From an uncultured Anaerolineae bacterium (GTDB lineage: Bacteria > Chloroflexota > Anaerolineae > J036 > Brachytrichaceae): a stretch of DNA of 64,000 bases. The notes below the pieces were generated by a model. That model saw only the letters and a list, made by a program, of their open reading frames with translations. It ran no database searches and was not told where the DNA came from. The stretch spans positions 52,079 to 116,078 of the forward strand of contig CALBEF010000013.1 of NCBI GenBank assembly GCA_937927775.1. The letters are read 5' to 3'. Shown piece by piece: positions 1 through 64,000 of this stretch. The first letter of the stretch is position 1, and each line of letters opens with the position of its first letter. The position numbers were made by a program, and so were the translations under genes.

Positions 1-1605
1 GAGGAACAACGCGAACACAGCCAGCACGATGAGCGGAATGGTCATGCTGGGCGCAGATTCCGTGGCGTGTTCAGCGGCTGCGCTGCGCGGCTGCCCGAAG
101 AAGGTCATGGCGATCTGGCGGGTGGTGTAGAACGCCGTCAGGGTGGCCGAGAACACCAGCACCAGGAAGACGATCAGCGCCAGGGCGTTGCCTTCGCTCA
201 TCGCATGAAAGGCGTCGGCGAAGATTTCGTCTTTGCTCCAGAAGCCGGCAGTGATGAAGGGGAAACCCATCAGCGCCAGGCCGCCGATCAGGAACGTCCA
301 GAAAGTGACCGGCATTCTGTGGCGCAGGCCGCCCATGTTGCGCATGTCCTGCGGATCAAACGATTCCGGATTTTGGATTTCGGATTTTGGAGTGTGATCG
401 TCGTGGCCATGCGCTTCGTCGCTGCCATGCCCATTGTGATGGTTTGCATGGGCGTGCGCGGCGTGATGATGGCCGTGCTCGACGCCATGAATGACCGAGC
501 CGGAGCCGAGGAACAAGAGCGCCTTGAAGAAAGCGTGCGTGAGCAGGTGAAAGCCGGCGGCGATGTACGCGCCGATGCCGACCGCCGCCACCATGAAGCC
601 AAGCTGGCTGATGGTGGAGAAGGCCAGCACGCGCTTGATGTCGTACTGAGCGACCGCGATGGTCGCGCCGAGGAAAGCCGTGATTGCGCCGATTACGCCG
701 ACGATGGTGAAGGCGGCGCTGTCATGGCCGGCGAATTGAAACAGAGGAAAGAAGCGCAACAGCATGAACACGCCGGCGCTGACCATCGTCGCGGCATGGA
801 TCATCGCGCTGACCGGCGTCGGGCCTTCCATCGCGTCGGGCAACCACACATGCAGCGGGAACTGCGCGCTCTTGCCGACCGTGCCGCCGAAAATGAGAAC
901 GCCGATCATGCCGGCCGCCGAGATGCCCAGCCCCAGCACCGCCGGCGTCTCCGCCAGCAGGCGCAGCGCCTCTTCGTTGTGCAGAATGTCGAAGAAGTTG
1001 AGCGTGCCGGTCTGGCTGTACAAGTACACCATCCCCAGCAACAACAGCATGTCGCCGACGCGGGTGGTCATAAACGCCTTCACGGCCGCTTTGTACGCCG
1101 ACGGCTTGCGATAGAAGAAGCCGATCAACGAGTAGGAGCAGAAGCCCATCAACTCCCAGAAGATGAACAGGGCGAGCAGGCTGTCCGACACCACCAGACC
1201 CATCATCGAGCCGCCAAACAGGCTGAGGAAGGCAAAGAACCGGCTGTACAGCGGGTCGGACGCCATGTAGCCGGTGCTGTAAATGAAGATCAACGAACAC
1301 GTGACCGGCACCATGAACAGGAAGGTGGCGCCCAGAGGATCAACCGCAATGCCGATGCGCAGGAAGGTCTCGCCGGTCGGAATCCACGGGATGGATTGAC
1401 GGATGGGGGCTTTGCCCAAATCGGGCATGCCGATCACGTTGAAGAAGACAATGAGAGCCAGGATTGCCGACGCAAGCATCGCGCCTACGGCGATCGTCGA
1501 GCTGGTCTGACGATGCCGGTGGGTGAACAGCGCAATGACGGCAAACGCCAGCAGCGGCGGCAGCGGCGCCAGCCAGGTCAGGGTTTGAAGGAGTTCTCTG
1601 CTCAT
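1..1605 (-). CDS. nuoL: NADH-quinone oxidoreductase subunit L (N-terminal ~535 codons; gene runs off the left edge)
   Basis: Minus-strand frame from ATG 1605..1603 reads MSRELLQTLTWLAPLPPLLAF... and contains VGKSAQFPLHVWLPDAMEGPTPVSAM and DMRNMGGLRHRMPVTF. It has no stop inside the window, so it is absent from the ORF track. It follows nuoK in the conserved J-K-L order. Confidence 0.9.
   Translation of the reverse strand, partial: MSRELLQTLTWLAPLPPLLAFAVIALFTHRHRQTSSTIAVGAMLASAILALIVFFNVIGMPDLGKAPIRQSIPWIPTGETFLRIGIAVDPLGATFLFMVPVTCSLIFIYSTGYMASDPLYSRFFAFLSLFGGSMMGLVVSDSLLALFIFWELMGFCSYSLIGFFYRKPSAYKAAVKAFMTTRVGDMLLLLGMVYLYSQTGTLNFFDILHNEEALRLLAETPAVLGLGISAAGMIGVLIFGGTVGKSAQFPLHVWLPDAMEGPTPVSAMIHAATMVSAGVFMLLRFFPLFQFAGHDSAAFTIVGVIGAITAFLGATIAVAQYDIKRVLAFSTISQLGFMVAAVGIGAYIAAGFHLLTHAFFKALLFLGSGSVIHGVEHGHHHAAHAHANHHNGHGSDEAHGHDDHTPKSEIQNPESFDPQDMRNMGGLRHRMPVTFWTFLIGGLALMGFPFITAGFWSKDEIFADAFHAMSEGNALALIVFLVLVFSATLTAFYTTRQIAMTFFGQPRSAAAEHATESAPSMTIPLIVLAVFALFL
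368..390. repeat. Heptamer array, GGATTTT/CCAAAAT family (inside nuoL)
   Basis: GGATTTTGGATTTCGGATTTTGG. Translated in nuoL sense as PKSEIQNPES. Confidence 0.85.
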
Positions 1606-1626
1606 GGTGCAACTCAGCCATCGAGA

Positions 1627-1655
1627 CAATCACTCAATGACTCAATGGCTCAACC
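1627..1655. repeat. 8-mer array, TCAATGAC family (nuoK-nuoL spacer)
   Basis: CAATCACTCAATGACTCAATGGCTCAACC. Confidence 0.8.
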
Positions 1656-1656
1656 T

Positions 1657-1974
1657 CTACAGTTTCATCGAGTCGAGTTTGTCCGGGTCCACACTCTGCG
1701 TGTTGCGATACACCGAGATCATCAGCGCCAGGCCGATGGCGGCTTCGGCAGCCGCAATGACGAAAATAAACGCGGCAAACGCCAAGCCGGCGGCAGCGTT
1801 CGGGGCGACATAACGCCAGAAGGCCAGCAGATTGATGTTGACGGCATTCAGCATCAGCTCGACGCCCATCAGGATGGCGATGGCGTTTTTCCGCGCCAGC
1901 ACGCCATACAGCCCGATGCAAAAAAGAGCCGCCGAGACCAGCAAGAACCAGTAAAGCGGGATTCCATTCAGCAT
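1657..1974 (-). CDS. nuoK: NADH-quinone oxidoreductase subunit K
   Basis: 105-aa three-helix membrane protein, MLNGIPLYWFLLVSAALFCIGLYGVLARKNAIAILMGVELMLNAVNINLLAF..., typical NuoK/ND4L. Lies between nuoJ and nuoL. Confidence 0.95.
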   Translation of the reverse strand: MLNGIPLYWFLLVSAALFCIGLYGVLARKNAIAILMGVELMLNAVNINLLAFWRYVAPNAAAGLAFAAFIFVIAAAEAAIGLALMISVYRNTQSVDPDKLDSMKL

Positions 1975-2025
1975 TGCGCGACCTCAATCACCCTTGCCAA
2001 AATCCATGTCTCCTCTGGCGCAAAC

Positions 2026-2712
2026 TCAATGATGGGCAACGGACGCGGCCGGCGCTTCGGCGCTGCGCGTTTCAGCCAGCGGCAACGGCTGCTGCACCGG
2101 CCCGGCCAACATGGCTTCCTGCGCTTCTTCAGCCGCCAGTTCAGCGCGCTCTTCCATCACGTCCTTCAGCGCGCGGTCGCGCGCCACCCAGATTGCCCCG
2201 ACCATGGCCACCAGAATCAGCACTGCCGTCAGCAGAAACGCCGCGCCGTACTGATTGAAGTCTACGAACGACTGCCCGAGGCGAACCAGGTGATCGTCGG
2301 GCACAGCCGGCGCGGGCTGCCCCTCGACCACATTCGGCCAGCTCACACTGCCGAATTGCCGCTGGCCGATGGTCACGGCCACCGGGCCGAGCATGAGCGC
2401 CATGATGGCAAACACGATCACACTGACGACCAGGGCCGCCGGCCACTGCGAGTTGGCCGGCTGAGCCAGTTGCACGCCGCGCGTCAGCATGACCGCAAAG
2501 ATGATGAGGATGGATATTGCGCCGATGTAGACCAGGAATTGCGCGGCAGCAAAGAAGCCGGCGTCGAGCAGCACGTACAACCCCGTCACCCCGAAGAACG
2601 ACACAATCAGAAACAGCGCCGCGTGGAACAGGTTGCGCGCGGTCACCACCATCACGCCGCCGCCCAGGACGACAAGAGAGATCACAATGAACAGAACCTG
2701 TGAAATGGTCAT
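2026..2712 (-). CDS. nuoJ: NADH-quinone oxidoreductase subunit J
   Basis: MTISQVLFIVISLVVLGGGVMVVTARNLFHAALFLIVSFFGVTGLYVLLDAGFFAAAQFLVYIGAI... is a NuoJ/ND6 signature. The start is moved to the internal ATG at 2712 because the upstream 20 codons are encoded by the heptamer repeat array. Confidence 0.9.
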   Translation of the reverse strand: MTISQVLFIVISLVVLGGGVMVVTARNLFHAALFLIVSFFGVTGLYVLLDAGFFAAAQFLVYIGAISILIIFAVMLTRGVQLAQPANSQWPAALVVSVIVFAIMALMLGPVAVTIGQRQFGSVSWPNVVEGQPAPAVPDDHLVRLGQSFVDFNQYGAAFLLTAVLILVAMVGAIWVARDRALKDVMEERAELAAEEAQEAMLAGPVQQPLPLAETRSAEAPAASVAHH

Positions 2713-2721
2713 CTCTGCACC

Positions 2722-2795
2722 GATTGATGATTGACGATTGACGATTGACGATTGGAGCAAGCGACCTTTCAATCGTCAATTCAACAATCGACAAT
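2722..2795. repeat. Inverted pair of ATTGACG-family heptamer arrays (nuoH-nuoJ spacer)
   Basis: GATTGATGATTGACGATTGACGATTGACGATTGG (2722..2755) faces CAATCGTCAATTCAACAATCGACAAT (2770..2795). The two can pair as a long imperfect hairpin. Confidence 0.85.
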
Positions 2796-2797
2796 TT

Positions 2798-4081
2798 CTA
2801 CCTGGCCGGGGCGCCTCCGGCAAAGCCCGACACGGCGGCGCGGTTCGCTTCGCGCCGGCTTTCGATTTCCGCTTCTTCGGCCAGGCGCAGCACACGCGCC
2901 CGCCGGGCCACAATGGCCAGGCCGGACAGCAGGATCGCCACGTTAGCCACAAACAGGATGGCGGCCTGCGTCTCCGGCGTCACCAGAATGCCGCCGTTGG
3001 CCGCCTGAAGGCCGGGGCTGGTGACGAACAGCTTGGCCAGAATCATCACCGCAATGATATTGACGATCGACATTGGCACCAGCACTTTCCAGTTCAGCGA
3101 CATCAGTTGATCGACGCGCACGCGCGGCAGCGTGCCGCGCAGCCACATGAAGACGAAGAAGACCCCCGCCGTCTTGAGCGCCAGCCAGAGATAAGGCGGC
3201 AGAATCGGCCCGGCATAGCCGCCCAGGAACAGCGTGGCGAACACAATGGACACCGCCAGCGTGTTGACGTATTCGCCCAGCATGAACAGGGCGAATTTCA
3301 TGCCGCTGTATTCGACGTGGAAGCCGGCCACAATCTCCGACTCGGCTTCGAGCAGGTCAAAGGGCGAGCGGCCGGTCTCGGCTACGCCGGCGATAAAGAA
3401 CGCCAGCGCAGACAGGGGGAGATAGAGAATGAAGGGGATGCCGGGGTTGCCGTCGGCGAGTGTCTGGCGCTGCACGATATCGGCCAGCCCCATCGAGCCG
3501 GCCAGCAGGATCACCGGAATGACGTTGAGCAGCATGGGCACTTCATAACCCACCAACTGGGCCACGGTGCGAAAAGCGCCCAGCAGCGAATACTTGTTGT
3601 TGCTGCCCCACCCGGCCATCAGGATGGCAACCGTGCTGGCCGAGCCGACCGCGATGACGAAGAACACGCCGATATTGAGATTTGTGCCCACCACACCTGG
3701 CGCAAGCGGGAACACCGCGAAGGTCACGAGGGCAAACGTGGCGATGATGAGGGGAGCGGCGTTGTACACCCAGCGGTCGGCGCTGGCCGGCGTAGTGTCC
3801 TCTTTGGTGAACATCTTGATGCCATCGGCGATCGGTTGCAAGAGTCCAAACGGGCCAGCTTGATTAGGCCCCACCCGGTTCTGGATGCGCGCCACCACCT
3901 TGCGCTCGGCCCAGGTCATGCCCATGAAAACCAGAGCTACTATTGTGCACAACACCAGCGCACCCAGTCCCATCGTAATCAGATCGGCGCCCAGGCCAGG
4001 GCCTAATATGCCCTCAACCAGACCCGCCACACCATCACTGACGATCTTCAGCAGATTGTTGACCGTATCAATCACCGACAT
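2798..4081 (-). CDS. nuoH: NADH-quinone oxidoreductase subunit H (with C-terminal extension)
   Basis: WAERKVVARIQNRVGPNQAGPFGLLQPIADGIKMF and GWGSNNKYSLLGAFRTVAQLVGYEVP are NuoH/ND1 hallmarks. 427 aa. Confidence 0.95.
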   Translation of the reverse strand: MSVIDTVNNLLKIVSDGVAGLVEGILGPGLGADLITMGLGALVLCTIVALVFMGMTWAERKVVARIQNRVGPNQAGPFGLLQPIADGIKMFTKEDTTPASADRWVYNAAPLIIATFALVTFAVFPLAPGVVGTNLNIGVFFVIAVGSASTVAILMAGWGSNNKYSLLGAFRTVAQLVGYEVPMLLNVIPVILLAGSMGLADIVQRQTLADGNPGIPFILYLPLSALAFFIAGVAETGRSPFDLLEAESEIVAGFHVEYSGMKFALFMLGEYVNTLAVSIVFATLFLGGYAGPILPPYLWLALKTAGVFFVFMWLRGTLPRVRVDQLMSLNWKVLVPMSIVNIIAVMILAKLFVTSPGLQAANGGILVTPETQAAILFVANVAILLSGLAIVARRARVLRLAEEAEIESRREANRAAVSGFAGGAPAR

Positions 4082-4250
4082 AAGCTCACCAATTTCCGGC
4101 GAAACGAGTTCTTCCGCTTACAGCAAGCGCCCCGCACTCAACGCGCGGGGCGGCAAATATTCCACTTGACAGCCCGGTGCAGAAACTACGCATTGGCAGG
4201 CGTTAAGTCTCCGCCGTCCTGTATTGAGCGCGCATTCACCGGCTGCCCGG

Positions 4251-4607
4251 TCAATCCCACTGCAGCGCACCCCTGCGCCAGGCATAGAGCAATGCTGTCA
4301 TCAAAATGCCCAGGAAGACTGTTACGACCAGCACCGCGTAGAGCGGCACGACATTGAATGCGACGGCAAATGGAAACAGCAGCACCCCGCCAACGTCAAA
4401 TAACACGAAGATAAGGGCAAAGATGTAGTATTGAACGCGGAACTGAACCCACGCGTCGCCGACGGTCTCCATGCCGCACTCATAGGTCTCAAGCTTGGCC
4501 GGGCTGGGCTTCCTGGGCCGAAGGAGGGATGCCGCAAAGACCGCGACGCCCATCAACAGGAAAGCGGTGACGAGCATGACACCGATGAACGCAAAATCAG
4601 TTCTCAT
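4251..4607 (-). CDS. nuoA: NADH-quinone oxidoreductase subunit A (copy 1)
   Basis: MRTDFAFIGVMLVTAFLL...KLETYECGMETVGDAWVQFRVQYYIFALIFVLFDVGGVLLFPF is the NuoA/ND3 motif. Internal ATG at 4607 chosen as the start. Confidence 0.9.
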   Translation of the reverse strand: MRTDFAFIGVMLVTAFLLMGVAVFAASLLRPRKPSPAKLETYECGMETVGDAWVQFRVQYYIFALIFVLFDVGGVLLFPFAVAFNVVPLYAVLVVTVFLGILMTALLYAWRRGALQWD

Positions 4608-4722
4608 CCAAACCCCTGACCGATGCGCATCGCACACAGCCAAACGCGGCGGGAAACCATCAACAAAGCGCTTCGTTCACCCGGCCGGCCGCTCGATTGC
4701 GCCTAAGTTCACAAACGGGCTG

Positions 4723-4750
4723 ATTATAGCGAGGCTTCGGGTCACGTCAA
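4723..4750 (-). promoter_or_regulatory. Candidate sigma70-type promoter of the nuoA-H-J-K-L cluster
   Basis: Minus strand reads TTGACG (4750..4745), 16 nt, TATAAT (4728..4723), about 110 nt upstream of the nuoA start. The -35 box overlaps the stop of the upstream M23 gene. Confidence 0.55.
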
Positions 4751-6138
4751 GGAATCGGCTCAGTTGTCCAGCGCAGGCCGTCTACGGTCACGCCACCCAC
4801 CGCCAGTTCCCAATGCAAATGAGGGCCTTCGCTGCGCCCGGTGTTGCCCGACTTGCCGATCATGTCGCCGGCATTCACGATCTGGCCCACCTTGACGCCG
4901 GCCTCGGACAGGTGGCAGTACACGGTGAACACGCCTCGGCCATGATCGATGATGATCACCAGACCGCGCACCATGAATTCCTGCACGGCTGCGACACGGC
5001 CCGGCGCCGACGCATAAACCGGCGTGCCGGCCGGCGCCACAATATCCGTGCCGCTGTGATAGGTGCGCAATATCCCGCCGTTGAAGCTGCGTCGCGCGCC
5101 GAAGTACGACGCGATCCGGCCCGACGCGGGCAGCCTGAGCGGCCCTTCCCACCACTGTGTGCCAGACCACTGGCTGAGAATGGCGTCCAGTTCCACGCGT
5201 TCGTCAATGTTCACCTGTGGGTCGAGCAGCGGGATCAGGCGTCGGCTGATGGTGAGATTCTCGAAGCCGAATCCGCCGGCGGCGGTCTGGATGCGGCCAC
5301 CCACTTCGGCGGCAGCGCCGGATTCTGCAATGGCGCGCAGGGTAACCGTGTACACGCCCGGCTCCTGCAAGCCGGCCACGCCGGACAGCGCCACATATCC
5401 GCCGGCCTGCGGCACAAATCGCAACGGCCGGCCGGCCAGCGAGCCAACAATCTCCTGCAACGGGCGATTCGCGCGCACGCTTACCACAACGATGTCGCCC
5501 TGGCGCGGCACACGCGGCGTAATCTCAACACGCTCGAACGGCTCCGGCAGATTGGTAGCCACACCCTCCACCCCCTCGGGCAGTGGGATGCGCAGCAATT
5601 GTCCGACCACCAGACAGTTCGCGCATGATAGCTTGTTGGTGCGGCGCAGCAGATAGGGCGAGATGCCGTATTGCGCGCCCAGACTGGACAGGGTCTCGCC
5701 GGCCGCCACACGGTGCAGCCGAATGCGCGCCGACATGGGCGCCGGCAGCTTCAAGCGCTGGCCGGCCAGCAACAAATACGGCTGCGTCAGATTGTTGCGC
5801 TGGGCCAGGTCTGTCACGGCAAAGCCGGACTGCGCGCCAAGCGTCGCTAAGGTCTCTCCGACGGAAACAATGTGCGTCAGCGGATTGTCCGCATCCACAA
5901 TCGGCTCAGGCGTGGGAGGCGGAATCGGGGTTGCCACCACCTCGATCACCGGCGTCTCTTCGATGTCAGGCGGCTGATCGGCAGGCTGTTCAGGCGAGAC
6001 TGGCGTCGCTTCGGCCGGCGGCTGATTATCAGGAGGGGACTGCTCCTGGGCCACACTCGTCGCAACGCCCGCAATCTGAAGCGCGATGCTGACAATGAGG
6101 AGGGCCAGAACAACGATGCCAGGGCGAAGTCTGCTCAT
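4747..6138 (-). CDS. Secreted LysM-domain M23 family metallopeptidase
   Basis: N-terminal signal/TM segment and a Pro-rich linker. Two clear LysM repeats (HIVSVGETLATLGAQSGF..., HRVAAGETLSSLGAQYGISPYLL...). C-terminal M23 motifs HSGTDIVAPAGTPVYA and GNTGRSEGPHLHWEL. Confidence 0.85.
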   Translation of the reverse strand: MSRLRPGIVVLALLIVSIALQIAGVATSVAQEQSPPDNQPPAEATPVSPEQPADQPPDIEETPVIEVVATPIPPPTPEPIVDADNPLTHIVSVGETLATLGAQSGFAVTDLAQRNNLTQPYLLLAGQRLKLPAPMSARIRLHRVAAGETLSSLGAQYGISPYLLRRTNKLSCANCLVVGQLLRIPLPEGVEGVATNLPEPFERVEITPRVPRQGDIVVVSVRANRPLQEIVGSLAGRPLRFVPQAGGYVALSGVAGLQEPGVYTVTLRAIAESGAAAEVGGRIQTAAGGFGFENLTISRRLIPLLDPQVNIDERVELDAILSQWSGTQWWEGPLRLPASGRIASYFGARRSFNGGILRTYHSGTDIVAPAGTPVYASAPGRVAAVQEFMVRGLVIIIDHGRGVFTVYCHLSEAGVKVGQIVNAGDMIGKSGNTGRSEGPHLHWELAVGGVTVDGLRWTTEPIP

Positions 6139-6938
6139 GAAGGCTGTATTGTACGCTTCCAGTAACGTTCACCGCCCGTTCGAGCAATGTACTCTCTGAC
6201 ATGCTCCGGCATCGCCGCCGCGCCGCCCGGCATCTCGCCGAACAGCGCAAACAACTGCGAGCGATAGCAGGCAATGGCAGCGATGCGCAAATCGACCTCG
6301 GCTTCTATCAGATGGATCAGCACTGGGCGCCAGGCCGAGCCGGCCTGCTCCAGATAGGGGGTCAGCGCGCCGGCGTCCCTGCCGGCATACGGATAGTCCT
6401 CGTAATAGGCGACGCGCGCCGGATCGCACATCTGCTCGACAGCCCGCCGGACAATCACATGATCGACATGTCCGCCGATGCTCAAAGGGCAGTACACCTG
6501 CGCATCGCCGCCGGCGACAAGCAGCGCCTGCCGCACCGCGTCGATCACGCTCGGATAGAAGCGCTCCCAGTCATGGGGATGGACATGTCCGCCCATGAAC
6601 TGCTTGCCTTCATACAGGGGCCGGCCGGCGTCATCGTAGCGATAGATGGCGTCGAGCAGGCCCAGATGCAGGGCTTCGGCGCCGAGTAAATTGGCCGCCT
6701 GCCTGTCCTCGACCCGGCGCTGGTGATAGGGCCGCTCGCCAAGCTGCCACTGCCAGTGCTCGTGTTCGGCTGCCGCCGACAGCGCAAACGGGCCTTCATA
6801 GTCCGCCGTGCAGAAGGTCGCCATGATGACGCGCTGGCCCTGGCGCGCCAGCCGGCCGGCCAGCCCCGCGCAGGACAAGCCGATGTCATCCAGGTGTGGC
6901 GCGAGAAAGAGGTGAACCATCCAGCTTCGCGCTGTCAA
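6135..6938 (-). CDS. PIG-L/LmbE family deacetylase
   Basis: N-terminus MVHLFLAPHLDDIGLSCAGL (PIG-L P-H-x-D-D motif), later HVDH. 4-nt overlap with the downstream M23 gene. The start could be 6938 or 6920. Confidence 0.75.
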   Translation of the reverse strand: MTARSWMVHLFLAPHLDDIGLSCAGLAGRLARQGQRVIMATFCTADYEGPFALSAAAEHEHWQWQLGERPYHQRRVEDRQAANLLGAEALHLGLLDAIYRYDDAGRPLYEGKQFMGGHVHPHDWERFYPSVIDAVRQALLVAGGDAQVYCPLSIGGHVDHVIVRRAVEQMCDPARVAYYEDYPYAGRDAGALTPYLEQAGSAWRPVLIHLIEAEVDLRIAAIACYRSQLFALFGEMPGGAAAMPEHVREYIARTGGERYWKRTIQPS

Positions 6939-7696
6939 TATCGAATGACGACCAGCGTCCCGATTGTGGCCCAGTTGTACAGCGTGACAGCGTCTTTGGT
7001 GTTGAGCACCACGCAGCCAAAGGACCCCGGTGCGCCGACGCGCCAGCGCACCGGGCGGCCATTTTTAGTCATCGGCATGGCGTGAATGCCGTTCTCGATG
7101 CGACCCACATCGTAGATGCCCAGCCAGTTTGGCATCCGCAACTGCCATACGTTCGACCAGGCCTCATCCATTTTGGACTTGATGCGGAACGTGCCGGCTT
7201 TGGTGGCGCGGTCCGGCGTGCCCGTGCTGACGAGAAATGTCCACAGCAACGTGCCGTTCTCGTACACCCACATGCGTTGCCTGCTCAGGCTGACATAGAT
7301 GGCCTTGCCGCGCGTCCTGGCAGCCGGCGCGCCGGCTGCGGTGGATGGCGCGGCGGCAGCCGATGCGCCCGCGCGGCCGGGCGAATCCGGCTCTTTGGGC
7401 AGATACAGCCTCTGGCCGGCATAGATGGCGCGGGCGTTAGACAGATTGTTGGCGCGCATGATGCCGGCGATGCTCACATCGAAACGGGCCGAGATGCCAG
7501 AGAGCGTGTCCCCTTTGCGAACGGTGTACCAGAAGCCACCCGCGCTGGCCGGCGCAAACGCGCTCACCGGCGCATCCACCGCCTGGGCCGGGACAGTTGC
7601 CAGCGCGGCAAAACTGCTCAATCCGACGACAGCCGTCAACACAAGTCTCGACACAAAGCGCGTCCACAACATCGGCAGCAGGCGATTTCTCGGCAT
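6935..7696 (-). CDS. LysM-domain L,D-transpeptidase (YkuD family)
   Basis: Signal peptide, LysM (YTVRKGDTLSGISARFDVSIAGIMRANNL), YkuD catalytic region ...GIHAMP...GAPGSFGCVVL. Start taken at MPRNRLLPML (ATG 7696); the ORF-track extension to 8023 has no coding-like features. Confidence 0.8.
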   Translation of the reverse strand: MPRNRLLPMLWTRFVSRLVLTAVVGLSSFAALATVPAQAVDAPVSAFAPASAGGFWYTVRKGDTLSGISARFDVSIAGIMRANNLSNARAIYAGQRLYLPKEPDSPGRAGASAAAAPSTAAGAPAARTRGKAIYVSLSRQRMWVYENGTLLWTFLVSTGTPDRATKAGTFRIKSKMDEAWSNVWQLRMPNWLGIYDVGRIENGIHAMPMTKNGRPVRWRVGAPGSFGCVVLNTKDAVTLYNWATIGTLVVIRY

Positions 7697-8142
7697 GGCA
7701 TTCTCCCTGTCTAGACACCTGGCGTCCATTGGTATCACAGAATCGCCCCCCGTCAACCGCGCAGCAATTCCAAATCCGAGTTCTTCAGCCGGAAGTTGCG
7801 CGGCCTGATGAAAGGCGATGAGAGCAATAGTCAGATGCAATCGCCGGCACGTCCGGTAGACCCCGTTGGCTCCACGCGGACTGCCAAGTCCGCGTTGTGG
7901 ATCGACCTGTGCCGCCGGATTTGGCAATCCGGCGGGAGCCGCGCGAGCACAGTGATGCGCCGGATGCGCCGCTGCGATCCAATGGCGGCCAGCACGACAA
8001 AGCAGGCGTGGCTCCGCTGTCATGTATTGCCTGTCGATTCGGCCTCCACAGCCGGCGGCACCCCGGAGGAGTAGTTTGCTGCCAGACGGCGGAATCGACT
8101 CACAGTTCCAGATTTGGAATTGCTGTCAGCCACGCCACCGTC

Positions 8143-8170
8143 TTGACAAATCGCTGCTGGTCGATACACT
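8143..8170 (+). promoter_or_regulatory. Candidate promoter for the SPFH / NAD-kinase-like pair
   Basis: TTGACA (8143..8148), 16 nt, TACACT (8165..8170), about 100 nt upstream of the SPFH start, which has a GAGGAG Shine-Dalgarno. Confidence 0.4.
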
Positions 8171-8267
8171 TAGCGTCAAACATACACTAATTAGACCGGA
8201 CGCGCGGAACGACGTCAGCGAGACGGCAATCCGGCGCAGCCATTGCCATGAGGAGTTTGCAAAGGAC

Positions 8268-9296
8268 ATGTTTGGAATCCACTACGTGAAGACCAGCCCC
8301 ACCCAGTTCGCGCTGCACTATCACAACGGCCGGCTGCGCCACTCCGGCGCGGGCGTGGCGTTCCTGTGCTATGCGCCGGCGTCGGTGATCGCGCTGGTGC
8401 CGATCGGCAGCCAGCGCGCGCCGTTCATCTTCAACGAAATCACCGTTGACTATCAACCGGTCACGGTGCAGGGCGAGTTGATCTATCGCGTGATCGATCC
8501 GCCCAAAGTTGCGTCGCTGTTTGACTTCACGGTGGTCATTCCATCACACCGCTATCTGTCCGACGACCGCGAGCAGTTGCCGCAACGCCTGATCTACCTG
8601 ACACAGGCGCTGGCGCGCGCGACCATGCAGAGCCGGCCTCTGCGCCAGGCCATTCAGGCGTCAGACGACATTGCTGCGGCAGTGCAGGCCGGCCTGTCCG
8701 GCCAGAAAGAGCTGGCCGCGCTCGGCGTCGAGGTTCTGTCGGTGTCGATTCACGCCATCAAGCCCACGCCAGAGATGGCGCGCGCGCTGGAAGCCGAGGC
8801 GCGCGAAGAACTGCTGCGCAACGCCGACGAAGCCGTTTACGTCCGTCGCAACGCCGCTGTCGAGCAGGAACGCCGGATCAAGGAAAACGAGTTGAACACC
8901 GAGATCGCCGTCGAGGGCAAGAAGCGCCAGATCCGCGAAACCAAACTGGCTGCCGACCTGGCAGCGGAGGAGAAGGAGCAACAGATCCGCGAGTCGAAGC
9001 TGCAAGGGCAAGTCAAGCTGGAGGAGGAGCGCCGGCGACTGGTGGCAGCGCGCGCCGACAACGCGCGCGCCGAAGCCGACGCGCAGGGCTATGCCGTGGA
9101 GGCCGCTCTCAAACCTTTGCGCGAACTGGACGGCGATCTGTTGCAGGCGCTGGCAGTGCAATCGGCCGATCCGCGCCGGATGGTAAGCCTGGCCCTCAAG
9201 GAGATCGCTCAGAACGCGGGCAAGATCGGCCAGTTGAACATCTCTCCCGATCTGTTGGAGTCTCTGCTGAGCAAAGGCAACACAGACGACGATTGA
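8268..9296 (+). CDS. SPFH/band-7 (flotillin/stomatin-like) domain protein with long coiled-coil tail
   Basis: MFGIHYVKTSPTQFALHYHNGRLRHSGAGVAF...ITVDYQPVTVQGELIYRVIDP is SPFH-like. The C-terminal ~150 aa is E/A/R/K-rich heptad-like coiled coil. GAGGAG lies 12 nt upstream of ATG 8268. Confidence 0.8.
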   Translation: MFGIHYVKTSPTQFALHYHNGRLRHSGAGVAFLCYAPASVIALVPIGSQRAPFIFNEITVDYQPVTVQGELIYRVIDPPKVASLFDFTVVIPSHRYLSDDREQLPQRLIYLTQALARATMQSRPLRQAIQASDDIAAAVQAGLSGQKELAALGVEVLSVSIHAIKPTPEMARALEAEAREELLRNADEAVYVRRNAAVEQERRIKENELNTEIAVEGKKRQIRETKLAADLAAEEKEQQIRESKLQGQVKLEEERRRLVAARADNARAEADAQGYAVEAALKPLRELDGDLLQALAVQSADPRRMVSLALKEIAQNAGKIGQLNISPDLLESLLSKGNTDDD

Positions 9297-9300
9297 CGCG

Positions 9301-10248
9301 ATGGCCGGGGTGGTTGCCATGGATTACGAGAAGATCGTCCTCGTCACGCGCAAAACGCGACTGGAGGGCCTGATCGAGCGGTTCAACACCCGCTCGCAGG
9401 CCCGTTTCTACATCGAGCACAGCGGCGGCGACTTCAGCGTGTACGAGCGCGAGCACGACACCTATCACGCCGCGCTGTCGGCGTTGCGCGCGTCGCTCGA
9501 GCCGTTGCTGAACGTGCAGATGATCGAGCGCACCTATCTGCCGGCCTTTCTGTTCGCCGAGACGGATATGGTGGTGACGATCGGCGTCGATGGGCTGGTG
9601 GCGAATACCGCCAAGTATCTGAGCAGCCAGCCTCTCATCGCCGTCAACCCCGACCCGGCCCACATCGACGGCGTGCTGCTGCCATTCACGGTGCGCGAGG
9701 CGGCTGCGGCAGTGCGCCGTGTGATGAAGGGGCAGCACAACCTTCGCGCCGTAAGCATGGCCGAGGCGCGCTTAAACGACGGCCAGCGATTGCTGGCGTT
9801 CAACGATCTGTTCATCGGCGCGCGTACACACGTCTCGGCGCGTTACACGATTCACATTGGCGACCGCCGGGAAGCGCAGTCGTCCAGCGGTGTCATCGTC
9901 TCCACCGGCATCGGCGCAACCGGCTGGCTGAGCAGCCTGTTTAACATGGCGAATGGGCTGTGGGCTGCGTTCGGGCAACCAGCGTCTGCGCTGCAACCGC
10001 CGGCGCTGTCGCCAGAGGCGGACTGGCTGGCGTTCGTGGTGCGCGAACCCTTCGTCAGCAAGACTTCGCAGGCCGGCATCGTGGGAGGCGTAATCGAGCG
10101 CGACGCTCCCCTGCGCATCGAAGCGCACATGCCGGAAGGAGGGGTCATCTTCAGCGACGGCGTGGAATCGGACTTTCTGGCGTTCAACACCGGCAGCGCG
10201 GCGACGATTTGCCTCGCAGATCGTCGGGCATCGCTCGTGATCAAATAG
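9301..10248 (+). CDS. Atypical ATP-NAD kinase (PpnK) fold protein
   Basis: NAD-kinase-like motifs VVTIGVDGLVANTAKYL (GDG-type), NDLFIGARTHVSARY and SSGVIVSTGIGATGWLSS. Starts 4 nt after the SPFH stop. The start may be 9301 or 9319. Confidence 0.7.
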   Translation: MAGVVAMDYEKIVLVTRKTRLEGLIERFNTRSQARFYIEHSGGDFSVYEREHDTYHAALSALRASLEPLLNVQMIERTYLPAFLFAETDMVVTIGVDGLVANTAKYLSSQPLIAVNPDPAHIDGVLLPFTVREAAAAVRRVMKGQHNLRAVSMAEARLNDGQRLLAFNDLFIGARTHVSARYTIHIGDRREAQSSSGVIVSTGIGATGWLSSLFNMANGLWAAFGQPASALQPPALSPEADWLAFVVREPFVSKTSQAGIVGGVIERDAPLRIEAHMPEGGVIFSDGVESDFLAFNTGSAATICLADRRASLVIK

Positions 10249-10272
10249 CGAACAGCCGGCCTGTTTGCGACA

Positions 10273-10599
10273 TCACTCGTCCGGCTCCAGCGTGAACTTG
10301 AGCGGATAGCCCTCCAGCCGGGCGGCGAAGTGCGCTTTGTTCACCAACTGCTCGGCCTCGGACTTTGGGCGCGCGCAGACAAGCGCCCGGCCAGTGGTGT
10401 GCGCCAGCCATGTCACGTGCTCGGCAATGTCTGTCCCCAGCCTGAAGATACTCTTGAGCACGTGGATGACGAAATCGAACGGCGTCACGTCATCGTTGTG
10501 AATGATGACGCGCCAGGGCGGTTCGAGATCGACCGTCTGGCCGGCGATGGTTTCGACATCCGGCGTCGTGATCGTCGGGCCTGTCCTGCTGGTTGTCAT
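10273..10599 (-). CDS. clpS: ATP-dependent Clp protease adaptor ClpS
   Basis: PWRVIIHNDDVTPFDFVIHVLKSIF...AEHVTWLAHTTGRALV is the ClpS core. 108 aa. Confidence 0.9.
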   Translation of the reverse strand: MTTSRTGPTITTPDVETIAGQTVDLEPPWRVIIHNDDVTPFDFVIHVLKSIFRLGTDIAEHVTWLAHTTGRALVCARPKSEAEQLVNKAHFAARLEGYPLKFTLEPDE

Positions 10600-10690
10600 A
10601 GCGCGTTCCCGGAATGATACCCGCCCGCGCCGACAGCGTTACAATCGCGCCTGTTTGCTCGTCGGACACACTCAAACAAACCACGCGCAG

Positions 10691-10783
10691 AACCTGAGCG
10701 CATGAGACGTTGAGAGCGTGAGCGCATGAGAAACTGAGAACGCGCGAACCTGACAACCTTAACAACCTTAAGAACCTTAAACA
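10691..10783. repeat. Composite short-repeat region (clpS / yabN-like divergent spacer)
   Basis: GAGCGCATGAG-type units followed by AACCTTAAC AACCTTAAG AACCTTAAA (9-mer family, 10755..10783). Confidence 0.75.
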
Positions 10784-10788
10784 CCCCG

Positions 10789-12393
10789 ATGACTCACATG
10801 CTCACCATTCTCGGCCTCGGCCCCGGCGACGCCACCCTGCTCACCCGCGAAGCATGGGAGGTGTTGACTCATGCCCGCGTTGTGCATCTGCGCACGCGCA
10901 AGCATCCCACAATCAGCGGCCTGCCTTCGCACCTGACCCTGCGCGACTTCGACGCGCTGTACGACGCCGGCGACGACTTTGCGCAGGTCTACACGCGCAT
11001 TGTGGACGAGATCATCGCCGCCGCGCAGAGCGAGGACGTGGTGTACGCAGTCCCCGGCCATCCGCTGGTCGGCGAGGCGACTGTGCCCATGCTGCTTCAG
11101 CGCGCGCGCGACCTCGGCATCGAGACCCGCCTGGTCGCCGGCCTCAGCTTCATCGAGCCGGTGCTGGAGAGTCTGGTCAGTAGTCAGAAGTCAGAAGACG
11201 AGGCGCGCGACACGCAATACGCACTACGCACTACGCAACACGCAATACGCAACACGCAGCTTGCTGCCGACAATCCAAAATCCAAAATCCAAAATCCAAA
11301 ATCATTTGATCCGCTGGACGGCCTGCAACTCTGTGATGCGCTCGAACTGGCGGCGCTGCATCATCCGCCGTTGAACCCCGACCGGCCGGCGCTGATTGCC
11401 CAGCTCTACTCGCGCGCCATCGCATCGGATGTCAAACTGACGCTGATGAACCAGTACCCGCCGGCGCATCCCGTTGCTGTGGTGAACGGCGGCGCGCAGG
11501 ACGCAGATGAAAACGCTGTCGCCTGGGTAGCCCTTCACCGGCTCGATCACAGCGACCGCTTCGACCATCTGACCACGCTCTATGTGCCGGCCATGCCGAT
11601 AACGGCCAGCTTCGAGGGATTACAGGAGACCATCGCGCACCTGCGCGCGCCGGAGGGTTGCCCATGGGATCGCGCGCAAACCCATGAGTCGCTGCGCAGC
11701 GCGCTGCTGGAAGAGGTATACGAAGTGCTGACCGCGCTCGACGAGGGCGACCTGAGCGCCCTGCGCGAGGAAATGGGCGACCTGTTGATGAACCTCATCA
11801 TGCAGGCGCAGATTGCGACCGAAGCCGAAGAGTTCCGCATGGTGGATGTGATCGCCGAGATCGACGCCAAACTGAAACGCCGGCATCCGCATGTGTTCGG
11901 CGAGGTGGTTGTCAACGGCGTCGGCGAAGTGCTGAGCAACTGGAACGCCATCAAGCAACAGGAGCATGTCGAGAAGGGCGCCGCGCGCACGTCGGCCCTG
12001 GACGGCATTCCGCCGGCGTTGCCGGCGCTGGCGCAGGCGCAGAAGATGGCGCACAAGGCCGAGCGCGCCGGCTTTCAGTGGAGCAAGGACGCGCGCCAGG
12101 CCGCGCAGTTGCGGCTGGCGAAAGTCCACGAGGAGATTGATGAGATCGTTGCGGCCGGCGACAACGACCACCGCCGGGAGGAAATCGGCGACCTGCTGTT
12201 CACGCTGGCCGACCTGGCGGACGGGTTTGACATCGACGCCGAAACCGCCCTGCGCAAGGCGAACCTTAAATTCGCCCGGCGATTCCGCGCCATGGAAACG
12301 CTGATTCGTGAACGCGACCTGGATATGCAGGCCATGTCACTGACCGAACTGGAAGCGGTGTGGGCGGAAGTAAAACGAGCCGAGGCCGGCTAA
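10789..12393 (+). CDS. YabN-like fusion: tetrapyrrole (SAM) methylase domain + tandem MazG NTP pyrophosphohydrolase domains
   Basis: N-terminus LTILGLGPGDATLLT...VYAVPGHPLVGE (TP_methylase). C-terminus CPWDRAQTHESLRSALLEEVYEV...EEMGDLL and a second EEIGDLLFTLADLA MazG repeat. The interdomain linker carries three repeat arrays. Confidence 0.85.
   Translation: MTHMLTILGLGPGDATLLTREAWEVLTHARVVHLRTRKHPTISGLPSHLTLRDFDALYDAGDDFAQVYTRIVDEIIAAAQSEDVVYAVPGHPLVGEATVPMLLQRARDLGIETRLVAGLSFIEPVLESLVSSQKSEDEARDTQYALRTTQHAIRNTQLAADNPKSKIQNPKSFDPLDGLQLCDALELAALHHPPLNPDRPALIAQLYSRAIASDVKLTLMNQYPPAHPVAVVNGGAQDADENAVAWVALHRLDHSDRFDHLTTLYVPAMPITASFEGLQETIAHLRAPEGCPWDRAQTHESLRSALLEEVYEVLTALDEGDLSALREEMGDLLMNLIMQAQIATEAEEFRMVDVIAEIDAKLKRRHPHVFGEVVVNGVGEVLSNWNAIKQQEHVEKGAARTSALDGIPPALPALAQAQKMAHKAERAGFQWSKDARQAAQLRLAKVHEEIDEIVAAGDNDHRREEIGDLLFTLADLADGFDIDAETALRKANLKFARRFRAMETLIRERDLDMQAMSLTELEAVWAEVKRAEAG
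11176..11303. repeat. Three concatenated heptamer arrays inside the YabN-like interdomain linker
   Basis: GTCAGTA GTCAGAA GTCAGAA (11176..11197). ACGCAAT/ACGCACT x7 (11211..11259). CCAAAAT x4 (11271..11303). All in frame (..SSQKSEDE..DTQYALRTTQHAIRNTQ..NPKSKIQNPKS..). Confidence 0.9.
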
Positions 12394-12406
12394 CGCGAGC
12401 CAGTGG

Positions 12407-13780
12407 TCAGTTGATGCACAGCCGCTTGTCGCCGAACTGCACCCAGCGGCCATCTTTCAGTTTGATCAGCAGAAAGACGCGAAACGTCGCGCCGTCAGGA
12501 TACTCGCCGGCGTTGAAGCGGAACGAAGCAGCCCCCTGCGGAAATTGCAGGCTGATGGGCGCGCGCGCCGGACGATTGAACGGGCATACGCCGTCTGTTG
12601 GATCGAAGCGCAACCAGATCTCATCCACGTTCGCGCCGTACAGATTCCACGAGATGGACAGCGGGATGCTTTTGCCGTTCTCGTAGATCGCCCAGTCGCC
12701 CTGCGGGTCCCCCCAGGCAACGTCCTGGTCGACACAAAACGGATAGTTGGGATTGGCGCCGCGCCAGTTGGGCGACCTCTCAGTGCATGGGGCGCCGCCA
12801 TACGCCCTGGGTTCGGGGGTGGGCGTTGACAAGGCCGGCGCGGGCTGGCGCGCGGCCGCCGTCGCAGCCACTGTGATCGGCGCGCTCGTCGGGGTCGGTG
12901 GCGCCAGAGCCACGCCGACCGCGCGAGCCGCGTCGGTCGCCTGCGCCAACTCGGCAAAGACCCAGCCGACGCCGTCTGGCGCAGCGGGAAAACTGATCTG
13001 CCACCACTGGCCGTCGGCGCTCTTGCCGCGCACCGGCGCCGTTGCGCCCAGCGCCAGTTGGCCGACGACCGCGTAATTCGTCCCTGGCCCGGCGCGGACG
13101 TTGAGAAGATCGACCGCAACCGTCAGGCTGGGCTGGCCGGGCGCGCTCGCAGTGGGCGCAGCCGGTGTCGCGGCAGGTTGCGCGCTCTCAGCGGCGCCGG
13201 TTGCCGCACCCGTCGCCGGCTCGGCAGTGGCGGTTTCGCCGCCCGGCTGGCCCGCCTGCGTTGAAGGCGGCTGCTGGGTAGGGACAGGTGTCGGGGTCGG
13301 CGGCATGGCCGGCGTTGCTGTGGCCGGCGGCGGCGCTTCCGCTTCAGCAGCCGGCGTGGGAACAGCCAGTCCGGCCTGAGCAGTAAAGATAACCGGCTCC
13401 GAGGTCACCAGCAACTGGTCGCCCGGCCCGTACACGTTAAACTGGATAATATGAGTTCCCGCCAGCGCCGGCGTCCAGTTTGCCTGCACGGGAAAGTTGG
13501 AGACACCCTGACTGGTGTCGCGCACCGACAACAGCGCCATCTGCAAGCCGTCGATGAGAATCTCCACGCGCACGATGTTCTCGCCCGTCACCGTGCCCTG
13601 GATCGGCAGCTCAACGCCAACCGGCACCTGGGCGTTCATCGTGGGCGAGGTGATGGTCACCACAGTGGGTTGGGCCGCATCGACGCAGGCCGACAGCGCC
13701 AGCAGCGCGGCGATCAGGATGCCGCCTGACCAGGCGCGAGCCAGTTGCAAGCGCTGGACCATCCGTCGCCGTTGACCCAT
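12407..13780 (-). CDS. Lipoprotein with Ig-like N-domain, Pro/Ala/Thr linker, SH3b domain and a conserved Cys-containing C-terminal domain (paralog 1)
   Basis: Lipobox ALLALSAC. SH3b-like LNVRAGPGTNYAVVGQLALGATAPVRGKSADGQWWQI. C-terminal ...CTERSPNWRGANPNYPFC...WGDPQGDW...LCIN is shared with the neighbouring gene. Confidence 0.6.
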   Translation of the reverse strand: MGQRRRMVQRLQLARAWSGGILIAALLALSACVDAAQPTVVTITSPTMNAQVPVGVELPIQGTVTGENIVRVEILIDGLQMALLSVRDTSQGVSNFPVQANWTPALAGTHIIQFNVYGPGDQLLVTSEPVIFTAQAGLAVPTPAAEAEAPPPATATPAMPPTPTPVPTQQPPSTQAGQPGGETATAEPATGAATGAAESAQPAATPAAPTASAPGQPSLTVAVDLLNVRAGPGTNYAVVGQLALGATAPVRGKSADGQWWQISFPAAPDGVGWVFAELAQATDAARAVGVALAPPTPTSAPITVAATAAARQPAPALSTPTPEPRAYGGAPCTERSPNWRGANPNYPFCVDQDVAWGDPQGDWAIYENGKSIPLSISWNLYGANVDEIWLRFDPTDGVCPFNRPARAPISLQFPQGAASFRFNAGEYPDGATFRVFLLIKLKDGRWVQFGDKRLCIN

Positions 13781-13833
13781 AGTTCACCACCCTTGCTGTG
13801 TTCGTGATTATACGGTCAGGCGCGGGCGGCCTC

Positions 13834-15135
13834 TTATCGGATGCACAATTTCTTCTGCCCCCACTGCGACACCCGGCCATCCGTCAGGCGCACCGTGAAA
13901 TACACCCAGAATGTGCCGCCAAGTGGGAAATCGAGCACATTGAAGCTATAAGTGCCGGCAGCCGGCACAACCTGATCGACCTCGCGCTGAGCCGGGCGGG
14001 CAAAATCGCAGGCCGCGTCGCTTTGGGTGAAGTGGATGCGCACCTCGGCGATATTCGGCCCGAACATCGCCCACGAGATCGACAGCGGAATGTCCTTGCC
14101 GTTGTCGTACACATTCCAGTCGCCCTGCGGGTCGCCCCAGGCAGGGTCCTGGGTAGCACAGAAGGGATAGTTGGGATTGGCGCCGCGCCAGTAGGGCGAC
14201 GATTCATCGCACACCGGACCGGACGGCGAGGCGGTGGCTTCTGCAACAGGCGTGGCAGGGGCCGGCGCAGCCACGTCACCGGCTGTCACAGGCGCGCTGG
14301 TGGGGGGCGGCGGCGCCTGCGCCACCGTCACATTCTGCGCGGCAGCATTGGCCTGGGCCAGTTCGCCAAACACCCAGCCATTGCCATTCTGAAAGGCGAT
14401 TTGCCACCATGCGCCGTCGGCGCTCTTGCCTTTCACCGCCGCCGTCTGTCCATTTTGCAACTGGCCGATGGCCGGGTAATTCGTGCCCGGCCCTTCGCGC
14501 ACATTGACGGTTTCTGCCGTCACAGTTAGCGTGGGCGTTTCGAGCACACTGTCCGGCGGGGCCGCTATCGTCGCGGTGATCGTGGATGTGTCTGGCTGAG
14601 CTGCCGCGTCTGGCGTGGCAGTCGGCGGCGCCGGGGTTTGGGTTGGCTGAGGCAGCGGCTCTGGTGTTGGAGGCGGCGCGGCAGGCGTGGGGGAGACCGC
14701 ATTGACGGTAAACACCACTGCATCTGATTTGGCAATCAGGGTGTCATTCGGGCCGTACACGTTGAACTGAATGAAGTGCGCGCCGGCTGCGGTCGGCGTC
14801 CATTCCAACAGAATGGGCAACTGGGCTGCATTTCTGGCCTCCTCGCTCACCGGCGCGTTGGCGAGCGGCACGCCGTCCAGAACGACCTCGATGCGGGCGA
14901 TGTTTGCGCCGGGCAGGTTGTCGCCAGTGACCGTGCCCTGGATAGTCATCGGCGTATTGGCATCGACCGTGGCATTGGCAACCGGCGACGTAATGACAAC
15001 CGACGGCGGCTGCGCTGCTCCACCGCAGCCGGCCAGGCCGGCCAACGTCAGCGCCAGCGTCACAACAAGTGTCAACACCCGGGCCGGAAAGGCATTCAAG
15101 TGTTTGCGGTTCATAGTCCTCCACACACGCGGCAT
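13834..15135 (-). CDS. Lipoprotein, paralog 2 of 12407..13780 (same domain order)
   Basis: Lipobox LAGLAGC. SH3b-like VNVREGPGTNYPAIGQLQNGQTAAVKGKSADGAWWQI. C-terminal CDESSPYWRGANPNYPFC...WGDPQGDW...LCIR aligns with paralog 1. Confidence 0.6.
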   Translation of the reverse strand: MPRVWRTMNRKHLNAFPARVLTLVVTLALTLAGLAGCGGAAQPPSVVITSPVANATVDANTPMTIQGTVTGDNLPGANIARIEVVLDGVPLANAPVSEEARNAAQLPILLEWTPTAAGAHFIQFNVYGPNDTLIAKSDAVVFTVNAVSPTPAAPPPTPEPLPQPTQTPAPPTATPDAAAQPDTSTITATIAAPPDSVLETPTLTVTAETVNVREGPGTNYPAIGQLQNGQTAAVKGKSADGAWWQIAFQNGNGWVFGELAQANAAAQNVTVAQAPPPPTSAPVTAGDVAAPAPATPVAEATASPSGPVCDESSPYWRGANPNYPFCATQDPAWGDPQGDWNVYDNGKDIPLSISWAMFGPNIAEVRIHFTQSDAACDFARPAQREVDQVVPAAGTYSFNVLDFPLGGTFWVYFTVRLTDGRVSQWGQKKLCIR

Positions 15136-15293
15136 CCATTCCAGATCTCATCCTGTGGGGTCTGGCTGGAGGCCGTAATTACGGCAAAACATTCTAACCC
15201 AGCGATCAGACATCTCGGCCATCGGCGATTGATCCGCCGCGCTCCCCAGGCGGTATAGTTAACGCTTCACGCTCACGTGGGGCAGACAATGCC

Positions 15294-15629
15294 ATGTCAA
15301 AGATGGATCGCAAGCACATACATCTGGAAAAGCGACAACACAAATGGCTGAAGCAGGCGGCCAAAGCGCGCGGCGTGCCGCAGGCAGAGATCATCCGCGA
15401 AGCGATTGACTTGTATATCGCGTCCCAGACAGCGCGCGCGGCCAGAGCAAAGCAAAAACGCGCCGGCCCTGCCAACGCAAAATCGACCTCGGCGCGCCGG
15501 CCATCCCACCAGGCGCCAAAACCGCCCACGCCCGCAACGCCCCGCGCCGACACGCCATCCAAATGGCGCGGCGATGACCCGAACGAAGAACGCCTCAGAC
15601 AAATCGAGCGCCTGACCGCCGGGGGGTAG
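15294..15629 (+). CDS. Ribbon-helix-helix (CopG-like) domain protein with disordered basic/Pro-rich tail
   Basis: KHIHLEKRQHKWLKQAAKARGVPQAEIIREAIDLYI fits an RHH beta-alpha-alpha pattern. No partner toxin gene is adjacent. Confidence 0.55.
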   Translation: MSKMDRKHIHLEKRQHKWLKQAAKARGVPQAEIIREAIDLYIASQTARAARAKQKRAGPANAKSTSARRPSHQAPKPPTPATPRADTPSKWRGDDPNEERLRQIERLTAGG

Positions 15630-15648
15630 GGGCGAACGGCCGCGATTG

Positions 15649-15674
15649 CAGGGGCGAACAGCCGTTCGCCCCTG
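15649..15674. terminator. Hairpin between convergent genes (bidirectional terminator candidate)
   Basis: CAGGGGCGAAC-AGCC-GTTCGCCCCTG, an 11-bp perfect stem, lying between the RHH gene stop and the metallophosphoesterase stop (15675). No clear U-tract. Confidence 0.5.
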
Positions 15675-16523
15675 CTACATCTCCAGAAACGCCTCGACGG
15701 ATTCTTCCATCGTCATCCCGCCGGCCAGCACAGGCGCCTCGAACTGTTGCGCCCACTGGTAGAGTTGCGAGTGCGCCGTGCGCAATTCGATCCGCATCAG
15801 CCGCGCCAGCGGGCCGCCCTGTTCCAGAAAGCCGGTTTCCTCGTAGTCGCGATCGGCGCGCTCCAGGTCATAGGCCAGGCGAATGATCTCCGCCGACCAC
15901 GCGCCGTTGCGCCAGATGAGTTGCGCGTAAGCAGCGCGCGTGTCACCGTCGAACGGCATGCCCACCGACCCGGCATTGACCACCAGCGTGTCCTGGACAC
16001 AGCGCACAAACGGCATGTGCGTATGGCCGACACAGAACAGCGACGGCGGGCGATCGCCCGGACGGGGCGGGCCGACTTGCAGCAGCACTTCGGCGTCCGG
16101 TGCGCGCCGGTAGACGCCGTCGCGCGTCCCGCGCATCGAGGCGTGCGTGAAGCGCGCTTCGCTGCCATCGGGCGAATCCAGGCTGAGACTGAACGGCAGC
16201 GCGGCGAGCGGTCGCATATCACGCCCAAGCTGACAATAGGTGAAGTAAGAAGCGCGGCGAATCTCGAATGCCGGCCCGCTGCGCGGCGCGTCCGGCTCTG
16301 CGTGACGCATGACGTACTCCTCATGGTTGCCCAGCAGCAGGCGCCAGCCGGCAGCGCGCGCTTTATCTTGCGCAAAGTTCAGACATTCCAGCGAACGCGG
16401 GCCGCGATTCACCAGATCGCCGGCCACAATGACATGATCGGGCCGCCATGCCTGCAGGTGGTCTGTCACCGCTTCCAGCGCGGGGAGGTTGGCGTGCACA
16501 TCCGAGATAACGGCGATTTTCAT
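15675..16523 (-). CDS. Metallophosphoesterase (calcineurin-like, diadenosine tetraphosphatase/PrpE-like)
   Basis: MKIAVISDVHANLPALEAV...VIVAGDLVNRGP...LLGNHE...VGHTH are the MPP motifs. Confidence 0.85.
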   Translation of the reverse strand: MKIAVISDVHANLPALEAVTDHLQAWRPDHVIVAGDLVNRGPRSLECLNFAQDKARAAGWRLLLGNHEEYVMRHAEPDAPRSGPAFEIRRASYFTYCQLGRDMRPLAALPFSLSLDSPDGSEARFTHASMRGTRDGVYRRAPDAEVLLQVGPPRPGDRPPSLFCVGHTHMPFVRCVQDTLVVNAGSVGMPFDGDTRAAYAQLIWRNGAWSAEIIRLAYDLERADRDYEETGFLEQGGPLARLMRIELRTAHSQLYQWAQQFEAPVLAGGMTMEESVEAFLEM

Positions 16524-16594
16524 GCGTCTATTTTCAGCATCCCTATCATAGCCGCGCGGACAATGCGTTGATTGGTTTAGAATGAGAAGGCGAT

Positions 16595-17302
16595 ATGAGC
16601 CACGTCTCGGTTGCAGTCACCGTCGATATCGTCATCTTTGCGTTGCGGGACAACGACCTGCAGGTGCTGCTGGTCAAACGCAAGTACCCACCCTATCAGG
16701 GCCTGTGGGCCATTCCTGGCGGCTATGTGCAGGCCAACGAATCGCTGGAAGACGCCGCCGCCCGCGAGTTGCGCGAGGAGACCGGAATTAGCGTAGAGAA
16801 CCCCGCAAACGGCGCGGCACATCCGGGCGCGACTGTGCCCTACATCGAACAGCTCTACACCTTTGGCGATCCGGGCCGCGACCCGCGCGGGCGCGTGATC
16901 ACGGTGGCCTATTTCGCGCTGGTGCCGGCCCCGCTGGCGATTCAGGCCGGCAGCGACGCCAGCGACGCCGAATGGAAGCCCGTGCGCAGCCTGCCGCGCA
17001 TGGCCTTTGACCATGCGCAAATCGTCCGGTACGCGCTCAAAAGACTGCGCTATAAACTGGAGTACAGCGCGGTCGGGTTCCAGTTGCTGCCGCCTGTGTT
17101 CACCCTCAGCGAACTTCAGCGCGCCTACGAGACCATCCTGGGTGAAACGCTCGACAAGCGCAACTTCCGCCGGCGCATCCTGCAAGCCCAGGTCATCGAA
17201 GAAACCGGCCAGTACCAGGCCGGCGAAGGGCGCCCGGCCATGCTCTATCGCTTCCGCGAAGACGCCGTCGCCGAGGTCAAGGCCCGCCGGCTGTTCCCCT
17301 GA
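16595..17302 (+). CDS. Nudix hydrolase domain + C-terminal winged-helix (NrtR-like regulator)
   Basis: Nudix box GGYVQANESLEDAAARELREETGI. C-terminal FDHAQIVRYALKRLRYKLEYSAVGFQLLPPVFTLSELQRAYETILG...DKRNFRR resembles the NrtR DNA-binding domain. Confidence 0.7.
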   Translation: MSHVSVAVTVDIVIFALRDNDLQVLLVKRKYPPYQGLWAIPGGYVQANESLEDAAARELREETGISVENPANGAAHPGATVPYIEQLYTFGDPGRDPRGRVITVAYFALVPAPLAIQAGSDASDAEWKPVRSLPRMAFDHAQIVRYALKRLRYKLEYSAVGFQLLPPVFTLSELQRAYETILGETLDKRNFRRRILQAQVIEETGQYQAGEGRPAMLYRFREDAVAEVKARRLFP

Positions 17303-17305
17303 TAA

Positions 17306-17340
17306 CACATCCCCGGAATCTTGAAGATTCCGGGGATGTG
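17306..17340. repeat. 35-nt palindromic (REP-like) element, copy 1
   Basis: CACATCCCCGGAATCTT-G-AAGATTCCGGGGATGTG, 17-bp arms, 3 nt after the Nudix gene stop. A near-identical copy lies at 21030..21063. Confidence 0.8.
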
Positions 17341-17363
17341 CTGCTCACAGGCACCCCTCCCCC

Positions 17364-19841
17364 TCACCTCAACCAGCACACCGTCAACTGAGCATCGTCC
17401 ACAAACAGACTGGACGGCAAACTGCCGTCCGTGCTGGCCTTGAACGACACCCACACGCGCTGGCCGGCGTAGCGGCCCGCGTCGGGCACGCTGAGCGTGT
17501 GTTGCACCCAGGCATTGCGCCCGGCGCTGGTGTTGTCGATCTGCTGCGGCGCCACAATCTCGAGGCCCTGCTCTGTTTCCACACCCACCAGAAAACGGTC
17601 GTACACGGTTGAAACGCTGGTCTCACTGGTGCTGAGATAGCGCCAGTACGTCAGCGTGATGCTGACAACAGCCGGCGGCAGTTGCACGGTCTGGAGCAAT
17701 TCATTCCAGTAATAGTTGAGCGACGGCGAGCCGATGCGCCCGCTGCGCGCGCCGGCGCGCGGGCGCGTGGTGAAGATGAAGGCGTCGTTGTAGATCGCGC
17801 TGGAGGTGTTGGCAATCCCCACCCAGGGCCGGCCCGGCGGCGCGCCCTCGAAGTCGCCGTTGACCAGCAGATCGGCGCACTCAACCGACAGGAGCGCCGA
17901 TTCCTTATCTTCCTCGCTCAGGCCGATAATGGGCAAATAGGCTGCATGCGCCTGTTCCTGTTGCGGGGCGGCCGACGGGTCGGGCGCGGGCTGCGCATCC
18001 GTGATTGTCATCGCAGCGGCTTCGTTCGAGGCGGGCGGGCACTCGCGCATCAAGGACACATCATCGATGAAGAAACTGCTGGCGTTGTCGCCGTCGTTGT
18101 TGCCGGTGAAACTGAGGCGAACTACAGAGCCGGCATAGCCGGACACATCAAACACGAGGGCCTCTTTCACCCACACATTGCGCGCCGCCGCGCTGGTCAA
18201 CACCCAGGGCGGCGCGATGTCCGCGCCGGCGGGCGTCGTGAGACGCGCCACCAGCGTGTCGTCGCCGTTGCCGGCCGGCTCGTAACTGCGCGCCTGACGC
18301 CAGAAGGTGAGTGTCAGTTGCGCGCTGCCGGGCGGGATCGTGACGGTCTGCGCCAGTGTGTCCACGTAGTTCACCACGTTGCCCAGCCAGCCACCCCACA
18401 CACCGCTGTGCGGCCGGCTTTTGTAAATCAGCGGATCGTTGCGGCCCTGCGAGTTGGTCGCCGTCCAGGGGGTTCCCGGCAAGCCGCTCTCAAAGCCGCC
18501 GTTGACGATCAGCTCGGTTGGCTGGCAGCCGGGCGGCGGTTCGTTCAGCCGGGCGCGGATGAACTCGGTGGGGTTCACGTAGCCGGCAGCAGGATAAGGA
18601 TAGTCATCGGGATGAATGCGATAGGTATAGCCGCGCCCTGGATACGCATACGCGCAACTGGGATAGTTGTAGCCATAGGCGTTCGTGCCGGGCACATAGA
18701 TATTCGTGCCATCGAGGAACCAGCGCATCTCGAAGTGCAGATGCGAGTCATAGCTGGGATGCTGGCCGGCCGTGCGCCCGGTGTAGCCCTGCGACAACAC
18801 CGTCGCAATCTGCTGCCCGCGCGACACCATCTGCCCCTCGGCCACCCGCACATTCGTCACATGGCCGTACATCGAGTAGATGGCGCGTCCGTCGGGCAGG
18901 CGGTGGCGAATCATCACCACGTTGCCGGGATAGCTGATGCCCGGATTGTGTCTGGCCACCACGCCATCGGCCACTGCATAGACCGGCGCGCCGGCCGTGT
19001 TCGCGCCATCCAGCCGGTACCAGTCCTCGCCGCTGTGCAACATGCGCGACCAGTCCACGCCATAGCACTTGATACGCCACTGATCGAGATTGCGAATGGC
19101 GTAGCCCAGCCATTCCATATGCGTGTCGCTAATCACGATGCCGGTCGGGATGCCATACAGCACGCCGGCTGCCGAGCGCATGGGATAGGTAAACACCGAG
19201 GCCACCGGCGGCTCAGCCTGGGCACTCGATGGCTGGGCGATAAACGGCCTGGGCCGCAGTGGTTGCGCCAGCACGCGGAACGACGCAACCAGCCGGTTGA
19301 AGATGGCCTCGCTCTGCGGGGTCGGCTCCACCGGCCCGCCGATACCGCCACCGTACAGGTTGATGCGATACACCACGCCATCGCCGGCAACGAGCACGGT
19401 GTATTTGTCGCCGTCGCCCAGCGCCCGGTCGCGCTCCAGCCGAATGGCCGCGCGGCCATTGATCGACATCACCTCCGGCGTCGGAACTTGCGCGCCGGCT
19501 GCTGCTGCGCGCGCAGACGCAAAGGCAGCCAGGCCGAGAGCTTCGGGGTTGTCCAGCGCCATGATCGACACGCCCTGATAGTCGTATGTGTCGCTGACCG
19601 GGAATTGGGCGTAGACAATTTTGAAACGTTGCGAGGCGTCTTCGCTTTCGGTGATCAGCGTCCCATCGGGGTAGTCGAAGGCATACGCGGCGTCGGCGCT
19701 GACGTAGGCGCGCCAGCCGTTGTCGGCCTGCGCGCTGGATTGCGCCGGCTCTCTCACAACAGCCAGCGCCAGGCCGGCTGACACAATCAGGCCGGCCAGC
19801 AGCGCATATCGAGCCGCCAGTTTATCGGACGATTGAGTCAT
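17364..19841 (-). CDS. Large secreted M23 metallopeptidase with two C-terminal jelly-roll (CBM-like) repeats
   Basis: M23 motifs HSGEDWY...PVYAVADGVV...MYGH...HLHFEMRW. Two ~170-aa repeats begin C..LIVNGGFESG / C.DLLVNGDFEGA and end FIDDVSL / FVDDAQL. Start set at MTQSSDKLAARY (19841). Confidence 0.8.
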   Translation of the reverse strand: MTQSSDKLAARYALLAGLIVSAGLALAVVREPAQSSAQADNGWRAYVSADAAYAFDYPDGTLITESEDASQRFKIVYAQFPVSDTYDYQGVSIMALDNPEALGLAAFASARAAAAGAQVPTPEVMSINGRAAIRLERDRALGDGDKYTVLVAGDGVVYRINLYGGGIGGPVEPTPQSEAIFNRLVASFRVLAQPLRPRPFIAQPSSAQAEPPVASVFTYPMRSAAGVLYGIPTGIVISDTHMEWLGYAIRNLDQWRIKCYGVDWSRMLHSGEDWYRLDGANTAGAPVYAVADGVVARHNPGISYPGNVVMIRHRLPDGRAIYSMYGHVTNVRVAEGQMVSRGQQIATVLSQGYTGRTAGQHPSYDSHLHFEMRWFLDGTNIYVPGTNAYGYNYPSCAYAYPGRGYTYRIHPDDYPYPAAGYVNPTEFIRARLNEPPPGCQPTELIVNGGFESGLPGTPWTATNSQGRNDPLIYKSRPHSGVWGGWLGNVVNYVDTLAQTVTIPPGSAQLTLTFWRQARSYEPAGNGDDTLVARLTTPAGADIAPPWVLTSAAARNVWVKEALVFDVSGYAGSVVRLSFTGNNDGDNASSFFIDDVSLMRECPPASNEAAAMTITDAQPAPDPSAAPQQEQAHAAYLPIIGLSEEDKESALLSVECADLLVNGDFEGAPPGRPWVGIANTSSAIYNDAFIFTTRPRAGARSGRIGSPSLNYYWNELLQTVQLPPAVVSITLTYWRYLSTSETSVSTVYDRFLVGVETEQGLEIVAPQQIDNTSAGRNAWVQHTLSVPDAGRYAGQRVWVSFKASTDGSLPSSLFVDDAQLTVCWLR

Positions 19842-19904
19842 CGGGCCATTGGGGCATCGAGCCATTGGGGCATCGCCCAATCGCTCAATCAATCACTCAA
19901 TCAC
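19831..19904. repeat. 8-mer-type array (CCATTGGGGCATCGAG / CAATCRCT units) spanning the biotinyl-carrier gene stop and the M23 gene start
   Basis: GATTGAGTCATCGGGCCATTGGGGCATCGAGCCATTGGGGCATCGCCCAATCGCTCAATCAATCACTCAATCAC. Confidence 0.75.
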
Positions 19905-20390
19905 GACCAGCACCTGGTTCTGTTCGACCGCCTGGCGCGGTTCTACTTTGACCGCGACCACCTTGCCGTCGCGCGGCGCTTTGAGTTCGTTCTCCATCTT
20001 CATCGACTCAAGCACTGCCACGACCTGCCCTTTCTTCACCGTGTCGCCCGGCTGAACCGGCAACGAGACGATCAGGCCGGGCATGGGTGATTTCACGGTC
20101 AGCTCGCCGGTGGCAGCCGTGAATGCGCCGGCGGCTTCGGCAAGTCGCTTGGCTCGCTCGTCGACCACGCGCGCGTGATACAGCGTGCCATCAATCAAGA
20201 CGCGATAACCGTCTTCGCTCTCCTCCACCAGCGCCTCGAAAGACTGGTTCTCAACCAAAAGAGAATACAACCCTTCCTGGTCAATCGCGCGCATGTCCAG
20301 CGGGCGCGTCTGATTGTCAATAACAATTTCCCCCTCGCGGTCAATATCGATGGTGTAGACGCGGTCGCCGACGGCTGTGATATATCTCAT
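19893..20390 (-). CDS. Biotin/lipoyl attachment domain protein (biotin carboxyl carrier-like)
   Basis: C-terminal PMPGLIVSLPVQPGDTVKKGQVVAVLESMKMENELKAPRDGKV carries the MKM biotinylation motif. Start at MRYITAV (ATG 20390), with TATAAT 10 nt upstream. Confidence 0.8.
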   Translation of the reverse strand: MRYITAVGDRVYTIDIDREGEIVIDNQTRPLDMRAIDQEGLYSLLVENQSFEALVEESEDGYRVLIDGTLYHARVVDERAKRLAEAAGAFTAATGELTVKSPMPGLIVSLPVQPGDTVKKGQVVAVLESMKMENELKAPRDGKVVAVKVEPRQAVEQNQVLVVIE

Positions 20391-20426
20391 GGCCAGCAGT
20401 ATTATAGGCGCAAGAGAGTGGCGCCC

Positions 20427-21077
20427 ATGCCCAAAGTATTGACCGCATCCAACAACGCGCACAAGCAGCAGGAGTTGCGCGAGATTTTCGCGCTGTGCGA
20501 CGCGCCGGTTGAGCTTGTCGCGCCGCGCGATATTGGCCTGGACCTGCAGCCGGCCGAGACCGCCGACACCTACGCGGGCAACGCGCAACTCAAGGCGCGG
20601 GCTTTCGCGCAGGCGCTGGCAGAACGCGGCGGGGGGCTATGGGTCATGGCCGACGACTCCGGCCTGGAAGTGGACGCCCTGGCCGGCCGGCCCGGCATTC
20701 ATTCCTCGCGCTACCATCAGCAGGCGCCCGACGGCGACGGCTGCCGGGCGTTGCTGGCCGAGCTGGCCGGCGTGCCCGACGATCGGCGCGCTGCCCGCTT
20801 CCGGGCTGTCATCGTGCTGATCGCGCCCGACGGCAACGAATATGTGTTCGAGGGCCTGTGCGAAGGGCGCATCGGCCACGAGAAACGCGGGGCCAATGGC
20901 TTTGGGTTCGACCCGGTGTTCGTAACGGAGGACGGGCGCACGATGGCCGAGTTGCCGGCGGCGGCCAAACACTGCATCAGCCATCGCGGCATGGCCGCGC
21001 GCCGGGCAGCCGAGTTTTTGCGTGAGCTGACATCCCCGGAATCTTGTAGATTCCGGGGATGTGATAATGGGATGTGA
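20427..21077 (+). CDS. rdgB: Non-canonical purine NTP pyrophosphatase (RdgB/HAM1 family)
   Basis: VLTASNNAHKQQELREIF...DDSGLEVDALAGRPGIHSSRY...FGFDPVF...SHRG. The last ~15 codons run through the palindromic element, so the native C-terminus is uncertain. Confidence 0.88.
   Translation: MPKVLTASNNAHKQQELREIFALCDAPVELVAPRDIGLDLQPAETADTYAGNAQLKARAFAQALAERGGGLWVMADDSGLEVDALAGRPGIHSSRYHQQAPDGDGCRALLAELAGVPDDRRAARFRAVIVLIAPDGNEYVFEGLCEGRIGHEKRGANGFGFDPVFVTEDGRTMAELPAAAKHCISHRGMAARRAAEFLRELTSPESCRFRGCDNGM
21030..21063. repeat. Palindromic (REP-like) element, copy 2
   Basis: ACATCCCCGGAATCTT-GT-AGATTCCGGGGATGTG. Same arms as 17306..17340. Followed by the direct duplication GATGTGATAAT GG GATGTGATAAT (21054..21079). 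Confidence 0.8.
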
Positions 21078-21087
21078 TAATCCTGGC

Positions 21088-21495
21088 ATGGCACACAAGA
21101 AACCCGGAACGCGCGCCAAAGGGGACGTGAACATTCAGATCGGCCAGGCCGACAACGCCCAGATCGCCGCCGGCTATGAGCGCGTGGATGCCACGTTCGG
21201 CCCGCGTCTCGACGTGAAGCTGGGCGGGCGTGGGCGCAAACGCAAAGCGCCGGCCAAAACCGCCGACAAGCCCGGCCCTGCCCCTGAACAGCTTGCTGTG
21301 TTCCAGACCCTGCGCGAGCGGTTCACGCTGGAGGAGATCGAGGCCATCTGCTGGGAATTGGGAATCACGTTCGACGACCTGCCGGCGCGCACGCTGACCG
21401 GCAAGGCCCGCCAACTGGTCGAGCGCGCAACCGCCCTGAACGCGCTCGACAAGCTGATCGACATCGTGCGCCGCGAGCGCCCGCAGACAGAGTAG
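21088..21495 (+). CDS. Small hypothetical protein with basic linker and C-terminal helical effector-associated-domain-like module
   Basis: C-terminus LRERFTLEEIEAICWELGITFDDLPARTLTGKARQLVERATALNALDKLIDIVRRERP resembles adaptor (EAD/death-like) helical domains of conflict systems; this is pattern recognition only. GATAAT lies 6 nt upstream of ATG 21088, and an intrinsic terminator follows. Confidence 0.45.
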   Translation: MAHKKPGTRAKGDVNIQIGQADNAQIAAGYERVDATFGPRLDVKLGGRGRKRKAPAKTADKPGPAPEQLAVFQTLRERFTLEEIEAICWELGITFDDLPARTLTGKARQLVERATALNALDKLIDIVRRERPQTE

Positions 21496-21517
21496 GCGCG
21501 CCTTCGGCGCGCTTTTG
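21495..21517 (+). terminator. Intrinsic terminator after the small EAD-like gene
   Basis: GGCGCGCC-TTC-GGCGCGC followed by TTTTGG. A second hairpin, CCTTGTG-TTGA-CACAAGG (21526..21543), faces the convergent mrr gene. Confidence 0.65.
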
Positions 21518-21562
21518 GCGCGCTTTCCTTGTGTTGACACAAGGTAGCAACGCGGCCTGGCC

Positions 21563-22483
21563 TCAATCCAGGTCGAAGTAATCTGCGTCGATGCGTTTGA
21601 CGATGTAGCTGGCCACCTCGGCAACGCCGATGCCGTAGTCAATCATCAACTGCGCCAGTTGCTCGCCGTCGATCAGCACGATCTTTTTCTCAATGCGACT
21701 CACATAGTCGCGCGCGTCCTGCGAGAACTGCGACGTTGTGATCAACACGCCTTTGCGCGCGCGCTGGCCTTCCAGGCTGCCGGCAAAAGCCTGCACGACC
21801 GAGCGTCCAACTGTCCCATCCCAACGCTTGGCCTGCACATACACCACATCCAGGCCGAGCCGGTCTTCCTTGATGATGCCGTCGATGCCCCCATCGCCGC
21901 TCTGACCAACCGCCTGGCCGGCGTCCTTGCGCGAACCGCCGTAGCCCATCGCCACCAGCAAGTCAACCACCAGTCTCTCGAAGAAGCGGGGCGAGACCGA
22001 TTTGACCCTCTCCAGAAGTTCACGGGCCAATTCGCGGCGCAGGCTCTGATGGGCGGCCTCGAGCGTTTCTTCCGGCGTCTGGACAATGTCATCGGTCTCA
22101 TCAGCCGCCGCATCGTCCGCGCGCCGATTGTTGCGCCGGGAAGCCTGGCGACTCTCGGCCAACTCCGGGAATCGCATCAGATATTTGATATCGATGCGTT
22201 CGGGCCGGCTTTGCAGCGCCTCGACGCCCCGTGGCGTAATTTTGACCCAGCCCCTGCCGGCGTTCTCAACCAGGAGCGCGCGCTTAAGGTACGAACGCGC
22301 CCAGGAAACACGATTCAGAAAGCGCTCCTGCTTGCCGCTCGGCAGAAGTTCTTTTCGTTCGTCGTCGGTCAAACCAAAGCGCAAAGCCAGCGCCTCGACC
22401 AGTTCTCCGTGCGCGCGCTCTCGTCCATCGGCAAGCAATTCGAGCAGCGGCAACATCAAAGACTGAAAATCGGGTATCGCCAT
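21563..22483 (-). CDS. mrr: Mrr-family type IV restriction endonuclease
   Basis: N-terminal Mrr winged helix MAIPDFQSLMLPLLELLADGRERAHGEL...RVSWARSYLKRALL. C-terminal Mrr_cat core GGIDGIIKEDRLGLDVVYVQAKRW. Start at ATG 22483; the longer track ORF is a GC-driven extension. Confidence 0.85.
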   Translation of the reverse strand: MAIPDFQSLMLPLLELLADGRERAHGELVEALALRFGLTDDERKELLPSGKQERFLNRVSWARSYLKRALLVENAGRGWVKITPRGVEALQSRPERIDIKYLMRFPELAESRQASRRNNRRADDAAADETDDIVQTPEETLEAAHQSLRRELARELLERVKSVSPRFFERLVVDLLVAMGYGGSRKDAGQAVGQSGDGGIDGIIKEDRLGLDVVYVQAKRWDGTVGRSVVQAFAGSLEGQRARKGVLITTSQFSQDARDYVSRIEKKIVLIDGEQLAQLMIDYGIGVAEVASYIVKRIDADYFDLD

Positions 22484-22568
22484 GTTGTGGTGTCTCAGCA
22501 ATTCACTGCGCGCGCCTGATGTATGACACACCCGCCAGGGCAGGCGCACCGGCCGGCCCTCGGCGCAA

Positions 22569-22997
22569 TCACAGGGTGCGTGTGCAGAACTCAGTGCCGC
22601 CGGCGCGGGTGAACATGCCGCCACAGGCGCGAATCGGGCCGCTCCACATACGGCTCCAGATCTGGCGCGCGTGCCACTGCTGCAAGGTGCGATTGCCCAT
22701 CCCCATGAACGCATACGGCGTGCCGCGCGCCAGCCAGTCGCTGGGCACAGTGAAGCGCGACCATTTGGCGTTGCAGGCGCGCGAGTAACGCAACTCGACG
22801 CGCGCGCCACGCTCGATGACGGAGGCGATGGTGATCGCGTCACGGTTGCAGCCCATGGCCTGCGGGTCCCTGCCGCGACAGCCGGCGCCCCAGCATCCCA
22901 CCCCGGCCTGCGCCGGGGATGGCGCAGCCAGAAACGCCGCGAGGCTGACACACACGGCGAACAACATCACGACATTGAAGGATTTCGCGGTTTTCAC
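22569..22997 (-). CDS. Secreted Cys-rich protein (DUF2690-like)
   Basis: Signal peptide MKTAKSFNVVMLFAVCVSLAAFLAAPSPAQA, then C.G..C.GRDPQAMGC..DA...VELRYSRACNAKWSRF, a pattern typical of DUF2690. Confidence 0.65.
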   Translation of the reverse strand: MKTAKSFNVVMLFAVCVSLAAFLAAPSPAQAGVGCWGAGCRGRDPQAMGCNRDAITIASVIERGARVELRYSRACNAKWSRFTVPSDWLARGTPYAFMGMGNRTLQQWHARQIWSRMWSGPIRACGGMFTRAGGTEFCTRTL

Positions 22998-23068
22998 ATG
23001 CGCCTCCTGGTCCGATTCAAACCGGTCGCCGTGTCAATTATGCGCCCGCGCACGGCGCGACGCGCGGG

Positions 23069-23569
23069 CTAAGCGCGCTGCAAAGCCCACAACTGGCGCG
23101 TCAACTGGGCATGGCCGATGTGCTGGCTGAGATGGTCGATGGCGTGCACGATGCAGTGGCGGGTGGTGAACACGCGCTCCGGCCGTTTGGGATGCGCGCG
23201 CTCGGCGTCCAGTTCAGCCGGTGTGAAGCCGTTCAACAGGTCATGCGCCAGTTCGCGGATGCGGCGGGCGCGCTCGCGCAGGGCAGCCGGGTCGTGATCG
23301 GCCGGCGTGAACTCATCGCGCCCGCGATCGCCGTCCACGGCGCTGAACTCGCGCCTGCCGGCGCAGTATTCGGCCAGCCGCAACAGATACACGGTGGAAG
23401 AGAGGCCATGCGCGATCACCCAGCCCAATTGGCCGCTGGGGCCTTTCCACGGGCTGGACTCGAACGGCCGCCACAGCAGCGCTTCGGGTTCGAGGCCATC
23501 CAGCACTTCGTCCATTTGCGCGCACAATTCGTCGAGCACTCTGCGATAGGTGTCCAGTTCAGTTGCCAT
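23069..23569 (-). CDS. DinB-family (DinB_2) four-helix-bundle protein
   Basis: 166 aa. ...LGWVIAHGLSSTVYLL... and C-terminal HAIDHLSQHIGHAQL are typical DinB metal-ligand histidines. Confidence 0.75.
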   Translation of the reverse strand: MATELDTYRRVLDELCAQMDEVLDGLEPEALLWRPFESSPWKGPSGQLGWVIAHGLSSTVYLLRLAEYCAGRREFSAVDGDRGRDEFTPADHDPAALRERARRIRELAHDLLNGFTPAELDAERAHPKRPERVFTTRHCIVHAIDHLSQHIGHAQLTRQLWALQRA

Positions 23570-23619
23570 ATCCGCATGATAGCCGGTATGGGGCAGACGG
23601 GCAGACGCAACCGATCGGG

Positions 23620-24423
23620 TCAGCGACCAAGCGCCTGCAGAATGGTGTCTTTAGTGAGCAGATCCGCTTCTGCGCTCGTCTCGAGAAAGGGCCGCACATC
23701 ATCTGCCACACGCCCCCAGTCCAGATCGAGCGCGCGCCGGCGAACTGTCGCGCGCCAGTTGGTCAGGGACAGGCGCGGCCCCGGCCAGCCGGTTTGCTCG
23801 AGGGCATTATTGAGCATGACGAGATTGGGCGGCGGCCAGGCCGGGTCACTCAGATACCACAAGAGGTCATACCAGTCGCGCCCTTTGGCATACAGGCGCG
23901 AGAGAATCGCGTGCAACTTGCCGGCCAACAATGAGGCGCGGTCGTGATGCTGAAGCCGCAGCATCACGTGCCGGCGCACCACCGTTGTCGCCAGGATTGC
24001 CCCGGCCGGCGGTCTGGTGTCCACTTCGATCTTGACCGAGAACGTTTCGTCTCGCAACGGCGAGAGGCCAAGCTCATACAACAAACCGCGAAATTGAACG
24101 AACGCGCTGTGAACCACCTTGCGGTCATTCACCCTCAACTCGACGGTGTAACCTTCAGCGGAAAGCGTCGAGCGCACCCGTTCGAGATAAGCGCGGAAGT
24201 CATACTGTTCGGGCGCGCGTTCCAGGGCAAAGTCCAGGTCTTCTGAAAAGCGCGGCGCGCCGTGCAAAAACCGCAGGGCCGTGCCGCCGTGAAAGGCCAG
24301 CGGGATCATCGCGCCGGCGCGCTGCAAAGCGGCCAGGATGCGCGCCTGAAGATATTCACGCGCCAGATTGCGGCCGCGCAGCGGGGGCTGGCTGCGCATC
24401 TGCTGCGCCAGATGTTCTTTCAT
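23620..24423 (-). CDS. AbiEii/AbiGii nucleotidyltransferase toxin (type IV TA)
   Basis: LAFHGGTALRFLHGAPRFSEDLDFAL... and ...GRDWYDL motifs. 4-nt overlap with the upstream antitoxin gene. Confidence 0.8.
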   Translation of the reverse strand: MKEHLAQQMRSQPPLRGRNLAREYLQARILAALQRAGAMIPLAFHGGTALRFLHGAPRFSEDLDFALERAPEQYDFRAYLERVRSTLSAEGYTVELRVNDRKVVHSAFVQFRGLLYELGLSPLRDETFSVKIEVDTRPPAGAILATTVVRRHVMLRLQHHDRASLLAGKLHAILSRLYAKGRDWYDLLWYLSDPAWPPPNLVMLNNALEQTGWPGPRLSLTNWRATVRRRALDLDWGRVADDVRPFLETSAEADLLTKDTILQALGR

Positions 24424-25061
24424 AGCGACTCATGGGCGAACGCCCCGGCCTGAATCATCCCGGCAATGAGGGTCGCCGCGCGTTTGAGCCGGGGTTGGCC
24501 GGCCCGCTCGGCCATCTGCCGCAACACAGGCAAATCGAATAGTTCGACGTGTTGCAGCCGCAGCTCGGCCAGATAGTCCTGCGAGTCGGCGCCGGGTGTG
24601 AGATGGATCAAATCGAGCAACGCCTTCTCCGGGCGCGCGACAAATGCCGACTGGCCCTGACCCAGCGCCACGAGTTGATAGCCGAACATCAGGTCGCGCT
24701 TGAGCACGTGGAACTCGAAACTGCCGCCGGGAGTGTCCCAGCGCCGGCGGCGGTGGACAGACACACTGACCGTCAGCGGGACAGATTCTGGAATCAGGCC
24801 ATAGTGAGCCAGCGCAGACTGGCAACTGACATAGGAGCCGGTCAACAGTCGATTGGCGACTACAAACGGATGCGGCGCGACTTTCTGGTACGGCTGCGCA
24901 AGCGCGTACAGCCCGCGCCTGAACTGCCACAACCGCCCGGCCCTGACCCAGCGCGACAACTGGCGACGCGCGTCGCCGGGGTCAACCGCGCCGGCCAGCA
25001 ACAAGCCGGTCTCGAAAACCGGCTCATCAGCCACAACTTCGATCAACTCACTAAATTTCAC
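24420..25061 (-). CDS. AbiEi-family antitoxin / transcriptional regulator (type IV TA)
   Basis: N-terminal wHTH ...ARRQLSRWVRAGRLWQFRRGLYAL... followed by ...YVSCQSALAHYGLIPE, the AbiEi_4 pattern. Immediately upstream of the AbiEii gene. Confidence 0.8.
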   Translation of the reverse strand: MKFSELIEVVADEPVFETGLLLAGAVDPGDARRQLSRWVRAGRLWQFRRGLYALAQPYQKVAPHPFVVANRLLTGSYVSCQSALAHYGLIPESVPLTVSVSVHRRRRWDTPGGSFEFHVLKRDLMFGYQLVALGQGQSAFVARPEKALLDLIHLTPGADSQDYLAELRLQHVELFDLPVLRQMAERAGQPRLKRAATLIAGMIQAGAFAHESL

Positions 25062-25155
25062 GGCATTATTTTACCGCAAATGGCAACTTGCTGCTTTGAA
25101 AATCCGACGGAACTGCCCGCGCGCTCTGGCAGACATTTCGATGGAGTGCGGCTCC

Positions 25156-25161
25156 TATAAT
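25156..25161 (+). promoter_or_regulatory. -10 box (TATAAT) 7 nt upstream of the metH ATG, suggesting a leaderless transcript
   Basis: TATAAT at 25156..25161, spacer CGCGCCC, ATG at 25169. No Shine-Dalgarno is possible in that spacing. Confidence 0.4.
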
Positions 25162-25168
25162 CGCGCCC

Positions 25169-28100
25169 ATGTCGATGACAACGCACACTTTTGCCGAGAA
25201 CCGCGCCGCCCGTTATTTGCAGGCGGTGTCCGAACGCGCCATTCTGTTCGATGGCGCCATGGGCACCAGCATCCAGAAATACGATCTGTCGAACGAAGAC
25301 TTCGGCGGCGCGCAGTACTACGGCTGCAACGATTATCTGTGTATCACCCGGCCCGATGTGATTGCGCAGATCCATCGCTCCTACATCGAGGCCGGCGCGG
25401 ACGTGATCGAGACCAACACCTTCCGCTCGAATCGCATCACGATGGCCGAATACGGCCTGCACGAGCGCGTGGTGGAGATCAACCGCGCGGCAGCGCAACT
25501 GGCGCGCAGCGTGGCCGGCGACAAATTCGTGGCCGGCTCGATCGGCCCCAGCGGCAAGCTGCCCTCGGCCAACGACCCGGTCCTCAGCGATGTCACTTAC
25601 GACCAGTTGATCGAGGTGTTCCGCGAGCAGGCCGCCGGCCTGCTGCTGGGCGGAGTTGACATTTTATTGATCGAAACCAGCCAGGACATCCTGGAAGTGA
25701 AAGCGGCGGTCGAAGGCTGCCACCGCGCCATGGCCGAAACCGGCATCCGCGCCGCGCTGCAAGCGCAAGTCACGCTCGACACCACCGGCAGGATGCTGCT
25801 GGGCACCGACATCGGCGCGGCGCTCGCCATCCTGGAGCCGCTGGGCATCGATGTGATCGGCCTGAACTGCTCGACCGGTCCTGACTACATGCGCGAGCCG
25901 ATCCGCTATCTGACCAGCCACACCCGGCTGCCTGTGTCGGCCATTCCCAACGCCGGCCTGCCCATCAACGTGGACGGCCAGGCGGTGTACCCCATGCAGC
26001 CTGTGCCAATGGCCGAGATGCTGGCCGCGTTCGTCACCGAGTTCGGCTGCAACATCATCGGCGGCTGTTGCGGCACGACGCCCGATCACATCCGCGAATT
26101 CCGCGCGCGCATCGATGGGATCAACCCATGGCGCCATCGCCCGGCCGAGATGGACACGCGCCCGCGCGCGGCCAGCGCCATGCGCGCCGTGACGCTGGAT
26201 CAGGAGCCAAAGCCGCTGCTGATCGGTGAGCGCGTCAACAGCCAGGGCAGCCGCAAAGTCAAACAACTGTTGCTGGCCGAAGACTACGACGCCATTCTGG
26301 AAATCGCGCGCGAGCAGGTGGAGGGCGGCGCGCACGTGCTGGATGTGCAGGTCGCGCTGACCGAACGCAACGACGAAGCCGAGCAGATGCGCAAGCTGGT
26401 CAAGCTGCTCAGCATGAGCGTCGAGACGCCGCTGATGATCGACTCGACCGACGCCGAGGTGATTCGGGTGGCGCTGGAAACCGCGCCGGGGCGCTGCATC
26501 ATCAACTCGATCAACATGGAGACAGGCCGCAAGCGCATTGAAGATGTGCTGCCGGCGGCGAAACAACACGGCGCGGCCGTGGTGGCGCTCACCATCGACG
26601 AAGAGGGCATGGCCCACACCGCCGAGCGCAAGTTTGCCATCGCCCGGCGCATTCACGACATCGCAGTGAATGAATACGGCCTGACGCCCGACGCGCTCAT
26701 CTTCGACGTATTGACCTTCCCTGTCACCACCGGCCAGCCGGAACTGCGCCGCTCGGCGATTGAAACACTGGAAGGCATCAGGCTGGTCAAGGAGCGGCTG
26801 CCGGGCGCGTACACCCTGCTGGGCGTGAGCAACGTGTCGTTCGGGCTGAAACAATCCGCGCGCGCGGTGATCAACAGCGTTTTTCTGCATCACGCCGTGC
26901 AGGCCGGCCTGGACATGGCCATCGTCAACCCCAGCCACATCACGCCCTACGCTGAAATCCCGGAGGAGCAGCGCCGGCTGGTGGACGATCTGATCTTCGA
27001 CCGCAGCGAGGACGCGCTGCCCAAAGTGATCGCCTGTTTCGAGTCGTCCGGCGCGACGCGCCAGGCCGCCGCGTCGCCACAGGAAGAGGCGGCAATGGAT
27101 GTGGACGAGCGGTTGCGCTGGCAAATCGTGCATCGCAAGAAGGAGGGCGTCGAGACGCTGGTGGACGCAGCCATCGCGCGGCGCGCCGCCGGCGGGCCGC
27201 CGTCCGAAGCGGCAGTGTGGGTGCTGAACAATGTGCTGTTGCCGGCCATGAAGGAAGTGGGTGACAAGTTCGGGGCCGGCGAGTTGATCCTGCCTTTCGT
27301 GCTGCAAAGCGCCGAAGTGATGAAGAAAGCCGTGGCGCGGCTGGAAACCTATCTCGACCGCAAAGAGGGCGCCAGCAAAGGCACGGTCATCCTGGCCACC
27401 GTGTTCGGCGACGTGCACGACATCGGCAAGAACCTGGTCGGCACGATCCTGAGCAACAACGGCTACACCGTCGTCGATCTGGGCAAGCAGGTGCCGGTCA
27501 ACGCCATCATCGACGCGGCGCTGCAACACAACGCCGTCGCCATCGGCCTGAGCGCGCTGCTGGTCAGCACCAGCAAGCAGATGCCGATCTGCGTGCAGGA
27601 GCTGCATCAGCGCGGGCTGAAGTTTCCCGTGCTGATCGGCGGCGCAGCCATCAACCGGCGCTTCGGGCAGCGCATCCTGTTCATGGAAGACGGGCAACCC
27701 TACGGCCCCGGCGTGTTCTATTGCAAGGACGCCTTCGAGGGCCTGGCGACGATGGATCAGTTGACCGGCGATCAGCGCGAGCAGTTCGTGAGCGAGATCA
27801 AAGCGACAGCGCGCCAGGCGCTGATCGAGGATGAGCAGAAGCGGCGCATCCTGCAGGACAGAGAAGCAGCGGAAGCTGCGCCGATTGCGCGCGCCGTGCC
27901 GCCGGCGCCGGCCATCCCGCGCGCGCCGTTCTGGGGCGCGCGCGCTATTCCGCGCGTTGAAATCAACCCGCGCGAGGTCGTGCGCCTGATCGACACCAAC
28001 ACGCTGTTCCGCCTGCACTGGGGCGGCAAATCGCGCCAGGGCGAGGCGTGGGAACATCTGGTCAGCACGGTGTTTCAGCCTGCGCTGGCGCGCTTCGTCG

Positions 28101-28744
28101 AGGAACTGACCGAGGCCGGCTGGATGTCCTACGGCGCGGCCTACGGCTACTTCCCCTGCGCGGCGGAAGGCAACGATCTGCTGCTGTTTGACCCCGATGA
28201 CCCGGATGCAATCATGGCGCGCTGGGCCTTTCCACGCCAGCCCGACCGCCAGCGCCTGTGCCTGAGCGATTATTTCATGCCGCGCGAAGAAGGGCGCGAC
28301 GTCGTGGCACTGCAAGTGGTCACTGCCGGCCCGGAGCCGGCCCGCCGCATGGAGCAGTTGCAGAAAGAAGGGCTGTACACCGACGCTTACTACCTGAACG
28401 GCTTTGCCGACTCGTTTGCCGAGGCGCTGGCCGAGTGGACGCACCGGCGTGTGCGGCGTGAACTGGGGTTGCCCGTGAATCAGGGATTGCGCTACTCGTG
28501 GGGCTATCCCTCCTGCCCGGACATGAGCCAACACACCGACGTGCTGCGGTTGCTGGAAGCAGAACGGATCGGCGTCAGCCTGTCGGAGGGGCATCAGCTC
28601 ATCCCGGAGCACAGCACAGCCGCGCTGGTCGTGCACCACCCGGCGGCGATCTACTTCACCACCGGCGTGGAGCGCCGGCAACAGGAAGCCGCCGTGCGCG
28701 AGGTGCTGGGCGAATTGCAGTTGCGCCCAGAGGCGCGCCTGTGA
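25169..28744 (+). CDS. metH: Cobalamin-dependent methionine synthase
   Basis: 1191 aa with Hcy-binding, pterin-binding, B12-binding (GDVHDIGKNLV) and AdoMet activation domains in canonical order. Confidence 0.97.
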   Translation: MSMTTHTFAENRAARYLQAVSERAILFDGAMGTSIQKYDLSNEDFGGAQYYGCNDYLCITRPDVIAQIHRSYIEAGADVIETNTFRSNRITMAEYGLHERVVEINRAAAQLARSVAGDKFVAGSIGPSGKLPSANDPVLSDVTYDQLIEVFREQAAGLLLGGVDILLIETSQDILEVKAAVEGCHRAMAETGIRAALQAQVTLDTTGRMLLGTDIGAALAILEPLGIDVIGLNCSTGPDYMREPIRYLTSHTRLPVSAIPNAGLPINVDGQAVYPMQPVPMAEMLAAFVTEFGCNIIGGCCGTTPDHIREFRARIDGINPWRHRPAEMDTRPRAASAMRAVTLDQEPKPLLIGERVNSQGSRKVKQLLLAEDYDAILEIAREQVEGGAHVLDVQVALTERNDEAEQMRKLVKLLSMSVETPLMIDSTDAEVIRVALETAPGRCIINSINMETGRKRIEDVLPAAKQHGAAVVALTIDEEGMAHTAERKFAIARRIHDIAVNEYGLTPDALIFDVLTFPVTTGQPELRRSAIETLEGIRLVKERLPGAYTLLGVSNVSFGLKQSARAVINSVFLHHAVQAGLDMAIVNPSHITPYAEIPEEQRRLVDDLIFDRSEDALPKVIACFESSGATRQAAASPQEEAAMDVDERLRWQIVHRKKEGVETLVDAAIARRAAGGPPSEAAVWVLNNVLLPAMKEVGDKFGAGELILPFVLQSAEVMKKAVARLETYLDRKEGASKGTVILATVFGDVHDIGKNLVGTILSNNGYTVVDLGKQVPVNAIIDAALQHNAVAIGLSALLVSTSKQMPICVQELHQRGLKFPVLIGGAAINRRFGQRILFMEDGQPYGPGVFYCKDAFEGLATMDQLTGDQREQFVSEIKATARQALIEDEQKRRILQDREAAEAAPIARAVPPAPAIPRAPFWGARAIPRVEINPREVVRLIDTNTLFRLHWGGKSRQGEAWEHLVSTVFQPALARFVEELTEAGWMSYGAAYGYFPCAAEGNDLLLFDPDDPDAIMARWAFPRQPDRQRLCLSDYFMPREEGRDVVALQVVTAGPEPARRMEQLQKEGLYTDAYYLNGFADSFAEALAEWTHRRVRRELGLPVNQGLRYSWGYPSCPDMSQHTDVLRLLEAERIGVSLSEGHQLIPEHSTAALVVHHPAAIYFTTGVERRQQEAAVREVLGELQLRPEARL

Positions 28745-28868
28745 TTTTTGCGAGCATAATCAGGCCGAGGGGGCATAGCGAGCGCGGCCGACCGGCTGTT
28801 TGCGCCATGACACGACCGGTTGTAACTGGAAGGTGTGCGGCCAGCCCTGCCTCTCAAACAATGCGGAT

Positions 28869-30491
28869 TTATCCGCCGCCCGACGCCAGCCCAGCAATGG
28901 CGCGGCGGGCATCCTGCTCATCCACCTCACTGGTGATGAATGCGTCGCCGGGCGCGCGCAGCAGGACGAAGCGCACTTTTCCGCCGCACTTCTTCTTGTC
29001 CGATTGCATCAGGCGCCACACGGCATCGACATCGACCGCCGGCAGCGACACCGGCAGTCCGGCGCGCGACAGCGCATTGGTGACTGCCTCGACCAGATCC
29101 GCGCCACACACGCCCAACCTTTGGCCCAGACACATGGCGCACACCATGCCCAGCGACACAGCCTGACCGTGCTTGATAGCGAAATTGCTCCACGCTTCGA
29201 TGCCATGTCCGAAGGTGTGGCCCAGATTCAACAACGCCCGCCGGCCCCGCTCGAACGGGTCTTCCTCCACCACGTCGCGCTTCAGCAGAATCGCGTCGCG
29301 CAGAGATCGTGCGAGTGATGCGCGGAGTTCAGGATTCGCCGTCAATTGCCAATCGTCAATCGTCAATTGCGCGATGCGCTCCCACGCCTCGCCCCCGCGC
29401 AACAGCGCCGCTTTGACAATCTCGGCGTAGCCGCATTGCAACTCGACGGCGGGCAGCGATTGAAGCAGCGCCTGATCCATGATGACAATGTCTGGCTGCT
29501 TGAACGCGCCGACCAGGTTCTTGCCGAACGGTGTGTCCACACCCACTTTGCCGCCAATGCTCGAGTCGGCCATGGCCAGCAACGAAGTCGGAATCTGCGC
29601 AAAAGAGACCCCGCGCATGAACGTGGCAGCGGCGAAGCCGGCCACGTCGCCCACCACGCCCCCGCCCAGCGCAATCACCGCGCCATTGCGCTCCAGTCCG
29701 TTCGCGGCAAACGCCTGATACATGTCCTCGACCGAGCGCAGGGTTTTGTGGGTTTCGCCGGCCGGCATGAGATGAATAAAGCTGGCGAGACCGGCCCGGC
29801 TCAGCGCGCGTTGCAGCCGCCCGGCGTACAACGGCCCCACCTCGCTGTCCGACACAATGGCCAGCGGCGACAACCAGCCGCGCGGCGCCAGCGCAAACCC
29901 CGCCTGGTCGATCAGCCCCTCGCCCATCACGATGTCGTACTGGCCGGCGGGATGGCGCACCGCAATGCGCTCCTGTTCGGCGCGGTAGATGTCCAGCGCG
30001 CACTGCGCCGCCTCTTCGGGGCTGCGGTGCGTAGTGTCGAGGTGATAGTGCAGTTCGGCGTAGGCCGGCGCGCGCGCTTTGAGCAACTGCGCCACGCGGT
30101 CGTGGATGTGTTCGCCCGGCTGTGTGGCGCGCAGCAGGGGGCGCGTAGAGGCGTCCACACGGCGCAGGATCGCTTCCGGCGAGGCGGTCAGACAGAGCGT
30201 GACGCCGGCCCGCAACAGCGCCGCGCGGTTGGCCGGGTCCACGATCATGCCGCCGCCGGTGGCGATGACAATCCGCTCGCGCCCGATCAATTCGCGCGCC
30301 AGCGCCGTCTCCAGCGCGCGGAAATGCGCTTCTCCCATCTGATCGAAGAGCTGCGGGATGGTCAATCCGGCGCGGCGTTCGATCTCGGCGTCGGTATCGA
30401 TGAACTCGTAGCCCAGGCGTTGAGCCACGATCTGGCCGATGGTGGTTTTGCCGGCGCCCATGAAGCCGGCGAGGATGAGCGGTCTAGTCAT
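28869..30491 (-). CDS. aroKB: Bifunctional shikimate kinase / 3-dehydroquinate synthase (AroK-AroB fusion)
   Basis: N-terminus MTRPLILAGFMGAGKTTIGQIVAQRLGYEFIDTD (AroK P-loop). C-terminus GGGVVGDVAGFAAATFMRGVSFAQIPTSLLAMADSSIGGKVGVD (AroB). Start ATG 30491 overlaps the aroC stop by 8 nt. Confidence 0.9.
   Translation of the reverse strand: MTRPLILAGFMGAGKTTIGQIVAQRLGYEFIDTDAEIERRAGLTIPQLFDQMGEAHFRALETALARELIGRERIVIATGGGMIVDPANRAALLRAGVTLCLTASPEAILRRVDASTRPLLRATQPGEHIHDRVAQLLKARAPAYAELHYHLDTTHRSPEEAAQCALDIYRAEQERIAVRHPAGQYDIVMGEGLIDQAGFALAPRGWLSPLAIVSDSEVGPLYAGRLQRALSRAGLASFIHLMPAGETHKTLRSVEDMYQAFAANGLERNGAVIALGGGVVGDVAGFAAATFMRGVSFAQIPTSLLAMADSSIGGKVGVDTPFGKNLVGAFKQPDIVIMDQALLQSLPAVELQCGYAEIVKAALLRGGEAWERIAQLTIDDWQLTANPELRASLARSLRDAILLKRDVVEEDPFERGRRALLNLGHTFGHGIEAWSNFAIKHGQAVSLGMVCAMCLGQRLGVCGADLVEAVTNALSRAGLPVSLPAVDVDAVWRLMQSDKKKCGGKVRFVLLRAPGDAFITSEVDEQDARRAIAGLASGGG
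29341..29370. repeat. ATTGACG-family array inside aroK-aroB
   Basis: GTCAATTGCCAATCGTCAATCGTCAATTGC. Translated on the minus strand as QLTIDDWQLT, with TGA positions replaced by TGG. Confidence 0.8.
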
Positions 30492-31683
30492 ATCCAAATC
30501 GCCACGGCGTGTTGTCCATGCGCAGCGCGTCCAGCCGCAGCCGGCGCAGCGCCTCAAAGCGCGGGCGCATTTCGTCAATCGAGTCGCCGCCCAGTTTCTC
30601 CAGCAGCGCGTCGGCCAGCACGATGCACAGCATGGCTTCGACGATGGGCACGGCGCGCGGAACCTGGCAGAAGTCGCTGCGCTCGTACTGTGTGGCCGCC
30701 GGCGCGCCGGTTGCCAGATCGACCGACTGCAGGGGGGTGAGGGTGGTGGCGATCGGCTTGAGGGCGGCGCGCACGACGATCGGCGCGCCGTTGGTGATGC
30801 CGCCCTCCAGCCCGCCGGCGTGGTTGCTGGTCTGGCGAATCTCGCCATCTTCGACCATCAGTTGATCCTGAACGTGTGTGCCGGGGCGCAGCGTCTCGGC
30901 GAAGCCGTCGCCGATCTCAACGCCTTTCATGGCGTGAATGCTCATCACGGCGGCAGCGATGCGCGCCGACAGCCGGCGATCCCAGTGCACGTGGCTGCCC
31001 AGGCCGGGCGGGACGTTCAGCGCCACGCATTCGATCACACCGCCCAGCGTGTCCTTTGCCTGCATGATCTGGCGAATGGCCTCGCGCATGCGCTCGGCGG
31101 TTGCGGGGTCGTAGCAGCGCACATCAGAGGCTTCGGCGGCGCGGAAACGCTCCAGATAATCCACCCCCTCAACCTTACCAACCTGCCCAACCTGACCAAT
31201 TCCCTCTGTCGACACCTCCCCAATGCTGACCACATACCCGCCTGCCAGAATGCCGAATTCGGCGAGCAGCTTGCGGCAGGCTGCGCCGACCGCTACGCGC
31301 ATGGTGGTCTCGCGGGCCGAGGCGCGCTCCAGCGCCAGGCGCAGCTCGCGGTAGCCGTATTTGACGGCGCCGGTCAGATCGGCGTGGCCGGGGCGCGGAA
31401 TCGTCATCGGCGCGATGTCGCGCTCGCGCCATTTGACATGATCGAGGTTCTCGACCACGAAGGCAATCGGGCCGCCGGTGGTTTTGCCGGCCATCACGCC
31501 GGCGGTGATGCGGGCGTGGTCGCGCTCGATCTTCATGCGCCCCCCGCTGCCAAAGCCCTGCTGCCTGCGCGCCAGGTCTGCGTCGATGTCGGCGGATGAC
31601 AACGGCAGGCCGGCCGGCATGCCTTCCAGAATGGCCGTGAGCGAGGGGCCGTGCGATTCGCCGGCGGTGAGAAATCGGATCAT
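30484..31683 (-). CDS. aroC: Chorismate synthase
   Basis: MIRFLTAGESHGPSLTAILEGMPAGL...GRSSARETTMRVAVGA-like core. Contains an in-frame 9-mer-repeat insertion (GQVGQVGKV). Confidence 0.95.
   Translation of the reverse strand: MIRFLTAGESHGPSLTAILEGMPAGLPLSSADIDADLARRQQGFGSGGRMKIERDHARITAGVMAGKTTGGPIAFVVENLDHVKWRERDIAPMTIPRPGHADLTGAVKYGYRELRLALERASARETTMRVAVGAACRKLLAEFGILAGGYVVSIGEVSTEGIGQVGQVGKVEGVDYLERFRAAEASDVRCYDPATAERMREAIRQIMQAKDTLGGVIECVALNVPPGLGSHVHWDRRLSARIAAAVMSIHAMKGVEIGDGFAETLRPGTHVQDQLMVEDGEIRQTSNHAGGLEGGITNGAPIVVRAALKPIATTLTPLQSVDLATGAPAATQYERSDFCQVPRAVPIVEAMLCIVLADALLEKLGGDSIDEMRPRFEALRRLRLDALRMDNTPWRFGYD
31171..31200. repeat. 9-mer array (AACCTNMCC family) inside aroC
   Basis: AACCTTACC AACCTGCCC AACCTGACC AAT, translated on the minus strand as IGQVGQVGKV. 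Confidence 0.8.
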
Positions 31684-31710
31684 TGCCTGATTGGGTGATC
31701 GGGCCACTGG

Positions 31711-31768
31711 GCGATTGACTCAATGACTCAATGACTCAATCGCCCAACGGCTCAATGCCTGAATGGCC
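31711..31768. repeat. 8-mer array, TCAATGAC family (pepC-aroC spacer)
   Basis: GCGATTGAC TCAATGAC TCAATGAC TCAATCGC CCAACGGC TCAATGCC TGAATGGC. Confidence 0.85.
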
Positions 31769-33126
31769 TAATTCGCAATCGCCAGCGCGCCCATCGGGTC
31801 CCACGGCGGCAACCGCACCGGCTCCGTTTCCAGAATCGGCAGCAGCTCCTGTGGCACGTACTGCTTCTCGACGGCGATCTCGTACATGTACTCGTCGAAC
31901 CAGGCGTCGCTCATCACCAGAAAGCCCTTGTCGCCCAGCTTGTCGCCCCAGCTATTTTCGACGCGCCACTTCACCGGCCGGCCCTGTTCGTCCAGATCGA
32001 CGCCGGTGAAGACCATGGCGTGCGTCATCACGCTCTGGCCGTACTCAACGCGCTCGGCTTTGTCTGCGCGGAATGGCGCGCCGTACACCGAGGCGTAGTC
32101 GTACAACCGGGTGTGCAAAATGCCCAGATCGCGCTCCAGCATCTTGCCCACATCGCAGCCGAACCAGACCGGCTTGCCGTCCGTGATCTGTTTGACCGCA
32201 GCCTGCTTGAACACCGGCAGCGGCACATTCAGATATCGGATGATGTCGCCTTCGGCCACATTGCCCAGGTACGAGATGGTGTACAGCGTATTAAACGGCT
32301 TGTCTGCGGTCGGGCAATGGATCAGGCAAGTCATTGAATCCAGGTCGAACTGAACATAGCGGTTGAAGAACTGCTGCGGCGTGATGACGCCATCGCGGTG
32401 GAACTGGTCGTCCTTGTCGCGCCATTGCCAGTAGAACTCGCGCGGCGGCTGGCCGAGATGGATCGTCAACATGCGGTAGATGTCGGACATCATGTCCACC
32501 TTGCGCGCCTGCAGATCGGCCATGCCGGCGCCCTGCGCGCTCATGCGCCGCAACTCGGCGGCGTCTTCGCGCAGCCGGTTGGTGATCAGCGCGGTCATGA
32601 CCCACGAATTGCTGCTGCTTTCCGTCTCCGGCATAAAGCTCTTTGGCACAACCCCGTATTTCTTCACCAGGTTGACAAACATATCCCATTGCCCGCCGTC
32701 CTGAATCGGGTTTTGCAACAGGAACATGATCAGTCGGCCATCCGTTGGCTCGCTCAGCGTGTCGAGGATGCTCTCCAGGAAATAGTTGGCCTTCTCCAGC
32801 TTGTCCCAGAACATCATGTAGCTCTGAGACAACTCGAACTTCTCCACGTTCAGGCGCTTCATGGCCTCGACGCGGAACAGGTTCAGGCCGGCAAACAGCC
32901 AGCATCGCCCGCTGCGCTCCTGGGCCGTCGCCTCGTTGCTTTTCAGCATGTGCGAGTACACGTGGTTGACGCTGGCGACGACTTCGCGGTTGAGCGCCAC
33001 CGCATGCACCGGGTTTTTGGTGACGGCGTTCATCGCCAGGCGGTTTTTGGGGTCACGCTCGAACTCTGACTGGTACCGTTGCAAGTGTTCGGGCGTGAGG
33101 GGACCTGCTGCGTGTGTGGACTTCAT
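31768..33126 (-). CDS. pepC: Aminopeptidase C / bleomycin hydrolase (peptidase C1B)
   Basis: QERSGRCWLFAGLN (catalytic Cys context), ...HAMVFTGVD...WRVENSWG. GGAGG Shine-Dalgarno upstream of ATG 33126. Confidence 0.88.
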   Translation of the reverse strand: MKSTHAAGPLTPEHLQRYQSEFERDPKNRLAMNAVTKNPVHAVALNREVVASVNHVYSHMLKSNEATAQERSGRCWLFAGLNLFRVEAMKRLNVEKFELSQSYMMFWDKLEKANYFLESILDTLSEPTDGRLIMFLLQNPIQDGGQWDMFVNLVKKYGVVPKSFMPETESSSNSWVMTALITNRLREDAAELRRMSAQGAGMADLQARKVDMMSDIYRMLTIHLGQPPREFYWQWRDKDDQFHRDGVITPQQFFNRYVQFDLDSMTCLIHCPTADKPFNTLYTISYLGNVAEGDIIRYLNVPLPVFKQAAVKQITDGKPVWFGCDVGKMLERDLGILHTRLYDYASVYGAPFRADKAERVEYGQSVMTHAMVFTGVDLDEQGRPVKWRVENSWGDKLGDKGFLVMSDAWFDEYMYEIAVEKQYVPQELLPILETEPVRLPPWDPMGALAIAN

Positions 33127-33156
33127 CGCTATCCTCCAAAAAAGTTGATTGAGAGA

Positions 33157-34089
33157 TTACGTGGGTTGGGCCGGCGCGTCAAGCGGTGGTGACGTTTGCA
33201 AAGCGCGGCGCATGACGCTGGCGACTTCGGCGATGGAAAGCGGCAGCGTCAGGCCGGCTGTCCACAGCGCAAAGGCGGCTGCGCCCTGCTCGGCCAACAT
33301 GCCGATCCCGCCGATCACGCGCAGGCCGGCGGCTTCCGCCTGCCGCATCAGGCGCGTCACACGCGGCTTGTACACCAGGTCGTACAGCACGGCGTCGCGC
33401 GGGAAGGGTATCCCCTTGATCCAGGGCGTGCTGTCTGCGTTGGGTTCCATGCCGGCTGACGTGCAATTCACAATCAATCGCGCGCCTTGCTCGGCCCGGC
33501 TCAATCCATTTGCGTCCAGCGCCTGCGCAGACAAACACGCGTTGGGGAACACGGCGCGCATGTCCTCGACCAGCCGCTGCGCGCGGGCTGCGTCGCGGTT
33601 GACGACGGTGACCGACCATCCACTGTGCGCCAGCGCGTACACCACGCCGCGCGCCGACCCGCCTGCGCCGAGCGCCAGCGCCCGGCGCTCCTCCGGCCCC
33701 GCGCCTGACTCAATCGCCACGCCGTGCCAGCGCAGATCGTTGAGGAAGCCGACCCAGTCTGTGTTCTCGCCGATCAGGCGGGGCCGGTCATCGGCAACTT
33801 TGACGATGGTGTTGACCGCGCCGATGGCCTCGGCGTGCCGGCTGATCTCGTCCAGGAACGGCATGACGTTGACCTTGTGCGGCACGGTCACGTTGGCGCC
33901 GGCGATGCCGGTGTCGTCGCGGATGCGCCACACGCGCTCGGCCAGCTCCTCCAGTGGCGTGTGCCATAGCTCGTATTGCCAGTCCAGGCCGGCGGCGGCG
34001 AATGCCGCGCCCTGCATACGCGGCGACGCGCTGTGCGCCACGGGAAAGCCGATCAACCCGATGCGTTTCACGCGACTGCCTCCGGGCAT
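33157..34089 (-). CDS. aroE: Shikimate dehydrogenase
   Basis: IGLIGFPVAHSASPRMQGAAF...NVTVPHK...GAVNT...LGAGGSARGVVYAL are AroE motifs. Confidence 0.9.
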   Translation of the reverse strand: MPGGSRVKRIGLIGFPVAHSASPRMQGAAFAAAGLDWQYELWHTPLEELAERVWRIRDDTGIAGANVTVPHKVNVMPFLDEISRHAEAIGAVNTIVKVADDRPRLIGENTDWVGFLNDLRWHGVAIESGAGPEERRALALGAGGSARGVVYALAHSGWSVTVVNRDAARAQRLVEDMRAVFPNACLSAQALDANGLSRAEQGARLIVNCTSAGMEPNADSTPWIKGIPFPRDAVLYDLVYKPRVTRLMRQAEAAGLRVIGGIGMLAEQGAAAFALWTAGLTLPLSIAEVASVMRRALQTSPPLDAPAQPT

Positions 34090-35405
34090 AGCGCCGCCAG
34101 GTCGTTGAAGAATCCGGGATATGTCTTGCTAACACACTCGGCGCCGGTGATGACCGTTTCGCCGTCGGCCACCAGCGCGGCCACGGCCAGCGCCATCGCC
34201 ATGCGATGATCGCCCCGGCCATCCACGACTGCGCCGCGCAGGCGGGTCGGCCCCTCCACGATGAATCCGTCGGGCGTGGCTTCGATGCGCGCGCCCATCT
34301 TGCGCAGCTCTTCCACCAGTCCGTCGATGCGATTGCTCTCCTTCACGCGCAACTCTTCCGCGTCGCGCACTACGGTCGTTCCCTGCGCCTGGGTGGCGGC
34401 CACAGCGAAGACGGGGAACTCGTCGATCATGCGCGCCACCTGTTCGCCGCCGACGGTGACGCCGCGCAGCGCGGCGGATGAAATGGTCAGGTTGCCGGCC
34501 GGCTCATTGCCCGCGTCCGGCGCGCGCGCTTCGGTTTCAATCTGCGCGCCCATGTCCCGCAGGGCGTCAAGCAGGCCGGTGCGCGTGGGGTTCAGGCCGA
34601 CATCGGTCAGCCGCAGCCGGGCCTGGGGATGCGCGCAGCCGGCGACGAGAAAGAACGCCGCCGAGGAAAAGTCCGCCGGCACACGCAGGTCAACCGGCTG
34701 AAGAGCGCGCGACGGGGGCGTGACATGATTGACGATTGACGATTGGCGGTTAAGGGGGGACTGGCTGCTCGCGTCCGTTGTGTGCCGCGCAATCGGGACG
34801 CCCATGGCAGCCATCAACCGCTCGGTGTGGTCGCGGGTGACGACCGGCTCCTCAATGCGCGTGTCGCCTTCGGCGTACAGCGCGGCCAGCAGCAGCGCCG
34901 ACTTGATCTGCGCGCTGGCGATCGGCAGGGTGTAGGCGATGCCGCGCAGCGCGGCGGGTTCGATGCGCAACGGAGCGCAGCCGGCGGTGTCGGTGATGCG
35001 CGCGCCCATCCGTGCCAGCGGCTCGGTGACGCGGCGCATGGGCCGCCGGCGCAGTTGCGCGCTGCCATCCAGGATGCTGCCGAACGATTGACCGGCCAAC
35101 AAGCCGGCCAGCAGGCGCATCGTCGTGCCCGATGAATCACAGTACAGGGTGTCGCGCGCCGGTGTCAATCCGCGCAGCCCGCGCCCATGCAGCGTGAGCG
35201 TTTGTTCGCGCTGCTCGATGACGATACCCAGTTGGCGCATGATATTGATCGCCGCGCGCGTGTCGTCGCTGTCCAGATATTCCTCGACGCGGCATACGCC
35301 ATCGGCAAGACTGCCCAGCAACACGCCGCGCACGGTCATGCTGCGGTCGCTCGGCGCGCGCAGGCTGCCGGCGAGTTGGCGGGGCGGATGGATGGATTGG
35401 TCCAT
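34068..35405 (-). CDS. aroA: 3-phosphoshikimate 1-carboxyvinyltransferase (EPSP synthase)
   Basis: LRAPSDRSMTVRGVLLGSLA...LYCDSSGTTMRLLAGLLA...RVKESNRI...DHRMAMALAVAAL. Contains an in-frame heptamer-repeat insertion (NRQSSIVN). Confidence 0.95.
   Translation of the reverse strand: MDQSIHPPRQLAGSLRAPSDRSMTVRGVLLGSLADGVCRVEEYLDSDDTRAAINIMRQLGIVIEQREQTLTLHGRGLRGLTPARDTLYCDSSGTTMRLLAGLLAGQSFGSILDGSAQLRRRPMRRVTEPLARMGARITDTAGCAPLRIEPAALRGIAYTLPIASAQIKSALLLAALYAEGDTRIEEPVVTRDHTERLMAAMGVPIARHTTDASSQSPLNRQSSIVNHVTPPSRALQPVDLRVPADFSSAAFFLVAGCAHPQARLRLTDVGLNPTRTGLLDALRDMGAQIETEARAPDAGNEPAGNLTISSAALRGVTVGGEQVARMIDEFPVFAVAATQAQGTTVVRDAEELRVKESNRIDGLVEELRKMGARIEATPDGFIVEGPTRLRGAVVDGRGDHRMAMALAVAALVADGETVITGAECVSKTYPGFFNDLAALCPEAVA
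34725..34749. repeat. ATTGACG-family array inside aroA
   Basis: ATGATTGACGATTGACGATTGGCGG, translated on the minus strand as NRQSSIVNH. Confidence 0.8.
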
Positions 35406-35408
35406 TTT

Positions 35409-35487
35409 GTGATTGTGTGATTGAGCGATTGACGATTGTATGATTTGGTGATTGGCTCAATGACCCAATGACTCAATCGCCCAATCC
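35409..35487. repeat. Mixed GATTG-type heptamer and 8-mer arrays (aroA-tyrA spacer)
   Basis: GTGATTGTGTGATTGAGCGATTGACGATTGTATGATTTGGTGATTGGCTCAATGACCCAATGACTCAATCGCCCAATCC. Confidence 0.8.
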
Positions 35488-35490
35488 CTT

Positions 35491-36423
35491 TCAGAAGTGC
35501 GCTTTGCGGGTTTGGGCAGCCGCAGTCAGATAGGCGCGCAGACCGGCTTCGTCCCTGCGCTCGATCAGGGCCGTGAGCTGGTCGAGCGAGAACTGAAAGT
35601 CGCGGATCGCGCCGGTGACGGCGTCTGCGTTGGTCAACAGGATATCGATCATCATGCCCACATCGCTGGCGGCCACCCGGCTGGTGTCGCGGAAGCCGCT
35701 GGCGGTCACCCGCCACAGCGCGGGGTCGTTCAGGCCGGCCTGTTCCGCCGCCGTGACCAGCGCAACCGCGAGCGCGTAGGGCAGATGGCTGGCACAGGCC
35801 ACCAGCATGTCATGCCGGGCAGGGTCAAGCTCAAGGGTAATGGCCCCGGCGTTCTCTGCCAGCGTCCTGACAGCCGCGAGCGCGTCGTCGTCGGTGCGCG
35901 CCGTGCGCGTGAGAATCCAGGTCTTGCCGCGATACAACGCGGCGTCGGCAGCGTCGAGGCCGGGCACCTCTTTGCCGCACATGGGGTGCGACCCGACGGC
36001 CCGCAGGTGATCGGGCAACTGATTCATGGCGCGGATGATCTCGGACTTGGTGCTGCCCAGGTCAGTGATGACGGCGCCGGCCTTGGCCGCGCCGGCCAGA
36101 TTGCCGATCTGCGCGATGATCGTGCGCACCGGCGTGGCAAGAACGACAATGTCCGCCTCGCTTACGCCTTCCGCCAACTCGGTTGTGCCGGCGTCGATGA
36201 TGCCCCGCCCCAGCGCCTCGCGGAGGGTCTCGGCGCGCCGGGCCACGCCGGTGATGCGGGCGTAGCGACCGCGCACGGCCAGCGCAAGCGACGCTCCCAT
36301 CAGGCCCAGCCCGACGATACAAATAGAGGAGTGGCGATTGACGATTGACGGTTGGCGATTGACGATTGACGATTGGCTCACACGCTGATTGTACGGGACG
36401 CTGCTTTCACACGCTGCGGTCAA
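35491..36423 (-). CDS. tyrA: Prephenate dehydrogenase
   Basis: [17 protein letters not shown] (Rossmann), ...GSHPMCG... The true start is uncertain (ATG 36423 or GTG 36381). Either way the N-terminus is encoded by the ATTGACG-family array ([15 protein letters not shown]). Confidence 0.85.
36333..36376. repeat. ATTGACG-family array at the tyrA 5' end
   Basis: GGCGATTGACGATTGACGGTTGGCGATTGACGATTGACGATTGG, minus-strand sense [15 protein letters not shown]. Confidence 0.85.
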
Positions 36424-37438
36424 CGGCTTCGGCCACCCGGCGCACCTGCGCCACCAGGTCGGCGTAGCGGGCCGGCGTCAGCGACTGGGCGCCGTCGGAC
36501 AACGCCTGCTCCGGGTGTGGATGCACTTCGACGATCAGGCCGTCGGCGCCGGCGGCAATGGCGGCTTTGGAGACGGCGGTCACGTACTCCCATTTGCCCG
36601 TGCCGTGGCTGGGATCGACGATCACCGGCAGGTGGCTGAGCTGCTTCAGCACCGGCACGGCGTTGATGTCGAGCGTGTTGCGTGTGTAGGTCTCGAAGGT
36701 GCGGATGCCCCGCTCGCACAGCATGACGTTGTAGTTGCCCTGCGACATGATGTACTCGGCGGCCATCAGCAGCTCCTCAAGCGTGCTCGACATGCCGCGC
36801 TTGAGCAGCACCGGCTTCATGCTCGCGCCAACAGCCGTCAGCAGCGGGTAGTTCTGCATGTTGCGCGCGCCGATTTGAAGGATGTCGGCGTAACCGGCCA
36901 CAAGGTTCACCTGCTCCGTCGCCATCACTTCCGTCACAATTGCAAGGCCGTATTCGGCGCGCGCCTCGGCCAGCCACTTCAGCGCGTCTTCGCCGTAGCC
37001 CTGAAAGGAGTAGGGCGAGGTGCGCGGCTTGTAAGCGCCGCCGCGCAGGATGCTGGCGCCGGCTTCCTTCACCATGCGCGCGCTCTCCATGATCTGCTCG
37101 CGGCTCTCGGCGGAACACGGCCCGGCCATCAGCGCGATCGCCGCCGGCGGCCCGCCGATCGGCACCGTGTGCCCGTTGACGCGGATGGGAATGATCGTGT
37201 CGTCCTTTTTGAAATCACGGCTGGCCAGTTTGAAGGGGCGCAGGATGGGCACCACGCGCTCCACGCCGCTGAGCAGCTCAAACACATCGCGGTTTACCGG
37301 CCGGTCATTTCCCACCACGCCGATGATGGTGCGCTCCTCGCCCTGAGACAGGTGCGCTTTCAGGCCGATCTCTTCGATTCGTTTTACGACTGCCCCGACT
37401 TCGGCTGTCGAGGCGTTGGATTTCATGATGATGACCAT
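36407..37438 (-). CDS. aroF: 3-deoxy-7-phosphoheptulonate (DAHP) synthase, type I-beta with N-terminal ferredoxin-like regulatory domain (paralog A)
   Basis: [44 protein letters not shown] (FL domain), then ...[11 protein letters not shown]...[17 protein letters not shown]...VDPSH. Confidence 0.9.
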
Positions 37439-37440
37439 AG

Positions 37441-37520
37441 GATTTGGTGATTTGTCCATCTGGCCATTGAGTCATTGCCCAATCGCCAAATGGCTCAATG
37501 ACACGATGGCTAAATGGTTC
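37441..37520. repeat. 8-mer-family arrays in inverted arrangement (spacer between the two DAHP synthase genes)
   Basis: ...GGCCATTGAGTCATTGCCCAATCGCCAAATGGCTCAATGACACGATGGCTAAATGG... Confidence 0.7.
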
Positions 37521-38538
37521 GGTCCATCGCCTCGGCAATGCGCCGCGACTGCCGCACCAGATCGGCAAACGCTTCGGGCGTGAGCGACTGCGCGCCGTCG
37601 GACATGGCCTGGGTTGGGTCGGGGTGCACTTCGACGATCAGGCCATCGGCGCCGGCGGCAATGGCGGCCCGGCTGGCGGCGATGACGTACTCGGACTTGC
37701 CGGTGGCATGGCTGGGATCGACCACAACCGGGAGGTGACTGAGCTTCTTGAGCACCGGCACGGCGTTGATGTCGAGCGTGTTGCGGGTGTAGGTCTCGAA
37801 GGTGCGGATGCCGCGCTCGCACAGCATGACGTTGTAGTTCCCGCGCGACATGATGTACTCGGCGGCCATCAGCAACTCTTCGATGGTGTTGGCCATGCCG
37901 CGCTTGAGCAGCACCGGCTTCATGCTGGCGCCGGCGGCGTTGAGCAGCGCAAAGTTCTGCATGTTGCGCGCGCCGATCTGAAGCACGTTGGCGTATTGCG
38001 CCACCAGCGGCACCTGTTCGGGCGACATCACTTCGGTCACAACGGCCAGGCCGGTCTGCTCGCGCGCCTCGGCCATCCATTGCAGCGCCTTTTCGCCGTA
38101 GCCCTGGAATGAATACGGCGAGGTGCGCGGCTTGTACGCGCCACCACGCAGCCCTTTGGCGCCGGCCTCCTTCACCGCGTGCGCCGCCTCCAGCACCTGC
38201 TCGCGGCTTTCGGCGGAACACGGGCCGGCGATGATGATGATTTCACCGTTGCCCATTTTGACGCCATGCCCGTTCATGCCAATCAGCGTGACAGCCGTGT
38301 TTTCCTTCTTGAAGTCGCGGCTGGCGAGTTTGAACGGCTTGAGAATAGGCAGCGTCGCCTCGACGCCCGGCGATGTCTCGAAGATGGTGCGATCCACCGG
38401 CCGGTCGTTGCCGACCACGCCGATGACCACCCGCTCTTCGCCGTAGATTGGATGGGCCTGAAAACCCAGCGACTCGATGCGGGCCATGATGGCGCCGACT
38501 TCTTTGGCAGTTGCGCCTGCCTTCATGATGATGACCAT
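37510..38538 (-). CDS. aroF: DAHP synthase, type I-beta with ferredoxin-like domain (paralog B)
   Basis: [44 protein letters not shown]...[11 protein letters not shown]...VDPSH. AGGAG Shine-Dalgarno 6 nt upstream. Tandem paralog of 36407..37438. Confidence 0.9.
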
Positions 38539-38550
38539 CTCACACTCCTG

Positions 38551-38605
38551 GATTGAGTCATTGGGCGATTGAGCCATTGAGTCATTGAGTCATTGACCAA
38601 ATGGC
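38551..38605. repeat. 8-mer array, GTCATTGA family (aroH / DAHP synthase spacer)
   Basis: GATTGAGTCATTGGGCGATTGAGCCATTGAGTCATTGAGTCATTGACCAAATGGC. Confidence 0.85.
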
Positions 38606-38633
38606 AAAATCACACAATGGCGCAATTCGTCAA

Positions 38634-39002
38634 TCAGCCTTCCTGAATGCGGTCGGGGCGCAGTTTTTCCGCGCCCCGAATATAGACATGCTTTATCTGG
38701 TTAGCTGGCTTGTCTGTGTTCCAGTGGATCAGGATGCGCACGCAGCGCGCCAGGCCGTGCGGCACATCCATTTCGTGCATACACATGAGCGCGGCGTCTG
38801 TCCAGCCAAGCTGGCGCGCGGCGATGGCAGGGTACTCCGCGTTCAAGTCGCGCGTTGTGCTGAAGAAGGCGCTGGCGACATCTTCGGCGCAAATGCCGTT
38901 TGCCTCGACCAGTTTCTCCAGCAACTCGCGGGTTGCCTCAATGATCGCTGTCTTTGTGTTCCCGGTCGCTACTGTCGCGCCGCGCACGCCGCGTAATTCC
39001 AT
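38634..39002 (-). CDS. aroH: Chorismate mutase, AroH class
   Basis: [36 protein letters not shown]...[14 protein letters not shown]...[10 protein letters not shown] is the AroH signature. GGAGG Shine-Dalgarno upstream of ATG 39002. Confidence 0.9.
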
Positions 39003-39061
39003 ATGCCGATAGTCCTCCTATGCGGTGAATCGCTCATCCACTCGGTCTTCTGCCATCACAA

Positions 39062-39099
39062 CAACAAAAAGAGCGCGGGGCTTACTGCTCCGCGCTCTC
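39062..39099 (-). terminator. Intrinsic terminator / attenuator hairpin in the aro operon leader
   Basis: Minus strand reads GAGAGCGCGG-AGCAGTAAGCC-CCGCGCTCT followed by TTTTGTTGT. It lies between the leader mini-ORF stop (39122) and the aroH Shine-Dalgarno. Confidence 0.65.
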
Positions 39100-39121
39100 G
39101 ATTCCCTGAAATCCGTCTACT

Positions 39122-39229
39122 TCAACTGGTCATTCCCTTCGTAGACCCGCGTGGGAGTAAGCTGCTTTTGCCATCGGCAAAGTAGCCATAAAACCAGAAG
39201 TAGCTAAACGAGAAAGCTCCGCGAGTCAT
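39122..39229 (-). CDS. Candidate aromatic-rich leader peptide (35 aa) of the aro operon
   Basis: Minus strand ATG ACT CGC GGA GCT TTC TCG TTT AGC TAC TTC TGG TTT TAT GGC TAC TTT ... TGA = MTRGAFSFSYFWFYGYFADGKSSLLPRGSTKGMTS. This is the 3' part of track ORF 39122..39322. 9 of 12 consecutive codons are F, Y or W. Confidence 0.55.
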   Translation of the reverse strand: MTRGAFSFSYFWFYGYFADGKSSLLPRGSTKGMTS

Positions 39230-39244
39230 TGCTGAGTTGGCGCG

Positions 39245-39273
39245 ATGGTAATTCATGCCGGGTGGCCTGTCAA
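39245..39273 (-). promoter_or_regulatory. Candidate promoter of the aro operon leader
   Basis: Minus strand TTGACA (39273..39268), 17 nt, TACCAT (39250..39245). It is preceded by the A-rich tandem AAACTGGAAAACTGGAAAAA (UP-element-like, 39300..39281). The predicted TSS is ~9 nt before the leader ATG. Confidence 0.45.
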
Positions 39274-39320
39274 GAGGCATTTTTCCAGTTTTCCAGTTTG
39301 GGCGTTTTACAATCCCGGCC

Positions 39321-39956
39321 ATGCCGCGCTACATCGCCCTGTTCAAGCCTTATGGTGTGCTGTCGTCGTTCACCCACGAGTCACGCGAGTTTTCTGGATC
39401 GCCTGACCACGCTGCAAAGCGCACGCTCAGCGAATTCGGCCTGCCCCCCGGCGTCTACGCAGCCGGCCGGCTGGATTACGACAGTGAAGGTCTGCTTATC
39501 CTGAGCGATGACGGCAGCTTCATCCACCGCTTGACCGATCCACGCCACAAGCTGCCCAAAACTTATTGGGCGCAGGTCGAAGGCGAGCCGACTGAATCCC
39601 AACTGAGCCAGTTGCGGCGTGGTGTGATCGTGCGCGGCTATCGCACGCGGCCCTGTCAGGCGCGTGTTCTGGCAGCCGGCATCCTGCCAGGCGAGTCGAA
39701 CGGGCCGTTTCCTCGGTTGCGGCTGGCCGGTAAGCCCGTCGAACTGCCCCCACGCGACAAGCCGGTGACGCCGCATGGCCCCACCGCCTGGATCGAGCTG
39801 ATCCTGACCGAGGGCAGGAAACGCCAGGTTCGCCACATGACGGCCAGCGTCGATTTGCCCACCTTGCGCCTGGTTCGCGTGGCGATTGGCCGGCTGACCA
39901 TCGCAGGCTTGTTGCCCGGCCAGTGGCGCACTGTCGCGCCGCAGGATATTCTGTAG
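39321..39956 (+). CDS. Pseudouridine synthase (RsuA/RluE family)
   Basis: MPRYIALFKPYGVLSSFT...AGRLDYDSEGLLILSDDG...KTYWAQV...GRKRQVR are RsuA/RluB/E-family motifs. Confidence 0.85.
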   Translation: MPRYIALFKPYGVLSSFTHESREFSGSPDHAAKRTLSEFGLPPGVYAAGRLDYDSEGLLILSDDGSFIHRLTDPRHKLPKTYWAQVEGEPTESQLSQLRRGVIVRGYRTRPCQARVLAAGILPGESNGPFPRLRLAGKPVELPPRDKPVTPHGPTAWIELILTEGRKRQVRHMTASVDLPTLRLVRVAIGRLTIAGLLPGQWRTVAPQDIL

Positions 39957-39977
39957 GGCAAGCCGCCGGGCTTGCCC
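39956..39977. terminator. Hairpin between convergent pseudouridine synthase and S8 protease genes
   Basis: GGGCAAGCC-GCCG-GGCTTGCCC, a 9-bp perfect stem starting at the stop codon of the + gene. No U-tract. Confidence 0.45.
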
Positions 39978-40008
39978 TACTACAAACAAGCCGCCGGCCC
40001 TGCCGAGT

Positions 40009-43000
40009 TCAGCGCAGAATCACGGGCAGGAAGCGCGTTTGCGCGCCGGGCGAGACCCACAGCGCGCTCTGGCTGAGCGTGCCTGTGCCGTCGTCAATGA
40101 GCACAGCATGATAGAAGTCACGCTGAGTCAGATGCAGCCCCGGCACGCTCACGGCATACGTCAGGCTGATGGACGCCCCGGCGGACAGCGTTCCCGTCCA
40201 ACTGACACGGTTGCGGTCTAAAGCGACATTGCCCGTTTGTGGCCCTCGCACGGTGTGCGTGAGCAGCATCAGGCCAGGCGGAATCACAGCGGTCAGCAAG
40301 GCTGTCGGCGCGAGCAGGCTGCCGGCGTTGGTCATGCGCGCCGTGAAGGTGATGAGACTGCGCCAGCTTGGCGCAGCCGGCTGCATCTCCAGCGACGAGA
40401 TCAGGCGCGGCGCCGCTGCGCGCAGCGCCGCGTGGCGGGTGAAGCGAATGTCCGGCTGTTGGGTGGCAATGTGCAGCGTGGCAGTCAGGGGCGCGCCGGC
40501 GGGCAACCCGGCGCTGGTGGTCGCCACAAAGGTCCAGCTCAGCGTTAAGCCGGCCTGCAATGCCCCGCTCCACGCGCCGGCGGAGTGAATTGTCCAACCC
40601 GGCAGGGTGGACGAGATCACAAACAAATCGGTGGATACCGGCGCTGAAAGCGCAACTGTGGGTGTGATCGCCAGCGGTGACGAGATGATCTCGTCGGCGC
40701 GCAACGTGATCGTGAAGGTGACGCTGTCGCCGGCAGCGATGCGCTCCTGATGCGGCGCAATCTGCGAACGCCCCAGCCAGGACAACCAGCCGGCAATACG
40801 ATTCATCAGGTCGGCGCGCACGGTGGCCGTGAGCGCCTCGAAGGCAAACGGCAGCAGGGTTGTGCGCCATGCCGCGCCAGAAATGTTGCGTGGCCGCTCG
40901 CGCGCCAGGCCGGCCGGCTGGCCGCTGTCCCCGCGCAGAATGACCTGCGTGCCGCTCAGCGGTTGCACCGCCGTGCTCAGATTCCACGCATACGGGAACT
41001 GCCCAAACGAATCGAGCAGGCTGCCGCCGGGGAAGTCGTCTCCCAGCGCACTCGGCGCGCCGATCACATTCGAGAAAACATCGTCGTAGTCAATCGCGGC
41101 AACGCCCAGATAGTTCTGGGTGAACGCGCTCAGCTCGGTGTAGAACAGCGCCGCCTGCGAGGAGAACAACAAGCGCCCGCCACCCTCCAGGTACTGGCGC
41201 AGGGTGTCTTCTTCGGCGGGCTGGATGGGATCGAACCAGTCATAGCCGTTGAACCACACCACCAGCGGATACATGCGCAGCGCCGTGATGGGCGGCGAGT
41301 TGGCAACGCCGAAGCCCCAGCGCGTATCCCAGCGATCCGCGAAATTGCCCTGCGCCGCCAGCGCGTCCAGGTAGTCCTGTTCGCGGTTGTAGAAGCGGTC
41401 GTCGTCCACCAGCAGGATGCCGGCCGGCGTCTTGCTGGTGAAACTGATGGCTGATTGAATGGCCGGCGAGCTGACCAGCGACGCGCTGATCGTCACTGTG
41501 TCGCTCACGTTCCATAGCGCGGTGATCGGAAGGGTGACGCTGATCTCGACCAGCGCCGACGCGCATGGCGCGAGGGTGACTGTGGCGCTGGCGACGCTGG
41601 TGGGCCAGGTGTGGCCGCTCAGGCTGAGCGCAAAGGTTTGTGTGACGCCCGCCTCGCCGGTGTTGCGAATGCGCGCCAGATGCGTGACCACTTGCCCCGG
41701 CAGGCCGATGGCCGGGCCGGTGAAGTGCGTGTCGCGCGACAGCAGTTCCACGCCCATCGTGGGGCGCGGCGCGTCAAAAGCGTCGCGCACTCGCCGCAGC
41801 ACATCGGCGCGTTCAGCGGCGGAATCAATCGCCTCGAAACCGAAGGCGAAAAGCGCCGATTTGTAATTCAGACATTGCGCGGCATACACGCCGGCCGCCT
41901 CGTAGTCTCGATAGACAAAGCCATACTGGCCCAGCGCGTGTCCGCGATCCGGGTTAACAACTTGAACCGCATCGACCAGGTACTGGTTGTTCGCCCCGTC
42001 CCCGCCGGCGATGGTCAAGACCTTGCCGGTCAACAGCGAGCCGTGCGCGCCGGTCACGACGCGCGAAGGGATGTCATCCGCCGCGTAGTAAGCGTTGAGC
42101 CTGGAGAAGTATGGCTCGAAGAGGAATCCGCCGCCATCGTAGAACGCGATGTCCTGACCGCTCAGCATCAGATTGCGCCCGGCGGCCAGATAGCGCGAGA
42201 TGACATCGCCGGCGCCGATGTAGCCAGGCGAGTCGAAGGGGGCCGACCAGATCACTGTGTCGTAGCGCAGCAGTTGGGTAATGGTGGGCGTGTCCGCCGG
42301 CAGGCGTTTGACGCGCAACTCGTCGTAAGGCAGCGACAGATCATCGAGCGCGGCGCGGTATTGCGCGGCGGCGCTGCCGTAGTACCACGCGCCGCTGTCC
42401 ACAAATGCAATGCGCCGGGTGGGCGTCAGCGCGAAGTTCAGCTCGCTGATGCTGCCATCGGTCACGGCGACTGTCCGAGTCTGGACAATATAGCCGAGCA
42501 AACGCGCTTCGATTGTGTATACGCCGGCCGGCAAATTGAGCGCGTAGTAGCGCGCCGGAAAGCCGCCGTTCGCCAGCGAGGATTCGGGCGTGCCCAGCGC
42601 GCGCACCACGGTTTGCGTCAGGTAGATGCTGCTCTGCACATCCGTCGCCACGCCGCGCACGATGCCCGAAGGCAGCGCGGTCAGATTGAAGTTAACCACG
42701 GTCGCGCTGTTCGTGATGACAATGCGCGGCGATGAGGTGGCCGGCTGATAGCCAAAGGCGCCGGCGGTGACGGTGTAGATGCCGAACGGCGCGGGAATCG
42801 TGTAGCCGCCATCCGCGCCGGTGACGGCGTGGAGTTGTTGCGGGCCGGATTGCGCGACGATCTGCGCGCCGCTGATCGGCTGCGCGCCGTCCAGCACGCG
42901 CCCGGTAATCACGCCGGTGCTGATAACCGAGAGCACAGCGTTCCAGGCGTCAACCCGCCCCCAGCCGCTTTCATTGTTGGGCAGCGTCGTTGAGAGCGGC

Positions 43001-44532
43001 ACAGCAGTGCTGGTAAGCGCGCGCGTCACGCTGATCACCGTCAGGGCAGGGTTGGCGCTGAGCAGCAGCGCGGCAACGCCGGCCACATGCGGCGTCGCCA
43101 TTGACGTGCCGTTGGCGGTGACGTAAGCGCCGCCCGGGAACGTGGAAAGCACGCCGACGCCGGGGGCGACGATGTCCGGGCGCGCCGGCCCAAAGGGCGA
43201 TGGCCCCCGGCTGGAGAAATACGCCACATCGTCATCTGGATCGCTGGCCCCAACCCCAAACGCGCCGGGCAGACTGGCCGGCGAACCGACCGTGCCCGCC
43301 TGCGGCCCTTTGTTGCCGTTCGCAAACAGCACGACGATGCCGGCTGCGCGCAAGGCGGCAATATCATCGGTAAACTCGGTGTCCAGGCCGTTGTCGCTGC
43401 CCCAGGAGTTGCTGAGCACGTCCGGCGCATGGGCCGGGTCGCCGCCCGGCGCCAGCATGAACTCGAACGCGGCGTGCAGCCAGCTATACAAGCCGTATCC
43501 CGCTCCGTTCAACCCTTTGGCGGCCATCCAGCGCGCGCCCGGCGCCACGCCTATGCCCTCGCGCCCGGCAATGCTGCCCATGGTGTGCGTGCCGTGCCCG
43601 TGCATGTCTGTGGGATAGGTGGCCGCTTCGTTCGTCGCGTCGAACCAGTTGCGCAGATGATCGGCTACCGGCCCATGTCCCCAGCCGCGATAGTTTGCGC
43701 GCAGCGCGGGATGATTCCAGTCCACGCCGGTGTCGATGTTCGCCACCACAACACCCGTGCCGGTGATGTTGAAGCCGCGCCAGACCTGATCGGCGCGAAT
43801 CTGCGCGATGCCCCACGTTGTTGTGCCCGGCGCCGGCGGATCGCTCATTACTTTGTTGTTCAGTGTGACGCTGACCGGCGAACGCGCCGGCAGTGATTCG
43901 GGAGACGGGCCGGCCAACCCACGCGCCGCGAGCAGCGGCGGAACCGCGCCCGATTTTAGATTTTGGATTTCGGGGTTTGGATTTTCGATTTTGGATTGCC
44001 GGCTGTCGGCGTTGATCCACTGCCGCCATTCGTCCAGACTGATGGAAGCCACCTCCTCGCGCGCGGCGATGGCTTTGACGACCTCCGGGGTTGTCTGGAG
44101 CGCCAGGCCGTTGAAGATCCAGAAGGAGCGCATCTCGCTGATCTGTGGCGCGATGTCGGGCCGCGAGAGGAAAGCGCGCAGGCCGGCCTGGGATGCCTGA
44201 GCGTGTTGCTGAAGCGACGCCGCCAGAGCGCGCCGGCGCGCAACCCTTTGCTCGCGCGGCATGGCCTCGGCGGGCGCATCCTGCGCCAGCAGGCTGGCGA
44301 CAGACGAAGGCCGGCTGTCGCGCAGCCGCACAATCACGCGCAACATCGCGCCGGGCAGGGCGGATTGCAGCGCCTGTTGCAGGCCGGGGGATTCGATTTT
44401 GGATTGTGGATTGTGGATTGTGGATTGTGGTTCGACAGTCTTACCACTGCGCGCCGCGTTGATGGTGTGAGCAGGCATCCACATCGCGCAGCACAGCGCG
44501 GCAAGCAGGACGATTCGGGTCAGGTTTTTCAT
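40009..44532 (-). CDS. Giant secreted subtilisin-like serine protease (peptidase S8) with multiple beta-sandwich domains
   Basis: Signal peptide MKNLTRIVLLAALCCAMW. Catalytic triad contexts VVANIDTGVDWNHPAL, HGHGTHTMGSIAG, NGTSMATPHVAGVAALL. CarboxypepD_reg-like repeats and a ~800-aa C-terminal region of unknown function. Confidence 0.9.
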   Translation of the reverse strand: MKNLTRIVLLAALCCAMWMPAHTINAARSGKTVEPQSTIHNPQSKIESPGLQQALQSALPGAMLRVIVRLRDSRPSSVASLLAQDAPAEAMPREQRVARRRALAASLQQHAQASQAGLRAFLSRPDIAPQISEMRSFWIFNGLALQTTPEVVKAIAAREEVASISLDEWRQWINADSRQSKIENPNPEIQNLKSGAVPPLLAARGLAGPSPESLPARSPVSVTLNNKVMSDPPAPGTTTWGIAQIRADQVWRGFNITGTGVVVANIDTGVDWNHPALRANYRGWGHGPVADHLRNWFDATNEAATYPTDMHGHGTHTMGSIAGREGIGVAPGARWMAAKGLNGAGYGLYSWLHAAFEFMLAPGGDPAHAPDVLSNSWGSDNGLDTEFTDDIAALRAAGIVVLFANGNKGPQAGTVGSPASLPGAFGVGASDPDDDVAYFSSRGPSPFGPARPDIVAPGVGVLSTFPGGAYVTANGTSMATPHVAGVAALLLSANPALTVISVTRALTSTAVPLSTTLPNNESGWGRVDAWNAVLSVISTGVITGRVLDGAQPISGAQIVAQSGPQQLHAVTGADGGYTIPAPFGIYTVTAGAFGYQPATSSPRIVITNSATVVNFNLTALPSGIVRGVATDVQSSIYLTQTVVRALGTPESSLANGGFPARYYALNLPAGVYTIEARLLGYIVQTRTVAVTDGSISELNFALTPTRRIAFVDSGAWYYGSAAAQYRAALDDLSLPYDELRVKRLPADTPTITQLLRYDTVIWSAPFDSPGYIGAGDVISRYLAAGRNLMLSGQDIAFYDGGGFLFEPYFSRLNAYYAADDIPSRVVTGAHGSLLTGKVLTIAGGDGANNQYLVDAVQVVNPDRGHALGQYGFVYRDYEAAGVYAAQCLNYKSALFAFGFEAIDSAAERADVLRRVRDAFDAPRPTMGVELLSRDTHFTGPAIGLPGQVVTHLARIRNTGEAGVTQTFALSLSGHTWPTSVASATVTLAPCASALVEISVTLPITALWNVSDTVTISASLVSSPAIQSAISFTSKTPAGILLVDDDRFYNREQDYLDALAAQGNFADRWDTRWGFGVANSPPITALRMYPLVVWFNGYDWFDPIQPAEEDTLRQYLEGGGRLLFSSQAALFYTELSAFTQNYLGVAAIDYDDVFSNVIGAPSALGDDFPGGSLLDSFGQFPYAWNLSTAVQPLSGTQVILRGDSGQPAGLARERPRNISGAAWRTTLLPFAFEALTATVRADLMNRIAGWLSWLGRSQIAPHQERIAAGDSVTFTITLRADEIISSPLAITPTVALSAPVSTDLFVISSTLPGWTIHSAGAWSGALQAGLTLSWTFVATTSAGLPAGAPLTATLHIATQQPDIRFTRHAALRAAAPRLISSLEMQPAAPSWRSLITFTARMTNAGSLLAPTALLTAVIPPGLMLLTHTVRGPQTGNVALDRNRVSWTGTLSAGASISLTYAVSVPGLHLTQRDFYHAVLIDDGTGTLSQSALWVSPGAQTRFLPVILR
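43952..44000. repeat. GGATTTT-family array inside the S8 protease gene
   Basis: GATTTTAGATTTTGGATTTCGGGGTTTGGATTTTCGATTTTGGATTGCC, minus-strand sense RQSKIENPNPEIQNLKS. Confidence 0.85.
44390..44440. repeat. GGATTGT/GGATTTT-family array near the S8 protease N-terminus
   Basis: GATTCGATTTTGGATTGTGGATTGTGGATTGTGGATTGTGG, minus-strand sense PQSTIHNPQSKIES. Confidence 0.85.
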
Positions 44533-45644
44533 ATCAGGTCAGGCCATGCAGGCGATTCGATTTCAGATTGTGGATTGCCGGTGATGCGCGCGATGGCCCA
44601 GGCCGCATGTTCGCGCAGCAGCGGCTCTTCATCGTTCAGCAGCGCGCGCAGGGCCGGCAATGCGTCGGGGCTGCCCCAGTTGCCGGCTGCCACACAGGCG
44701 TTGCGCAGCAGCCCGCGCCGTTTCGCGCGCAGCACCGCTGCGCCTTTGAAGCGCGCGTTGAACGCAGCGCGATCCCAGCTCAACACGTCGAGCAGGGGCG
44801 GGGCCATGCGCCATTCTGCCGGCGGGTAAAACGCATTGTCGCGCGTCGGGCGCGAATATTGACGCACATACGGGCACACCTCCTGGCACACATCGCAGCC
44901 GAAGATCCAGTTGCCCATCAACGGGCGCAGTTCCAGGGGGATGCTGCCTTTCAACTCGATGGTGAGATAGGAGATGCAGCGCCGCGCGTCGAGCACAAAC
45001 GGTTCGGGGAAAGCCTGTGTGGGACAGGCAACCAGGCAGCGCGCGCAGTTGCCGCAGCCGCACTTCGATTTTGGATTGTGGGTTGCGGACTGTGAATTGC
45101 CCTGCTCGTCGCCGGGCGCAGCGTCATCCGGCTGTATCTCCACCGGCGCGAAGATAGCGCCGAGGAAGAAGTACGAGCCGCGCGTCCTGTGGATCAGGCA
45201 GGTGTTCTTGCCGATGAATCCCAGGCCGCATCGCTCGGCCCAGGCGCGTTCGAGCACCGGGCCGGTGTCCACCCAGGCGCGTGATTCGCGGGCGATGAAT
45301 GCGCCGAGTTCCCGCAGGCGCGGCGTCAGAATATCGTGATAATCGGCGCCCCAGGCATAGCGCGCGATGCGACCGCGCGCGGGGTCGGTCAACAATTCAG
45401 CGGGCACAGCCGGTGTGTCGTAGCTTGCGCCGGCCAGAATGACCGTGCGCGCGCCCGGCAGCGCAAGACGCGGGTCGGCGCGCTTGTCGGCGCTGCGTTC
45501 GAGGTAGTCCATCTCGCCGGCATAGCCCAGGCTGAGCCAGCGCAGGAAACGGTCGGCGCCGGGGGTGGGGCCGGCTGGCGCAAAGCCGATCAGGTCAAAC
45601 CCCAGTTCCAGGGCGCGCTCAATGACCAATCGGGCTATCAGCAT
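44529..45644 (-). CDS. queG: tRNA epoxyqueuosine(34) reductase
   Basis: Two 4Fe-4S motifs (CGNCARCLVACP, CDVCQEVCP), CISYLTIELKG, and C-terminal HEAT-like ...ALRALLNDEEPLLREHAAWAI. Stop overlaps the S8 ATG (ATGA). Confidence 0.9.
   Translation of the reverse strand: MLIARLVIERALELGFDLIGFAPAGPTPGADRFLRWLSLGYAGEMDYLERSADKRADPRLALPGARTVILAGASYDTPAVPAELLTDPARGRIARYAWGADYHDILTPRLRELGAFIARESRAWVDTGPVLERAWAERCGLGFIGKNTCLIHRTRGSYFFLGAIFAPVEIQPDDAAPGDEQGNSQSATHNPKSKCGCGNCARCLVACPTQAFPEPFVLDARRCISYLTIELKGSIPLELRPLMGNWIFGCDVCQEVCPYVRQYSRPTRDNAFYPPAEWRMAPPLLDVLSWDRAAFNARFKGAAVLRAKRRGLLRNACVAAGNWGSPDALPALRALLNDEEPLLREHAAWAIARITGNPQSEIESPAWPDLI
44554..44579. repeat. GGATTGT-family short array at the queG 3' end
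   Basis: GATTCGATTTCAGATTGTGGATTGCC, minus-strand sense GNPQSEIES. Confidence 0.7.
45066..45101. repeat. GGATTGT-family array inside queG
   Basis: CGATTTTGGATTGTGGGTTGCGGACTGTGAATTGCC, minus-strand sense GNSQSATHNPKSK, directly before the first Fe-S Cys motif. Confidence 0.75.
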
Positions 45645-45690
45645 GGTGGCTCACTTGCGCGCCGGCTTCGCGGCAGGGCCGCATACGCCG

Positions 45691-46692
45691 TTATTTGACC
45701 TCGAAGTTGGCGACAAACTGCAACTGGTCATCGAGGAAGACGCGCACTTCGTACACGCCGGCGTCGAAGCCGTTTGGCGGCGACCAATCGATCGCAGCGT
45801 TGCCGCTGCCAGATCGTTCCCAGGGCAGCGACTCGAAGTACACGCTGCCGCCATCGCGGAACCAGTTGTGCCGCAAGCGCCTGCCTGCGGGCACGTTTTG
45901 AAAGTCGAAGAACACGTAGATGGACGGAACGCCGGCGTCGAATTGCAGGGATGGATTGACGGGCAGGCCGGACAGATCGATCCCGCCGGCAATGGCGCGC
46001 AACACGAAATACTTGTTGCCTGCTGCCGGGGCCGGTGTCGCGGTCTCAGTTTGAGCGGCTAAGGGGACATCGGTGATGACTGCGGTCGCTTCTGGCGATA
46101 GAGGGGACGGCTCTGGAGAGGGTGACTGCGCCGGGGGACGAGGCTCAACGGTATCCGCAGGCAGCGCGTCGGCGGGCGTTGGCGGCGCGAGAGAGGCATC
46201 CACACCAGGAAGCTGGCCGGATTGTGGCTGCTCGGAGGTGGGGGCAGGTTCCGGGGTTGACAAAATCGTGGCGACGATGAAGACATCCGGGGTTGTGTAC
46301 ACAGCCGGCTCTGCGGGGATGGCAGGATCGCCGGGCCGAGGCTCCTGCGGGATAATCCGGCTGGCGATGAACACACCGGCAGCGATGAGCAACAGCAGGA
46401 TTGACCACAGAAACTGCCGGTTGGCGGTGTCTTGTGAATGGCGGCGCGTCACATAGTAAGCTGCCCGGCGGGCGTGGCGCGCCCTTCGGATGGCGATGCC
46501 GAGGAGAATGATCGCGAATGCGGCAACGGCGGCAGCGATCACAGTCAGGCTGTCGTGCGTTGTGATCACATAAAGGATTATACGGGCGGTTGCACGGCGT
46601 GCGTCTTGTCGGGATGGAACCTCTGATACCAGATGATTGACCAGTTGCAACGGTTTTTTGTCGCCAACGACAGTCTGGTGCACTTCGTCCAC
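45691..46692 (-). CDS. Membrane-anchored Pro-rich hypothetical protein with C-terminal beta-rich domain
   Basis: Two TM segments (TVIAAAVAAFAIILLGIAI, FLWSILLLLIAAGVFIA), a P/A/E-rich spacer and a conserved-looking C-terminal ~110 aa. The start is uncertain (ATG 46692, or GTG 46569 preceded by TATAAT). Confidence 0.5.
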   Translation of the reverse strand: MDEVHQTVVGDKKPLQLVNHLVSEVPSRQDARRATARIILYVITTHDSLTVIAAAVAAFAIILLGIAIRRARHARRAAYYVTRRHSQDTANRQFLWSILLLLIAAGVFIASRIIPQEPRPGDPAIPAEPAVYTTPDVFIVATILSTPEPAPTSEQPQSGQLPGVDASLAPPTPADALPADTVEPRPPAQSPSPEPSPLSPEATAVITDVPLAAQTETATPAPAAGNKYFVLRAIAGGIDLSGLPVNPSLQFDAGVPSIYVFFDFQNVPAGRRLRHNWFRDGGSVYFESLPWERSGSGNAAIDWSPPNGFDAGVYEVRVFLDDQLQFVANFEVK

Positions 46693-48096
46693 GGCCAGAT
46701 GTTCATGATTCTGGGTGTGGCGATGTGGTTGCAGTGGCGGCAGCGCAGCCAGTTGGAATTGGCGCGCGCCCTGCCCTGGCTGGCGGCTTTCGGCATTCTG
46801 GAAGCCTTTGCAGTGTGGGCGAATGTGTTTGTGCCGCTGCAGGCGCGCTTACTATCCTCAGACACAATTGAGACGCTGAGATTTCTGCAATTGCTGTTGA
46901 TGCTGGGCGCGTTTGTCGCGCTGCTGGGTTTCGGGTTAAAGCTGAATGAGCCATTTTTGCCTGCCTGGTCGTCCTGGCGCATCCCGCTGTTGGTAGCCCT
47001 GACTGTGACGGTTGCGTTCGCGCTTCAACGCATCCTGGCCCCCGGTCCGGGGTCGGTGCGCAACGCGACGAGCGAGGTTTTTTTGCGCTATACGATCTGC
47101 GCGCCGGCGGCGTTGATGGCGGCGTTTGGGCTGCGGCAGCAGGCCGGCCGGCTGATCGGCCCGCTCCGCATCGAACGCACGGTGCGCGCCCTGCGCGTGG
47201 CCGGCCTCGGCTTTGTGCTCTATGCGCTGTTGGAGGGCCTGCTGGTCCCGGTGGCCCCGTTCTTCCCGGCCAGTGTCCTGAACGAGATCGCGCTGTACCG
47301 GGCGATCGGCGTGCCGGCCGGCATCCCGCGCATCCTGGCCGGGGCTGTGATTGCCTGGTCATTCCTGCGCGCGCTGGAAGTCTTTCGCGTCGAGGCCGAG
47401 CGCGTGGCCCAGGCGCTGCAACGCGAACAATCGCTGAACGCCGAACGGGAACGCATCAGCCGCGAATTGCATGACGGCACAATCCAGTCGATCTACGCCG
47501 CCGGCCTGGCGCTGGATGACGCCTGGCACGCGCTCGAATCCGTGCAGCCGTCGCCCGGCGCGCTGTCTCCCGAACAATCGGCGGCCCTGTCGCACACCCG
47601 CAGCCAGATGCGAACCGTAATGGACTCGCTCAATCGCACGGTGCAGGACATCCGCCGCTATATCTATGATTTGCGCGCCGCCGGCATGGAAGAAGACCTG
47701 GCGCGCGGGCTGGTGCAAATTGTCAACGAGTGGCGCGCGCGCGCGCGCCTGCCGATTGAGTGGTCTGTTGAAGGCCGGCCTTTGCGGGAGATGACCCTGG
47801 AGCAGCGCCAGCATGTGTACCAGATTGCCCGCGAAGCCTTGAGCAACGTCGCCCGGCACTCGGGCGCGACTCAGGCGCGCGTGGAACTGCGCTACGGCGG
47901 CTGCGCCGACGATCGGGCCGACTTGTGCCTGCGAATCAGCGATAATGGAAACGGTCAGGCGCCGCCGGCGGACCATCAGGGATATGGCTTGCGCAATATG
48001 CGCGAGCGCGCCCGCTTGCTGGGCGCTCACCTGACAGTGCAGAGCACGCCTGGCGCGGGAACTGTCGTGACGTTGCAATTCGAATCGCGGAATTGA
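46633..48096 (+). CDS. Membrane sensor histidine kinase (HisKA_3 / NarL-partner type)
   Basis: ~6 TM N-terminal region. H-box ERERISRELHDGTIQSIY. HATPase_c motifs ...REALSNVARHSGA...DNGNG...GYGLRNMRERA. Confidence 0.85.
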   Translation: MIDQLQRFFVANDSLVHFVHGQMFMILGVAMWLQWRQRSQLELARALPWLAAFGILEAFAVWANVFVPLQARLLSSDTIETLRFLQLLLMLGAFVALLGFGLKLNEPFLPAWSSWRIPLLVALTVTVAFALQRILAPGPGSVRNATSEVFLRYTICAPAALMAAFGLRQQAGRLIGPLRIERTVRALRVAGLGFVLYALLEGLLVPVAPFFPASVLNEIALYRAIGVPAGIPRILAGAVIAWSFLRALEVFRVEAERVAQALQREQSLNAERERISRELHDGTIQSIYAAGLALDDAWHALESVQPSPGALSPEQSAALSHTRSQMRTVMDSLNRTVQDIRRYIYDLRAAGMEEDLARGLVQIVNEWRARARLPIEWSVEGRPLREMTLEQRQHVYQIAREALSNVARHSGATQARVELRYGGCADDRADLCLRISDNGNGQAPPADHQGYGLRNMRERARLLGAHLTVQSTPGAGTVVTLQFESRN

Positions 48097-48099
48097 GAA

Positions 48100-48753
48100 G
48101 TGGGCAAGCTGAGACTGATTCTGGTGGACGATCATGAAGTGGTGCGCGTCGGTTTGCGCACGTTGCTCAGTCGCAATCCCGATCTGGAGATCGTGGATGA
48201 GGCGTCGAGCGGTCAGGAAGCTGTGCGCAAGGCGTTGATGCATCGCCCGGACATTGTGGTGATGGATGTGCGGCTGGCCGGCATGAGCGGCATCGAAGCG
48301 TGCCGGGAGATCACTCAGGCCGCGCCGGGCATCAAGATCATCATGCTGACATCCTACGGCGACGATGACACCTTGTTTGAAGCCATTGCCGCCGGCGCGT
48401 CGGGCTATGTGCTCAAGCAGATCGGCAGCAACGATCTCATCAAGGCTATCGAGACTGTTGGGCGCGGCGACGCGGCGCTCGACCCGGCCACCACCTCGCG
48501 CGTGTTCGCGCGCATGCGCGAGGAAGCGCGCAGGAAAGAAGAGAGCGCCTTTTCTGAACTCACCGAACAGGAGTTGCGCGTGCTGTCCTATTTGTCCGAG
48601 GGGCGCACCAACCGCGAGATCGCCGACGCGCTGATGTTGGGCGAGGGCACGGTGCGCAACTACGTCAGCTCGATCTTCTCCAAGCTGCACGTCAACAACC
48701 GGGCCGAAGCGGCCGCTTACGCGGCAGCGCACAACATCCGCGACTATCTGTGA
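48100..48753 (+). CDS. NarL/LuxR-family response regulator
   Basis: Receiver [13 protein letters not shown]...VVMDVRL...LTS and C-terminal Lux[50 protein letters not shown] start 4 nt after the kinase stop. Confidence 0.92.
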
Positions 48754-48768
48754 CGGGGCGCGCCGCAC

Positions 48769-48859
48769 GTAGTGCGTGTTGCGTAGTGCGTGTTGCGTAG
48801 TGCGTATTACGTAGTGCGTATTACGTATTGCGTATTGCGTATTGCGCATTACGTATTGG
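48769..48859. repeat. 13-unit heptamer array (GTAGTGC / GTGTTGC / GTATTAC / GTATTGC)
   Basis: 91 nt = 13 x 7, between the response-regulator stop (48753) and the convergent HEPN gene. The last units encode the HEPN C-terminus and stop. Confidence 0.9.
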
Positions 48860-49271
48860 GGCGGGACAGGATTTCCTGCGCAGCTTGCAGAAAGAAATCG
48901 GCGTGCTGGATGGCTGCTTCAGCGTCTGCCAGGAAATAGTTCTGAGCCGGTGTCAAGTCCGGCAGGCTGTCCGGGTAACGTGTGGGGATGTAAAAACGGT
49001 CGAGAATCGCTGCGCACTGAAGCCATTCAGACCGGCGCTCAAAAAGCTCTGGATGCGGGAAGTCCATGACCAGACGCTGAATCGAATGCCCCCATCCGTC
49101 CAGGCCGTACAGCCTCCAGATCGCCTTCATCGCCTTCTCTGCGCTTTGTTGCGCGTTGAAGCAGGCATGAGCGTGCATGGCATTGTCACGCAAGGCGCGC
49201 GCTGCGCGCAGGTCGTCCTGCGCGGTGGAAAGCCAGCGCGCGGCCTCGTGATGGTCTTTACTCTGACTCAT
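48849..49271 (-). CDS. HEPN domain protein (toxin-like partner of MNT)
   Basis: 140 aa. ...ACFNAQQSAEKAMKAI...HSI..L...DRFYIPTRYPD is a HEPN-type pattern. Overlaps the upstream MNT gene by 14 nt. Confidence 0.78.
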   Translation of the reverse strand: MSQSKDHHEAARWLSTAQDDLRAARALRDNAMHAHACFNAQQSAEKAMKAIWRLYGLDGWGHSIQRLVMDFPHPELFERRSEWLQCAAILDRFYIPTRYPDSLPDLTPAQNYFLADAEAAIQHADFFLQAAQEILSRPNT

Positions 49272-49599
49272 AGATCACACGTCCTTCGCGCAGAATCGTG
49301 GCTATAAAAGGACGATGCCGCATCGCCTCCAGTTCATCCGGCGTGTAAATCAGCGCGTCGATCTCTCGATGGGGCCGAACGGCCAGCATCAGCTCGGTGA
49401 GCAGGCCCTCGTAACGGTCAAAGAATCGTTTGTCGGTGTTCTGGATCAGCAGCAGATCCAAATCGCTGCGCGGAGACGGCTCGCCGCGCGCAAACGACCC
49501 AAACACAATCGCCTTTTGCACGTTGTGCCGGATCAGGACAGGCGTGACCTGATCGCGGATGCGCTGAAGGTCAGGGGCGAGATCGATCGTTGCGCTCAT
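49258..49599 (-). CDS. Minimal nucleotidyltransferase (MNT, antitoxin-like partner of HEPN)
   Basis: IVFGSFARGEPSPRSDLDLLL carries the GS-x10-DxD NTase motif. Start at MSATIDL (ATG 49599). Confidence 0.8.
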   Translation of the reverse strand: MSATIDLAPDLQRIRDQVTPVLIRHNVQKAIVFGSFARGEPSPRSDLDLLLIQNTDKRFFDRYEGLLTELMLAVRPHREIDALIYTPDELEAMRHRPFIATILREGRVIYESE

Positions 49600-49656
49600 G
49601 GCGATTGCCTCAACCAGTATAGCGGAAGACGCCCGCGCTCGCGCTACAATGCTTCC

Positions 49657-52600
49657 ATGCCGACTGCCAATAGTTCCCTCCAACAGGCGCTCGCCCGACA
49701 CGTTTCCGGCGAAGTGCGCTTTGACGACGCGATGCGCGTGCTCTACAGCACTGACGCCAGCAATTATCAGGTGTGGCCGCAGGGCGTGGTGTTGCCCAGG
49801 ACTGCCGACGATGTCATTGCGGCCGTCAACCTATGCGCCGAACATGGCGCGCCGATCATCCCGCGCGGCGGGGGCAGCGGGCTGTGCGGCCAGGCCATCG
49901 GCCCCGGCGTCATCCTCGATCTCTCCAAATACATGAATCAGGCGCTGGAGGTGGATGCGGCAGGCCGGCGCGCGCATGTTCAGCCCGGCATGGTGCTGCA
50001 ACAGTTGAACAAGCAACTCGCGCCCATGAAGTTGCAGTTCGGCCCCGATCCGGCCAGCGGCGAGCGAGCGGTCATCGGCGGCATCATCGGCACAAACGCC
50101 ACCGGCGCGCACTCCATCCGCCACGGCATGACTGCCGACCATGTGATTGCCATGCGCTGCGTGCTGGCCGATGGCACGCTGGTCGAGTTTGGCCCGCGCG
50201 AGAACGGCCCACAGGGCAAACTCGAACAGGCCATCGCCGACATCGTGCGCCGCCATGAGGCCGTTATCCGCCGCGATTTTCCGCAGGTGTGGCGCCGGGC
50301 CAGCGGCTACAACGTGGACTTTATCGCTGAAATGCTGGCCTGGGATCCGACCCATCCAGAGGCCGCGCTGCTCGACGCCAGCCGCAACCGGCAGTCGCTG
50401 AACTACCAGTCGCATCTCGACATGATCAGCCGGTTCAACCTGTCGCCGCTGATTGTGGGATCAGAGGGCACGCTGGCCGTGGTGCTGGACGCCACGCTGA
50501 AGCTGATGCCGAAGCCGGCGCGCACCGGCCTGGTGGTGTGCGCGTTCAACTCGCTGTCCGATGCGATGGACGCTACGCCGGCCATGTTGACCAGCGATCC
50601 CTCCGCGCTGGAGCTGATGGATGGCTTGATGGCGCGCCTGGCGCGCGGCCTGCCGGAGCAGGCGCGCAAGATGACCTGGCTGAGCGGCGAGCCGGACGCC
50701 GTGTTGATCGTGGAGTTCGACGGCGAAACAGAAAATGAAGTGAAGGCCGGCTTCGAGCGGCTGAAGCGCGTGCTGGCGCAGGAGCGCATCCCCTGCTCGG
50801 TCGCCGAGTTGATCGACCCGCAGGCGCAGGCCGACGTGTGGGCCGTGCGCAAGATCGGGCTGGGCATTCTGCTGAGCATCCGCAGCGACCACAAGCCGAT
50901 TTCGGTGATCGAAGATGTGGCGGTGCCGGTGGCGCGGCTGGGCGAATATGTGCGCCGGATGCGCGAGGTGTTCGCCCGCCATAAAACGGATGGCGCGTTC
51001 TACGCCCACGCCAGCGCCGGCGTGCTGCATGTGCGTCCGCTGGTCAACCTCAAGACGCTGGAAGGGCTGCGCGCCATGGAGGACATCGGCCTGAGCGCGC
51101 TGGCGCTGTGCCGCGAGATGGGCGGCGCGCTCAGCGGCGAGCACGGCGACGGCTACGAGCGCACGCGCTGGAACGAGGCGCTGTACGGCAAAGCGGTGTA
51201 TCAGGCGTTTTGCGAGATCAAGGACGCCTTCGACCCGCGCGGTCTGTTGAATCCCGGCAAGAAAGTGCGCGGCGAAGCAATGGAAGACTTCATGCGCATC
51301 GGGCCATGGCTGAAGATGAAGCCGTATGCAAGCGTGTTCACCTATCAGCAGGACGGCTCGTTTGCCGGCCTGGTGGAGCAGTGCAACGGCAACGGCATCT
51401 GTCGCAAATTAGACGGCGGCGTGATGTGCCCGTCGTACCGCGCCACGCTCGATGAAACCCACAGCACGCGCGGGCGGGCCAACCTGCTGCGCCATTTCAT
51501 CACCGATCGCGCGACGTGGAAACGAAACGACCGCCAGCCGGCAGAAAAGGCCGGCGCTCAATCGTCAATCGCTCAATCGTCAATCGCTCAATCGTCAATC
51601 GTCAATCCTTCTGACGTTCCCGTTATTTCGATGGACGACGTGAAATCCGCGCTGTCGTTGTGTCTGTCCTGCAAAGCCTGCCACACCGAATGCCCGTCCA
51701 GCGTGGACATGTCGAAGCTCAAGAGCGACTTTCTGGAGCACTACTACGCCGAGCGCGGCAAGCCGTTGCGCGCGTGGATGTTCGGCCACTTTGCCAATCT
51801 CAGCGCGCTGGCCGCGCCGTTTGCGCCGCTGGTCAACCGGCTGTTTGCGTTGCCGCCGGCCAAGTGGGCGATGCGCCGTATCGGGATCACCGATCAGCGT
51901 CCGTTCCCCCATTTCGCCTCGCAGACTTTCAAGGCGTGGTGGCGGCGTCAGGAGACAGGAGACAGGAGTCAGGAGTCAGACGAGTCGCCAATCCCCAATC
52001 CCCAATCCAAAATCAAAAATCCAAAATCGGTGGTGTTGTTTGCCGACACATTCGCCAACTACAACCACCCGCATGTGGCGCAGCGGGCGGTGGCATTGCT
52101 GGAGGCAGCCGGCTATTGCGTGATTGTGCCGGACTGCAAGTGCTGCGGGCGCACGCTGGTGTCGCAGGGCCAGCCGGGCGAGGTTGTGCCGCTCGCCAGA
52201 CACAACATCAGGACGCTGGCGCCGTTGGCGAAGCAGGGCCTGCCGATTCTGGGTCTGGAGCCGAGCTGCATCGCCATGTTCAAGGATGACTATCTGGACA
52301 TGCTGCCCGGCGATGACACTACAGCCGTGGCCGACGCCTTCATGGGCGTCGAGGACTTTCTGGCGCGCGAGGCAGCCGGCGGCGAGCGCGGCTTCAGCCT
52401 GAGCCGGCGCTTCCCGAACAACACCGATGTGCTGGTTCACGGCCACTGCCACCAGAAGGCCGGCTGGGGCACGCAGGGCATGAAGCAGGCCATGACAATG
52501 GCCGGCTATCGCGTGAAAGAGGTCGATTCGACGTGCTGCGGCATGGCCGGCGCGTTCGGCTATGAAGCCGAGCATTTTGAGGTGTCGCGCAAGGTCGGCG

Positions 52601-52743
52601 AGCTATCACTGTTGCCGGCGGTGCGCAGCGCCCCCGCCGAGACGCTGATCGTCGCGCCCGGCACTTCCTGCCGCGAGCAAATCGAGCAACTGGGCGGGCG
52701 CACGCCGCTGCATCCCGTGGAAATTCTGGAAGTGGAACGATAA
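49657..52743 (+). CDS. YdiJ-like FAD-binding (GlcD-type) + 4Fe-4S + CCG-domain oxidoreductase
   Basis: VVLPRTADDVIAAVNLCAEHGAPIIPRGGGSGLCGQA (FAD PCMH), CNGNGICRK...CPS and CLSCKACHTECPS (Fe-S), C-terminal CCG motifs (CCGRT..., CCGMAG). 1028 aa, with two repeat-encoded insertions. Confidence 0.9.
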   Translation: MPTANSSLQQALARHVSGEVRFDDAMRVLYSTDASNYQVWPQGVVLPRTADDVIAAVNLCAEHGAPIIPRGGGSGLCGQAIGPGVILDLSKYMNQALEVDAAGRRAHVQPGMVLQQLNKQLAPMKLQFGPDPASGERAVIGGIIGTNATGAHSIRHGMTADHVIAMRCVLADGTLVEFGPRENGPQGKLEQAIADIVRRHEAVIRRDFPQVWRRASGYNVDFIAEMLAWDPTHPEAALLDASRNRQSLNYQSHLDMISRFNLSPLIVGSEGTLAVVLDATLKLMPKPARTGLVVCAFNSLSDAMDATPAMLTSDPSALELMDGLMARLARGLPEQARKMTWLSGEPDAVLIVEFDGETENEVKAGFERLKRVLAQERIPCSVAELIDPQAQADVWAVRKIGLGILLSIRSDHKPISVIEDVAVPVARLGEYVRRMREVFARHKTDGAFYAHASAGVLHVRPLVNLKTLEGLRAMEDIGLSALALCREMGGALSGEHGDGYERTRWNEALYGKAVYQAFCEIKDAFDPRGLLNPGKKVRGEAMEDFMRIGPWLKMKPYASVFTYQQDGSFAGLVEQCNGNGICRKLDGGVMCPSYRATLDETHSTRGRANLLRHFITDRATWKRNDRQPAEKAGAQSSIAQSSIAQSSIVNPSDVPVISMDDVKSALSLCLSCKACHTECPSSVDMSKLKSDFLEHYYAERGKPLRAWMFGHFANLSALAAPFAPLVNRLFALPPAKWAMRRIGITDQRPFPHFASQTFKAWWRRQETGDRSQESDESPIPNPQSKIKNPKSVVLFADTFANYNHPHVAQRAVALLEAAGYCVIVPDCKCCGRTLVSQGQPGEVVPLARHNIRTLAPLAKQGLPILGLEPSCIAMFKDDYLDMLPGDDTTAVADAFMGVEDFLAREAAGGERGFSLSRRFPNNTDVLVHGHCHQKAGWGTQGMKQAMTMAGYRVKEVDSTCCGMAGAFGYEAEHFEVSRKVGELSLLPAVRSAPAETLIVAPGTSCREQIEQLGGRTPLHPVEILEVER
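51556..51608. repeat. CGTCAAT/CGCTCAAT-family array inside the YdiJ-like gene
   Basis: GCTCAATCGTCAATCGCTCAATCGTCAATCGCTCAATCGTCAATCGTCAATCC, translated as AQSSIAQSSIAQSSIVNP. Confidence 0.9.
51947..52030. repeat. Two concatenated heptamer arrays inside the YdiJ-like gene
   Basis: GTCAGGA GACAGGA GACAGGA GTCAGGA GTCAGAC GAGTC, then GCCAATCCCCAATCCCCAATCCAAAATCAAAAATCCAAAATCGG. Translated as RQETGDRSQESDESPIPNPQSKIKNPKS. Confidence 0.9.
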
Positions 52744-52777
52744 AGCCGGCGCGCAACGAAATTCCGGACTTGCCGAA

Positions 52778-53014
52778 ATGCCTACCGTCCTCAGAACTGG
52801 TCCGTATCGATTCTTTTTCTACGCAGTGGATCGCGATGAGCCGCCACATGGGCATGTGGAACGCGAGGATAATAAGGCCAAGTTCTGGCTGAATCCTGTC
52901 CGACTTCAATCCAGCGGTGGATTTGGTCGCGCAGAGATCAATCGAATCCAGCAGCTTGTGGAAGAAAACCGGGATGCGCTGTTGCGAGGTTGGGATGAGT
53001 ATTTTGTTGACTGA
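52778..53014 (+). CDS. DUF4160 family small protein
   Basis: MPTVLRTGPYRFFFYAVDRDEPPHGHVEREDNKAKFWLNPV is the DUF4160 signature. Confidence 0.75.
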   Translation: MPTVLRTGPYRFFFYAVDRDEPPHGHVEREDNKAKFWLNPVRLQSSGGFGRAEINRIQQLVEENRDALLRGWDEYFVD

Positions 53015-53300
53015 GATTCCTGCGGTCAAGGCTCAGAATGTCAATGTCACGGATGATGCTCTGATTGTGGACCTGTCCGACGGACGCACCCTCTCAGTGC
53101 CGCTGGCATGGTATCCCCGATTGTGGCATGGCACGCCGGAGGAACGCAACAACTGGCGCCTGATCGGAAGCGGTGAGGGCATTCACTGGCCCGACTTGGA
53201 TGAAGATATCAGCGTCGAGGGTCTCATTCTTGGCAAGCCGTCTGGCGAAAGCCAGCGTTCGTTTAAGCGCTGGCTGAGCCAGAGGCGCGAATCGTTATAG
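52995..53300 (+). CDS. DUF2442 family small protein
   Basis: VTDDALIVDLSDGRTLSVPLAWYPRL...W.LIGSGEGIHWPDLDEDISVEGLI is the DUF2442 signature. Overlaps the DUF4160 gene by 20 nt. Confidence 0.75.
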   Translation: MSILLTEIPAVKAQNVNVTDDALIVDLSDGRTLSVPLAWYPRLWHGTPEERNNWRLIGSGEGIHWPDLDEDISVEGLILGKPSGESQRSFKRWLSQRRESL

Positions 53301-53311
53301 CGTGTTCGTCG

Positions 53312-54124
53312 GTGAATACGTCGCTCATCACCAGCCGAAGCAACGCGCGTGTCAAACAGATGCGCGCGCTGCGCCAGCGCAAGGAGCGCGACAGCAGCGG
53401 TCTGTGTCTGATCGAGGGCGTCCGGCACGTGAGCGAGGCTGCTGCAGCCGGTATCGCGCTCGACGCGATCGCCTATGCCCCTGACCAGCTCGCCAGCCCC
53501 TTTGCGCTGGCGTTCATCCGGGAACAAGCCGCGCGCGGCGTGCCCTGTCTGGCGCTGAGCGCCGATGTGTTCGAGTCCGTCGCCGACAAGGACAGCCCGC
53601 AGGGGATTGTGGCAATCGCCCGTCAGCGCAAGACTGAGCTGGCAGCGTTGCCGCCGGCCAGCGTCGATCTGGCCGTTGCGCTGGTCGCCCCGCAGGATCC
53701 CGGCAATGTCGGTTCGATTCTGCGCACGATGGACGCGGTCGGGGCCGGCGCGCTCATCCTCATCGACGCGGCAACCGATCCCTGGCACCCGACCTGCATC
53801 CGCGCCAGCATGGGCGCGTTGTTCTGGCATCCGGTGGCGACGGCGACGTTCGACGAGTTCGCAAGCTGGGCGCGCCGGCATGACTATCGCATCGTGGGCG
53901 CGTCGGCGCGCGGCGCAGTCGATTACCGCCAGGCCGACTACACGCGCCCGCTGATCTTGTTGATGGGCAGCGAACGCGAGGGACTATCCGACGCTCAGAA
54001 GGCCGTGTGTCATCAACTGGCGCGGCTGCCGATGCAGGGCCGGGTCAGCTCGCTCAATCTTTCTGTGGCAAGCGGCGTCCTGTTGTACGCGGCGCTGGCG
54101 CAATCTGACAGATCAGCACCTTGA
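53312..54124 (+). CDS. TrmH/SpoU family RNA 2'-O-methyltransferase
   Basis: SNARVKQMRALRQRKER (substrate-binding N-domain), LVAPQDPGNVGSILRTMDAVGA, LLMGSEREGLS, SLNLSVASGVLLY are SpoU motifs. GTG start. Confidence 0.85.
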   Translation: MNTSLITSRSNARVKQMRALRQRKERDSSGLCLIEGVRHVSEAAAAGIALDAIAYAPDQLASPFALAFIREQAARGVPCLALSADVFESVADKDSPQGIVAIARQRKTELAALPPASVDLAVALVAPQDPGNVGSILRTMDAVGAGALILIDAATDPWHPTCIRASMGALFWHPVATATFDEFASWARRHDYRIVGASARGAVDYRQADYTRPLILLMGSEREGLSDAQKAVCHQLARLPMQGRVSSLNLSVASGVLLYAALAQSDRSAP

Positions 54125-55070
54125 GGTAAGGCTGCGCGCCGGCGGCGACGGGAAAATCCGTCTCCGGTTCGTGGAGCGTCCGAACGATGCGCGCGCTGGT
54201 CTGTGCCAGGCCTTCATTGACCCGCGCGCGAAAAGCGCGTGGGCTGATCTGGTGGTGATTGGTGGCTGCCACGAGCCAGCCGCCCGGCTGGGTCGCTGCG
54301 GCCGCCAGCGCGACCAGGCCGGCCATATCACGCTCGACCGAAAAGCGCGACGCGCGCGTGGTGGAGAAGCTGGGCGGATCAAGAATGACGATGTCAAAGC
54401 GCTGCCCGCGCCGGGCGAAACGGCGCAGCCAGTCGAACACGTCGCCGGCCACAAAGTCGGTTTTCACCGCGTGCAGGCCGTTCAGCGTGTAGTTGCGCTC
54501 GCCCCAGTCGAGGATGCGCCGCGAGATATCGAGGTTGAGCGCGCGCGCCGCGCCTCCCACCAGCGCCGCGACGCCGAAGCCGCAGGTGTAGGCAAACGTG
54601 TTCAGCACGGTCTTGCCAGCCGACACCGATCGCACCCAGGCGCGCACCTCGCGCATGTCGGGGAACAGGCCGGGGTTCAACCCGTCGCCGGGGCGAATCT
54701 CGAAGCGCAGTCCGTTTTCAAGAGCCGTGATGCGCTCGACGGCCTGACCGAGAACCGGCGTCGCGGGAGCCAGATTGGCGCGCAGGTTTTCATCGAGCGC
54801 GTTGGCCTGCGCCGGCCGGTACTTCACGTAGACGCTTTGCGCGCCGGCGCGTTCGGCCAGCAGGCGCAAAACACGCATCGGCGGATCGACGACAGCGCCC
54901 GCGCTGTACACGTGCGCGACCAGCGCATCGCCGTAACGATCTACGGCCAGATCGGGGAAACCATCGGCGGCGCGGTTGATGAGCCGGTAGGCGGTGGTGT
55001 GGGGCGCGCTGTGCAAAGCAGCCCGGCGTTGCCAGGCCGCGTCGATCAGGCCGGCAAGGGGCGCTGGCAT
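54054..55070 (-). CDS. Class I SAM-dependent rRNA methyltransferase (RlmI/RlmK-like)
   Basis: DGFPDLAVDRYGDALVAHVYS, VLNTFAYTCGFGVAAL, FDIVILDPPSF. Start at MPAPLAGL (ATG 55070). The 3' end overlaps the convergent TrmH gene by 71 nt. Confidence 0.8.
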   Translation of the reverse strand: MPAPLAGLIDAAWQRRAALHSAPHTTAYRLINRAADGFPDLAVDRYGDALVAHVYSAGAVVDPPMRVLRLLAERAGAQSVYVKYRPAQANALDENLRANLAPATPVLGQAVERITALENGLRFEIRPGDGLNPGLFPDMREVRAWVRSVSAGKTVLNTFAYTCGFGVAALVGGAARALNLDISRRILDWGERNYTLNGLHAVKTDFVAGDVFDWLRRFARRGQRFDIVILDPPSFSTTRASRFSVERDMAGLVALAAAATQPGGWLVAATNHHQISPRAFRARVNEGLAQTSARIVRTLHEPETDFPVAAGAQPYLKVLICQIAPAPRTTGRRLPQKD

Positions 55071-55126
55071 GGCCGGAATTATAGCGATGGGACGAGTAGC
55101 GGACGCCTGGTTGGCAAAGGTGTTTG

Positions 55127-55135
55127 TGATAAAAT
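55127..55135 (+). promoter_or_regulatory. Candidate extended -10 promoter of the nuoA-G cluster
   Basis: TGaTAAAAT at 55127..55135, ~55 nt upstream of the GTG start of nuoA, which has GGAG 8 nt upstream. Confidence 0.4.
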
Positions 55136-55188
55136 GCGCAAACTTTTCAGGCCGGCAGGCCGGCCTGGCTCGATGATGGAGTAGCAAG

Positions 55189-55563
55189 GTGTCGGAGTAC
55201 TGGTCGATCCTGGTGCTGTTTGCGCTGTCCGTCGCGCTGGCGATCCTCATCGTGCTCATTTCCATCCTGTTCGGCCCCCGACGCCGCGCGAAGCTGGCTC
55301 GCAAGCAGGCGCCCTACGAAAGCGGCATGATGGCGATCGGCGCAGCGCAGCGCCGGCTGCCGGTGCGCTTTTATCTCATTGCCGTCTTGTTTATCCTGTT
55401 CGATGTCGAGGTGATCTTTCTGTTCTCGCTCGCCGCGGCATTGCGCGATCTGGGCTGGACAGGATTCTTTGCCCTGTTCGTATTTATAGTCGTGCTGCTC
55501 CTGGGCGACGTGTGGTTGTGGAAAAAGGGCGCCTTCGAGTGGGAGACGATGGACAAACAGTGA
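55189..55563 (+). CDS. nuoA: NADH-quinone oxidoreductase subunit A (copy 2)
   Basis: ...KQAPYESGMMAIGAAQRRLPVRFYLIAVLFILFDVEVIFLF... is the NuoA/ND3 motif. GTG start. Confidence 0.9.
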   Translation: MSEYWSILVLFALSVALAILIVLISILFGPRRRAKLARKQAPYESGMMAIGAAQRRLPVRFYLIAVLFILFDVEVIFLFSLAAALRDLGWTGFFALFVFIVVLLLGDVWLWKKGAFEWETMDKQ

Positions 55564-55571
55564 GTTCGCAG

Positions 55572-55717
55572 GGTTGGTAAGGTTCGTAAGGTTGGTAAGG
55601 TTCATAAGGTTCATCAGGTTGGCAAGGTTCATTCAAGACGGGACAAGAGCGCGACTTTGCGAACTCCGCAAACCTTACGAACCTTAAGAACTTTACAAAC
55701 CTTAAGAACCCTAAAGG
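55572..55717. repeat. Inverted pair of 9-mer arrays (GGTTSRTAA / TTASGAACC) in the nuoA-nuoB spacer
   Basis: Arm 1 at 55572..55634 is (GGTTGGTAA GGTTCGTAA GGTTGGTAA GGTTCATAA GGTTCATCA GGTTGGCAA GGTTCATTC). Arm 2 at 55668..55717 is (..AACCTTACG AACCTTAAG AACTTTACA AACCTTAAG AACCC..). The arms are reverse complements of the same unit. Confidence 0.85.
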
Positions 55718-55724
55718 CAAGAGC

Positions 55725-56207
55725 ATGGGTCTGGAACAGAAACTTGGCGATATGGGGGTGGTGACGACCTCGCTGGAAAAGGCAGTCGGCTGGGCGCGTT
55801 CAAACGCGATCTGGCCGATGTTGTTTGGCCTGGCGTGTTGCGCCATCGAGATGATGAGCACGCAGGCCAGCCGCTATGACCTGTCGCGCTTCGGCATGGA
55901 GTTGATGCGGGCCAGCCCGCGCCAGTCGGATTTGATGATTGTGGCCGGCCGCGTCAGCCGCAAGATGGCCCCGGTGCTGCGCACGCTGTACGACCAGATG
56001 CCGGATCCGAAATGGGTGATCGCCATGGGCGACTGCGCATCCTGCGGGGGCGTGTTCAATAACTACGCCATCGTGCAGGGCGTGGACGAGATCGTGCCCG
56101 TGGATGTGTACGTGGCCGGTTGCCCGCCCCGGCCCGAAACACTCATCGAAGGCATCCTCAAGCTCCAGGACAAGATCAAGCAGGAGCCGCTGAAGAAGTG
56201 GCAGTGA
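55725..56207 (+). CDS. nuoB: NADH-quinone oxidoreductase subunit B
   Basis: [15 protein letters not shown]...GDCASCGG...VAGCPPRPE are the N2 cluster ligands. Confidence 0.95.
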
Positions 56208-56208
56208 C

Positions 56209-56247
56209 GATTTTGGATTTTGGATTTTGGATTTGCGATTGCAGATT
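56209..56247. repeat. GGATTTT-family array (nuoB-nuoC spacer)
   Basis: GATTTTGGATTTTGGATTTTGGATTTGCGATTGCAGATT. This non-coding copy has GGATTTT on the transcribed sense strand, the opposite of all coding copies. Confidence 0.85.
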
Positions 56248-56260
56248 ACTGGTTGTCGAT

Positions 56261-56785
56261 ATGCCGGATACGCTGGTTTCACTTCCTGACTTTTCGGGCA
56301 TTGTGGCCGACCTGGGCGACGCAGTGATCGAAACTGTTGTGGCGCACGGCGAAGTGACGCTCGTCACCACGCGCGAGCGCCTGATCGAAGCGCTGACGTA
56401 TCTGCGCAATCAGGCGCGATTCGAGATGCTCGTTGACGAGACGTGCGTGGACTACTTCCCGCAGGAGCCGCGCTTCGCCATCGTCTACCAGCTCAACTCG
56501 CTCTCGCGGACGATGCGGCTGCGGGTCAAGGTCTTTTTGAGCGAGCACGACAAAACGATCCCCTCGGCGTGCGCCGTGTACCTCAGCGCCAACTGGCTGG
56601 AGCGCGAGATTTACGACCTGTTTGGCGTGACGTTCGAGGGGCATCCCGACCTGCGGCGCATTCTGATGCCGGCCGGCTACGAAGGACATCCCTTGCTGAA
56701 GGAAGTGCCGGTGACGGTCGAGGAAGTCGCGTTCTCGTTCAACCGCCGGCGCATTGACGCCGACAAACCCTATGCCCGCGAATAA
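56261..56785 (+). CDS. nuoC: NADH-quinone oxidoreductase subunit C
   Basis: ...DETCVDYFPQEPRFAIVYQLNSL...ANWLEREIYDLFGVTFEGHPDLRRIL. Start at MPDTLVSL (ATG 56261), downstream of the repeat array. Confidence 0.9.
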   Translation: MPDTLVSLPDFSGIVADLGDAVIETVVAHGEVTLVTTRERLIEALTYLRNQARFEMLVDETCVDYFPQEPRFAIVYQLNSLSRTMRLRVKVFLSEHDKTIPSACAVYLSANWLEREIYDLFGVTFEGHPDLRRILMPAGYEGHPLLKEVPVTVEEVAFSFNRRRIDADKPYARE

Positions 56786-58055
56786 CCCCACCCTTCACGA
56801 AGCGCCGGAGAGCGTGCTGACCGAATCCAACGCGCAGTTGGACATCACGCTCGAGCAACTGAAGAAGCTGGTCACCCCGCGCGCCTTCACCGGCGAGACA
56901 ATGCTGCTGAACATGGGGCCGCAGCACCCCTCCACGCACGGTGTGCTGCGCCTGCTGCTGGAGCTGGACGGCGAAACCATTGTCAGTTGCATCCCGGATA
57001 TCGGCTTTCTGCACACCGGCATCGAAAAGACGCACGAAGGCAAGACCTACAGCAAAGGCATTCCGCTCACCGACCGCATCGACTATCTCGCCCCGCTGTC
57101 GAACAACCTGGCCTACGTCGGCTGTGTTGAGAAGCTTCTCGATCTGGAAGTGCCGTTGCGCGCGCAGTACATTCGCGTCATTCTGCTCGAATTGACGCGC
57201 ATGAACAGCCATCTGGTGTGGCTGGGCACCCACGCGCTGGACATCGGCGCGATGAGCGTGTTCCTGTACTGCATGCGCGAGCGCGAGATGATCCTGGACG
57301 TGTACGAGCTGGTGGCCGGCGCGCGCATGATGACCAGCTATTTCCGCGTGGGCGGCCTGTGGCGCGACATTCCTCCGGGCTTCACCGATCTTGTCCAGAA
57401 AATCCTGGACGTTTTCCCGGAGCGCCTGCTGGAGTACGAGAAACTGCTGAAAGACAACCCGATGTGGAAAGAGCGCACCGTGGGCATCGGCGTCATCGGC
57501 AAAGAGGACGCCATCGCCTATGGCATGACCGGCCCTTCACTGCGCGGCAGCGGCGTCAACTACGACGTGCGCAAGGCGTATCCCTACAGCAGCTACGACC
57601 AGTTCGAGTTCAGCGTGCCGGTCGGCTCGAATGGCGACGTGTACGACCGCTATCGCTGCCGGATGGAAGAGTTCCATCAGAGCCTGAAGATCATTGAGCA
57701 GGCGATGAAGCGTCTGCCGGCCGGCCCGGTGATGGTGGACAACCGCAAGATCGCGCCGCCGCCCAAGCACGAGATCGCCTATTCGATGGAGTCGCTCATC
57801 CATCACTTCAAGCTGTGGACGGAAGGATTCTCCGTGCCCGAAGGCGAAGCCTACTTCGCCGTGGAGAGCGGCAAGGGCGAGTTTGGCTGTTACATTTCCG
57901 CGAACGGCGGGCCGAAGCCGCGCCGGGTGCATTTCCGCGCGCCGTCGCTGTGCAACCTGCAGGCGCTGCCCAGGATGAGCCGGGGCTGCCTGATCGCAGA
58001 CATGGTAGCCATCGTCGGCTCAATCGACATTGTGCTGGGCGAAGTGGATCGCTGA
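56754..58055 (+). CDS. nuoD: NADH-quinone oxidoreductase subunit D
   Basis: LNMGPQHPSTHGVLRLLLELDGE...HTGIEK...RLDYL-type motifs and C-terminal DIVLGEVDR. The start could be 56754 or 56772. Confidence 0.95.
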   Translation: MTPTNPMPANNPTLHEAPESVLTESNAQLDITLEQLKKLVTPRAFTGETMLLNMGPQHPSTHGVLRLLLELDGETIVSCIPDIGFLHTGIEKTHEGKTYSKGIPLTDRIDYLAPLSNNLAYVGCVEKLLDLEVPLRAQYIRVILLELTRMNSHLVWLGTHALDIGAMSVFLYCMREREMILDVYELVAGARMMTSYFRVGGLWRDIPPGFTDLVQKILDVFPERLLEYEKLLKDNPMWKERTVGIGVIGKEDAIAYGMTGPSLRGSGVNYDVRKAYPYSSYDQFEFSVPVGSNGDVYDRYRCRMEEFHQSLKIIEQAMKRLPAGPVMVDNRKIAPPPKHEIAYSMESLIHHFKLWTEGFSVPEGEAYFAVESGKGEFGCYISANGGPKPRRVHFRAPSLCNLQALPRMSRGCLIADMVAIVGSIDIVLGEVDR

Positions 58056-58101
58056 TATCCAGTGCGGGCTACTGGGCCGGGAGCGCGCCGTTTTGATTTC
58101 A

Positions 58102-59499
58102 ATGGACACTCAGCTACACGCCAAGGATGAACTGATTGATATTCCTTCGACTCCCTATTGCTACGCAATTGGCCTCGCTGATAGCATCGCAGAGATCGCG
58201 GCGCGGGTCCAAAGTCTACGCAGCACTGGCAGGCTCACGCCCGAAGTATTAGGCAACCTGAGACGGTATTTTAAGATCAAGAATATCTACAATTCGAATG
58301 CAATTGAGGGAAACACTCTCAATGTAGGAGAGACAGAACTTGTTGTGCAACAAGGATTGACCCTCACCGGCAAACCATTGCGCGACCAGGCAGAAGCAAG
58401 AAATCTCTCAGAAGCTTTGGACTTTTTGGAGGATATGGCAAGTTGCGCGGATAAGCCGATTACAGAAACAGATATAAGGCAGATGCACGCATTTGTGCTC
58501 AAAGGCATCAATGATGAAGAAGCTGGCCGCTACCGCCGCGTGACAGTGGTCATCTCCGGATCAAAATATGCGCCACCGCCTGCTGAGGATGTCGGTCCAC
58601 AAATGCTGCAATTCTGCAACTGGTTGGCTGCCGTAACCACGTCTCCAGCATTGGGGACGCAAGAGGGTCTGCTTTATGCGGCTGTTGCGCACACCTGGTT
58701 CGTAACGATCCATCCATTTATTGACGGGAATGGCCGTGTAGCCAGGCTGCTCATGAATCTTGTGCTGATGCGTTATGGGTATCCAATTGCCATCATCACT
58801 CGTGAAGATCGGCAGCGATATTACGATGCCCTTGAGGAATCACAGAGCAGCAATCTTTCTCTCTTTCTTGCTCTCGTCATCGATTGCCTCACTGAAAGTC
58901 TGGAGGAATATGAGTCTGCTGCTCAGGAGCAGAGAGAGAGACTGGAGTGGGCTCAGTCGCTTGCTGCAAGACTAGGGGCGAATGAACTCGCGACTTCAAA
59001 AAACAAATACGAGGTTTGGAGACGCGCGATGGAGTTGTTCGAGGCTCAGGTTGCGCAGTTGGCAGACATGGTGAATCAAAGTTTGCCACTCGTGCGAATT
59101 CAGGTGAGAGAGTTTGGGGAACTTGAGTTTGAAAAGTACTTGAGCCTAAGCAAGGGCCACTCAGCAAAAAAGACCTGGTTCTTTCGCATAGATTTTCGCG
59201 CGGCGCACAAAGTCGTGCGTTACTTGTTCTTCTTTGGCTCTGCTTCCCCGCTAATGAGCAAAGAGGGAGTGGATGTTACGGTCCTGGTGGCGCGAGAAGA
59301 ACCGCCAGGATCTTTCTACTATGAGCGGCTTGAGAACATCGATGCGCCCAACGTGCCTGACATCGTCGAAATTGGATACAAGATGCGAGATGAGACTTTT
59401 GTGGCTCGCAATCGCAATGGAAAGGTGGTTGCTCACAAAGTTGAGAGAATTGTCCAGACCTTCTTCGAGCAGGTTACAGCGAAGCACTTTGCAAGTTAG
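58102..59499 (+). CDS. Fic-family protein (class II-like, with N-terminal inhibitory S-x-x-x-E-G motif) and ~200-aa C-terminal extension
   Basis: Fic active site HPFIDGNGRVARLLMNL. Upstream NSNAIEGN matches the (S/T)xxxE(G/N) auto-inhibition motif. Clearly AT-richer than its neighbours. Sits between nuoD and nuoE on the same strand. Confidence 0.85.
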   Translation: MDTQLHAKDELIDIPSTPYCYAIGLADSIAEIAARVQSLRSTGRLTPEVLGNLRRYFKIKNIYNSNAIEGNTLNVGETELVVQQGLTLTGKPLRDQAEARNLSEALDFLEDMASCADKPITETDIRQMHAFVLKGINDEEAGRYRRVTVVISGSKYAPPPAEDVGPQMLQFCNWLAAVTTSPALGTQEGLLYAAVAHTWFVTIHPFIDGNGRVARLLMNLVLMRYGYPIAIITREDRQRYYDALEESQSSNLSLFLALVIDCLTESLEEYESAAQEQRERLEWAQSLAARLGANELATSKNKYEVWRRAMELFEAQVAQLADMVNQSLPLVRIQVREFGELEFEKYLSLSKGHSAKKTWFFRIDFRAAHKVVRYLFFFGSASPLMSKEGVDVTVLVAREEPPGSFYYERLENIDAPNVPDIVEIGYKMRDETFVARNRNGKVVAHKVERIVQTFFEQVTAKHFAS

Positions 59500-59529
59500 T
59501 GTGTGAACTGTGCGGAATTTGAGATCACT

Positions 59530-60009
59530 ATGCTCAAGGAAAAACGCGCACCCGACATCGAGAAGACGCTGGCGAAATATCCCAGCAGGCGCAGCGCCGT
59601 CATGCCGCTGCTGTATATCGCGCAGGAGGAATACGGCTACTGCGACGACAGCGCCATCCGCGAGGTGGCGGAGATTCTGGGGCTGGACCCGACCGAGGTC
59701 AAGTCCATCGTCGGCTTCTACACCATGTTCTACGAAGAGCCGACCGGCCAGTATGTGATCGACGTGTGCGATGACCTGCCCTGCGCGCTGCGCGGCGCGG
59801 ACGAATTTGTGAGCCACTGCGAGCGCAAACTGGGCGTCAAGGCCGGCCAGACCACCCCGGACGGCAAGTTCACCCTGCGCACCGTCATGTGCATCGCCGC
59901 CTGCGACCGCGCGCCGGTGGCCCAGGTGAACACCGAATATCGCTATGCGCTGACGCCGGAAAGTTTTGACCAGATGATCGACGAGTTAAGAGAACGAGAC
60001 GGCAAGTGA
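59530..60009 (+). CDS. nuoE: NADH-quinone oxidoreductase subunit E
   Basis: ...SAVMPLLYIAQEEYGY...DVCDDLPCALRGA...CIAACDRAP are the 2Fe-2S ligands. Start at MLKEKR (59530). Confidence 0.9.
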   Translation: MLKEKRAPDIEKTLAKYPSRRSAVMPLLYIAQEEYGYCDDSAIREVAEILGLDPTEVKSIVGFYTMFYEEPTGQYVIDVCDDLPCALRGADEFVSHCERKLGVKAGQTTPDGKFTLRTVMCIAACDRAPVAQVNTEYRYALTPESFDQMIDELRERDGK

Positions 60010-61274
60010 TGGACAAGCATGTATTGTTGCGCGATCTGGATGCGCCGAATATCCGCGAACTGGCGGTGTATGAGGCCAACGACGGCTACGCGGCCTGGCG
60101 CAGGGCGCTCACCGACATGAAGCCGGAAGAAGTGGTCGCGGTTGTCAAGGATTCCGGCCTGCGCGGGCGCGGCGGCGCCGGCTTCCCCGCCGGCCTGAAG
60201 TGGAGCTTCATCCCCAGAGACATCTTCCCCAAGTACGTCGTTGTCAACGGCGACGAAAGCGAAGCCGGCACGTTCAAGGATCATCAGCTTCTTGACAACA
60301 ATCCGCACCAGGTCATCGAAGGCACTGCCCTGTGCGCCTACGCCGTGCAGGCCAACACGGCTTATATCTACCTGCGCGGCGAATTCCTGGAGCCATCGCG
60401 GACATTGCAAAAGGCAATTGACGAAGCGTATGCCGCCGGCCTGCTGGGCAGGAACATTCTGGGCACGGGCTACAACCTGGACATTCACATTCACCTGGGA
60501 GCCGGCGCGTACATCTGCGGCGAGGAAACCGCGCTCCTGTCGTCGCTTGAAGGGCAACTGGGCCAGCCGCGCCTGCGCCCGCCCTTCCCCGCTGTGCAAG
60601 GGTTGTACGCCAAGCCAACCGTCATCAACAATGTGGAGACGCTGGCCAATGTGCCGCCCATCGTGTTGAACGGCGCGCAGTGGTACCGCCAGTTCGGCAC
60701 CGAGAAAAGCCCCGGCACCAAAATCTTCTGTGTCAGCGGGCGGGTGAACAAGCCGGGCAACTACGAGCTGCCGCTGGGCCAGCACACCATCCGCGAGTTG
60801 ATCGAGATGGCCGGCGGGACAATTAACAACCGTCCGGTCAAGGGTGTCTTGCCGGCGGGGTCGTCGGCGCCCATTCTGCCGGCCAGCGCGCTCGACACAA
60901 AGCTCGACTACGAAAGTATGCAGGCGGCCGGCTCGCTGCTCGGCTCGGCGTCCTTCGTCATCCTCGACGACACCGTGGACATCGTCTGGGCGGCGCGCAA
61001 GATGGTGCGCTTCTTCAAGCACGAGTCGTGCGGCAAATGCACGCCGTGCCGCGAAGGCACGCACTGGGCGATGAATCTGTACGACAAGATCATCAGCGGG
61101 AAAGGCTCCCTGCACGATGTGGACATGCTGGCCGAGGTCGCCAACAGCATGGCCGGCAAATGTTTCTGTCTGTTGGGCGAGTTTGCCACCAGCCCGATTC
61201 TGAGCACGCTCAAACACTTCCGGCCCGAATACGAGAAGTGGGTCTCGGAGTCCGGGGCGCTCGCCGGTGCGTAA
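60006..61274 (+). CDS. nuoF: NADH-quinone oxidoreductase subunit F
   Basis: GLRGRGGAGFPAGLKWSF (FMN site), YICGEETALLSSLEG, ESCGKCTPCREG (N3 cluster). Confidence 0.95.
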   Translation: MMDKHVLLRDLDAPNIRELAVYEANDGYAAWRRALTDMKPEEVVAVVKDSGLRGRGGAGFPAGLKWSFIPRDIFPKYVVVNGDESEAGTFKDHQLLDNNPHQVIEGTALCAYAVQANTAYIYLRGEFLEPSRTLQKAIDEAYAAGLLGRNILGTGYNLDIHIHLGAGAYICGEETALLSSLEGQLGQPRLRPPFPAVQGLYAKPTVINNVETLANVPPIVLNGAQWYRQFGTEKSPGTKIFCVSGRVNKPGNYELPLGQHTIRELIEMAGGTINNRPVKGVLPAGSSAPILPASALDTKLDYESMQAAGSLLGSASFVILDDTVDIVWAARKMVRFFKHESCGKCTPCREGTHWAMNLYDKIISGKGSLHDVDMLAEVANSMAGKCFCLLGEFATSPILSTLKHFRPEYEKWVSESGALAGA

Positions 61275-61449
61275 TCACGCGCACAACGTCTGAGCTCGTT
61301 TTTCGAGTGGCTGACAGTATTGCAATTCTGGCTTGAAGTTCTGAAAGGAGATCAATCGTATCCGGTTATAGCGGCAGATGATGATGGCTGCGCGCGACTA
61401 ATGAGGTGTGCGGATGTGGATGCGTTCCCATATCCGATACAGGAGACAC

Positions 61450-62169
61450 ATGAACTTGCGCAACCTCACGCTGTCGTTTGTGGCCGTTTTGCTTGCGTTG
61501 CCGTTGTCTCTGCCTGGCGCGAATGCTGCCGGCGGGCAGCCGCCGCCGATTGTGCCGTTGGGAGACATTAGCCCAACAGACGAGGGTAAGACCCTCACCG
61601 TTGAGGGCGCGGTGGTTGACACGGAGAATTTCTCGTCCGGCTTCAAGTTGCACATCAACGACGGGTCGGCGCAGGTGGTTGTGTTGATCTGGGCCAGCGA
61701 CTGGGATCACATCTACGACACGTATCACATCAACGTCGGCGCAGTGATCCGCGTGACCGGCCAGGTCGATGTCTATCGCGGGCAGATCGAGATTGTGCCC
61801 AAACGGGGCAGCGACGTGAAAGTGGTCAAATGGGCCAAACGCAACTGGCGCAAGTACGCGCTGGGCGGCATGAATGGCAACGACCACAATGCGGTGGTGT
61901 GGGTTGAAGGCTGGATTGCCGACATCACGCCGGCCCGCGATGGCGCGTATTTGCTGATCTACGATGACACCGGCGCGCAGAAGGTGCATCTGTACGATGT
62001 CGTGGCGCGGCGCATCCCGCGACAGGAGCAGTTGTGGGTCGGCCAGCGCGTGAGCATCGTCGGGCGTGTGCGCGCCAGGCGGCGCGTGGGCATTGAGATC
62101 GTGCCGGCCCTGCCGCACGATGTGTATGTCGCAGCCGGCGACGCCGACGCAGGAGGCGAGTCGAAATGA
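61450..62169 (+). CDS. Secreted protein with two OB-fold (tRNA_anti-like) repeats, paralog 1
   Basis: Signal peptide MNLRNLTLSFVAVLLALPLSLPGANA. OB-like units TVEGAVVDTENFSSGFKLHINDGSAQVVVLIW...IRVTGQVDVYRGQIEIVP and VWVEGWIADI...LLIYDDTGAQKVHLY...VSIVGRV. AGGAG Shine-Dalgarno upstream. Confidence 0.6.
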   Translation: MNLRNLTLSFVAVLLALPLSLPGANAAGGQPPPIVPLGDISPTDEGKTLTVEGAVVDTENFSSGFKLHINDGSAQVVVLIWASDWDHIYDTYHINVGAVIRVTGQVDVYRGQIEIVPKRGSDVKVVKWAKRNWRKYALGGMNGNDHNAVVWVEGWIADITPARDGAYLLIYDDTGAQKVHLYDVVARRIPRQEQLWVGQRVSIVGRVRARRRVGIEIVPALPHDVYVAAGDADAGGESK

Positions 62170-62846
62170 AGACGCGCTTCACTGCCATCGGGTTGAGCGC
62201 GCTGGCTGCGCTCGTGGGCGCGGGTGTTGTGTGGGCCGCCGGCCGTCCGGTGACGCCGATCGGGCAAATCAGCGCCAAAGATGTCGGCGCGGTGGTGGCG
62301 ATCAGTGGCGTGGTCAGCGACACGAGCAACTTTTCCGCCGGCTTCAAGTTCGTGATTTCGGACGCGACCGGCGCGCTGCCGGTGACGCTGTTCACGCGGC
62401 TGTATGATGAGATCGACGCGCCGGCCCGGCTGAATGTCGGCGCGCTGGTTACAATGACCGGCAAGCTGAATCAGTACAAGGGCGCGCTCGAACTGGCGCC
62501 GGCCAGACTGTCGGATGTGCAAATCGGCGCGATCATTGCGCCGCCGCCCGCGCTGACGCAAACAACGGGCCGAATCACGGCGCGGCAGGGCGAGCGGGTG
62601 GTCATTTCCGGCACGATCGCCAAAGTCGAGCCGTTCAAGTCCGGCGTGAAGTTGATCGTGGATGACGGCAGCGGCCCGCGCCGCGTGACCCTGTTCAACG
62701 CAGTGCGCGAGCGCATTCCGGCGGGAGACAAACTGACGCCGGGCGCGCGGGTGCGCGTGATCGGCAAAGTGAATGTGTATCGCAAGGTGGCCGAAATCGC
62801 CGTCGCCTTGCCATACGACGTGATGGTGTTGGAGAGCAAAAAGTAG
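62166..62846 (+). CDS. Secreted protein with two OB-fold (tRNA_anti-like) repeats, paralog 2
   Basis: Signal peptide MKTRFTAIGLSALAALVGAGVVWA. VAISGVVSDTSNFSAGFKFVISDATGALPVTLF...VTMTGKLNQYKGALELAP and VVISGTIAKVEPFKSGVKLIVDDGSGPRRVTLF...VRVIGKVNVYRKVAEI. ATGA overlap with paralog 1. Confidence 0.6.
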   Translation: MKTRFTAIGLSALAALVGAGVVWAAGRPVTPIGQISAKDVGAVVAISGVVSDTSNFSAGFKFVISDATGALPVTLFTRLYDEIDAPARLNVGALVTMTGKLNQYKGALELAPARLSDVQIGAIIAPPPALTQTTGRITARQGERVVISGTIAKVEPFKSGVKLIVDDGSGPRRVTLFNAVRERIPAGDKLTPGARVRVIGKVNVYRKVAEIAVALPYDVMVLESKK

Positions 62847-62851
62847 GTTCA

Positions 62852-64000
62852 ATGGCTGACCTGGTTAATCTCACAATCGATGGACGAGCGGTCGCCGTGC
62901 CGAAAGGCACGGTGATCGTTGATGCGGCCAAGAAGCTGGGCATTGATATTCCGGTGTTCTGTTATCACCCCAAGCTGAAGCCGGTCGGCATGTGCCGGAT
63001 GTGCCTGGTCGAAGTCGGCACGCCCAGGGTTGACCCGGCCACAAAGCAGGTGGTGAAGGACGACGCCGGCAATGTGGTCATCGCCTGGATGCCCAAGCTG
63101 CAAACCGCCTGCACCACAACGGTGAGCGAGGGCATGTCGGTGCGCACGAACACCCCGCAGGTGGCCGACGCGCGCGAGGACATTCTGGAGTTTCTGCTCA
63201 CCAGCCACCCGCTTGACTGTCCTGTCTGCGACAAGGGCGGCGAGTGCCCGTTGCAAAACCTCACCATGGGCTACGGGCCGGGCATGAGCCGGTTCGATTA
63301 CGAGGCCAAGCAGCGCAACGACAAGCATGTGCCGCTGGGCGACCTGATCTTCCTCGACCGCGAGCGGTGCATCCAGTGCGGACGTTGTGTGCGATTTCAG
63401 GACGATGTGGCCGGCGACCCCGTGCTTCAGTTTCACGAGCGCGGCCGGCACATGGAGATCGTCACGTTCAGCGACCCGCCGTTCGATTCGTATTTCAGCG
63501 GCAACACCACCGACATCTGCCCGGTCGGGGCGCTGACCACGGCCGACTTCCGCTTCAAGGCCCGGCCCTGGGAGCTGGCCAGCAGCCAGAGCGTGTGCCT
63601 GCACTGCCCGGTCGGCTGCAACATCACGCTCAACACGCGCCTGGAGACGCGCACGGGCGGCTACGAGATCAAGCGCGTCATGCCGCGCCAGAACGAGCAG
63701 GTCAACGAAATCTGGATGTGCGACAAGGGCCGTTTTGTCCACCATTTCACGCGCGCCGCAGACCGCCTGAAGATCCCCCTGGTTCGGGACGCCAGCGGCC
63801 AACTGGTCGAGACAAGCTGGGAAGAGGCGTTGACGCGCGTCGCCGGCAAGCTGGGCGCGGGCGCAGCAGTGGCCGGCGTGATCGGCGACCGCATCCCCAA
63901 CGAAGACGCTTTCCTGTTTGCGCAGCTATTCCGTGACACACTGGGACGCGCTGATCGTCGGCAGGCCGGCGTGTTCGTCTCGCCGCGCGTGCCGGCTGCC
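62852..64000 (+). CDS. nuoG: NADH-quinone oxidoreductase subunit G (N-terminal 383 codons; runs off the right edge)
   Basis: MADLVNLTIDGRAVAVPKGTVIVDAAKKLGIDIPVFCYHPKLKPVGMCRMCLVEV..., SHPLDCPVCDKGGECPLQ, CIQCGRCVRF. It has no stop inside the window, so it is absent from the ORF track. Confidence 0.93.
   Translation, partial: MADLVNLTIDGRAVAVPKGTVIVDAAKKLGIDIPVFCYHPKLKPVGMCRMCLVEVGTPRVDPATKQVVKDDAGNVVIAWMPKLQTACTTTVSEGMSVRTNTPQVADAREDILEFLLTSHPLDCPVCDKGGECPLQNLTMGYGPGMSRFDYEAKQRNDKHVPLGDLIFLDRERCIQCGRCVRFQDDVAGDPVLQFHERGRHMEIVTFSDPPFDSYFSGNTTDICPVGALTTADFRFKARPWELASSQSVCLHCPVGCNITLNTRLETRTGGYEIKRVMPRQNEQVNEIWMCDKGRFVHHFTRAADRLKIPLVRDASGQLVETSWEEALTRVAGKLGAGAAVAGVIGDRIPNEDAFLFAQLFRDTLGRADRRQAGVFVSPRVPAA

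Follow-up and report, generated by a model that had tools for sequence, protein, structure and literature searches.

The leader region and its operon

The window, as we call the whole 64,000-nucleotide stretch of DNA analyzed here, belongs to a relative of Candidatus Roseilinea (Chloroflexota) and carries on its minus strand nine genes headed by aroH, which encodes a type I chorismate mutase (Table 1). Pfam searches recovered the gene content given in an earlier reading made from the letters alone (the sequence-only reading) and added a Peptidase_C1_2 gene within the operon; neither a dehydroquinase, a prephenate dehydratase, nor any trp gene was found by Pfam among the nine. The intergenic gaps do not exceed 85 nt, some neighbors overlap, and no strong minus-strand terminator was detected inside the operon. 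Judging from this spacing and the absence of strong internal terminators, the nine genes probably form one transcription unit, beyond whose end at 28869 lies a convergent gene. The aroH start codon at 39002 is preceded by an AGGAGG Shine-Dalgarno sequence at 39019..39014.

Upstream of aroH, the sequence-only reading had placed a promoter, a short open reading frame (ORF), and a terminator, and re-reading the sequence located all of them, together with the aroH start, base for base on the minus strand. The promoter was also recovered by a promoter scan (10 of 12 matches), and TTGACA-like −35 boxes were identified upstream of 27 related leaders. Transcription would start near 39238, leaving a 5′ UTR of about 8–9 nt. 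The earlier suggestion that the ORF is near-leaderless and devoid of a Shine-Dalgarno sequence agrees with the distance between the −10 hexamer and the ATG, which is conserved in the window sequence (WIN) and in the related leaders L001 and L002; across the family, this distance is bimodal (7–15 nt or 30–39 nt). Because no Shine-Dalgarno sequence precedes the ORF and the inferred 5′ UTR is so short, its translation is not assured, yet its ATG is conserved and its frame is kept.

With nine aromatic codons in 12, the run noted within the ORF proved to be the only such stretch in the six frames of the window; the next best independent stretch (34204..34169) reaches 6 of 12, and Phe, Tyr, and Trp together account for 6.5% of the codons in the window's genes. 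The intrinsic terminator proposed 22 nt past the stop codon of the ORF was likewise confirmed, as a hairpin at 39099..39069 followed by the tail TTTGTTGTT. The hairpin has a folding energy of −21.8 kcal/mol (z −3.6), which none of 200 shuffles equaled. The gene upstream of the leader is divergent and therefore needs no terminator here, and the plus strand displays no T tract after the hairpin; on both grounds, we rejected the hairpin as the terminator of the neighboring gene.

Table 1. Features of the leader region and of the aromatic operon in the window
Feature	Coordinates	Strand	Basis or remark
−35 hexamer TTGACA	39268..39273	−	Promoter scan; kept in L001 and L002
−10 hexamer TACCAT	39245..39250	−	17 nt from −35; 15 nt before leader ATG
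Leader ORF, 35 codons + TGA, MTRGAFSFSYFWFYGYFADGKSSLLPRGSTKGMTS	39122..39229	−	Homologous ORFs in about 55 Chloroflexota loci
Region 1, GACUCGCGGAGCU, codons 1–5	39215..39227	−	5′ strand of anti-antiterminator; partner, region 2
Putative regulatory run of 12 codons, including 5 Phe, 3 Tyr, and 1 Trp	39179..39214	−	Unique in window
Region 2, AGCUUACUCCCACGCGGGUCU, codons 23–29	39143..39163	−	Alternative partner of region 1 or of terminator 5′ arm and loop
Region 3, terminator 5′ arm and loop, GAGAGCGCGGAGCAGUAA	39082..39099	−	Folding and clade covariation
Region 4, terminator 3′ arm, GCCCCGCGCUCUU	39069..39081	−	Folding and stem covariation
U-rich tail, UUUGUUGUU	39060..39068	−	Sequence
aroH with its Shine-Dalgarno sequence, type I chorismate mutase, 122 aa, first gene	38634..39019	−	PF07736, E 2e-45
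Rest of operon	28869..38577	−	Pfam
Two DAHP synthases with FXD domain	38577..37510, 37459..36407	−	Pfam
Prephenate dehydrogenase	about 36423..35491	−	Pfam
EPSP synthase	35405..34068	−	Pfam
Shikimate dehydrogenase	34089..33157	−	Pfam
Peptidase_C1_2 gene	33126..31768	−	Pfam
Chorismate synthase	31707..30484	−	Pfam
aroK-aroB fusion	about 30491..28869	−	Pfam

The leader recurs across Chloroflexota

Recurrence of the short ORF and terminator upstream of aroH in relatives, on which the sequence-only reading had made its attenuator proposal depend, was observed in about 55 related loci, spanning Anaerolineae, Chloroflexia, Ardenticatenales, and Caldilineales. Metagenome-assembled genomes labeled Chloroflexus, Roseiflexus, Oscillochloris, Anaerolinea, and Aggregatilinea are among their sources. 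Among the 80 aroH loci of our genome collection, 43 combine a terminator with a preceding short ORF in which 6 or more of 10 residues are aromatic, and 4 further loci carry 4–5 aromatic codons; the leader was also present in 12 of 12 extra close relatives. All leader-bearing loci belong to Chloroflexota, with a DAHP synthase gene directly after aroH in 43 of 43, and, among the aroH loci compared, those of other phyla lacked the leader. When 446 kb of sequence was scanned for aromatic-rich windows, 42 of the 59 found lay within 450 nt upstream of aroH, a fraction representing 4% of the sequence. The sequences of the runs vary widely between lineages, with a family-wide aromatic composition of 127 Phe, 117 Tyr, and 17 Trp. 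At the related loci, the position of the leader is left without a small gene in most gene calls.

The putative start of the ORF is less uniform than its run. An in-frame ATG lies 3–12 codons before the run in about 30 of 45 leaders, while in about 10 of the 45 the nearest ATG is distant (25–40 codons upstream of the run), and 6 leaders begin at GTG or TTG, so that the true starts of this minority are uncertain. Outside the aromatic run and the segments involved in RNA pairing, the peptide is not conserved, and a functional micropeptide was rejected since conservation is confined to these parts.

Predicted mutually exclusive pairings in the leader RNA

The terminator was present in all 43 parsed leaders. 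Over 39 leaders, the columns of its stem were 94.2% paired, with double (compensatory) changes at 10 of 11 pairs, a level reached by 0 of 500 shuffles.

The sequence-only reading had found no convincing antiterminator by eye. Here, our analysis identified one, in which the 3′ part of the ORF (region 2) pairs with the 5′ arm and loop of the terminator (region 3). When nascent RNAs were folded to minimum energy, region 2 was paired with the terminator 5′ arm in 42 of 43 leaders. In the window, GCUUACU of region 2 (39162..39156) is complementary to the loop segment AGUAAGC (39086..39080). Its onset lies a median of 17 nt past the last aromatic codon (12–22 nt in 35 of 43 leaders; about 16 nt in the window). 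In permutation tests that controlled G+C content and relatedness only in part, cognate 2:3 pairs were stronger than permuted ones (−18.6 versus −15.3 ± 0.44 kcal/mol; 0 of 5000 permutations as good), and terminator loops were more complementary to their own region 2 than to others (5.54 versus 4.68 ± 0.14; 0 of 10000 as good).

Folding the leader RNA, as the sequence-only reading had suggested, yielded a pairing that would exclude the terminator, while the window's own antiterminator fold did not rise above shuffled sequences. The nascent-RNA fold of the window was no better than shuffles (z +0.31), and its antiterminator duplex (−12.9 kcal/mol) had a z of −0.4 against shuffles and ranked 19 of 39 among non-cognate terminators. 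The window's antiterminator is therefore thermodynamically unremarkable, and its support is comparative. On a broad MAFFT alignment of 39 sequences, the antiterminator columns were 71.9% paired versus 70.3% in shuffles (34 of 500 as high), a weak covariation signal attributable to inconsistent alignment of region 2 by MAFFT. In place of covariation on the broad alignment, we relied on the alignment-free permutation tests and on an alignment of close relatives. In the latter, which covers the window's clade, 92.7% of 2:3 cells were paired versus 24–51% when the segments were slid, and a three-way covariation was evident, in which an A to G change in column 144 is accompanied by changes in column 91 (region 2) and column 169 (3′ arm). 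Every leader of the clade keeps a UUA Leu codon within region 2, although UUA is a rare choice in the window's genes (4 of 595 Leu codons).

The competing anti-antiterminator pairs nucleotides 3–15 of the ORF (region 1) with nucleotides 67–87 (−27.5 kcal/mol, z −2.14). Under the same partial control of G+C content and relatedness, cognate 1:2 pairs were again favored over permuted ones (−15.3 versus −13.5 ± 0.49; 1 of 5000 permutations as good). Column covariation of 1:2 in the clade was modest, with 80% of cells paired versus 24–43% when slid and three pairs doubly changed; compensatory changes distinguish WIN from L002.

Proposed mechanism and alternative explanations

Our analysis directly established the elements, their order, spacing, conservation, and complementarities, and the trpL/pheL-type layout recognized by the sequence-only reading holds with aroH-DAHP synthase across Chloroflexota, with an antiterminator and an anti-antiterminator now added to it. 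We consider it quite likely, on the strength of these comparisons, that the element is a classical four-segment ribosome-mediated attenuator of the nine-gene aromatic operon, with its peptide made from a near-leaderless mRNA. What we infer from this arrangement is that the ORF is translated, where its transcription begins, that ribosomes stall, and what regulatory outcome follows. In the proposed mechanism, the RNA would begin a few bases before the 35-codon ORF, giving a near-leaderless mRNA without a Shine-Dalgarno sequence. If charging of Phe- and Tyr-tRNA (and probably of Trp-tRNA as well) is high, the ribosome would pass the aromatic codons and region 2, region 1 would capture region 2 behind the moving ribosome, and the 3:4 terminator would form and halt RNA polymerase at the U tract ahead of aroH. 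Under low charging, the ribosome would stall within the 12-codon aromatic run, covering or blocking region 1, with its front edge just short of region 2. Region 2 would then be free to pair with the emerging 5′ arm and loop of the terminator, such that no terminator forms and transcription continues through the whole operon. Region 2 ends 20–25 nt before the stop codon in the window's clade (1–5 nt in Chloroflexia), so a terminating ribosome would leave it uncovered; termination would therefore depend on the ribosome in transit and on 1:2 pairing.

The sequence-only reading further proposed that one peptide senses all three aromatic amino acids. The conserved signals are Phe and Tyr, which are universal in the runs of the family, and the Trp part of the claim fared less well, since Trp codons, though common, do not occur in every run (15 of the 36 distinct ones contain Trp). 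This raises the possibility, which we hold to be rather unlikely but worth weighing, that the same attenuator senses Phe and Tyr only and that its one Trp codon (UGG, 39196..39194) is there by accident, without use for responding to Trp. In the clade of the window, L002 carries an Arg codon (CGG) in its place and L092 lacks a Trp codon; moreover, the operon combines the common pathway with chorismate mutase and prephenate dehydrogenase and contains no trp genes, and in the Corynebacterium aroR analogue, the effect came from Phe limitation alone (PMC11802643). Against this stand the retention of Trp in 9 of 11 leaders of the clade and the FWFWYF sequence of the Roseiflexus-type leaders. Trp synthesis, too, draws on the common pathway, and a ribosome can stall at one hungry codon.

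Very improbable, in our judgment, is a factor-dependent attenuator, in which a U/A/C-rich tract would bind an RNA-binding protein or ligand in a TRAP- or PyrR-like manner and the ORF would be an untranslated by-product. The missing Shine-Dalgarno sequence would suit such a factor, as would the high nucleotide-level conservation of the block GGCUACUUC.GGUUUUA.GGCUACUUU in the clade and the strong preference for TTT, which makes up 80% of Phe codons in the leaders, whereas the genes favor TTC (73%). However, most of the about 55 divergent loci retain an in-frame start (uncertain in a minority), an open frame, and a stop near region 2, and every indel in the ORF across 11 close relatives has a length divisible by 3. 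The runs of different lineages differ widely in sequence yet remain aromatic, with synonymous variation (TTT 102, TTC 25, TAT 54, TAC 63), and the spacing between run and region 2 fits the leading edge of a ribosome. In-frame UAN triplets of the runs are always UAY, with an out-of-frame UAG present in the window's own run, an argument that is partly circular because open frames had been selected.

Equally little credence is given to a function in trans, whereby the short RNA or its peptide would be the actual product, as with rnTrpL/peTrpL of Sinorhizobium, and operon control would be secondary or absent. A strong promoter and a strong terminator would indeed give an abundant RNA of about 170 nt, and attenuator RNAs and leader peptides working in trans have precedents. 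Yet the element occurs strictly together with aroH-DAHP synthase, its peptide lacks conservation outside the aromatic run and the pairing segments, and a role in trans would add to attenuation in cis rather than replace it. A chance ORF beside a constitutive or leaky terminator, or beside that of a neighboring gene, can be practically dismissed, as nothing speaks for it except that the window's own antiterminator is thermodynamically weak, and the conservation and enrichment statistics exclude chance.

Beyond the attenuator reading of the window itself, we regard it as an even call whether these leaders constitute an undescribed, phylum-wide Chloroflexota family, in which a (near-)leaderless mini-ORF uses its first codons as region 1, integrates the charging of Phe-, Tyr-, and often Trp-tRNA, and gates both DAHP synthase, the entry enzyme of aromatic biosynthesis, and chorismate mutase at its branch point. 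A reduced, GC-rich version with one Tyr and one Phe codon may exist in Dehalococcoidia-like lineages, and the abundant terminated leader RNA of the family might act in trans as well.

Implications

The mechanism is most likely a textbook one, and its leader is conserved across a phylum for which we found no published description. A search of the full-text literature revealed no account of an aromatic attenuator in Chloroflexota; an earlier computational mention may exist. The element would extend classical translation-coupled attenuation to a deep-branching, mostly uncultured phylum, whose control of amino acid synthesis has until now been ascribed mainly to T-boxes and riboswitches. A single leader would read two or three amino acids together and control the committed step of a shared pathway. 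The about 55 natural variants offer material for studying how leaderless or Shine-Dalgarno-less initiation is coupled to RNA polymerase. Annotation pipelines mostly overlook such leader ORFs, and a covariance model of the element would improve regulon prediction in metagenome-assembled Chloroflexota genomes.

Comparison with known attenuation systems

Rfam searches of the whole window at gathering thresholds identified no riboswitch, T-box, or known leader family (Trp_leader, His_leader, Leu_leader, Thr_leader, or the leu/phe leader), and relaxing the E value to 10 over 38900..39400 produced only chance-level matches (E above 4) to unrelated families; T-boxes, riboswitches, and known leader families were rejected on these searches. 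NCBIfam and Pfam searches with three leader peptides (E up to 10) returned no family, and an exact look-up of ten leader peptides in a collection of 15 billion proteins found none of them. T-boxes do occur in Chloroflexi (PMC3766115). The T-box and TRAP systems of Firmicutes likewise attenuate transcription of aromatic genes through alternative terminator and antiterminator structures, but they sense uncharged tRNA directly or act through a Trp-activated protein, and they do so without a leader peptide.

The leaders of E. coli trpL-trpEDCBA and pheL-pheA (and also hisL, leuL, thrL, and ilv) share with the Chloroflexota element a promoter, a short ORF in which codons for the end product cluster, and a terminator ahead of the operon, as well as four segments with the exclusive pairings 1:2 plus 3:4 (stop) versus 2:3 (go). 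In the trp leader, the terminator exceeds the antiterminator in stability, and a similar ranking is seen in the Chloroflexota leader. Unlike the E. coli leaders, the Chloroflexota run combines codons of two or three different amino acids, its leader has no Shine-Dalgarno sequence and lies on a near-leaderless mRNA, and region 1 is located at the extreme 5′ end (codons 1–5), where it precedes the regulatory codons and does not overlap them. The controlled unit also differs, as it spans the greater part of the common pathway along with the entry and branch-point enzymes, and the element matches no Rfam leader family in sequence or structure.

The closest analogues are the uORFC-13-1 motif of Acholeplasma and aroR of Corynebacterium. 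The former, known from comparative genomics only, lies upstream of aroF with 24 representatives (Brewer et al. 2021, PMC8632094). It resembles the Chloroflexota leader in having a predicted uORF with Phe codons directly before an intrinsic terminator and a DAHP synthase gene, but differs in possessing a ribosome-binding site, in a U run that itself encodes at least one Phe, in its narrow distribution, and in its lineage (PMC8632094). The C. glutamicum leader peptide aroR, upstream of the aroF (DAHP synthase) operon, is experimentally supported (Neshat et al. 2014, via PMC11802643) and responded to Phe limitation and not to Tyr limitation. Of the known systems, aroR is the nearest functional analogue, being a leader peptide that contains Phe and Tyr codons and attenuates an operon whose first gene encodes DAHP synthase. 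As described there, it contains a single Phe-Tyr-Phe motif, whereas the Chloroflexota leaders carry 9–11 aromatic codons, and it belongs to another phylum; in the Chloroflexota window, aroH is the first gene and the operon is much larger.

Architecture of the leader and its operon

The promoter, ORF, aromatic run, terminator and aroH Shine-Dalgarno are in the sequence exactly as the sequence-only reading had described them (table below), and several measures confirmed that the leader is real and not a chance pattern. The leader promoter is the top sigma-70-type match of the region in a promoter scan (10/12), while folding gave the terminator hairpin -21.8 kcal/mol, a value that none of 200 shuffles equaled. 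No other stretch in any of the six frames across the 64 kb is as dense as the aromatic run, the runner-up independent one reaching 6/12, and Phe, Tyr and Trp together make up 6.5% of codons across the window's genes. The hairpin cannot be the terminator of the gene upstream of the leader, since that gene, a pseudouridine synthase (Pfam) starting at 39321, is divergent. Upstream of the leader promoter, the related aroH locus L001 has a single copy of CTGGAAAA versus the tandem copies in the window.

The aro operon genes overlap or have gaps of at most 85 nt, no strong internal minus-strand terminator was predicted within the operon, and the next gene past 28869 is convergent; the genes thus likely form, by inference, a single transcription unit. 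The AroH homologues belong to Chloroflexota, and the nearest named genome is Candidatus Roseilinea mizusawaensis (89% AroH identity). Inside the operon, the shikimate dehydrogenase and chorismate synthase genes flank an aminopeptidase C/bleomycin-hydrolase-like gene (Peptidase_C1_2), and the lower G+C of the surrounding kilobase (0.596, versus 0.65-0.69 in neighboring windows) suggests its insertion. The tandem DAHP synthases are two paralogues, both with an N-terminal ferredoxin-like (FXD) regulatory domain, and several Anaerolineae loci likewise have duplicated DAHP synthases after aroH. Thermotoga-type DAHP synthases with such a domain undergo feedback inhibition by Phe and Tyr, and by analogy the two domains here would provide an allosteric control layer on top of attenuation. 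Degenerate tandem repeats of 7-8 nt units (CAATGACT, CGATTGA, GATTTTG and similar) make up intergenic spacers, including ones inside the aro operon; CAATGACTCAATG with at most two mismatches occurs 19 times versus 1.5 expected, and these short repeats are a genome-wide feature recalling cyanobacterial heptamer repeats.

Features of the leader, the aro operon and the repeat-bearing spacers
Feature	Position	Strand	Remark
Tandem CTGGAAAA CTGGAAAA	39299..39281	minus	immediately 5' of -35 box
-35 box TTGACA	39273..39268	minus	
-10 box TACCAT	39250..39245	minus	17 nt from -35 box
Leader ORF	ATG 39229; TGA 39124..39122	minus	35 codons
Region 1, GACUCGCGGAGCU	39227..39215	minus	pairs with region 2
Aromatic run	39214..39179	minus	5 Phe, 3 Tyr, 1 Trp in 12 codons
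Region 2, AGCUUACUCCCACGCGGGUCU	39163..39143	minus	complementary to terminator 5' arm and loop
Purine-rich motif	39110..39100	minus	
Terminator hairpin, GAGAGCGCGG-AGCAGUAAGCC-CCGCGCUCU	39099..39069	minus	begins 22 nt past ORF stop
UUUGUUGUU		minus	directly after hairpin
aroH Shine-Dalgarno AGGAGG	39019..39014	minus	
aroH start ATG	39002	minus	
Type I chorismate mutase (AroH)		minus	first downstream ORF; Pfam
DAHP synthases (two)	38577..37510; 37459..36407	minus	Pfam
Prephenate dehydrogenase		minus	Pfam
EPSP synthase		minus	Pfam
Shikimate dehydrogenase		minus	Pfam
Peptidase_C1_2 protein	33126..31768	minus	452 aa; Pfam, E 1e-179
Chorismate synthase		minus	Pfam
Shikimate kinase/dehydroquinate synthase fusion		minus	Pfam
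Repeat spacers	38551..38596; 37465..37508; 35404..35485; 31713..31765		
Repeat spacers	1627..1653; 19824..19903; 36332..36377; 48768..48858; 51555..51607		and others

Conservation of the leader upstream of aroH

The 600 nt upstream of aroH were scanned in 80 loci from a one-genome-per-species collection for a short ORF with at least six aromatic residues in ten. The aromatic mini-ORF plus terminator sought there was present in 43 loci, all Chloroflexota (labelled in their records as Anaerolineae, Thermoflexales, Aggregatilineales, Ardenticatenaceae, Caldilineales, Roseiflexaceae, Chloroflexaceae and Oscillochloris), with runs such as YFYFYFY, FWFWYF and FFFFSFYYFY. Four further loci had weaker runs of 4-5 aromatic codons, and 12/12 additional loci encoding close AroH relatives carried the leader, while the aroH loci fetched from Planctomycetota, Desulfobacterota and Holophagales had none. 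DAHP synthase immediately follows aroH in every leader-bearing locus, and no leader was found at aroH loci lacking it. The 450 nt upstream of aroH on its strand amount to 4% of the sequence space in the 446 kb of loci, yet they hold 42 of the 59 aromatic-rich windows. A G+C-rich hairpin and U-rich tract follow all 43 parsed leaders; among 39 distinct leaders, the stem is 94.2% paired, with compensatory double changes in 10 of 11 stem pairs, and 0/500 shuffles reached the observed values.

Five high-GC, Dehalococcoidia-like Chloroflexota loci (L045, L046, L059, L063 and L068) have aroH-DAHP synthase without an aromatic run. Common to them, ~40-100 nt before aroH, is a short GC-rich frame that ends in a stop and holds a single UAU (Tyr) codon, a single UUU (Phe) codon or both, each followed by GGN (e.g. 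frames ending in AYGGGSRAGVFGPS or GVYGSGPLAGVFGR before the stop). This frame may encode a reduced leader peptide or correspond to an RNA motif (GGCCGGCGUCUUUGG).

Signs of coding and predicted initiation of the leader ORF

Run sequences diverge strongly between lineages while their Phe/Tyr/Trp character is kept, with synonymous codon variation (TTT 102, TTC 25, TAT 54, TAC 63). In the window's own clade (11 distinct leaders), indels within the ORF are all multiples of three, and those past the leader stop codon are not. We infer that the leader ORF is translated. An in-frame ATG lies 3-12 codons before the run in about 30 of 45 leaders; about 10 leaders have only a distant one, 25-40 codons upstream, and six begin at GTG or TTG, so the true starts of these leaders are uncertain.

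Strong promoters (TTGACA, 17 nt, TAnnnT) lie upstream of 27 leaders. The spacing between -10 box and ATG is bimodal, with one group at 7-15 nt, which would give a leaderless or near-leaderless mRNA, and another at 30-39 nt, where a ribosome-binding site would fit. The window and its relatives L001 and L002 share a 15-nt spacer that differs in sequence and contains no Shine-Dalgarno. The shared spacing, which looks like a conserved property, bears out the earlier remark that translation of the mini-ORF would be near-leaderless.

In L062, L064, L074, L039 and the window, a GUAGAC or UAGAC motif is found at the leader stop or immediately past it (e.g. UAA GUAGAC); some leaders thereby gain a UAG in another frame, which might act as a second stop for ribosomes slipping on U-rich Phe codons.

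Predicted alternative pairings of the leader RNA

Comparison of the leaders revealed a stretch late in the ORF (region 2; codons 23-29 in the window) complementary to the terminator 5' arm and loop (region 3), forming a predicted antiterminator (2:3). In Roseiflexus- and Chloroflexus-type leaders, region 2 is UGGUUGCUUCGCGUU and its partner GGCGUGGAGCAAC. The 2:3 pairing explains the lineage-level conservation of terminator loops and of peptide tails (e.g. DWLLRV), otherwise unexplained. Region 2 starts a median of 17 nt past the last aromatic codon (12-22 nt in 35/43 leaders), just ahead of where the front of a ribosome stalled at that codon would end. In folds of the nascent RNA spanning from this ribosome edge to the terminator loop, 42/43 leaders paired eight or more bases of region 3 upstream. 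Alignment-free permutation tests, which only partly remove effects of G+C content and shared ancestry, indicated lineage-specific complementarity: cognate 2:3 pairs averaged -18.6 versus -15.3 +/- 0.44 kcal/mol when permuted (0/5000), and the longest complement between terminator loop and own region 2 averaged 5.54 versus 4.68 +/- 0.14 nt (0/10000 as good). In a broad MAFFT alignment, the antiterminator columns were not clearly above the shuffle control (34/500 as high), which we attribute to misalignment of region 2. The window's antiterminator is itself interrupted (core GCUUACU:AGUAAGC, plus CGCG:CGCG and few more pairs); its duplex (-12.9 kcal/mol) is no better than shuffled (z -0.4) and ranks in the middle against non-cognate terminators, and the nascent-RNA fold gave z +0.31 against shuffles. 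The predicted antiterminator, which had escaped the eye, was located by lineage-specific complementarity among the leaders, but the window's own pairing does not exceed shuffles.

Region 2 can also pair with the first ORF codons (region 1; codons 1-5 in the window) as a predicted anti-antiterminator (1:2), whose fold in the window is -27.5 kcal/mol (z -2.14). In the same kind of permutation test, with its partial control for G+C content and ancestry, cognate 1:2 pairs averaged -15.3 versus -13.5 +/- 0.49 kcal/mol when permuted (1/5000 as good), and the recurrent peptide start MQP (AUGCAACC) of Chloroflexia complements GGUUGC in region 2. In an alignment of 11 sequences from the window's clade, the helices were 80% (1:2), 93% (2:3) and 97% (3:4, the terminator hairpin, region 4 being its 3' arm) paired, against 24-72% for slid controls. 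Between the window and L002, the 1:2 helix carries compensatory changes (A-U to G-C; C-G to U-A), and an A-to-G change in the L002 terminator 5' arm is matched by U-to-C in both of the segments with which that arm can pair, region 2 and the terminator 3' arm. Column covariation of 2:3 is thin in this clade since the helix is mostly invariant there. A UUA Leu codon in region 2 is invariant within the clade and accounts for only 4/595 Leu codons of the window's genes, a sign of RNA-level constraint.

Many Anaerolineae-type leaders carry a purine-rich motif (AGGGAAUC or GGAAAC) 1-9 nt before the terminator 5' arm (the window, L001, L005, L009, L017, L088, L090, L091 and L092), which in the window folds into a small hairpin, GAUUUCAGGGAAUC. 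Possible roles for the motif are pausing or an alternative pairing with UUUCUC of the first Phe codons.

Proposed mechanism and amino-acid signals

The evidence best fits a classical attenuator with four pairing segments. With abundant charged tRNAs, the ribosome would move through the aromatic run and across region 2; helices 1:2 and 3:4 would form, and transcription would end at 39068..39060. When Phe- or Tyr-tRNA is scarce, the ribosome would stall within 39214..39179 and mask or block region 1, so that region 2 could pair with region 3 and the operon be read through. In the window's clade, region 2 ends 20-25 nt ahead of the stop codon, where a terminating ribosome would leave it uncovered; the off state must therefore depend on ribosomes still moving along the leader and on region 1 recapturing region 2.

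The comparison points to Phe and Tyr as the conserved signals. A Trp codon occurs in 15/36 distinct runs and in 9/11 leaders of the window's clade; of the other two, L002 has Arg in its place and L092 lacks any Trp codon. Of the suggestion that one peptide senses all three aromatic amino acids, the Phe/Tyr part is thus conserved, while Trp sensing is plausible for the window's leader but not a defining property.

Comparison with known attenuators

Rfam models gave no match to the leader RNA, nor did NCBIfam and Pfam models to three leader peptides, and ten leader peptides were absent from the protein collection by exact look-up; gene callers occasionally call a small ORF at the leader position in related loci. 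Our full-text literature search found no description of a Chloroflexota aromatic attenuator, although an earlier mention in a broad attenuator survey is possible. The underlying mechanism is textbook, and comparative evidence supports the attenuator reading well; worth reporting are the phylum-wide conservation, the mixed-codon sensor, and predicted initiation without a Shine-Dalgarno together with a region 1 that opens the ORF. In Acholeplasma, a uORF with Phe codons, uORFC-13-1, has been predicted ahead of a terminator and aroF (PMC8632094). Functionally, aroR of Corynebacterium glutamicum comes closest: it is a Phe-responsive Phe-Tyr-Phe leader in front of the aroF operon (PMC11802643). The proposed trpL/pheL-type layout held up, with its elements present, conserved in 43 loci and predicted alternative pairings located, and the leader would follow the same logic as trpL and pheL.

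Follow-up and report, generated by a model that had tools for sequence, protein, structure and literature searches.

FICD (HYPE) of humans and FIC-1 of C. elegans are class II Fic enzymes that act on BiP as both AMPylase and de-AMPylase. Additional genes among those of complex I also have a precedent: in Paracoccus denitrificans and Rhodobacter capsulatus, co-oriented ORFs that do not encode complex I subunits (unidentified reading frames) lie between the nqo/nuo genes and are conserved within lineages. Class II Fic proteins are defined by the motif (S/T)xxxE(G/N) located N-terminal to the core in the same chain (Engel et al. 2012; PMC3667792). The class II protein SoFic of Shewanella oneidensis is reported to target EF-Tu (bioRxiv 10.64898/2026.07.09.737422), has been validated as a standalone Fic defense protein (10.1101/2022.05.11.491447; PMC12249575) and has a small downstream antitoxin, AS1 (PMC12249575).

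The window, by which we mean the whole 64,000-nucleotide stretch of DNA analyzed here, contains a fic gene between nuoD and nuoE of a complex I operon in a Thermoflexales (Chloroflexota) bacterium. The features of this junction are as follows.

56754..58055, + strand: nuoD, complex I 49-kDa subunit, upstream host gene (Pfam PF00346 Complex1_49kDa; E value, 6e-117; GC3, 0.85)
58056..58074, + strand: left-hand piece of the ancestral spacer between nuoD and nuoE, still in alignment with that of related loci L001 to L004 (for example, TGATATCCAGTGCGGGCTAC versus TGATACCCAATACGCAATAC)
58075..59509, + strand: inserted foreign segment of ~1.43 kb (GC, 0.50); homology to relatives ends at ~58074 and restarts at ~59510, and both limits are approximate, within ~10 nt
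58102..59499, + strand: Fic ORF, 465 aa from ATG, co-oriented with nuo and intact in a second strain
58294..58311, + strand: auto-inhibitory motif S65-N-A-I-E69-G70, which fits (S/T)xxxE(G/N) and aligns with TVAIEG of human FICD
58711..58749, + strand: Fic active-site loop HPFIDGNGRVARL, H204-PFIDGNGRVAR-L216, residues 204-216, as read from the sequence
58858..59082, + strand: predicted single long helix, residues 253-327 (75 residues; AF2 pLDDT, 81-97)
59092..59490, + strand: family-specific C-terminal alpha/beta domain, residues 331-463 (AF2 pLDDT, >90)
59510..59529, + strand: right remnant of the ancestral spacer, directly 5' of the nuoE ATG (weak alignment to the spacer of relatives)
59530..60009, + strand: nuoE, downstream host gene (Pfam PF01257 2Fe-2S_thioredx; E value, 1.6e-51; GC3, 0.84)

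An earlier note on this DNA had placed the end of nuoD at 58055, the start of nuoE at 59530 and a co-oriented 465-aa Fic protein in the gap. The Pfam matches to both host genes agree with these limits, and the ORF, which lies 46 nt from nuoD and 30 nt from nuoE, matched Pfam Fic PF02661 at 72.1 bits (cut-off, 24; E value, 7e-20). An alternative TTG start at 58093, preceded by GGGAG at 58079-58083 (9 nt before the start), gives a 468-aa product; this is the version called in an identical public contig (2.9 kb), the sole collection source of that product, and an exact look-up of the 465-aa version matched nothing.

The loop H204-P-F-I-D-G-N-G-R-V-A-R215 fits the canonical HxFx(D/E)GNGRxxR, and its H, P, F, D, G, N, G, R, and R were invariant across 50 homologues. 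The inhibitory motif, part of NSNAIEGN (residues 64-71), was likewise invariant in the 50 homologues and lies 135 residues N-terminal of H204 in the same chain. Based on the intact HPFIDGNGRVARL and the N-terminal SNAIEG, the protein appears to be a class II, FICD-like Fic with a competent-looking catalytic core, so the active-site motif and class II element described in the earlier note both hold, with no disruption of the former.

FICD and FIC-1 were the best match in sequence and in fold, covering residues ~59-276 at 30-31% identity. The sequence match to FICD had an E value of 1.8e-35 (residues 59-276), and the Fic fold was supported by a Foldseek match to FICD (E value, 9e-15; TMt, 0.60). 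Common to FICD and the window protein are the HPFxDGNGRxxR loop and, N-terminal to it, the inhibitory (S/T)xxxEG. However, the window protein has neither a transmembrane anchor nor a TPR domain, has in their place the 75-residue helix followed by an orphan C-terminal domain of alpha/beta type, and is bacterial, mobile, and patchily distributed. No Pfam domain other than Fic, TPR included, was found in it, and it was therefore not accepted as a FICD/HYPE orthologue. FICD, the best structural match, is a regulatory enzyme and not a toxin, which counts against a toxin reading of the window protein.

This kinship raises the alternative of a proteostasis regulator, acquired because it is beneficial. 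Like FICD with BiP, it would reversibly AMPylate and de-AMPylate a chaperone of the Hsp70 type, either DnaK or an Hsp70-like ATPase. The human and C. elegans proteins are the closest solved relatives by both measures, and de-AMPylation by FICD and EfFic is catalyzed by their inhibitory Glu (10.1101/323253; PMC6826200). In addition, four representative clusters of ~1020-1064 aa have a divergent Hsp70-like domain (PF00012; E values, 5e-16 to 3e-5) fused to a homologous module of Fic plus C-terminal domain, which shares 32% identity with the window protein over residues 62-387. These fusions occur in distant relatives and are a hint only, however, and their N-terminal 600 residues gave no PDB sequence match. 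The TPR domain with which FICD docks its substrate is missing from the window protein, the patchy, mobile, and GC-deviant distribution is unlike that of a housekeeping regulator, and no bacterial Fic-DnaK pair was found in a literature search. We regard this alternative as rather unlikely.

Beyond the core, the AF2 model (m544e59bc47d7; pLDDT, 85.8) drew the first 58 residues as a beta-hairpin and two helices. Residues 61-93, the region of the inhibitory motif, had a pLDDT of <50, and residues 61-74 were drawn as coil. In the model, helix 253-327 forms a stalk and is a possible dimerization element. The earlier note could not assign a C-terminal region of ~200 aa, and this stands: the C-terminal ~190 residues gave no sequence match in Pfam, NCBIfam, or PDB. 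The structure model resolved the region into a confident helix and alpha/beta domain, and the isolated domain found no fold match in PDB (best E value, 0.3) or BFVD (best E value, 0.19). A helix-grip/START-like fold was not accepted, as the similarity was faint (TM, ≤0.31). The domain was found almost only behind Fic domains, and its alignment (A4) contained 16 invariant residues. Together with the 75-residue helix, it may serve as a module for target recognition or for receiving an activating signal.

Three small bacterial class II Fic proteins, BT_2513 (PDB 3cuc), Dde_2494 (PDB 4rgl), and the C. difficile Fic (PDB 4x2e), share with the window protein the Fic core and the putative inhibitory helix at the N terminus (E values, 2e-26 to 3e-12). 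These proteins stop shortly after the core, whereas the window protein continues for ~190 conserved residues. The class I pairs FicT/FicA and VbhT/VbhA share the logic of an AMPylating toxin checked by an inhibitory glutamate, but the window protein carries the motif within its own chain and has no partner gene. A class I Fic toxin-antitoxin module was rejected because the gaps of 46 nt to nuoD and 30 nt to nuoE leave no space for a separate antitoxin gene, and the NCBIfam VbhT match was negligible.

The resemblance to SoFic is one of organization, in that the window gene is a lone class II fic whose family members occur in toxin-antitoxin/defense islets. The PADLOC SoFic model PDLC03963 matched residues 29-342 (E value, 3.9e-39), and PDC-S04 models also matched, down to 1e-28. 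The NCBIfam equivalog NF046030 did not indicate SoFic orthology (31.1 bits versus a cut-off of 550). SoFic structures in the PDB aligned only over residues 155-224 and have a different C-terminal domain, and Foldseek comparison of the full model with SoFic chains was loose (aln_cols, 313-391; rmsd, 7.9-19.5). The score far below the NCBIfam cut-off and the absence of the SoFic C-terminal domain count against a SoFic-type reading. With only 30 nt between the Fic stop codon and nuoE, a small AS1-like antitoxin would not fit downstream.

The composition of the gene sets it apart from its surroundings. Its GC content was 0.503 and its GC3 0.54, compared with a GC of 60-65% in neighboring genes (0.60-0.63 in the flanking nuo genes; window mean, ~0.64) and a GC3 of 0.80-0.85. 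A CAI-like index gave 0.365 versus 0.61-0.76 for the neighbors. It was the only one of ~49 ORFs in the window with a GC3 of <0.68, and no other 1.4-kb stretch of the window is as low in GC as the insert. The earlier note had estimated 35-45% GC against 65-72%; the direction of this difference stands, while its size was overstated on both sides.

The junction was compared across related loci in which nuoD and nuoE are both present, and Fic occurred there in 0 of 77; the conserved presence expected of a complex I operon component was not seen. The nuoD product is 94-96% identical in amino acids (aligned residues) to those of Thermoflexales/Ca. Roseilinea genomes, and in the four closest relatives, which show this level of nuoD identity, a 51- to 66-nt spacer stands in place of Fic. 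The sole other copy at the junction was in the identical contig L081. Unameliorated codon usage and absence from all 77 related loci, including the four closest, establish a recent horizontal acquisition, as the earlier note had proposed.

The GC changes abruptly, and the source is evidently a genome assembled from a metagenome, so mis-assembly could be suspected of having joined Fic to the nuo genes. Junction contigs from Logan in two independent metagenomes argue against such a chimera. In the first, a contig of 2947 nt (depth, 14) runs from one junction through the entire insert and across the other; in the second, from a different study, each junction has its own contig (left, 57805-58214; right, 59397-59683), and these differ from the window at 12 and 2 positions, respectively. 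Remnants of the ancestral spacer are also preserved on both sides. A chimera is thus hardly credible.

The insert replaced ~25 nt of the ancestral spacer, and its cargo is the single Fic ORF, with no mobility gene. Searches of the insert limits for terminal repeats, inverted or direct, returned only short matches at chance level. GTGCGG, found near both ends, was considered as a target-site duplication, but ancestral-spacer similarity accounts for it better. With no boundary repeats, no transposase or integrase, and a lone ORF, readings as a transposon, IS, or integron cassette were rejected, and the 3' noncoding stretch of ~10-30 nt is too short for an attC site. Because the insert has no transposon, integron, or integrase signature, illegitimate recombination is the probable route.

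The family to which this protein belongs is horizontally mobile. Homologue searches found 4718 sequences, of which the best 120 were nearly all full length at 56-61% identity; those named among the best 120 came from Acidobacteriota, Alpha-, Beta-, and Gammaproteobacteria, and Dormibacteraeota. The homologues, which number in the thousands, are all annotated only as "Fic family protein." The gene is always alone, was GC-poorer than its flanks in six of seven other family loci, and no conserved noncoding sequence was seen around family members. In phage and plasmid collections no full-length member was found; the matches there were confined to the Fic core (coverage, ≤78%; identity, <44%) and thus pointed to no vehicle of transfer, which counts against the reading of a mobile insertion. 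Matches in PHROGs spanned the Fic core and stalk only, leaving the C-terminal domain unmatched.

Eleven other family contexts were inspected. Neighbors in these other genomes included HipA/HTH, Phd, and rve; an OLD-like ATPase, PIN_4, MqsA, and M78; ParE; and an integrase fragment, DUF4145, PemK, and IS110. Several copies lie 30-50 nt from co-oriented housekeeping genes. About half of the contexts are plain housekeeping neighborhoods without defense genes, which counts against a defense reading.

These contexts bear on whether the position within the operon reflects function, that is, whether Fic modifies a complex I subunit or senses the NADH/ATP state. The earlier note had offered this as one option and a selfish insertion as the other. 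A link to respiration draws solely on location, in that Fic lies between nuoD and nuoE, is co-oriented with them, and has no detected promoter, but in none of the 11 other contexts is there a consistent association with nuo or with other respiratory complexes. In the closest relatives of the host, complex I works without Fic, and the codon usage of Fic shows no long residence in the genome. The selfish option is favored because the 11 contexts are nonrespiratory and often contain toxin-antitoxin, defense, or mobile genes.

The gene order of the nuo operon, which the earlier note had taken as close to inviolate, is a weak premise in this clade because other nuo junctions hold extra genes. A VapBC-like pair (MazE/AbrB antitoxin and PIN toxin) occupies nuoD-nuoE in the Anaerolineae contig CAZVQE010000184 (L020), co-oriented with nuo and with a GC of 0.476 versus 0.53 in its flanks, and other junctions contain an aspartyl protease and an OB-fold pair. 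The nuo operon is porous in this clade, and unrelated genes at its junctions further weaken a link between Fic and respiration, which we consider very improbable. The L020 pair matches the window Fic in junction, orientation, lower-than-flank GC, and toxin-type cargo, although its proteins are unrelated and it is a two-gene module rather than one gene. Unlike the conserved ORFs of Paracoccus and Rhodobacter, the window Fic is a compositionally foreign, lineage-specific, toxin-type enzyme.

Promoter and terminator scans gave counts equal to the shuffled expectation, with none in the two insert junctions. A terminator-like hairpin at 59197-59219, inside the Fic ORF, was indistinguishable from chance, and an Rfam search of 54000-64000 matched no family. 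None of the RNA-seq runs listed carried the Fic gene; an RNA-type run (X4) had only a 183-nt piece of nuoE. Such a gene could be an inert passenger heading to decay, not usefully expressed, its main effect being polar drag on downstream nuoE-N. Its very poor codon adaptation, the lack of outstanding ribosome-binding or promoter signals, and its restriction at this junction to one lineage would fit. However, two strains sampled in separate studies both have an uninterrupted ORF and differ in Fic by four synonymous and two nonsynonymous changes, every catalytic residue is retained, and GGGAG precedes the alternative TTG start. Decay of this kind is therefore quite unlikely.

We consider it reasonably probable that a promoter-less, single-gene Fic AMPylase of toxin/defense type was recently inserted and that its location in the complex I operon is accidental. 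The insertion, with its foreign origin and its recency, is shown, as are the domain anatomy and the mobility of the family; read-through, AMPylation, and the toxin/defense role are inferred. The ~1.43-kb segment came from a lower-GC donor and entered the 51- to 66-nt nuoD-nuoE spacer of one Thermoflexales/Ca. Roseilinea-like lineage. Read-through from the nuo promoter would transcribe Fic, and nuoE, nuoF, and later genes would be transcribed through it. E69 of the SxxxEG motif would keep the enzyme off by default until auto-inhibition was relieved, for example by phage infection or stress; the derepressed enzyme could then AMPylate an essential host protein and cause growth arrest, possibly reversible. 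By analogy, it may behave as the lone mobile Fic toxins/defense proteins of the SoFic type do. The spacer would be a permissive, strongly expressed, and hard-to-delete landing site with no functional tie to respiration.

More speculatively, and with a low chance of holding in full, the protein could belong to a large, mobile, FICD-like bacterial branch, marked by the stalk helix and orphan alpha/beta C-terminal domain, with an ATPase of the Hsp70 type as its possible natural partner or target, a prokaryotic counterpart of FICD-BiP in the form of a mobile stress/defense module. This idea derives from the fusions of an Hsp70-like domain with Fic and the C-terminal domain. It also holds that spacers of the essential nuo operon could be recurrent "safe harbors" for promoter-less toxin-type cassettes, as suggested by Fic and VapBC at the same nuoD-nuoE junction in two lineages.

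The insertion leaves the understanding of complex I unchanged. It offers a clean, datable case of a promoter-less foreign gene that settled in an essential, highly conserved operon and left that operon unbroken. Toxin-type genes repeatedly use nuo spacers in Thermoflexales/Anaerolineae, which bears on the expression and deletion resistance of selfish and defense genes. The locus also flags a widespread family that combines a FICD-like auto-inhibited core, a conserved C-terminal domain, and Hsp70-like fusions. Because few targets of bacterial class II Fic proteins are known, this family supplies a concrete, testable target hypothesis.

A Fic ORF of 465 codons was found between nuoD and nuoE of the complex I operon, and the earlier note had correctly placed both the gene and its flanks, with nuoD ending at 58055 and nuoE starting at 59530. 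The features of the locus were as follows.

55189-55563, + strand: nuoA (strong Pfam match)
55725-56207, + strand: nuoB (strong Pfam match)
about 56258-56785, + strand: nuoC (strong Pfam match)
56754-58055, + strand: nuoD (strong Pfam match)
58102-59499, + strand: Fic ORF, 465 codons (Pfam Fic, 7e-20)
59530-60009, + strand: nuoE (strong Pfam match)
60006-61274, + strand: nuoF (strong Pfam match)
61408-62169 and 62166-62846, + strand: two OB-fold genes (strong Pfam matches)
62852 onward, + strand: nuoG, start only (strong Pfam match)

Both motifs read by eye were present, SNAIEG at residues 65 to 70 and HPFIDGNGRVARL at residues 204 to 216. An alternative TTG start at 58093 is preceded 9 nt earlier by GGGAG, and the public copy of the protein (468 aa) was called from it.

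The Fic gene is foreign and recent, and its horizontal insertion is held with high confidence from four independent lines: composition, synteny, boundaries, and independent contigs. Its computed GC content was 50.3%, compared with 60 to 63% for the nuo genes and about 64% for the window; the earlier note was right that the gene is lower in GC, although not in its figures (35 to 45% against 65 to 72%). Codon usage, which it had proposed as a check, also deviated, with a GC3 of 0.54 versus 0.80 to 0.85 in every neighbor and a codon-adaptation index (trained on the neighbors) of 0.365 versus 0.61 to 0.76. The 1.4-kb Fic stretch formed the GC minimum of the window, and GC3 lay between 0.68 and 0.85 in all of the approximately 49 ORFs with the host frame signature, Fic being the sole exception.

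NuoD placed the host in Thermoflexales/Ca. Roseilinea (Chloroflexota, Anaerolineae). Of the 80 related loci recovered, 77 held both nuoD and nuoE, and a Fic gene was absent from all 77, consistent with the recent arrival proposed from the sequence. The spacer measured 51 to 66 nt in the four closest loci (L001 to L004; NuoD 94 to 96% identical over aligned residues). Alignment showed that spacer homology to relatives is kept for about 20 nt on either side of the insert, such that the new DNA spans about 58075-59509 and replaced about 25 nt of spacer. A chimeric Fic-nuo junction can be virtually discounted, as it is contradicted by contigs from two metagenome runs. In X1, a 2947-nt contig (depth 14) covers the insert end to end; X2, a second strain from another study (labeled soil, not marine), yielded one contig per junction (57805-58214 and 59397-59683), with 12 and 2 positions differing from the window, respectively. 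The insertion is therefore not an assembly artifact.

Between the window and the X2 strain, the listed differences in the Fic ORF were four synonymous and two nonsynonymous, with no indels; that the gene is an inert, decaying passenger was judged improbable. On these short, low-depth contigs, Fic differed at about 8 of 886 nt (about 0.9%) versus about 24 of 986 nt (about 2.5%) in flanking nuoD/nuoE (Fisher p about 0.01), which weakly suggests that the insert postdates the divergence of the two strains or was passed between them by recombination.

The closest solved relatives of the Fic protein were human FICD and Caenorhabditis elegans FIC-1, by sequence (E value, 1.8e-35; residues 59 to 276) and by fold (Foldseek E value, 9e-15; TMt 0.60). 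In class II Fic proteins, the inhibitory helix lies N-terminal to the core within the same chain (PMC3667792), and the class II arrangement claimed from the sequence fits, with SNAIEGN lying N-terminal to the core and aligned to TVAIEGN of FICD. The AlphaFold model (pLDDT 85.8) resolved three parts: the Fic core, a 75-residue helix (253 to 327), and a compact alpha/beta domain (331 to 463; pLDDT >90). Residues 61 to 93, including the inhibitory motif, were modeled with low confidence, so the helix geometry of this element is unconfirmed by the model.

The C-terminal region that the earlier note could not assign had no family match in Pfam, NCBIfam, or PHROG and no structural match in the PDB (best E value, 0.3) or a viral structure library (best E value, 0.19). 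Modeled by itself it reached a pLDDT of 85. It is conserved to the same degree as the catalytic core, and 16 of its residues are invariant in a domain-only alignment (A4). Its profile matched only 114 of 1.84 billion representative proteins, almost all being Fic plus C-terminal-domain proteins of 445 to 470 aa or their fragments. One 608-aa representative (P0159) has a subthreshold NUDIX match after the domain (E value, 4.7e-4; 20.6 bits versus a cutoff of 21.1). The exceptions were four clusters of ~1020 to 1064 aa (P0212, P0233, P0240, and P0250; 1023 to 1064 aa), in which a divergent Hsp70-like domain precedes a homologous module of class II Fic core and the same orphan domain. The substrate of FICD is the Hsp70 BiP, and together with these fusions this amounts to a lead, but nothing stronger, pointing to a chaperone as the possible target of the family. 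A role for the protein in regulating an Hsp70 chaperone, as FICD does, was considered unlikely, albeit the least so of the alternatives.

A word-index search returned 4,718 homologues; the best 120 were nearly all full length at 56 to 61% identity and carried names including Acidobacteriota, Stellaceae, Betaproteobacteria, Dormibacteraeota, and Ca. Thiosymbion. This near-equal distance to many phyla indicates that the family has been transferred often. Homologue GC was 4 to 18 points under the flanks in six of seven other loci, and in 11 of 11 contexts the gene stood alone without a conserved partner. Neighbors included toxin-antitoxin, mobile, or defense genes (HipA/HTH, Phd, and rve; OLD-like ATPase, PIN_4, MqsA-HTH, and M78 peptidase; ParE; integrase fragment, DUF4145, PemK, and IS110/rve). 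Other copies lay tightly against housekeeping genes of the same orientation, namely between Ser/Thr kinase genes, 30 nt ahead of rpe-trpGDC, 50 nt behind a transketolase gene, and 100 nt behind an amidohydrolase gene. None of the 11 contexts was respiratory, and a role for Fic as a respiratory regulator, despite its position here, was thought very improbable. The protein matched the PADLOC SoFic model (3.9e-39) and several PDC-S04 candidate-defense models. SoFic is a standalone Fic defense protein with experimental support, acting as an AMPylating toxin (10.1101/2022.05.11.491447; PMC12249575), but its C-terminal domain differs from that of the window protein, and orthology was ruled out (31 bits versus a 550-bit cutoff).

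No terminal inverted repeats or target-site duplication were identified at the insert boundaries, no transposase or integrase lies within the insert, and the space is too small for an attC site. Its own noncoding DNA amounts to 27 nt 5′ and about 10 nt 3′. Promoter-like and terminator-like matches across 54800-63000 equaled the shuffled expectation, with none in the junctions, and Rfam had no match in 54000-64000. A gene-sized fragment may have entered by illegitimate or microhomology-mediated recombination, and transcription would be by read-through from the nuo promoter. Overall, the favored reading is that the gene is probably a recently acquired, promoterless single-gene cassette, expressed by read-through and functionally unrelated to complex I, encoding an autoinhibited FICD-like AMPylase of a mobile toxin/defense-type family.

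Other extra genes occur in this operon. In L020 (Anaerolineae contig CAZVQE010000184; NuoD 77% identical), the nuoD-nuoE junction (2749-3475) holds a co-oriented MazE/AbrB-type antitoxin (2794-3081) and PIN-domain toxin (3062-3472). The pair takes up 731 nt, with a GC of 0.476 where the locus has 0.53, and represents an independent second insertion of toxin type in the slot. Between nuoE and nuoF, at least seven Thermoflexales loci (sister clade) carry a retropepsin-like aspartyl protease ORF (~117 to 125 aa). The domain scan covered L007 only (7859-8212; 117 aa; PF13650, 1.4e-9), and ORFs of 117 to 125 aa in L009, L010, L011, L018, L022, and L032 match it. These six, together with L013 and L019, where only a shorter ORF was found, have gaps of ~400 to 470 nt. 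The host-like GC of this gene (~0.58 to 0.63) points to an older insertion, which looks vertically inherited. In the window, two tandem OB-fold genes (tRNA_anti-codon domain) occupy 61408-62846 between nuoF and nuoG, the second of which also matches DUF4131 below threshold and has a hydrophobic segment at its N terminus; copies after nuoF share 71 to 93% identity in L001 to L004 and 30 to 44% in more distant Thermoflexales loci.

Repeat arrays also occur in two spacers of the window, nuoA-nuoB and nuoB-nuoC. The former (55564-55724) has two 9-nt tandem-repeat arrays, one GGTTCRTAAG-like (55564-55632) and the other its reverse complement (55671-55714), forming a long imperfect hairpin (RNA fold, −62.6 kcal/mol; z = −6.3 versus shuffles); a related array is present in L002 and absent from L001 and L003. 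This may be either a structural element derived from repeats or a site of processing or attenuation within the operon. Straight after the nuoB stop (56208-56240) lie about 3.7 copies of the heptamer GATTTTG, with similar heptamers after nuoB in L001 and L002. Complementary CCAATCC/AATCCAA arrays (51988-52028) and 7-nt and 15-nt arrays (51555-51607) lie in a large FAD/Fe-S oxidoreductase gene. Flanked by this oxidoreductase gene and one for a SpoU methyltransferase, a small DUF2442 gene (52917-53300; PF10387, 4e-24) sits in a local GC dip (0.52 to 0.57) with the lowest GC3 (0.68) among host-like ORFs, and may be another small accessory gene.

The earlier note regarded a foreign gene within the conserved nuo order as unexpected; it is less surprising in a clade whose nuo operon is porous, admitting a VapBC-like pair, an aspartyl protease, and OB-fold genes. 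More notable is that two unrelated toxin-type modules, Fic and MazE/AbrB-PIN, lie at the same nuoD-nuoE junction. The protein is a class II Fic with an uncharacterized C-terminal module, encoded in an unusual location. The insertion is of moderate-to-low interest for complex I biology and of moderate interest for Fic biology and for the ways in which selfish genes become established within essential operons.
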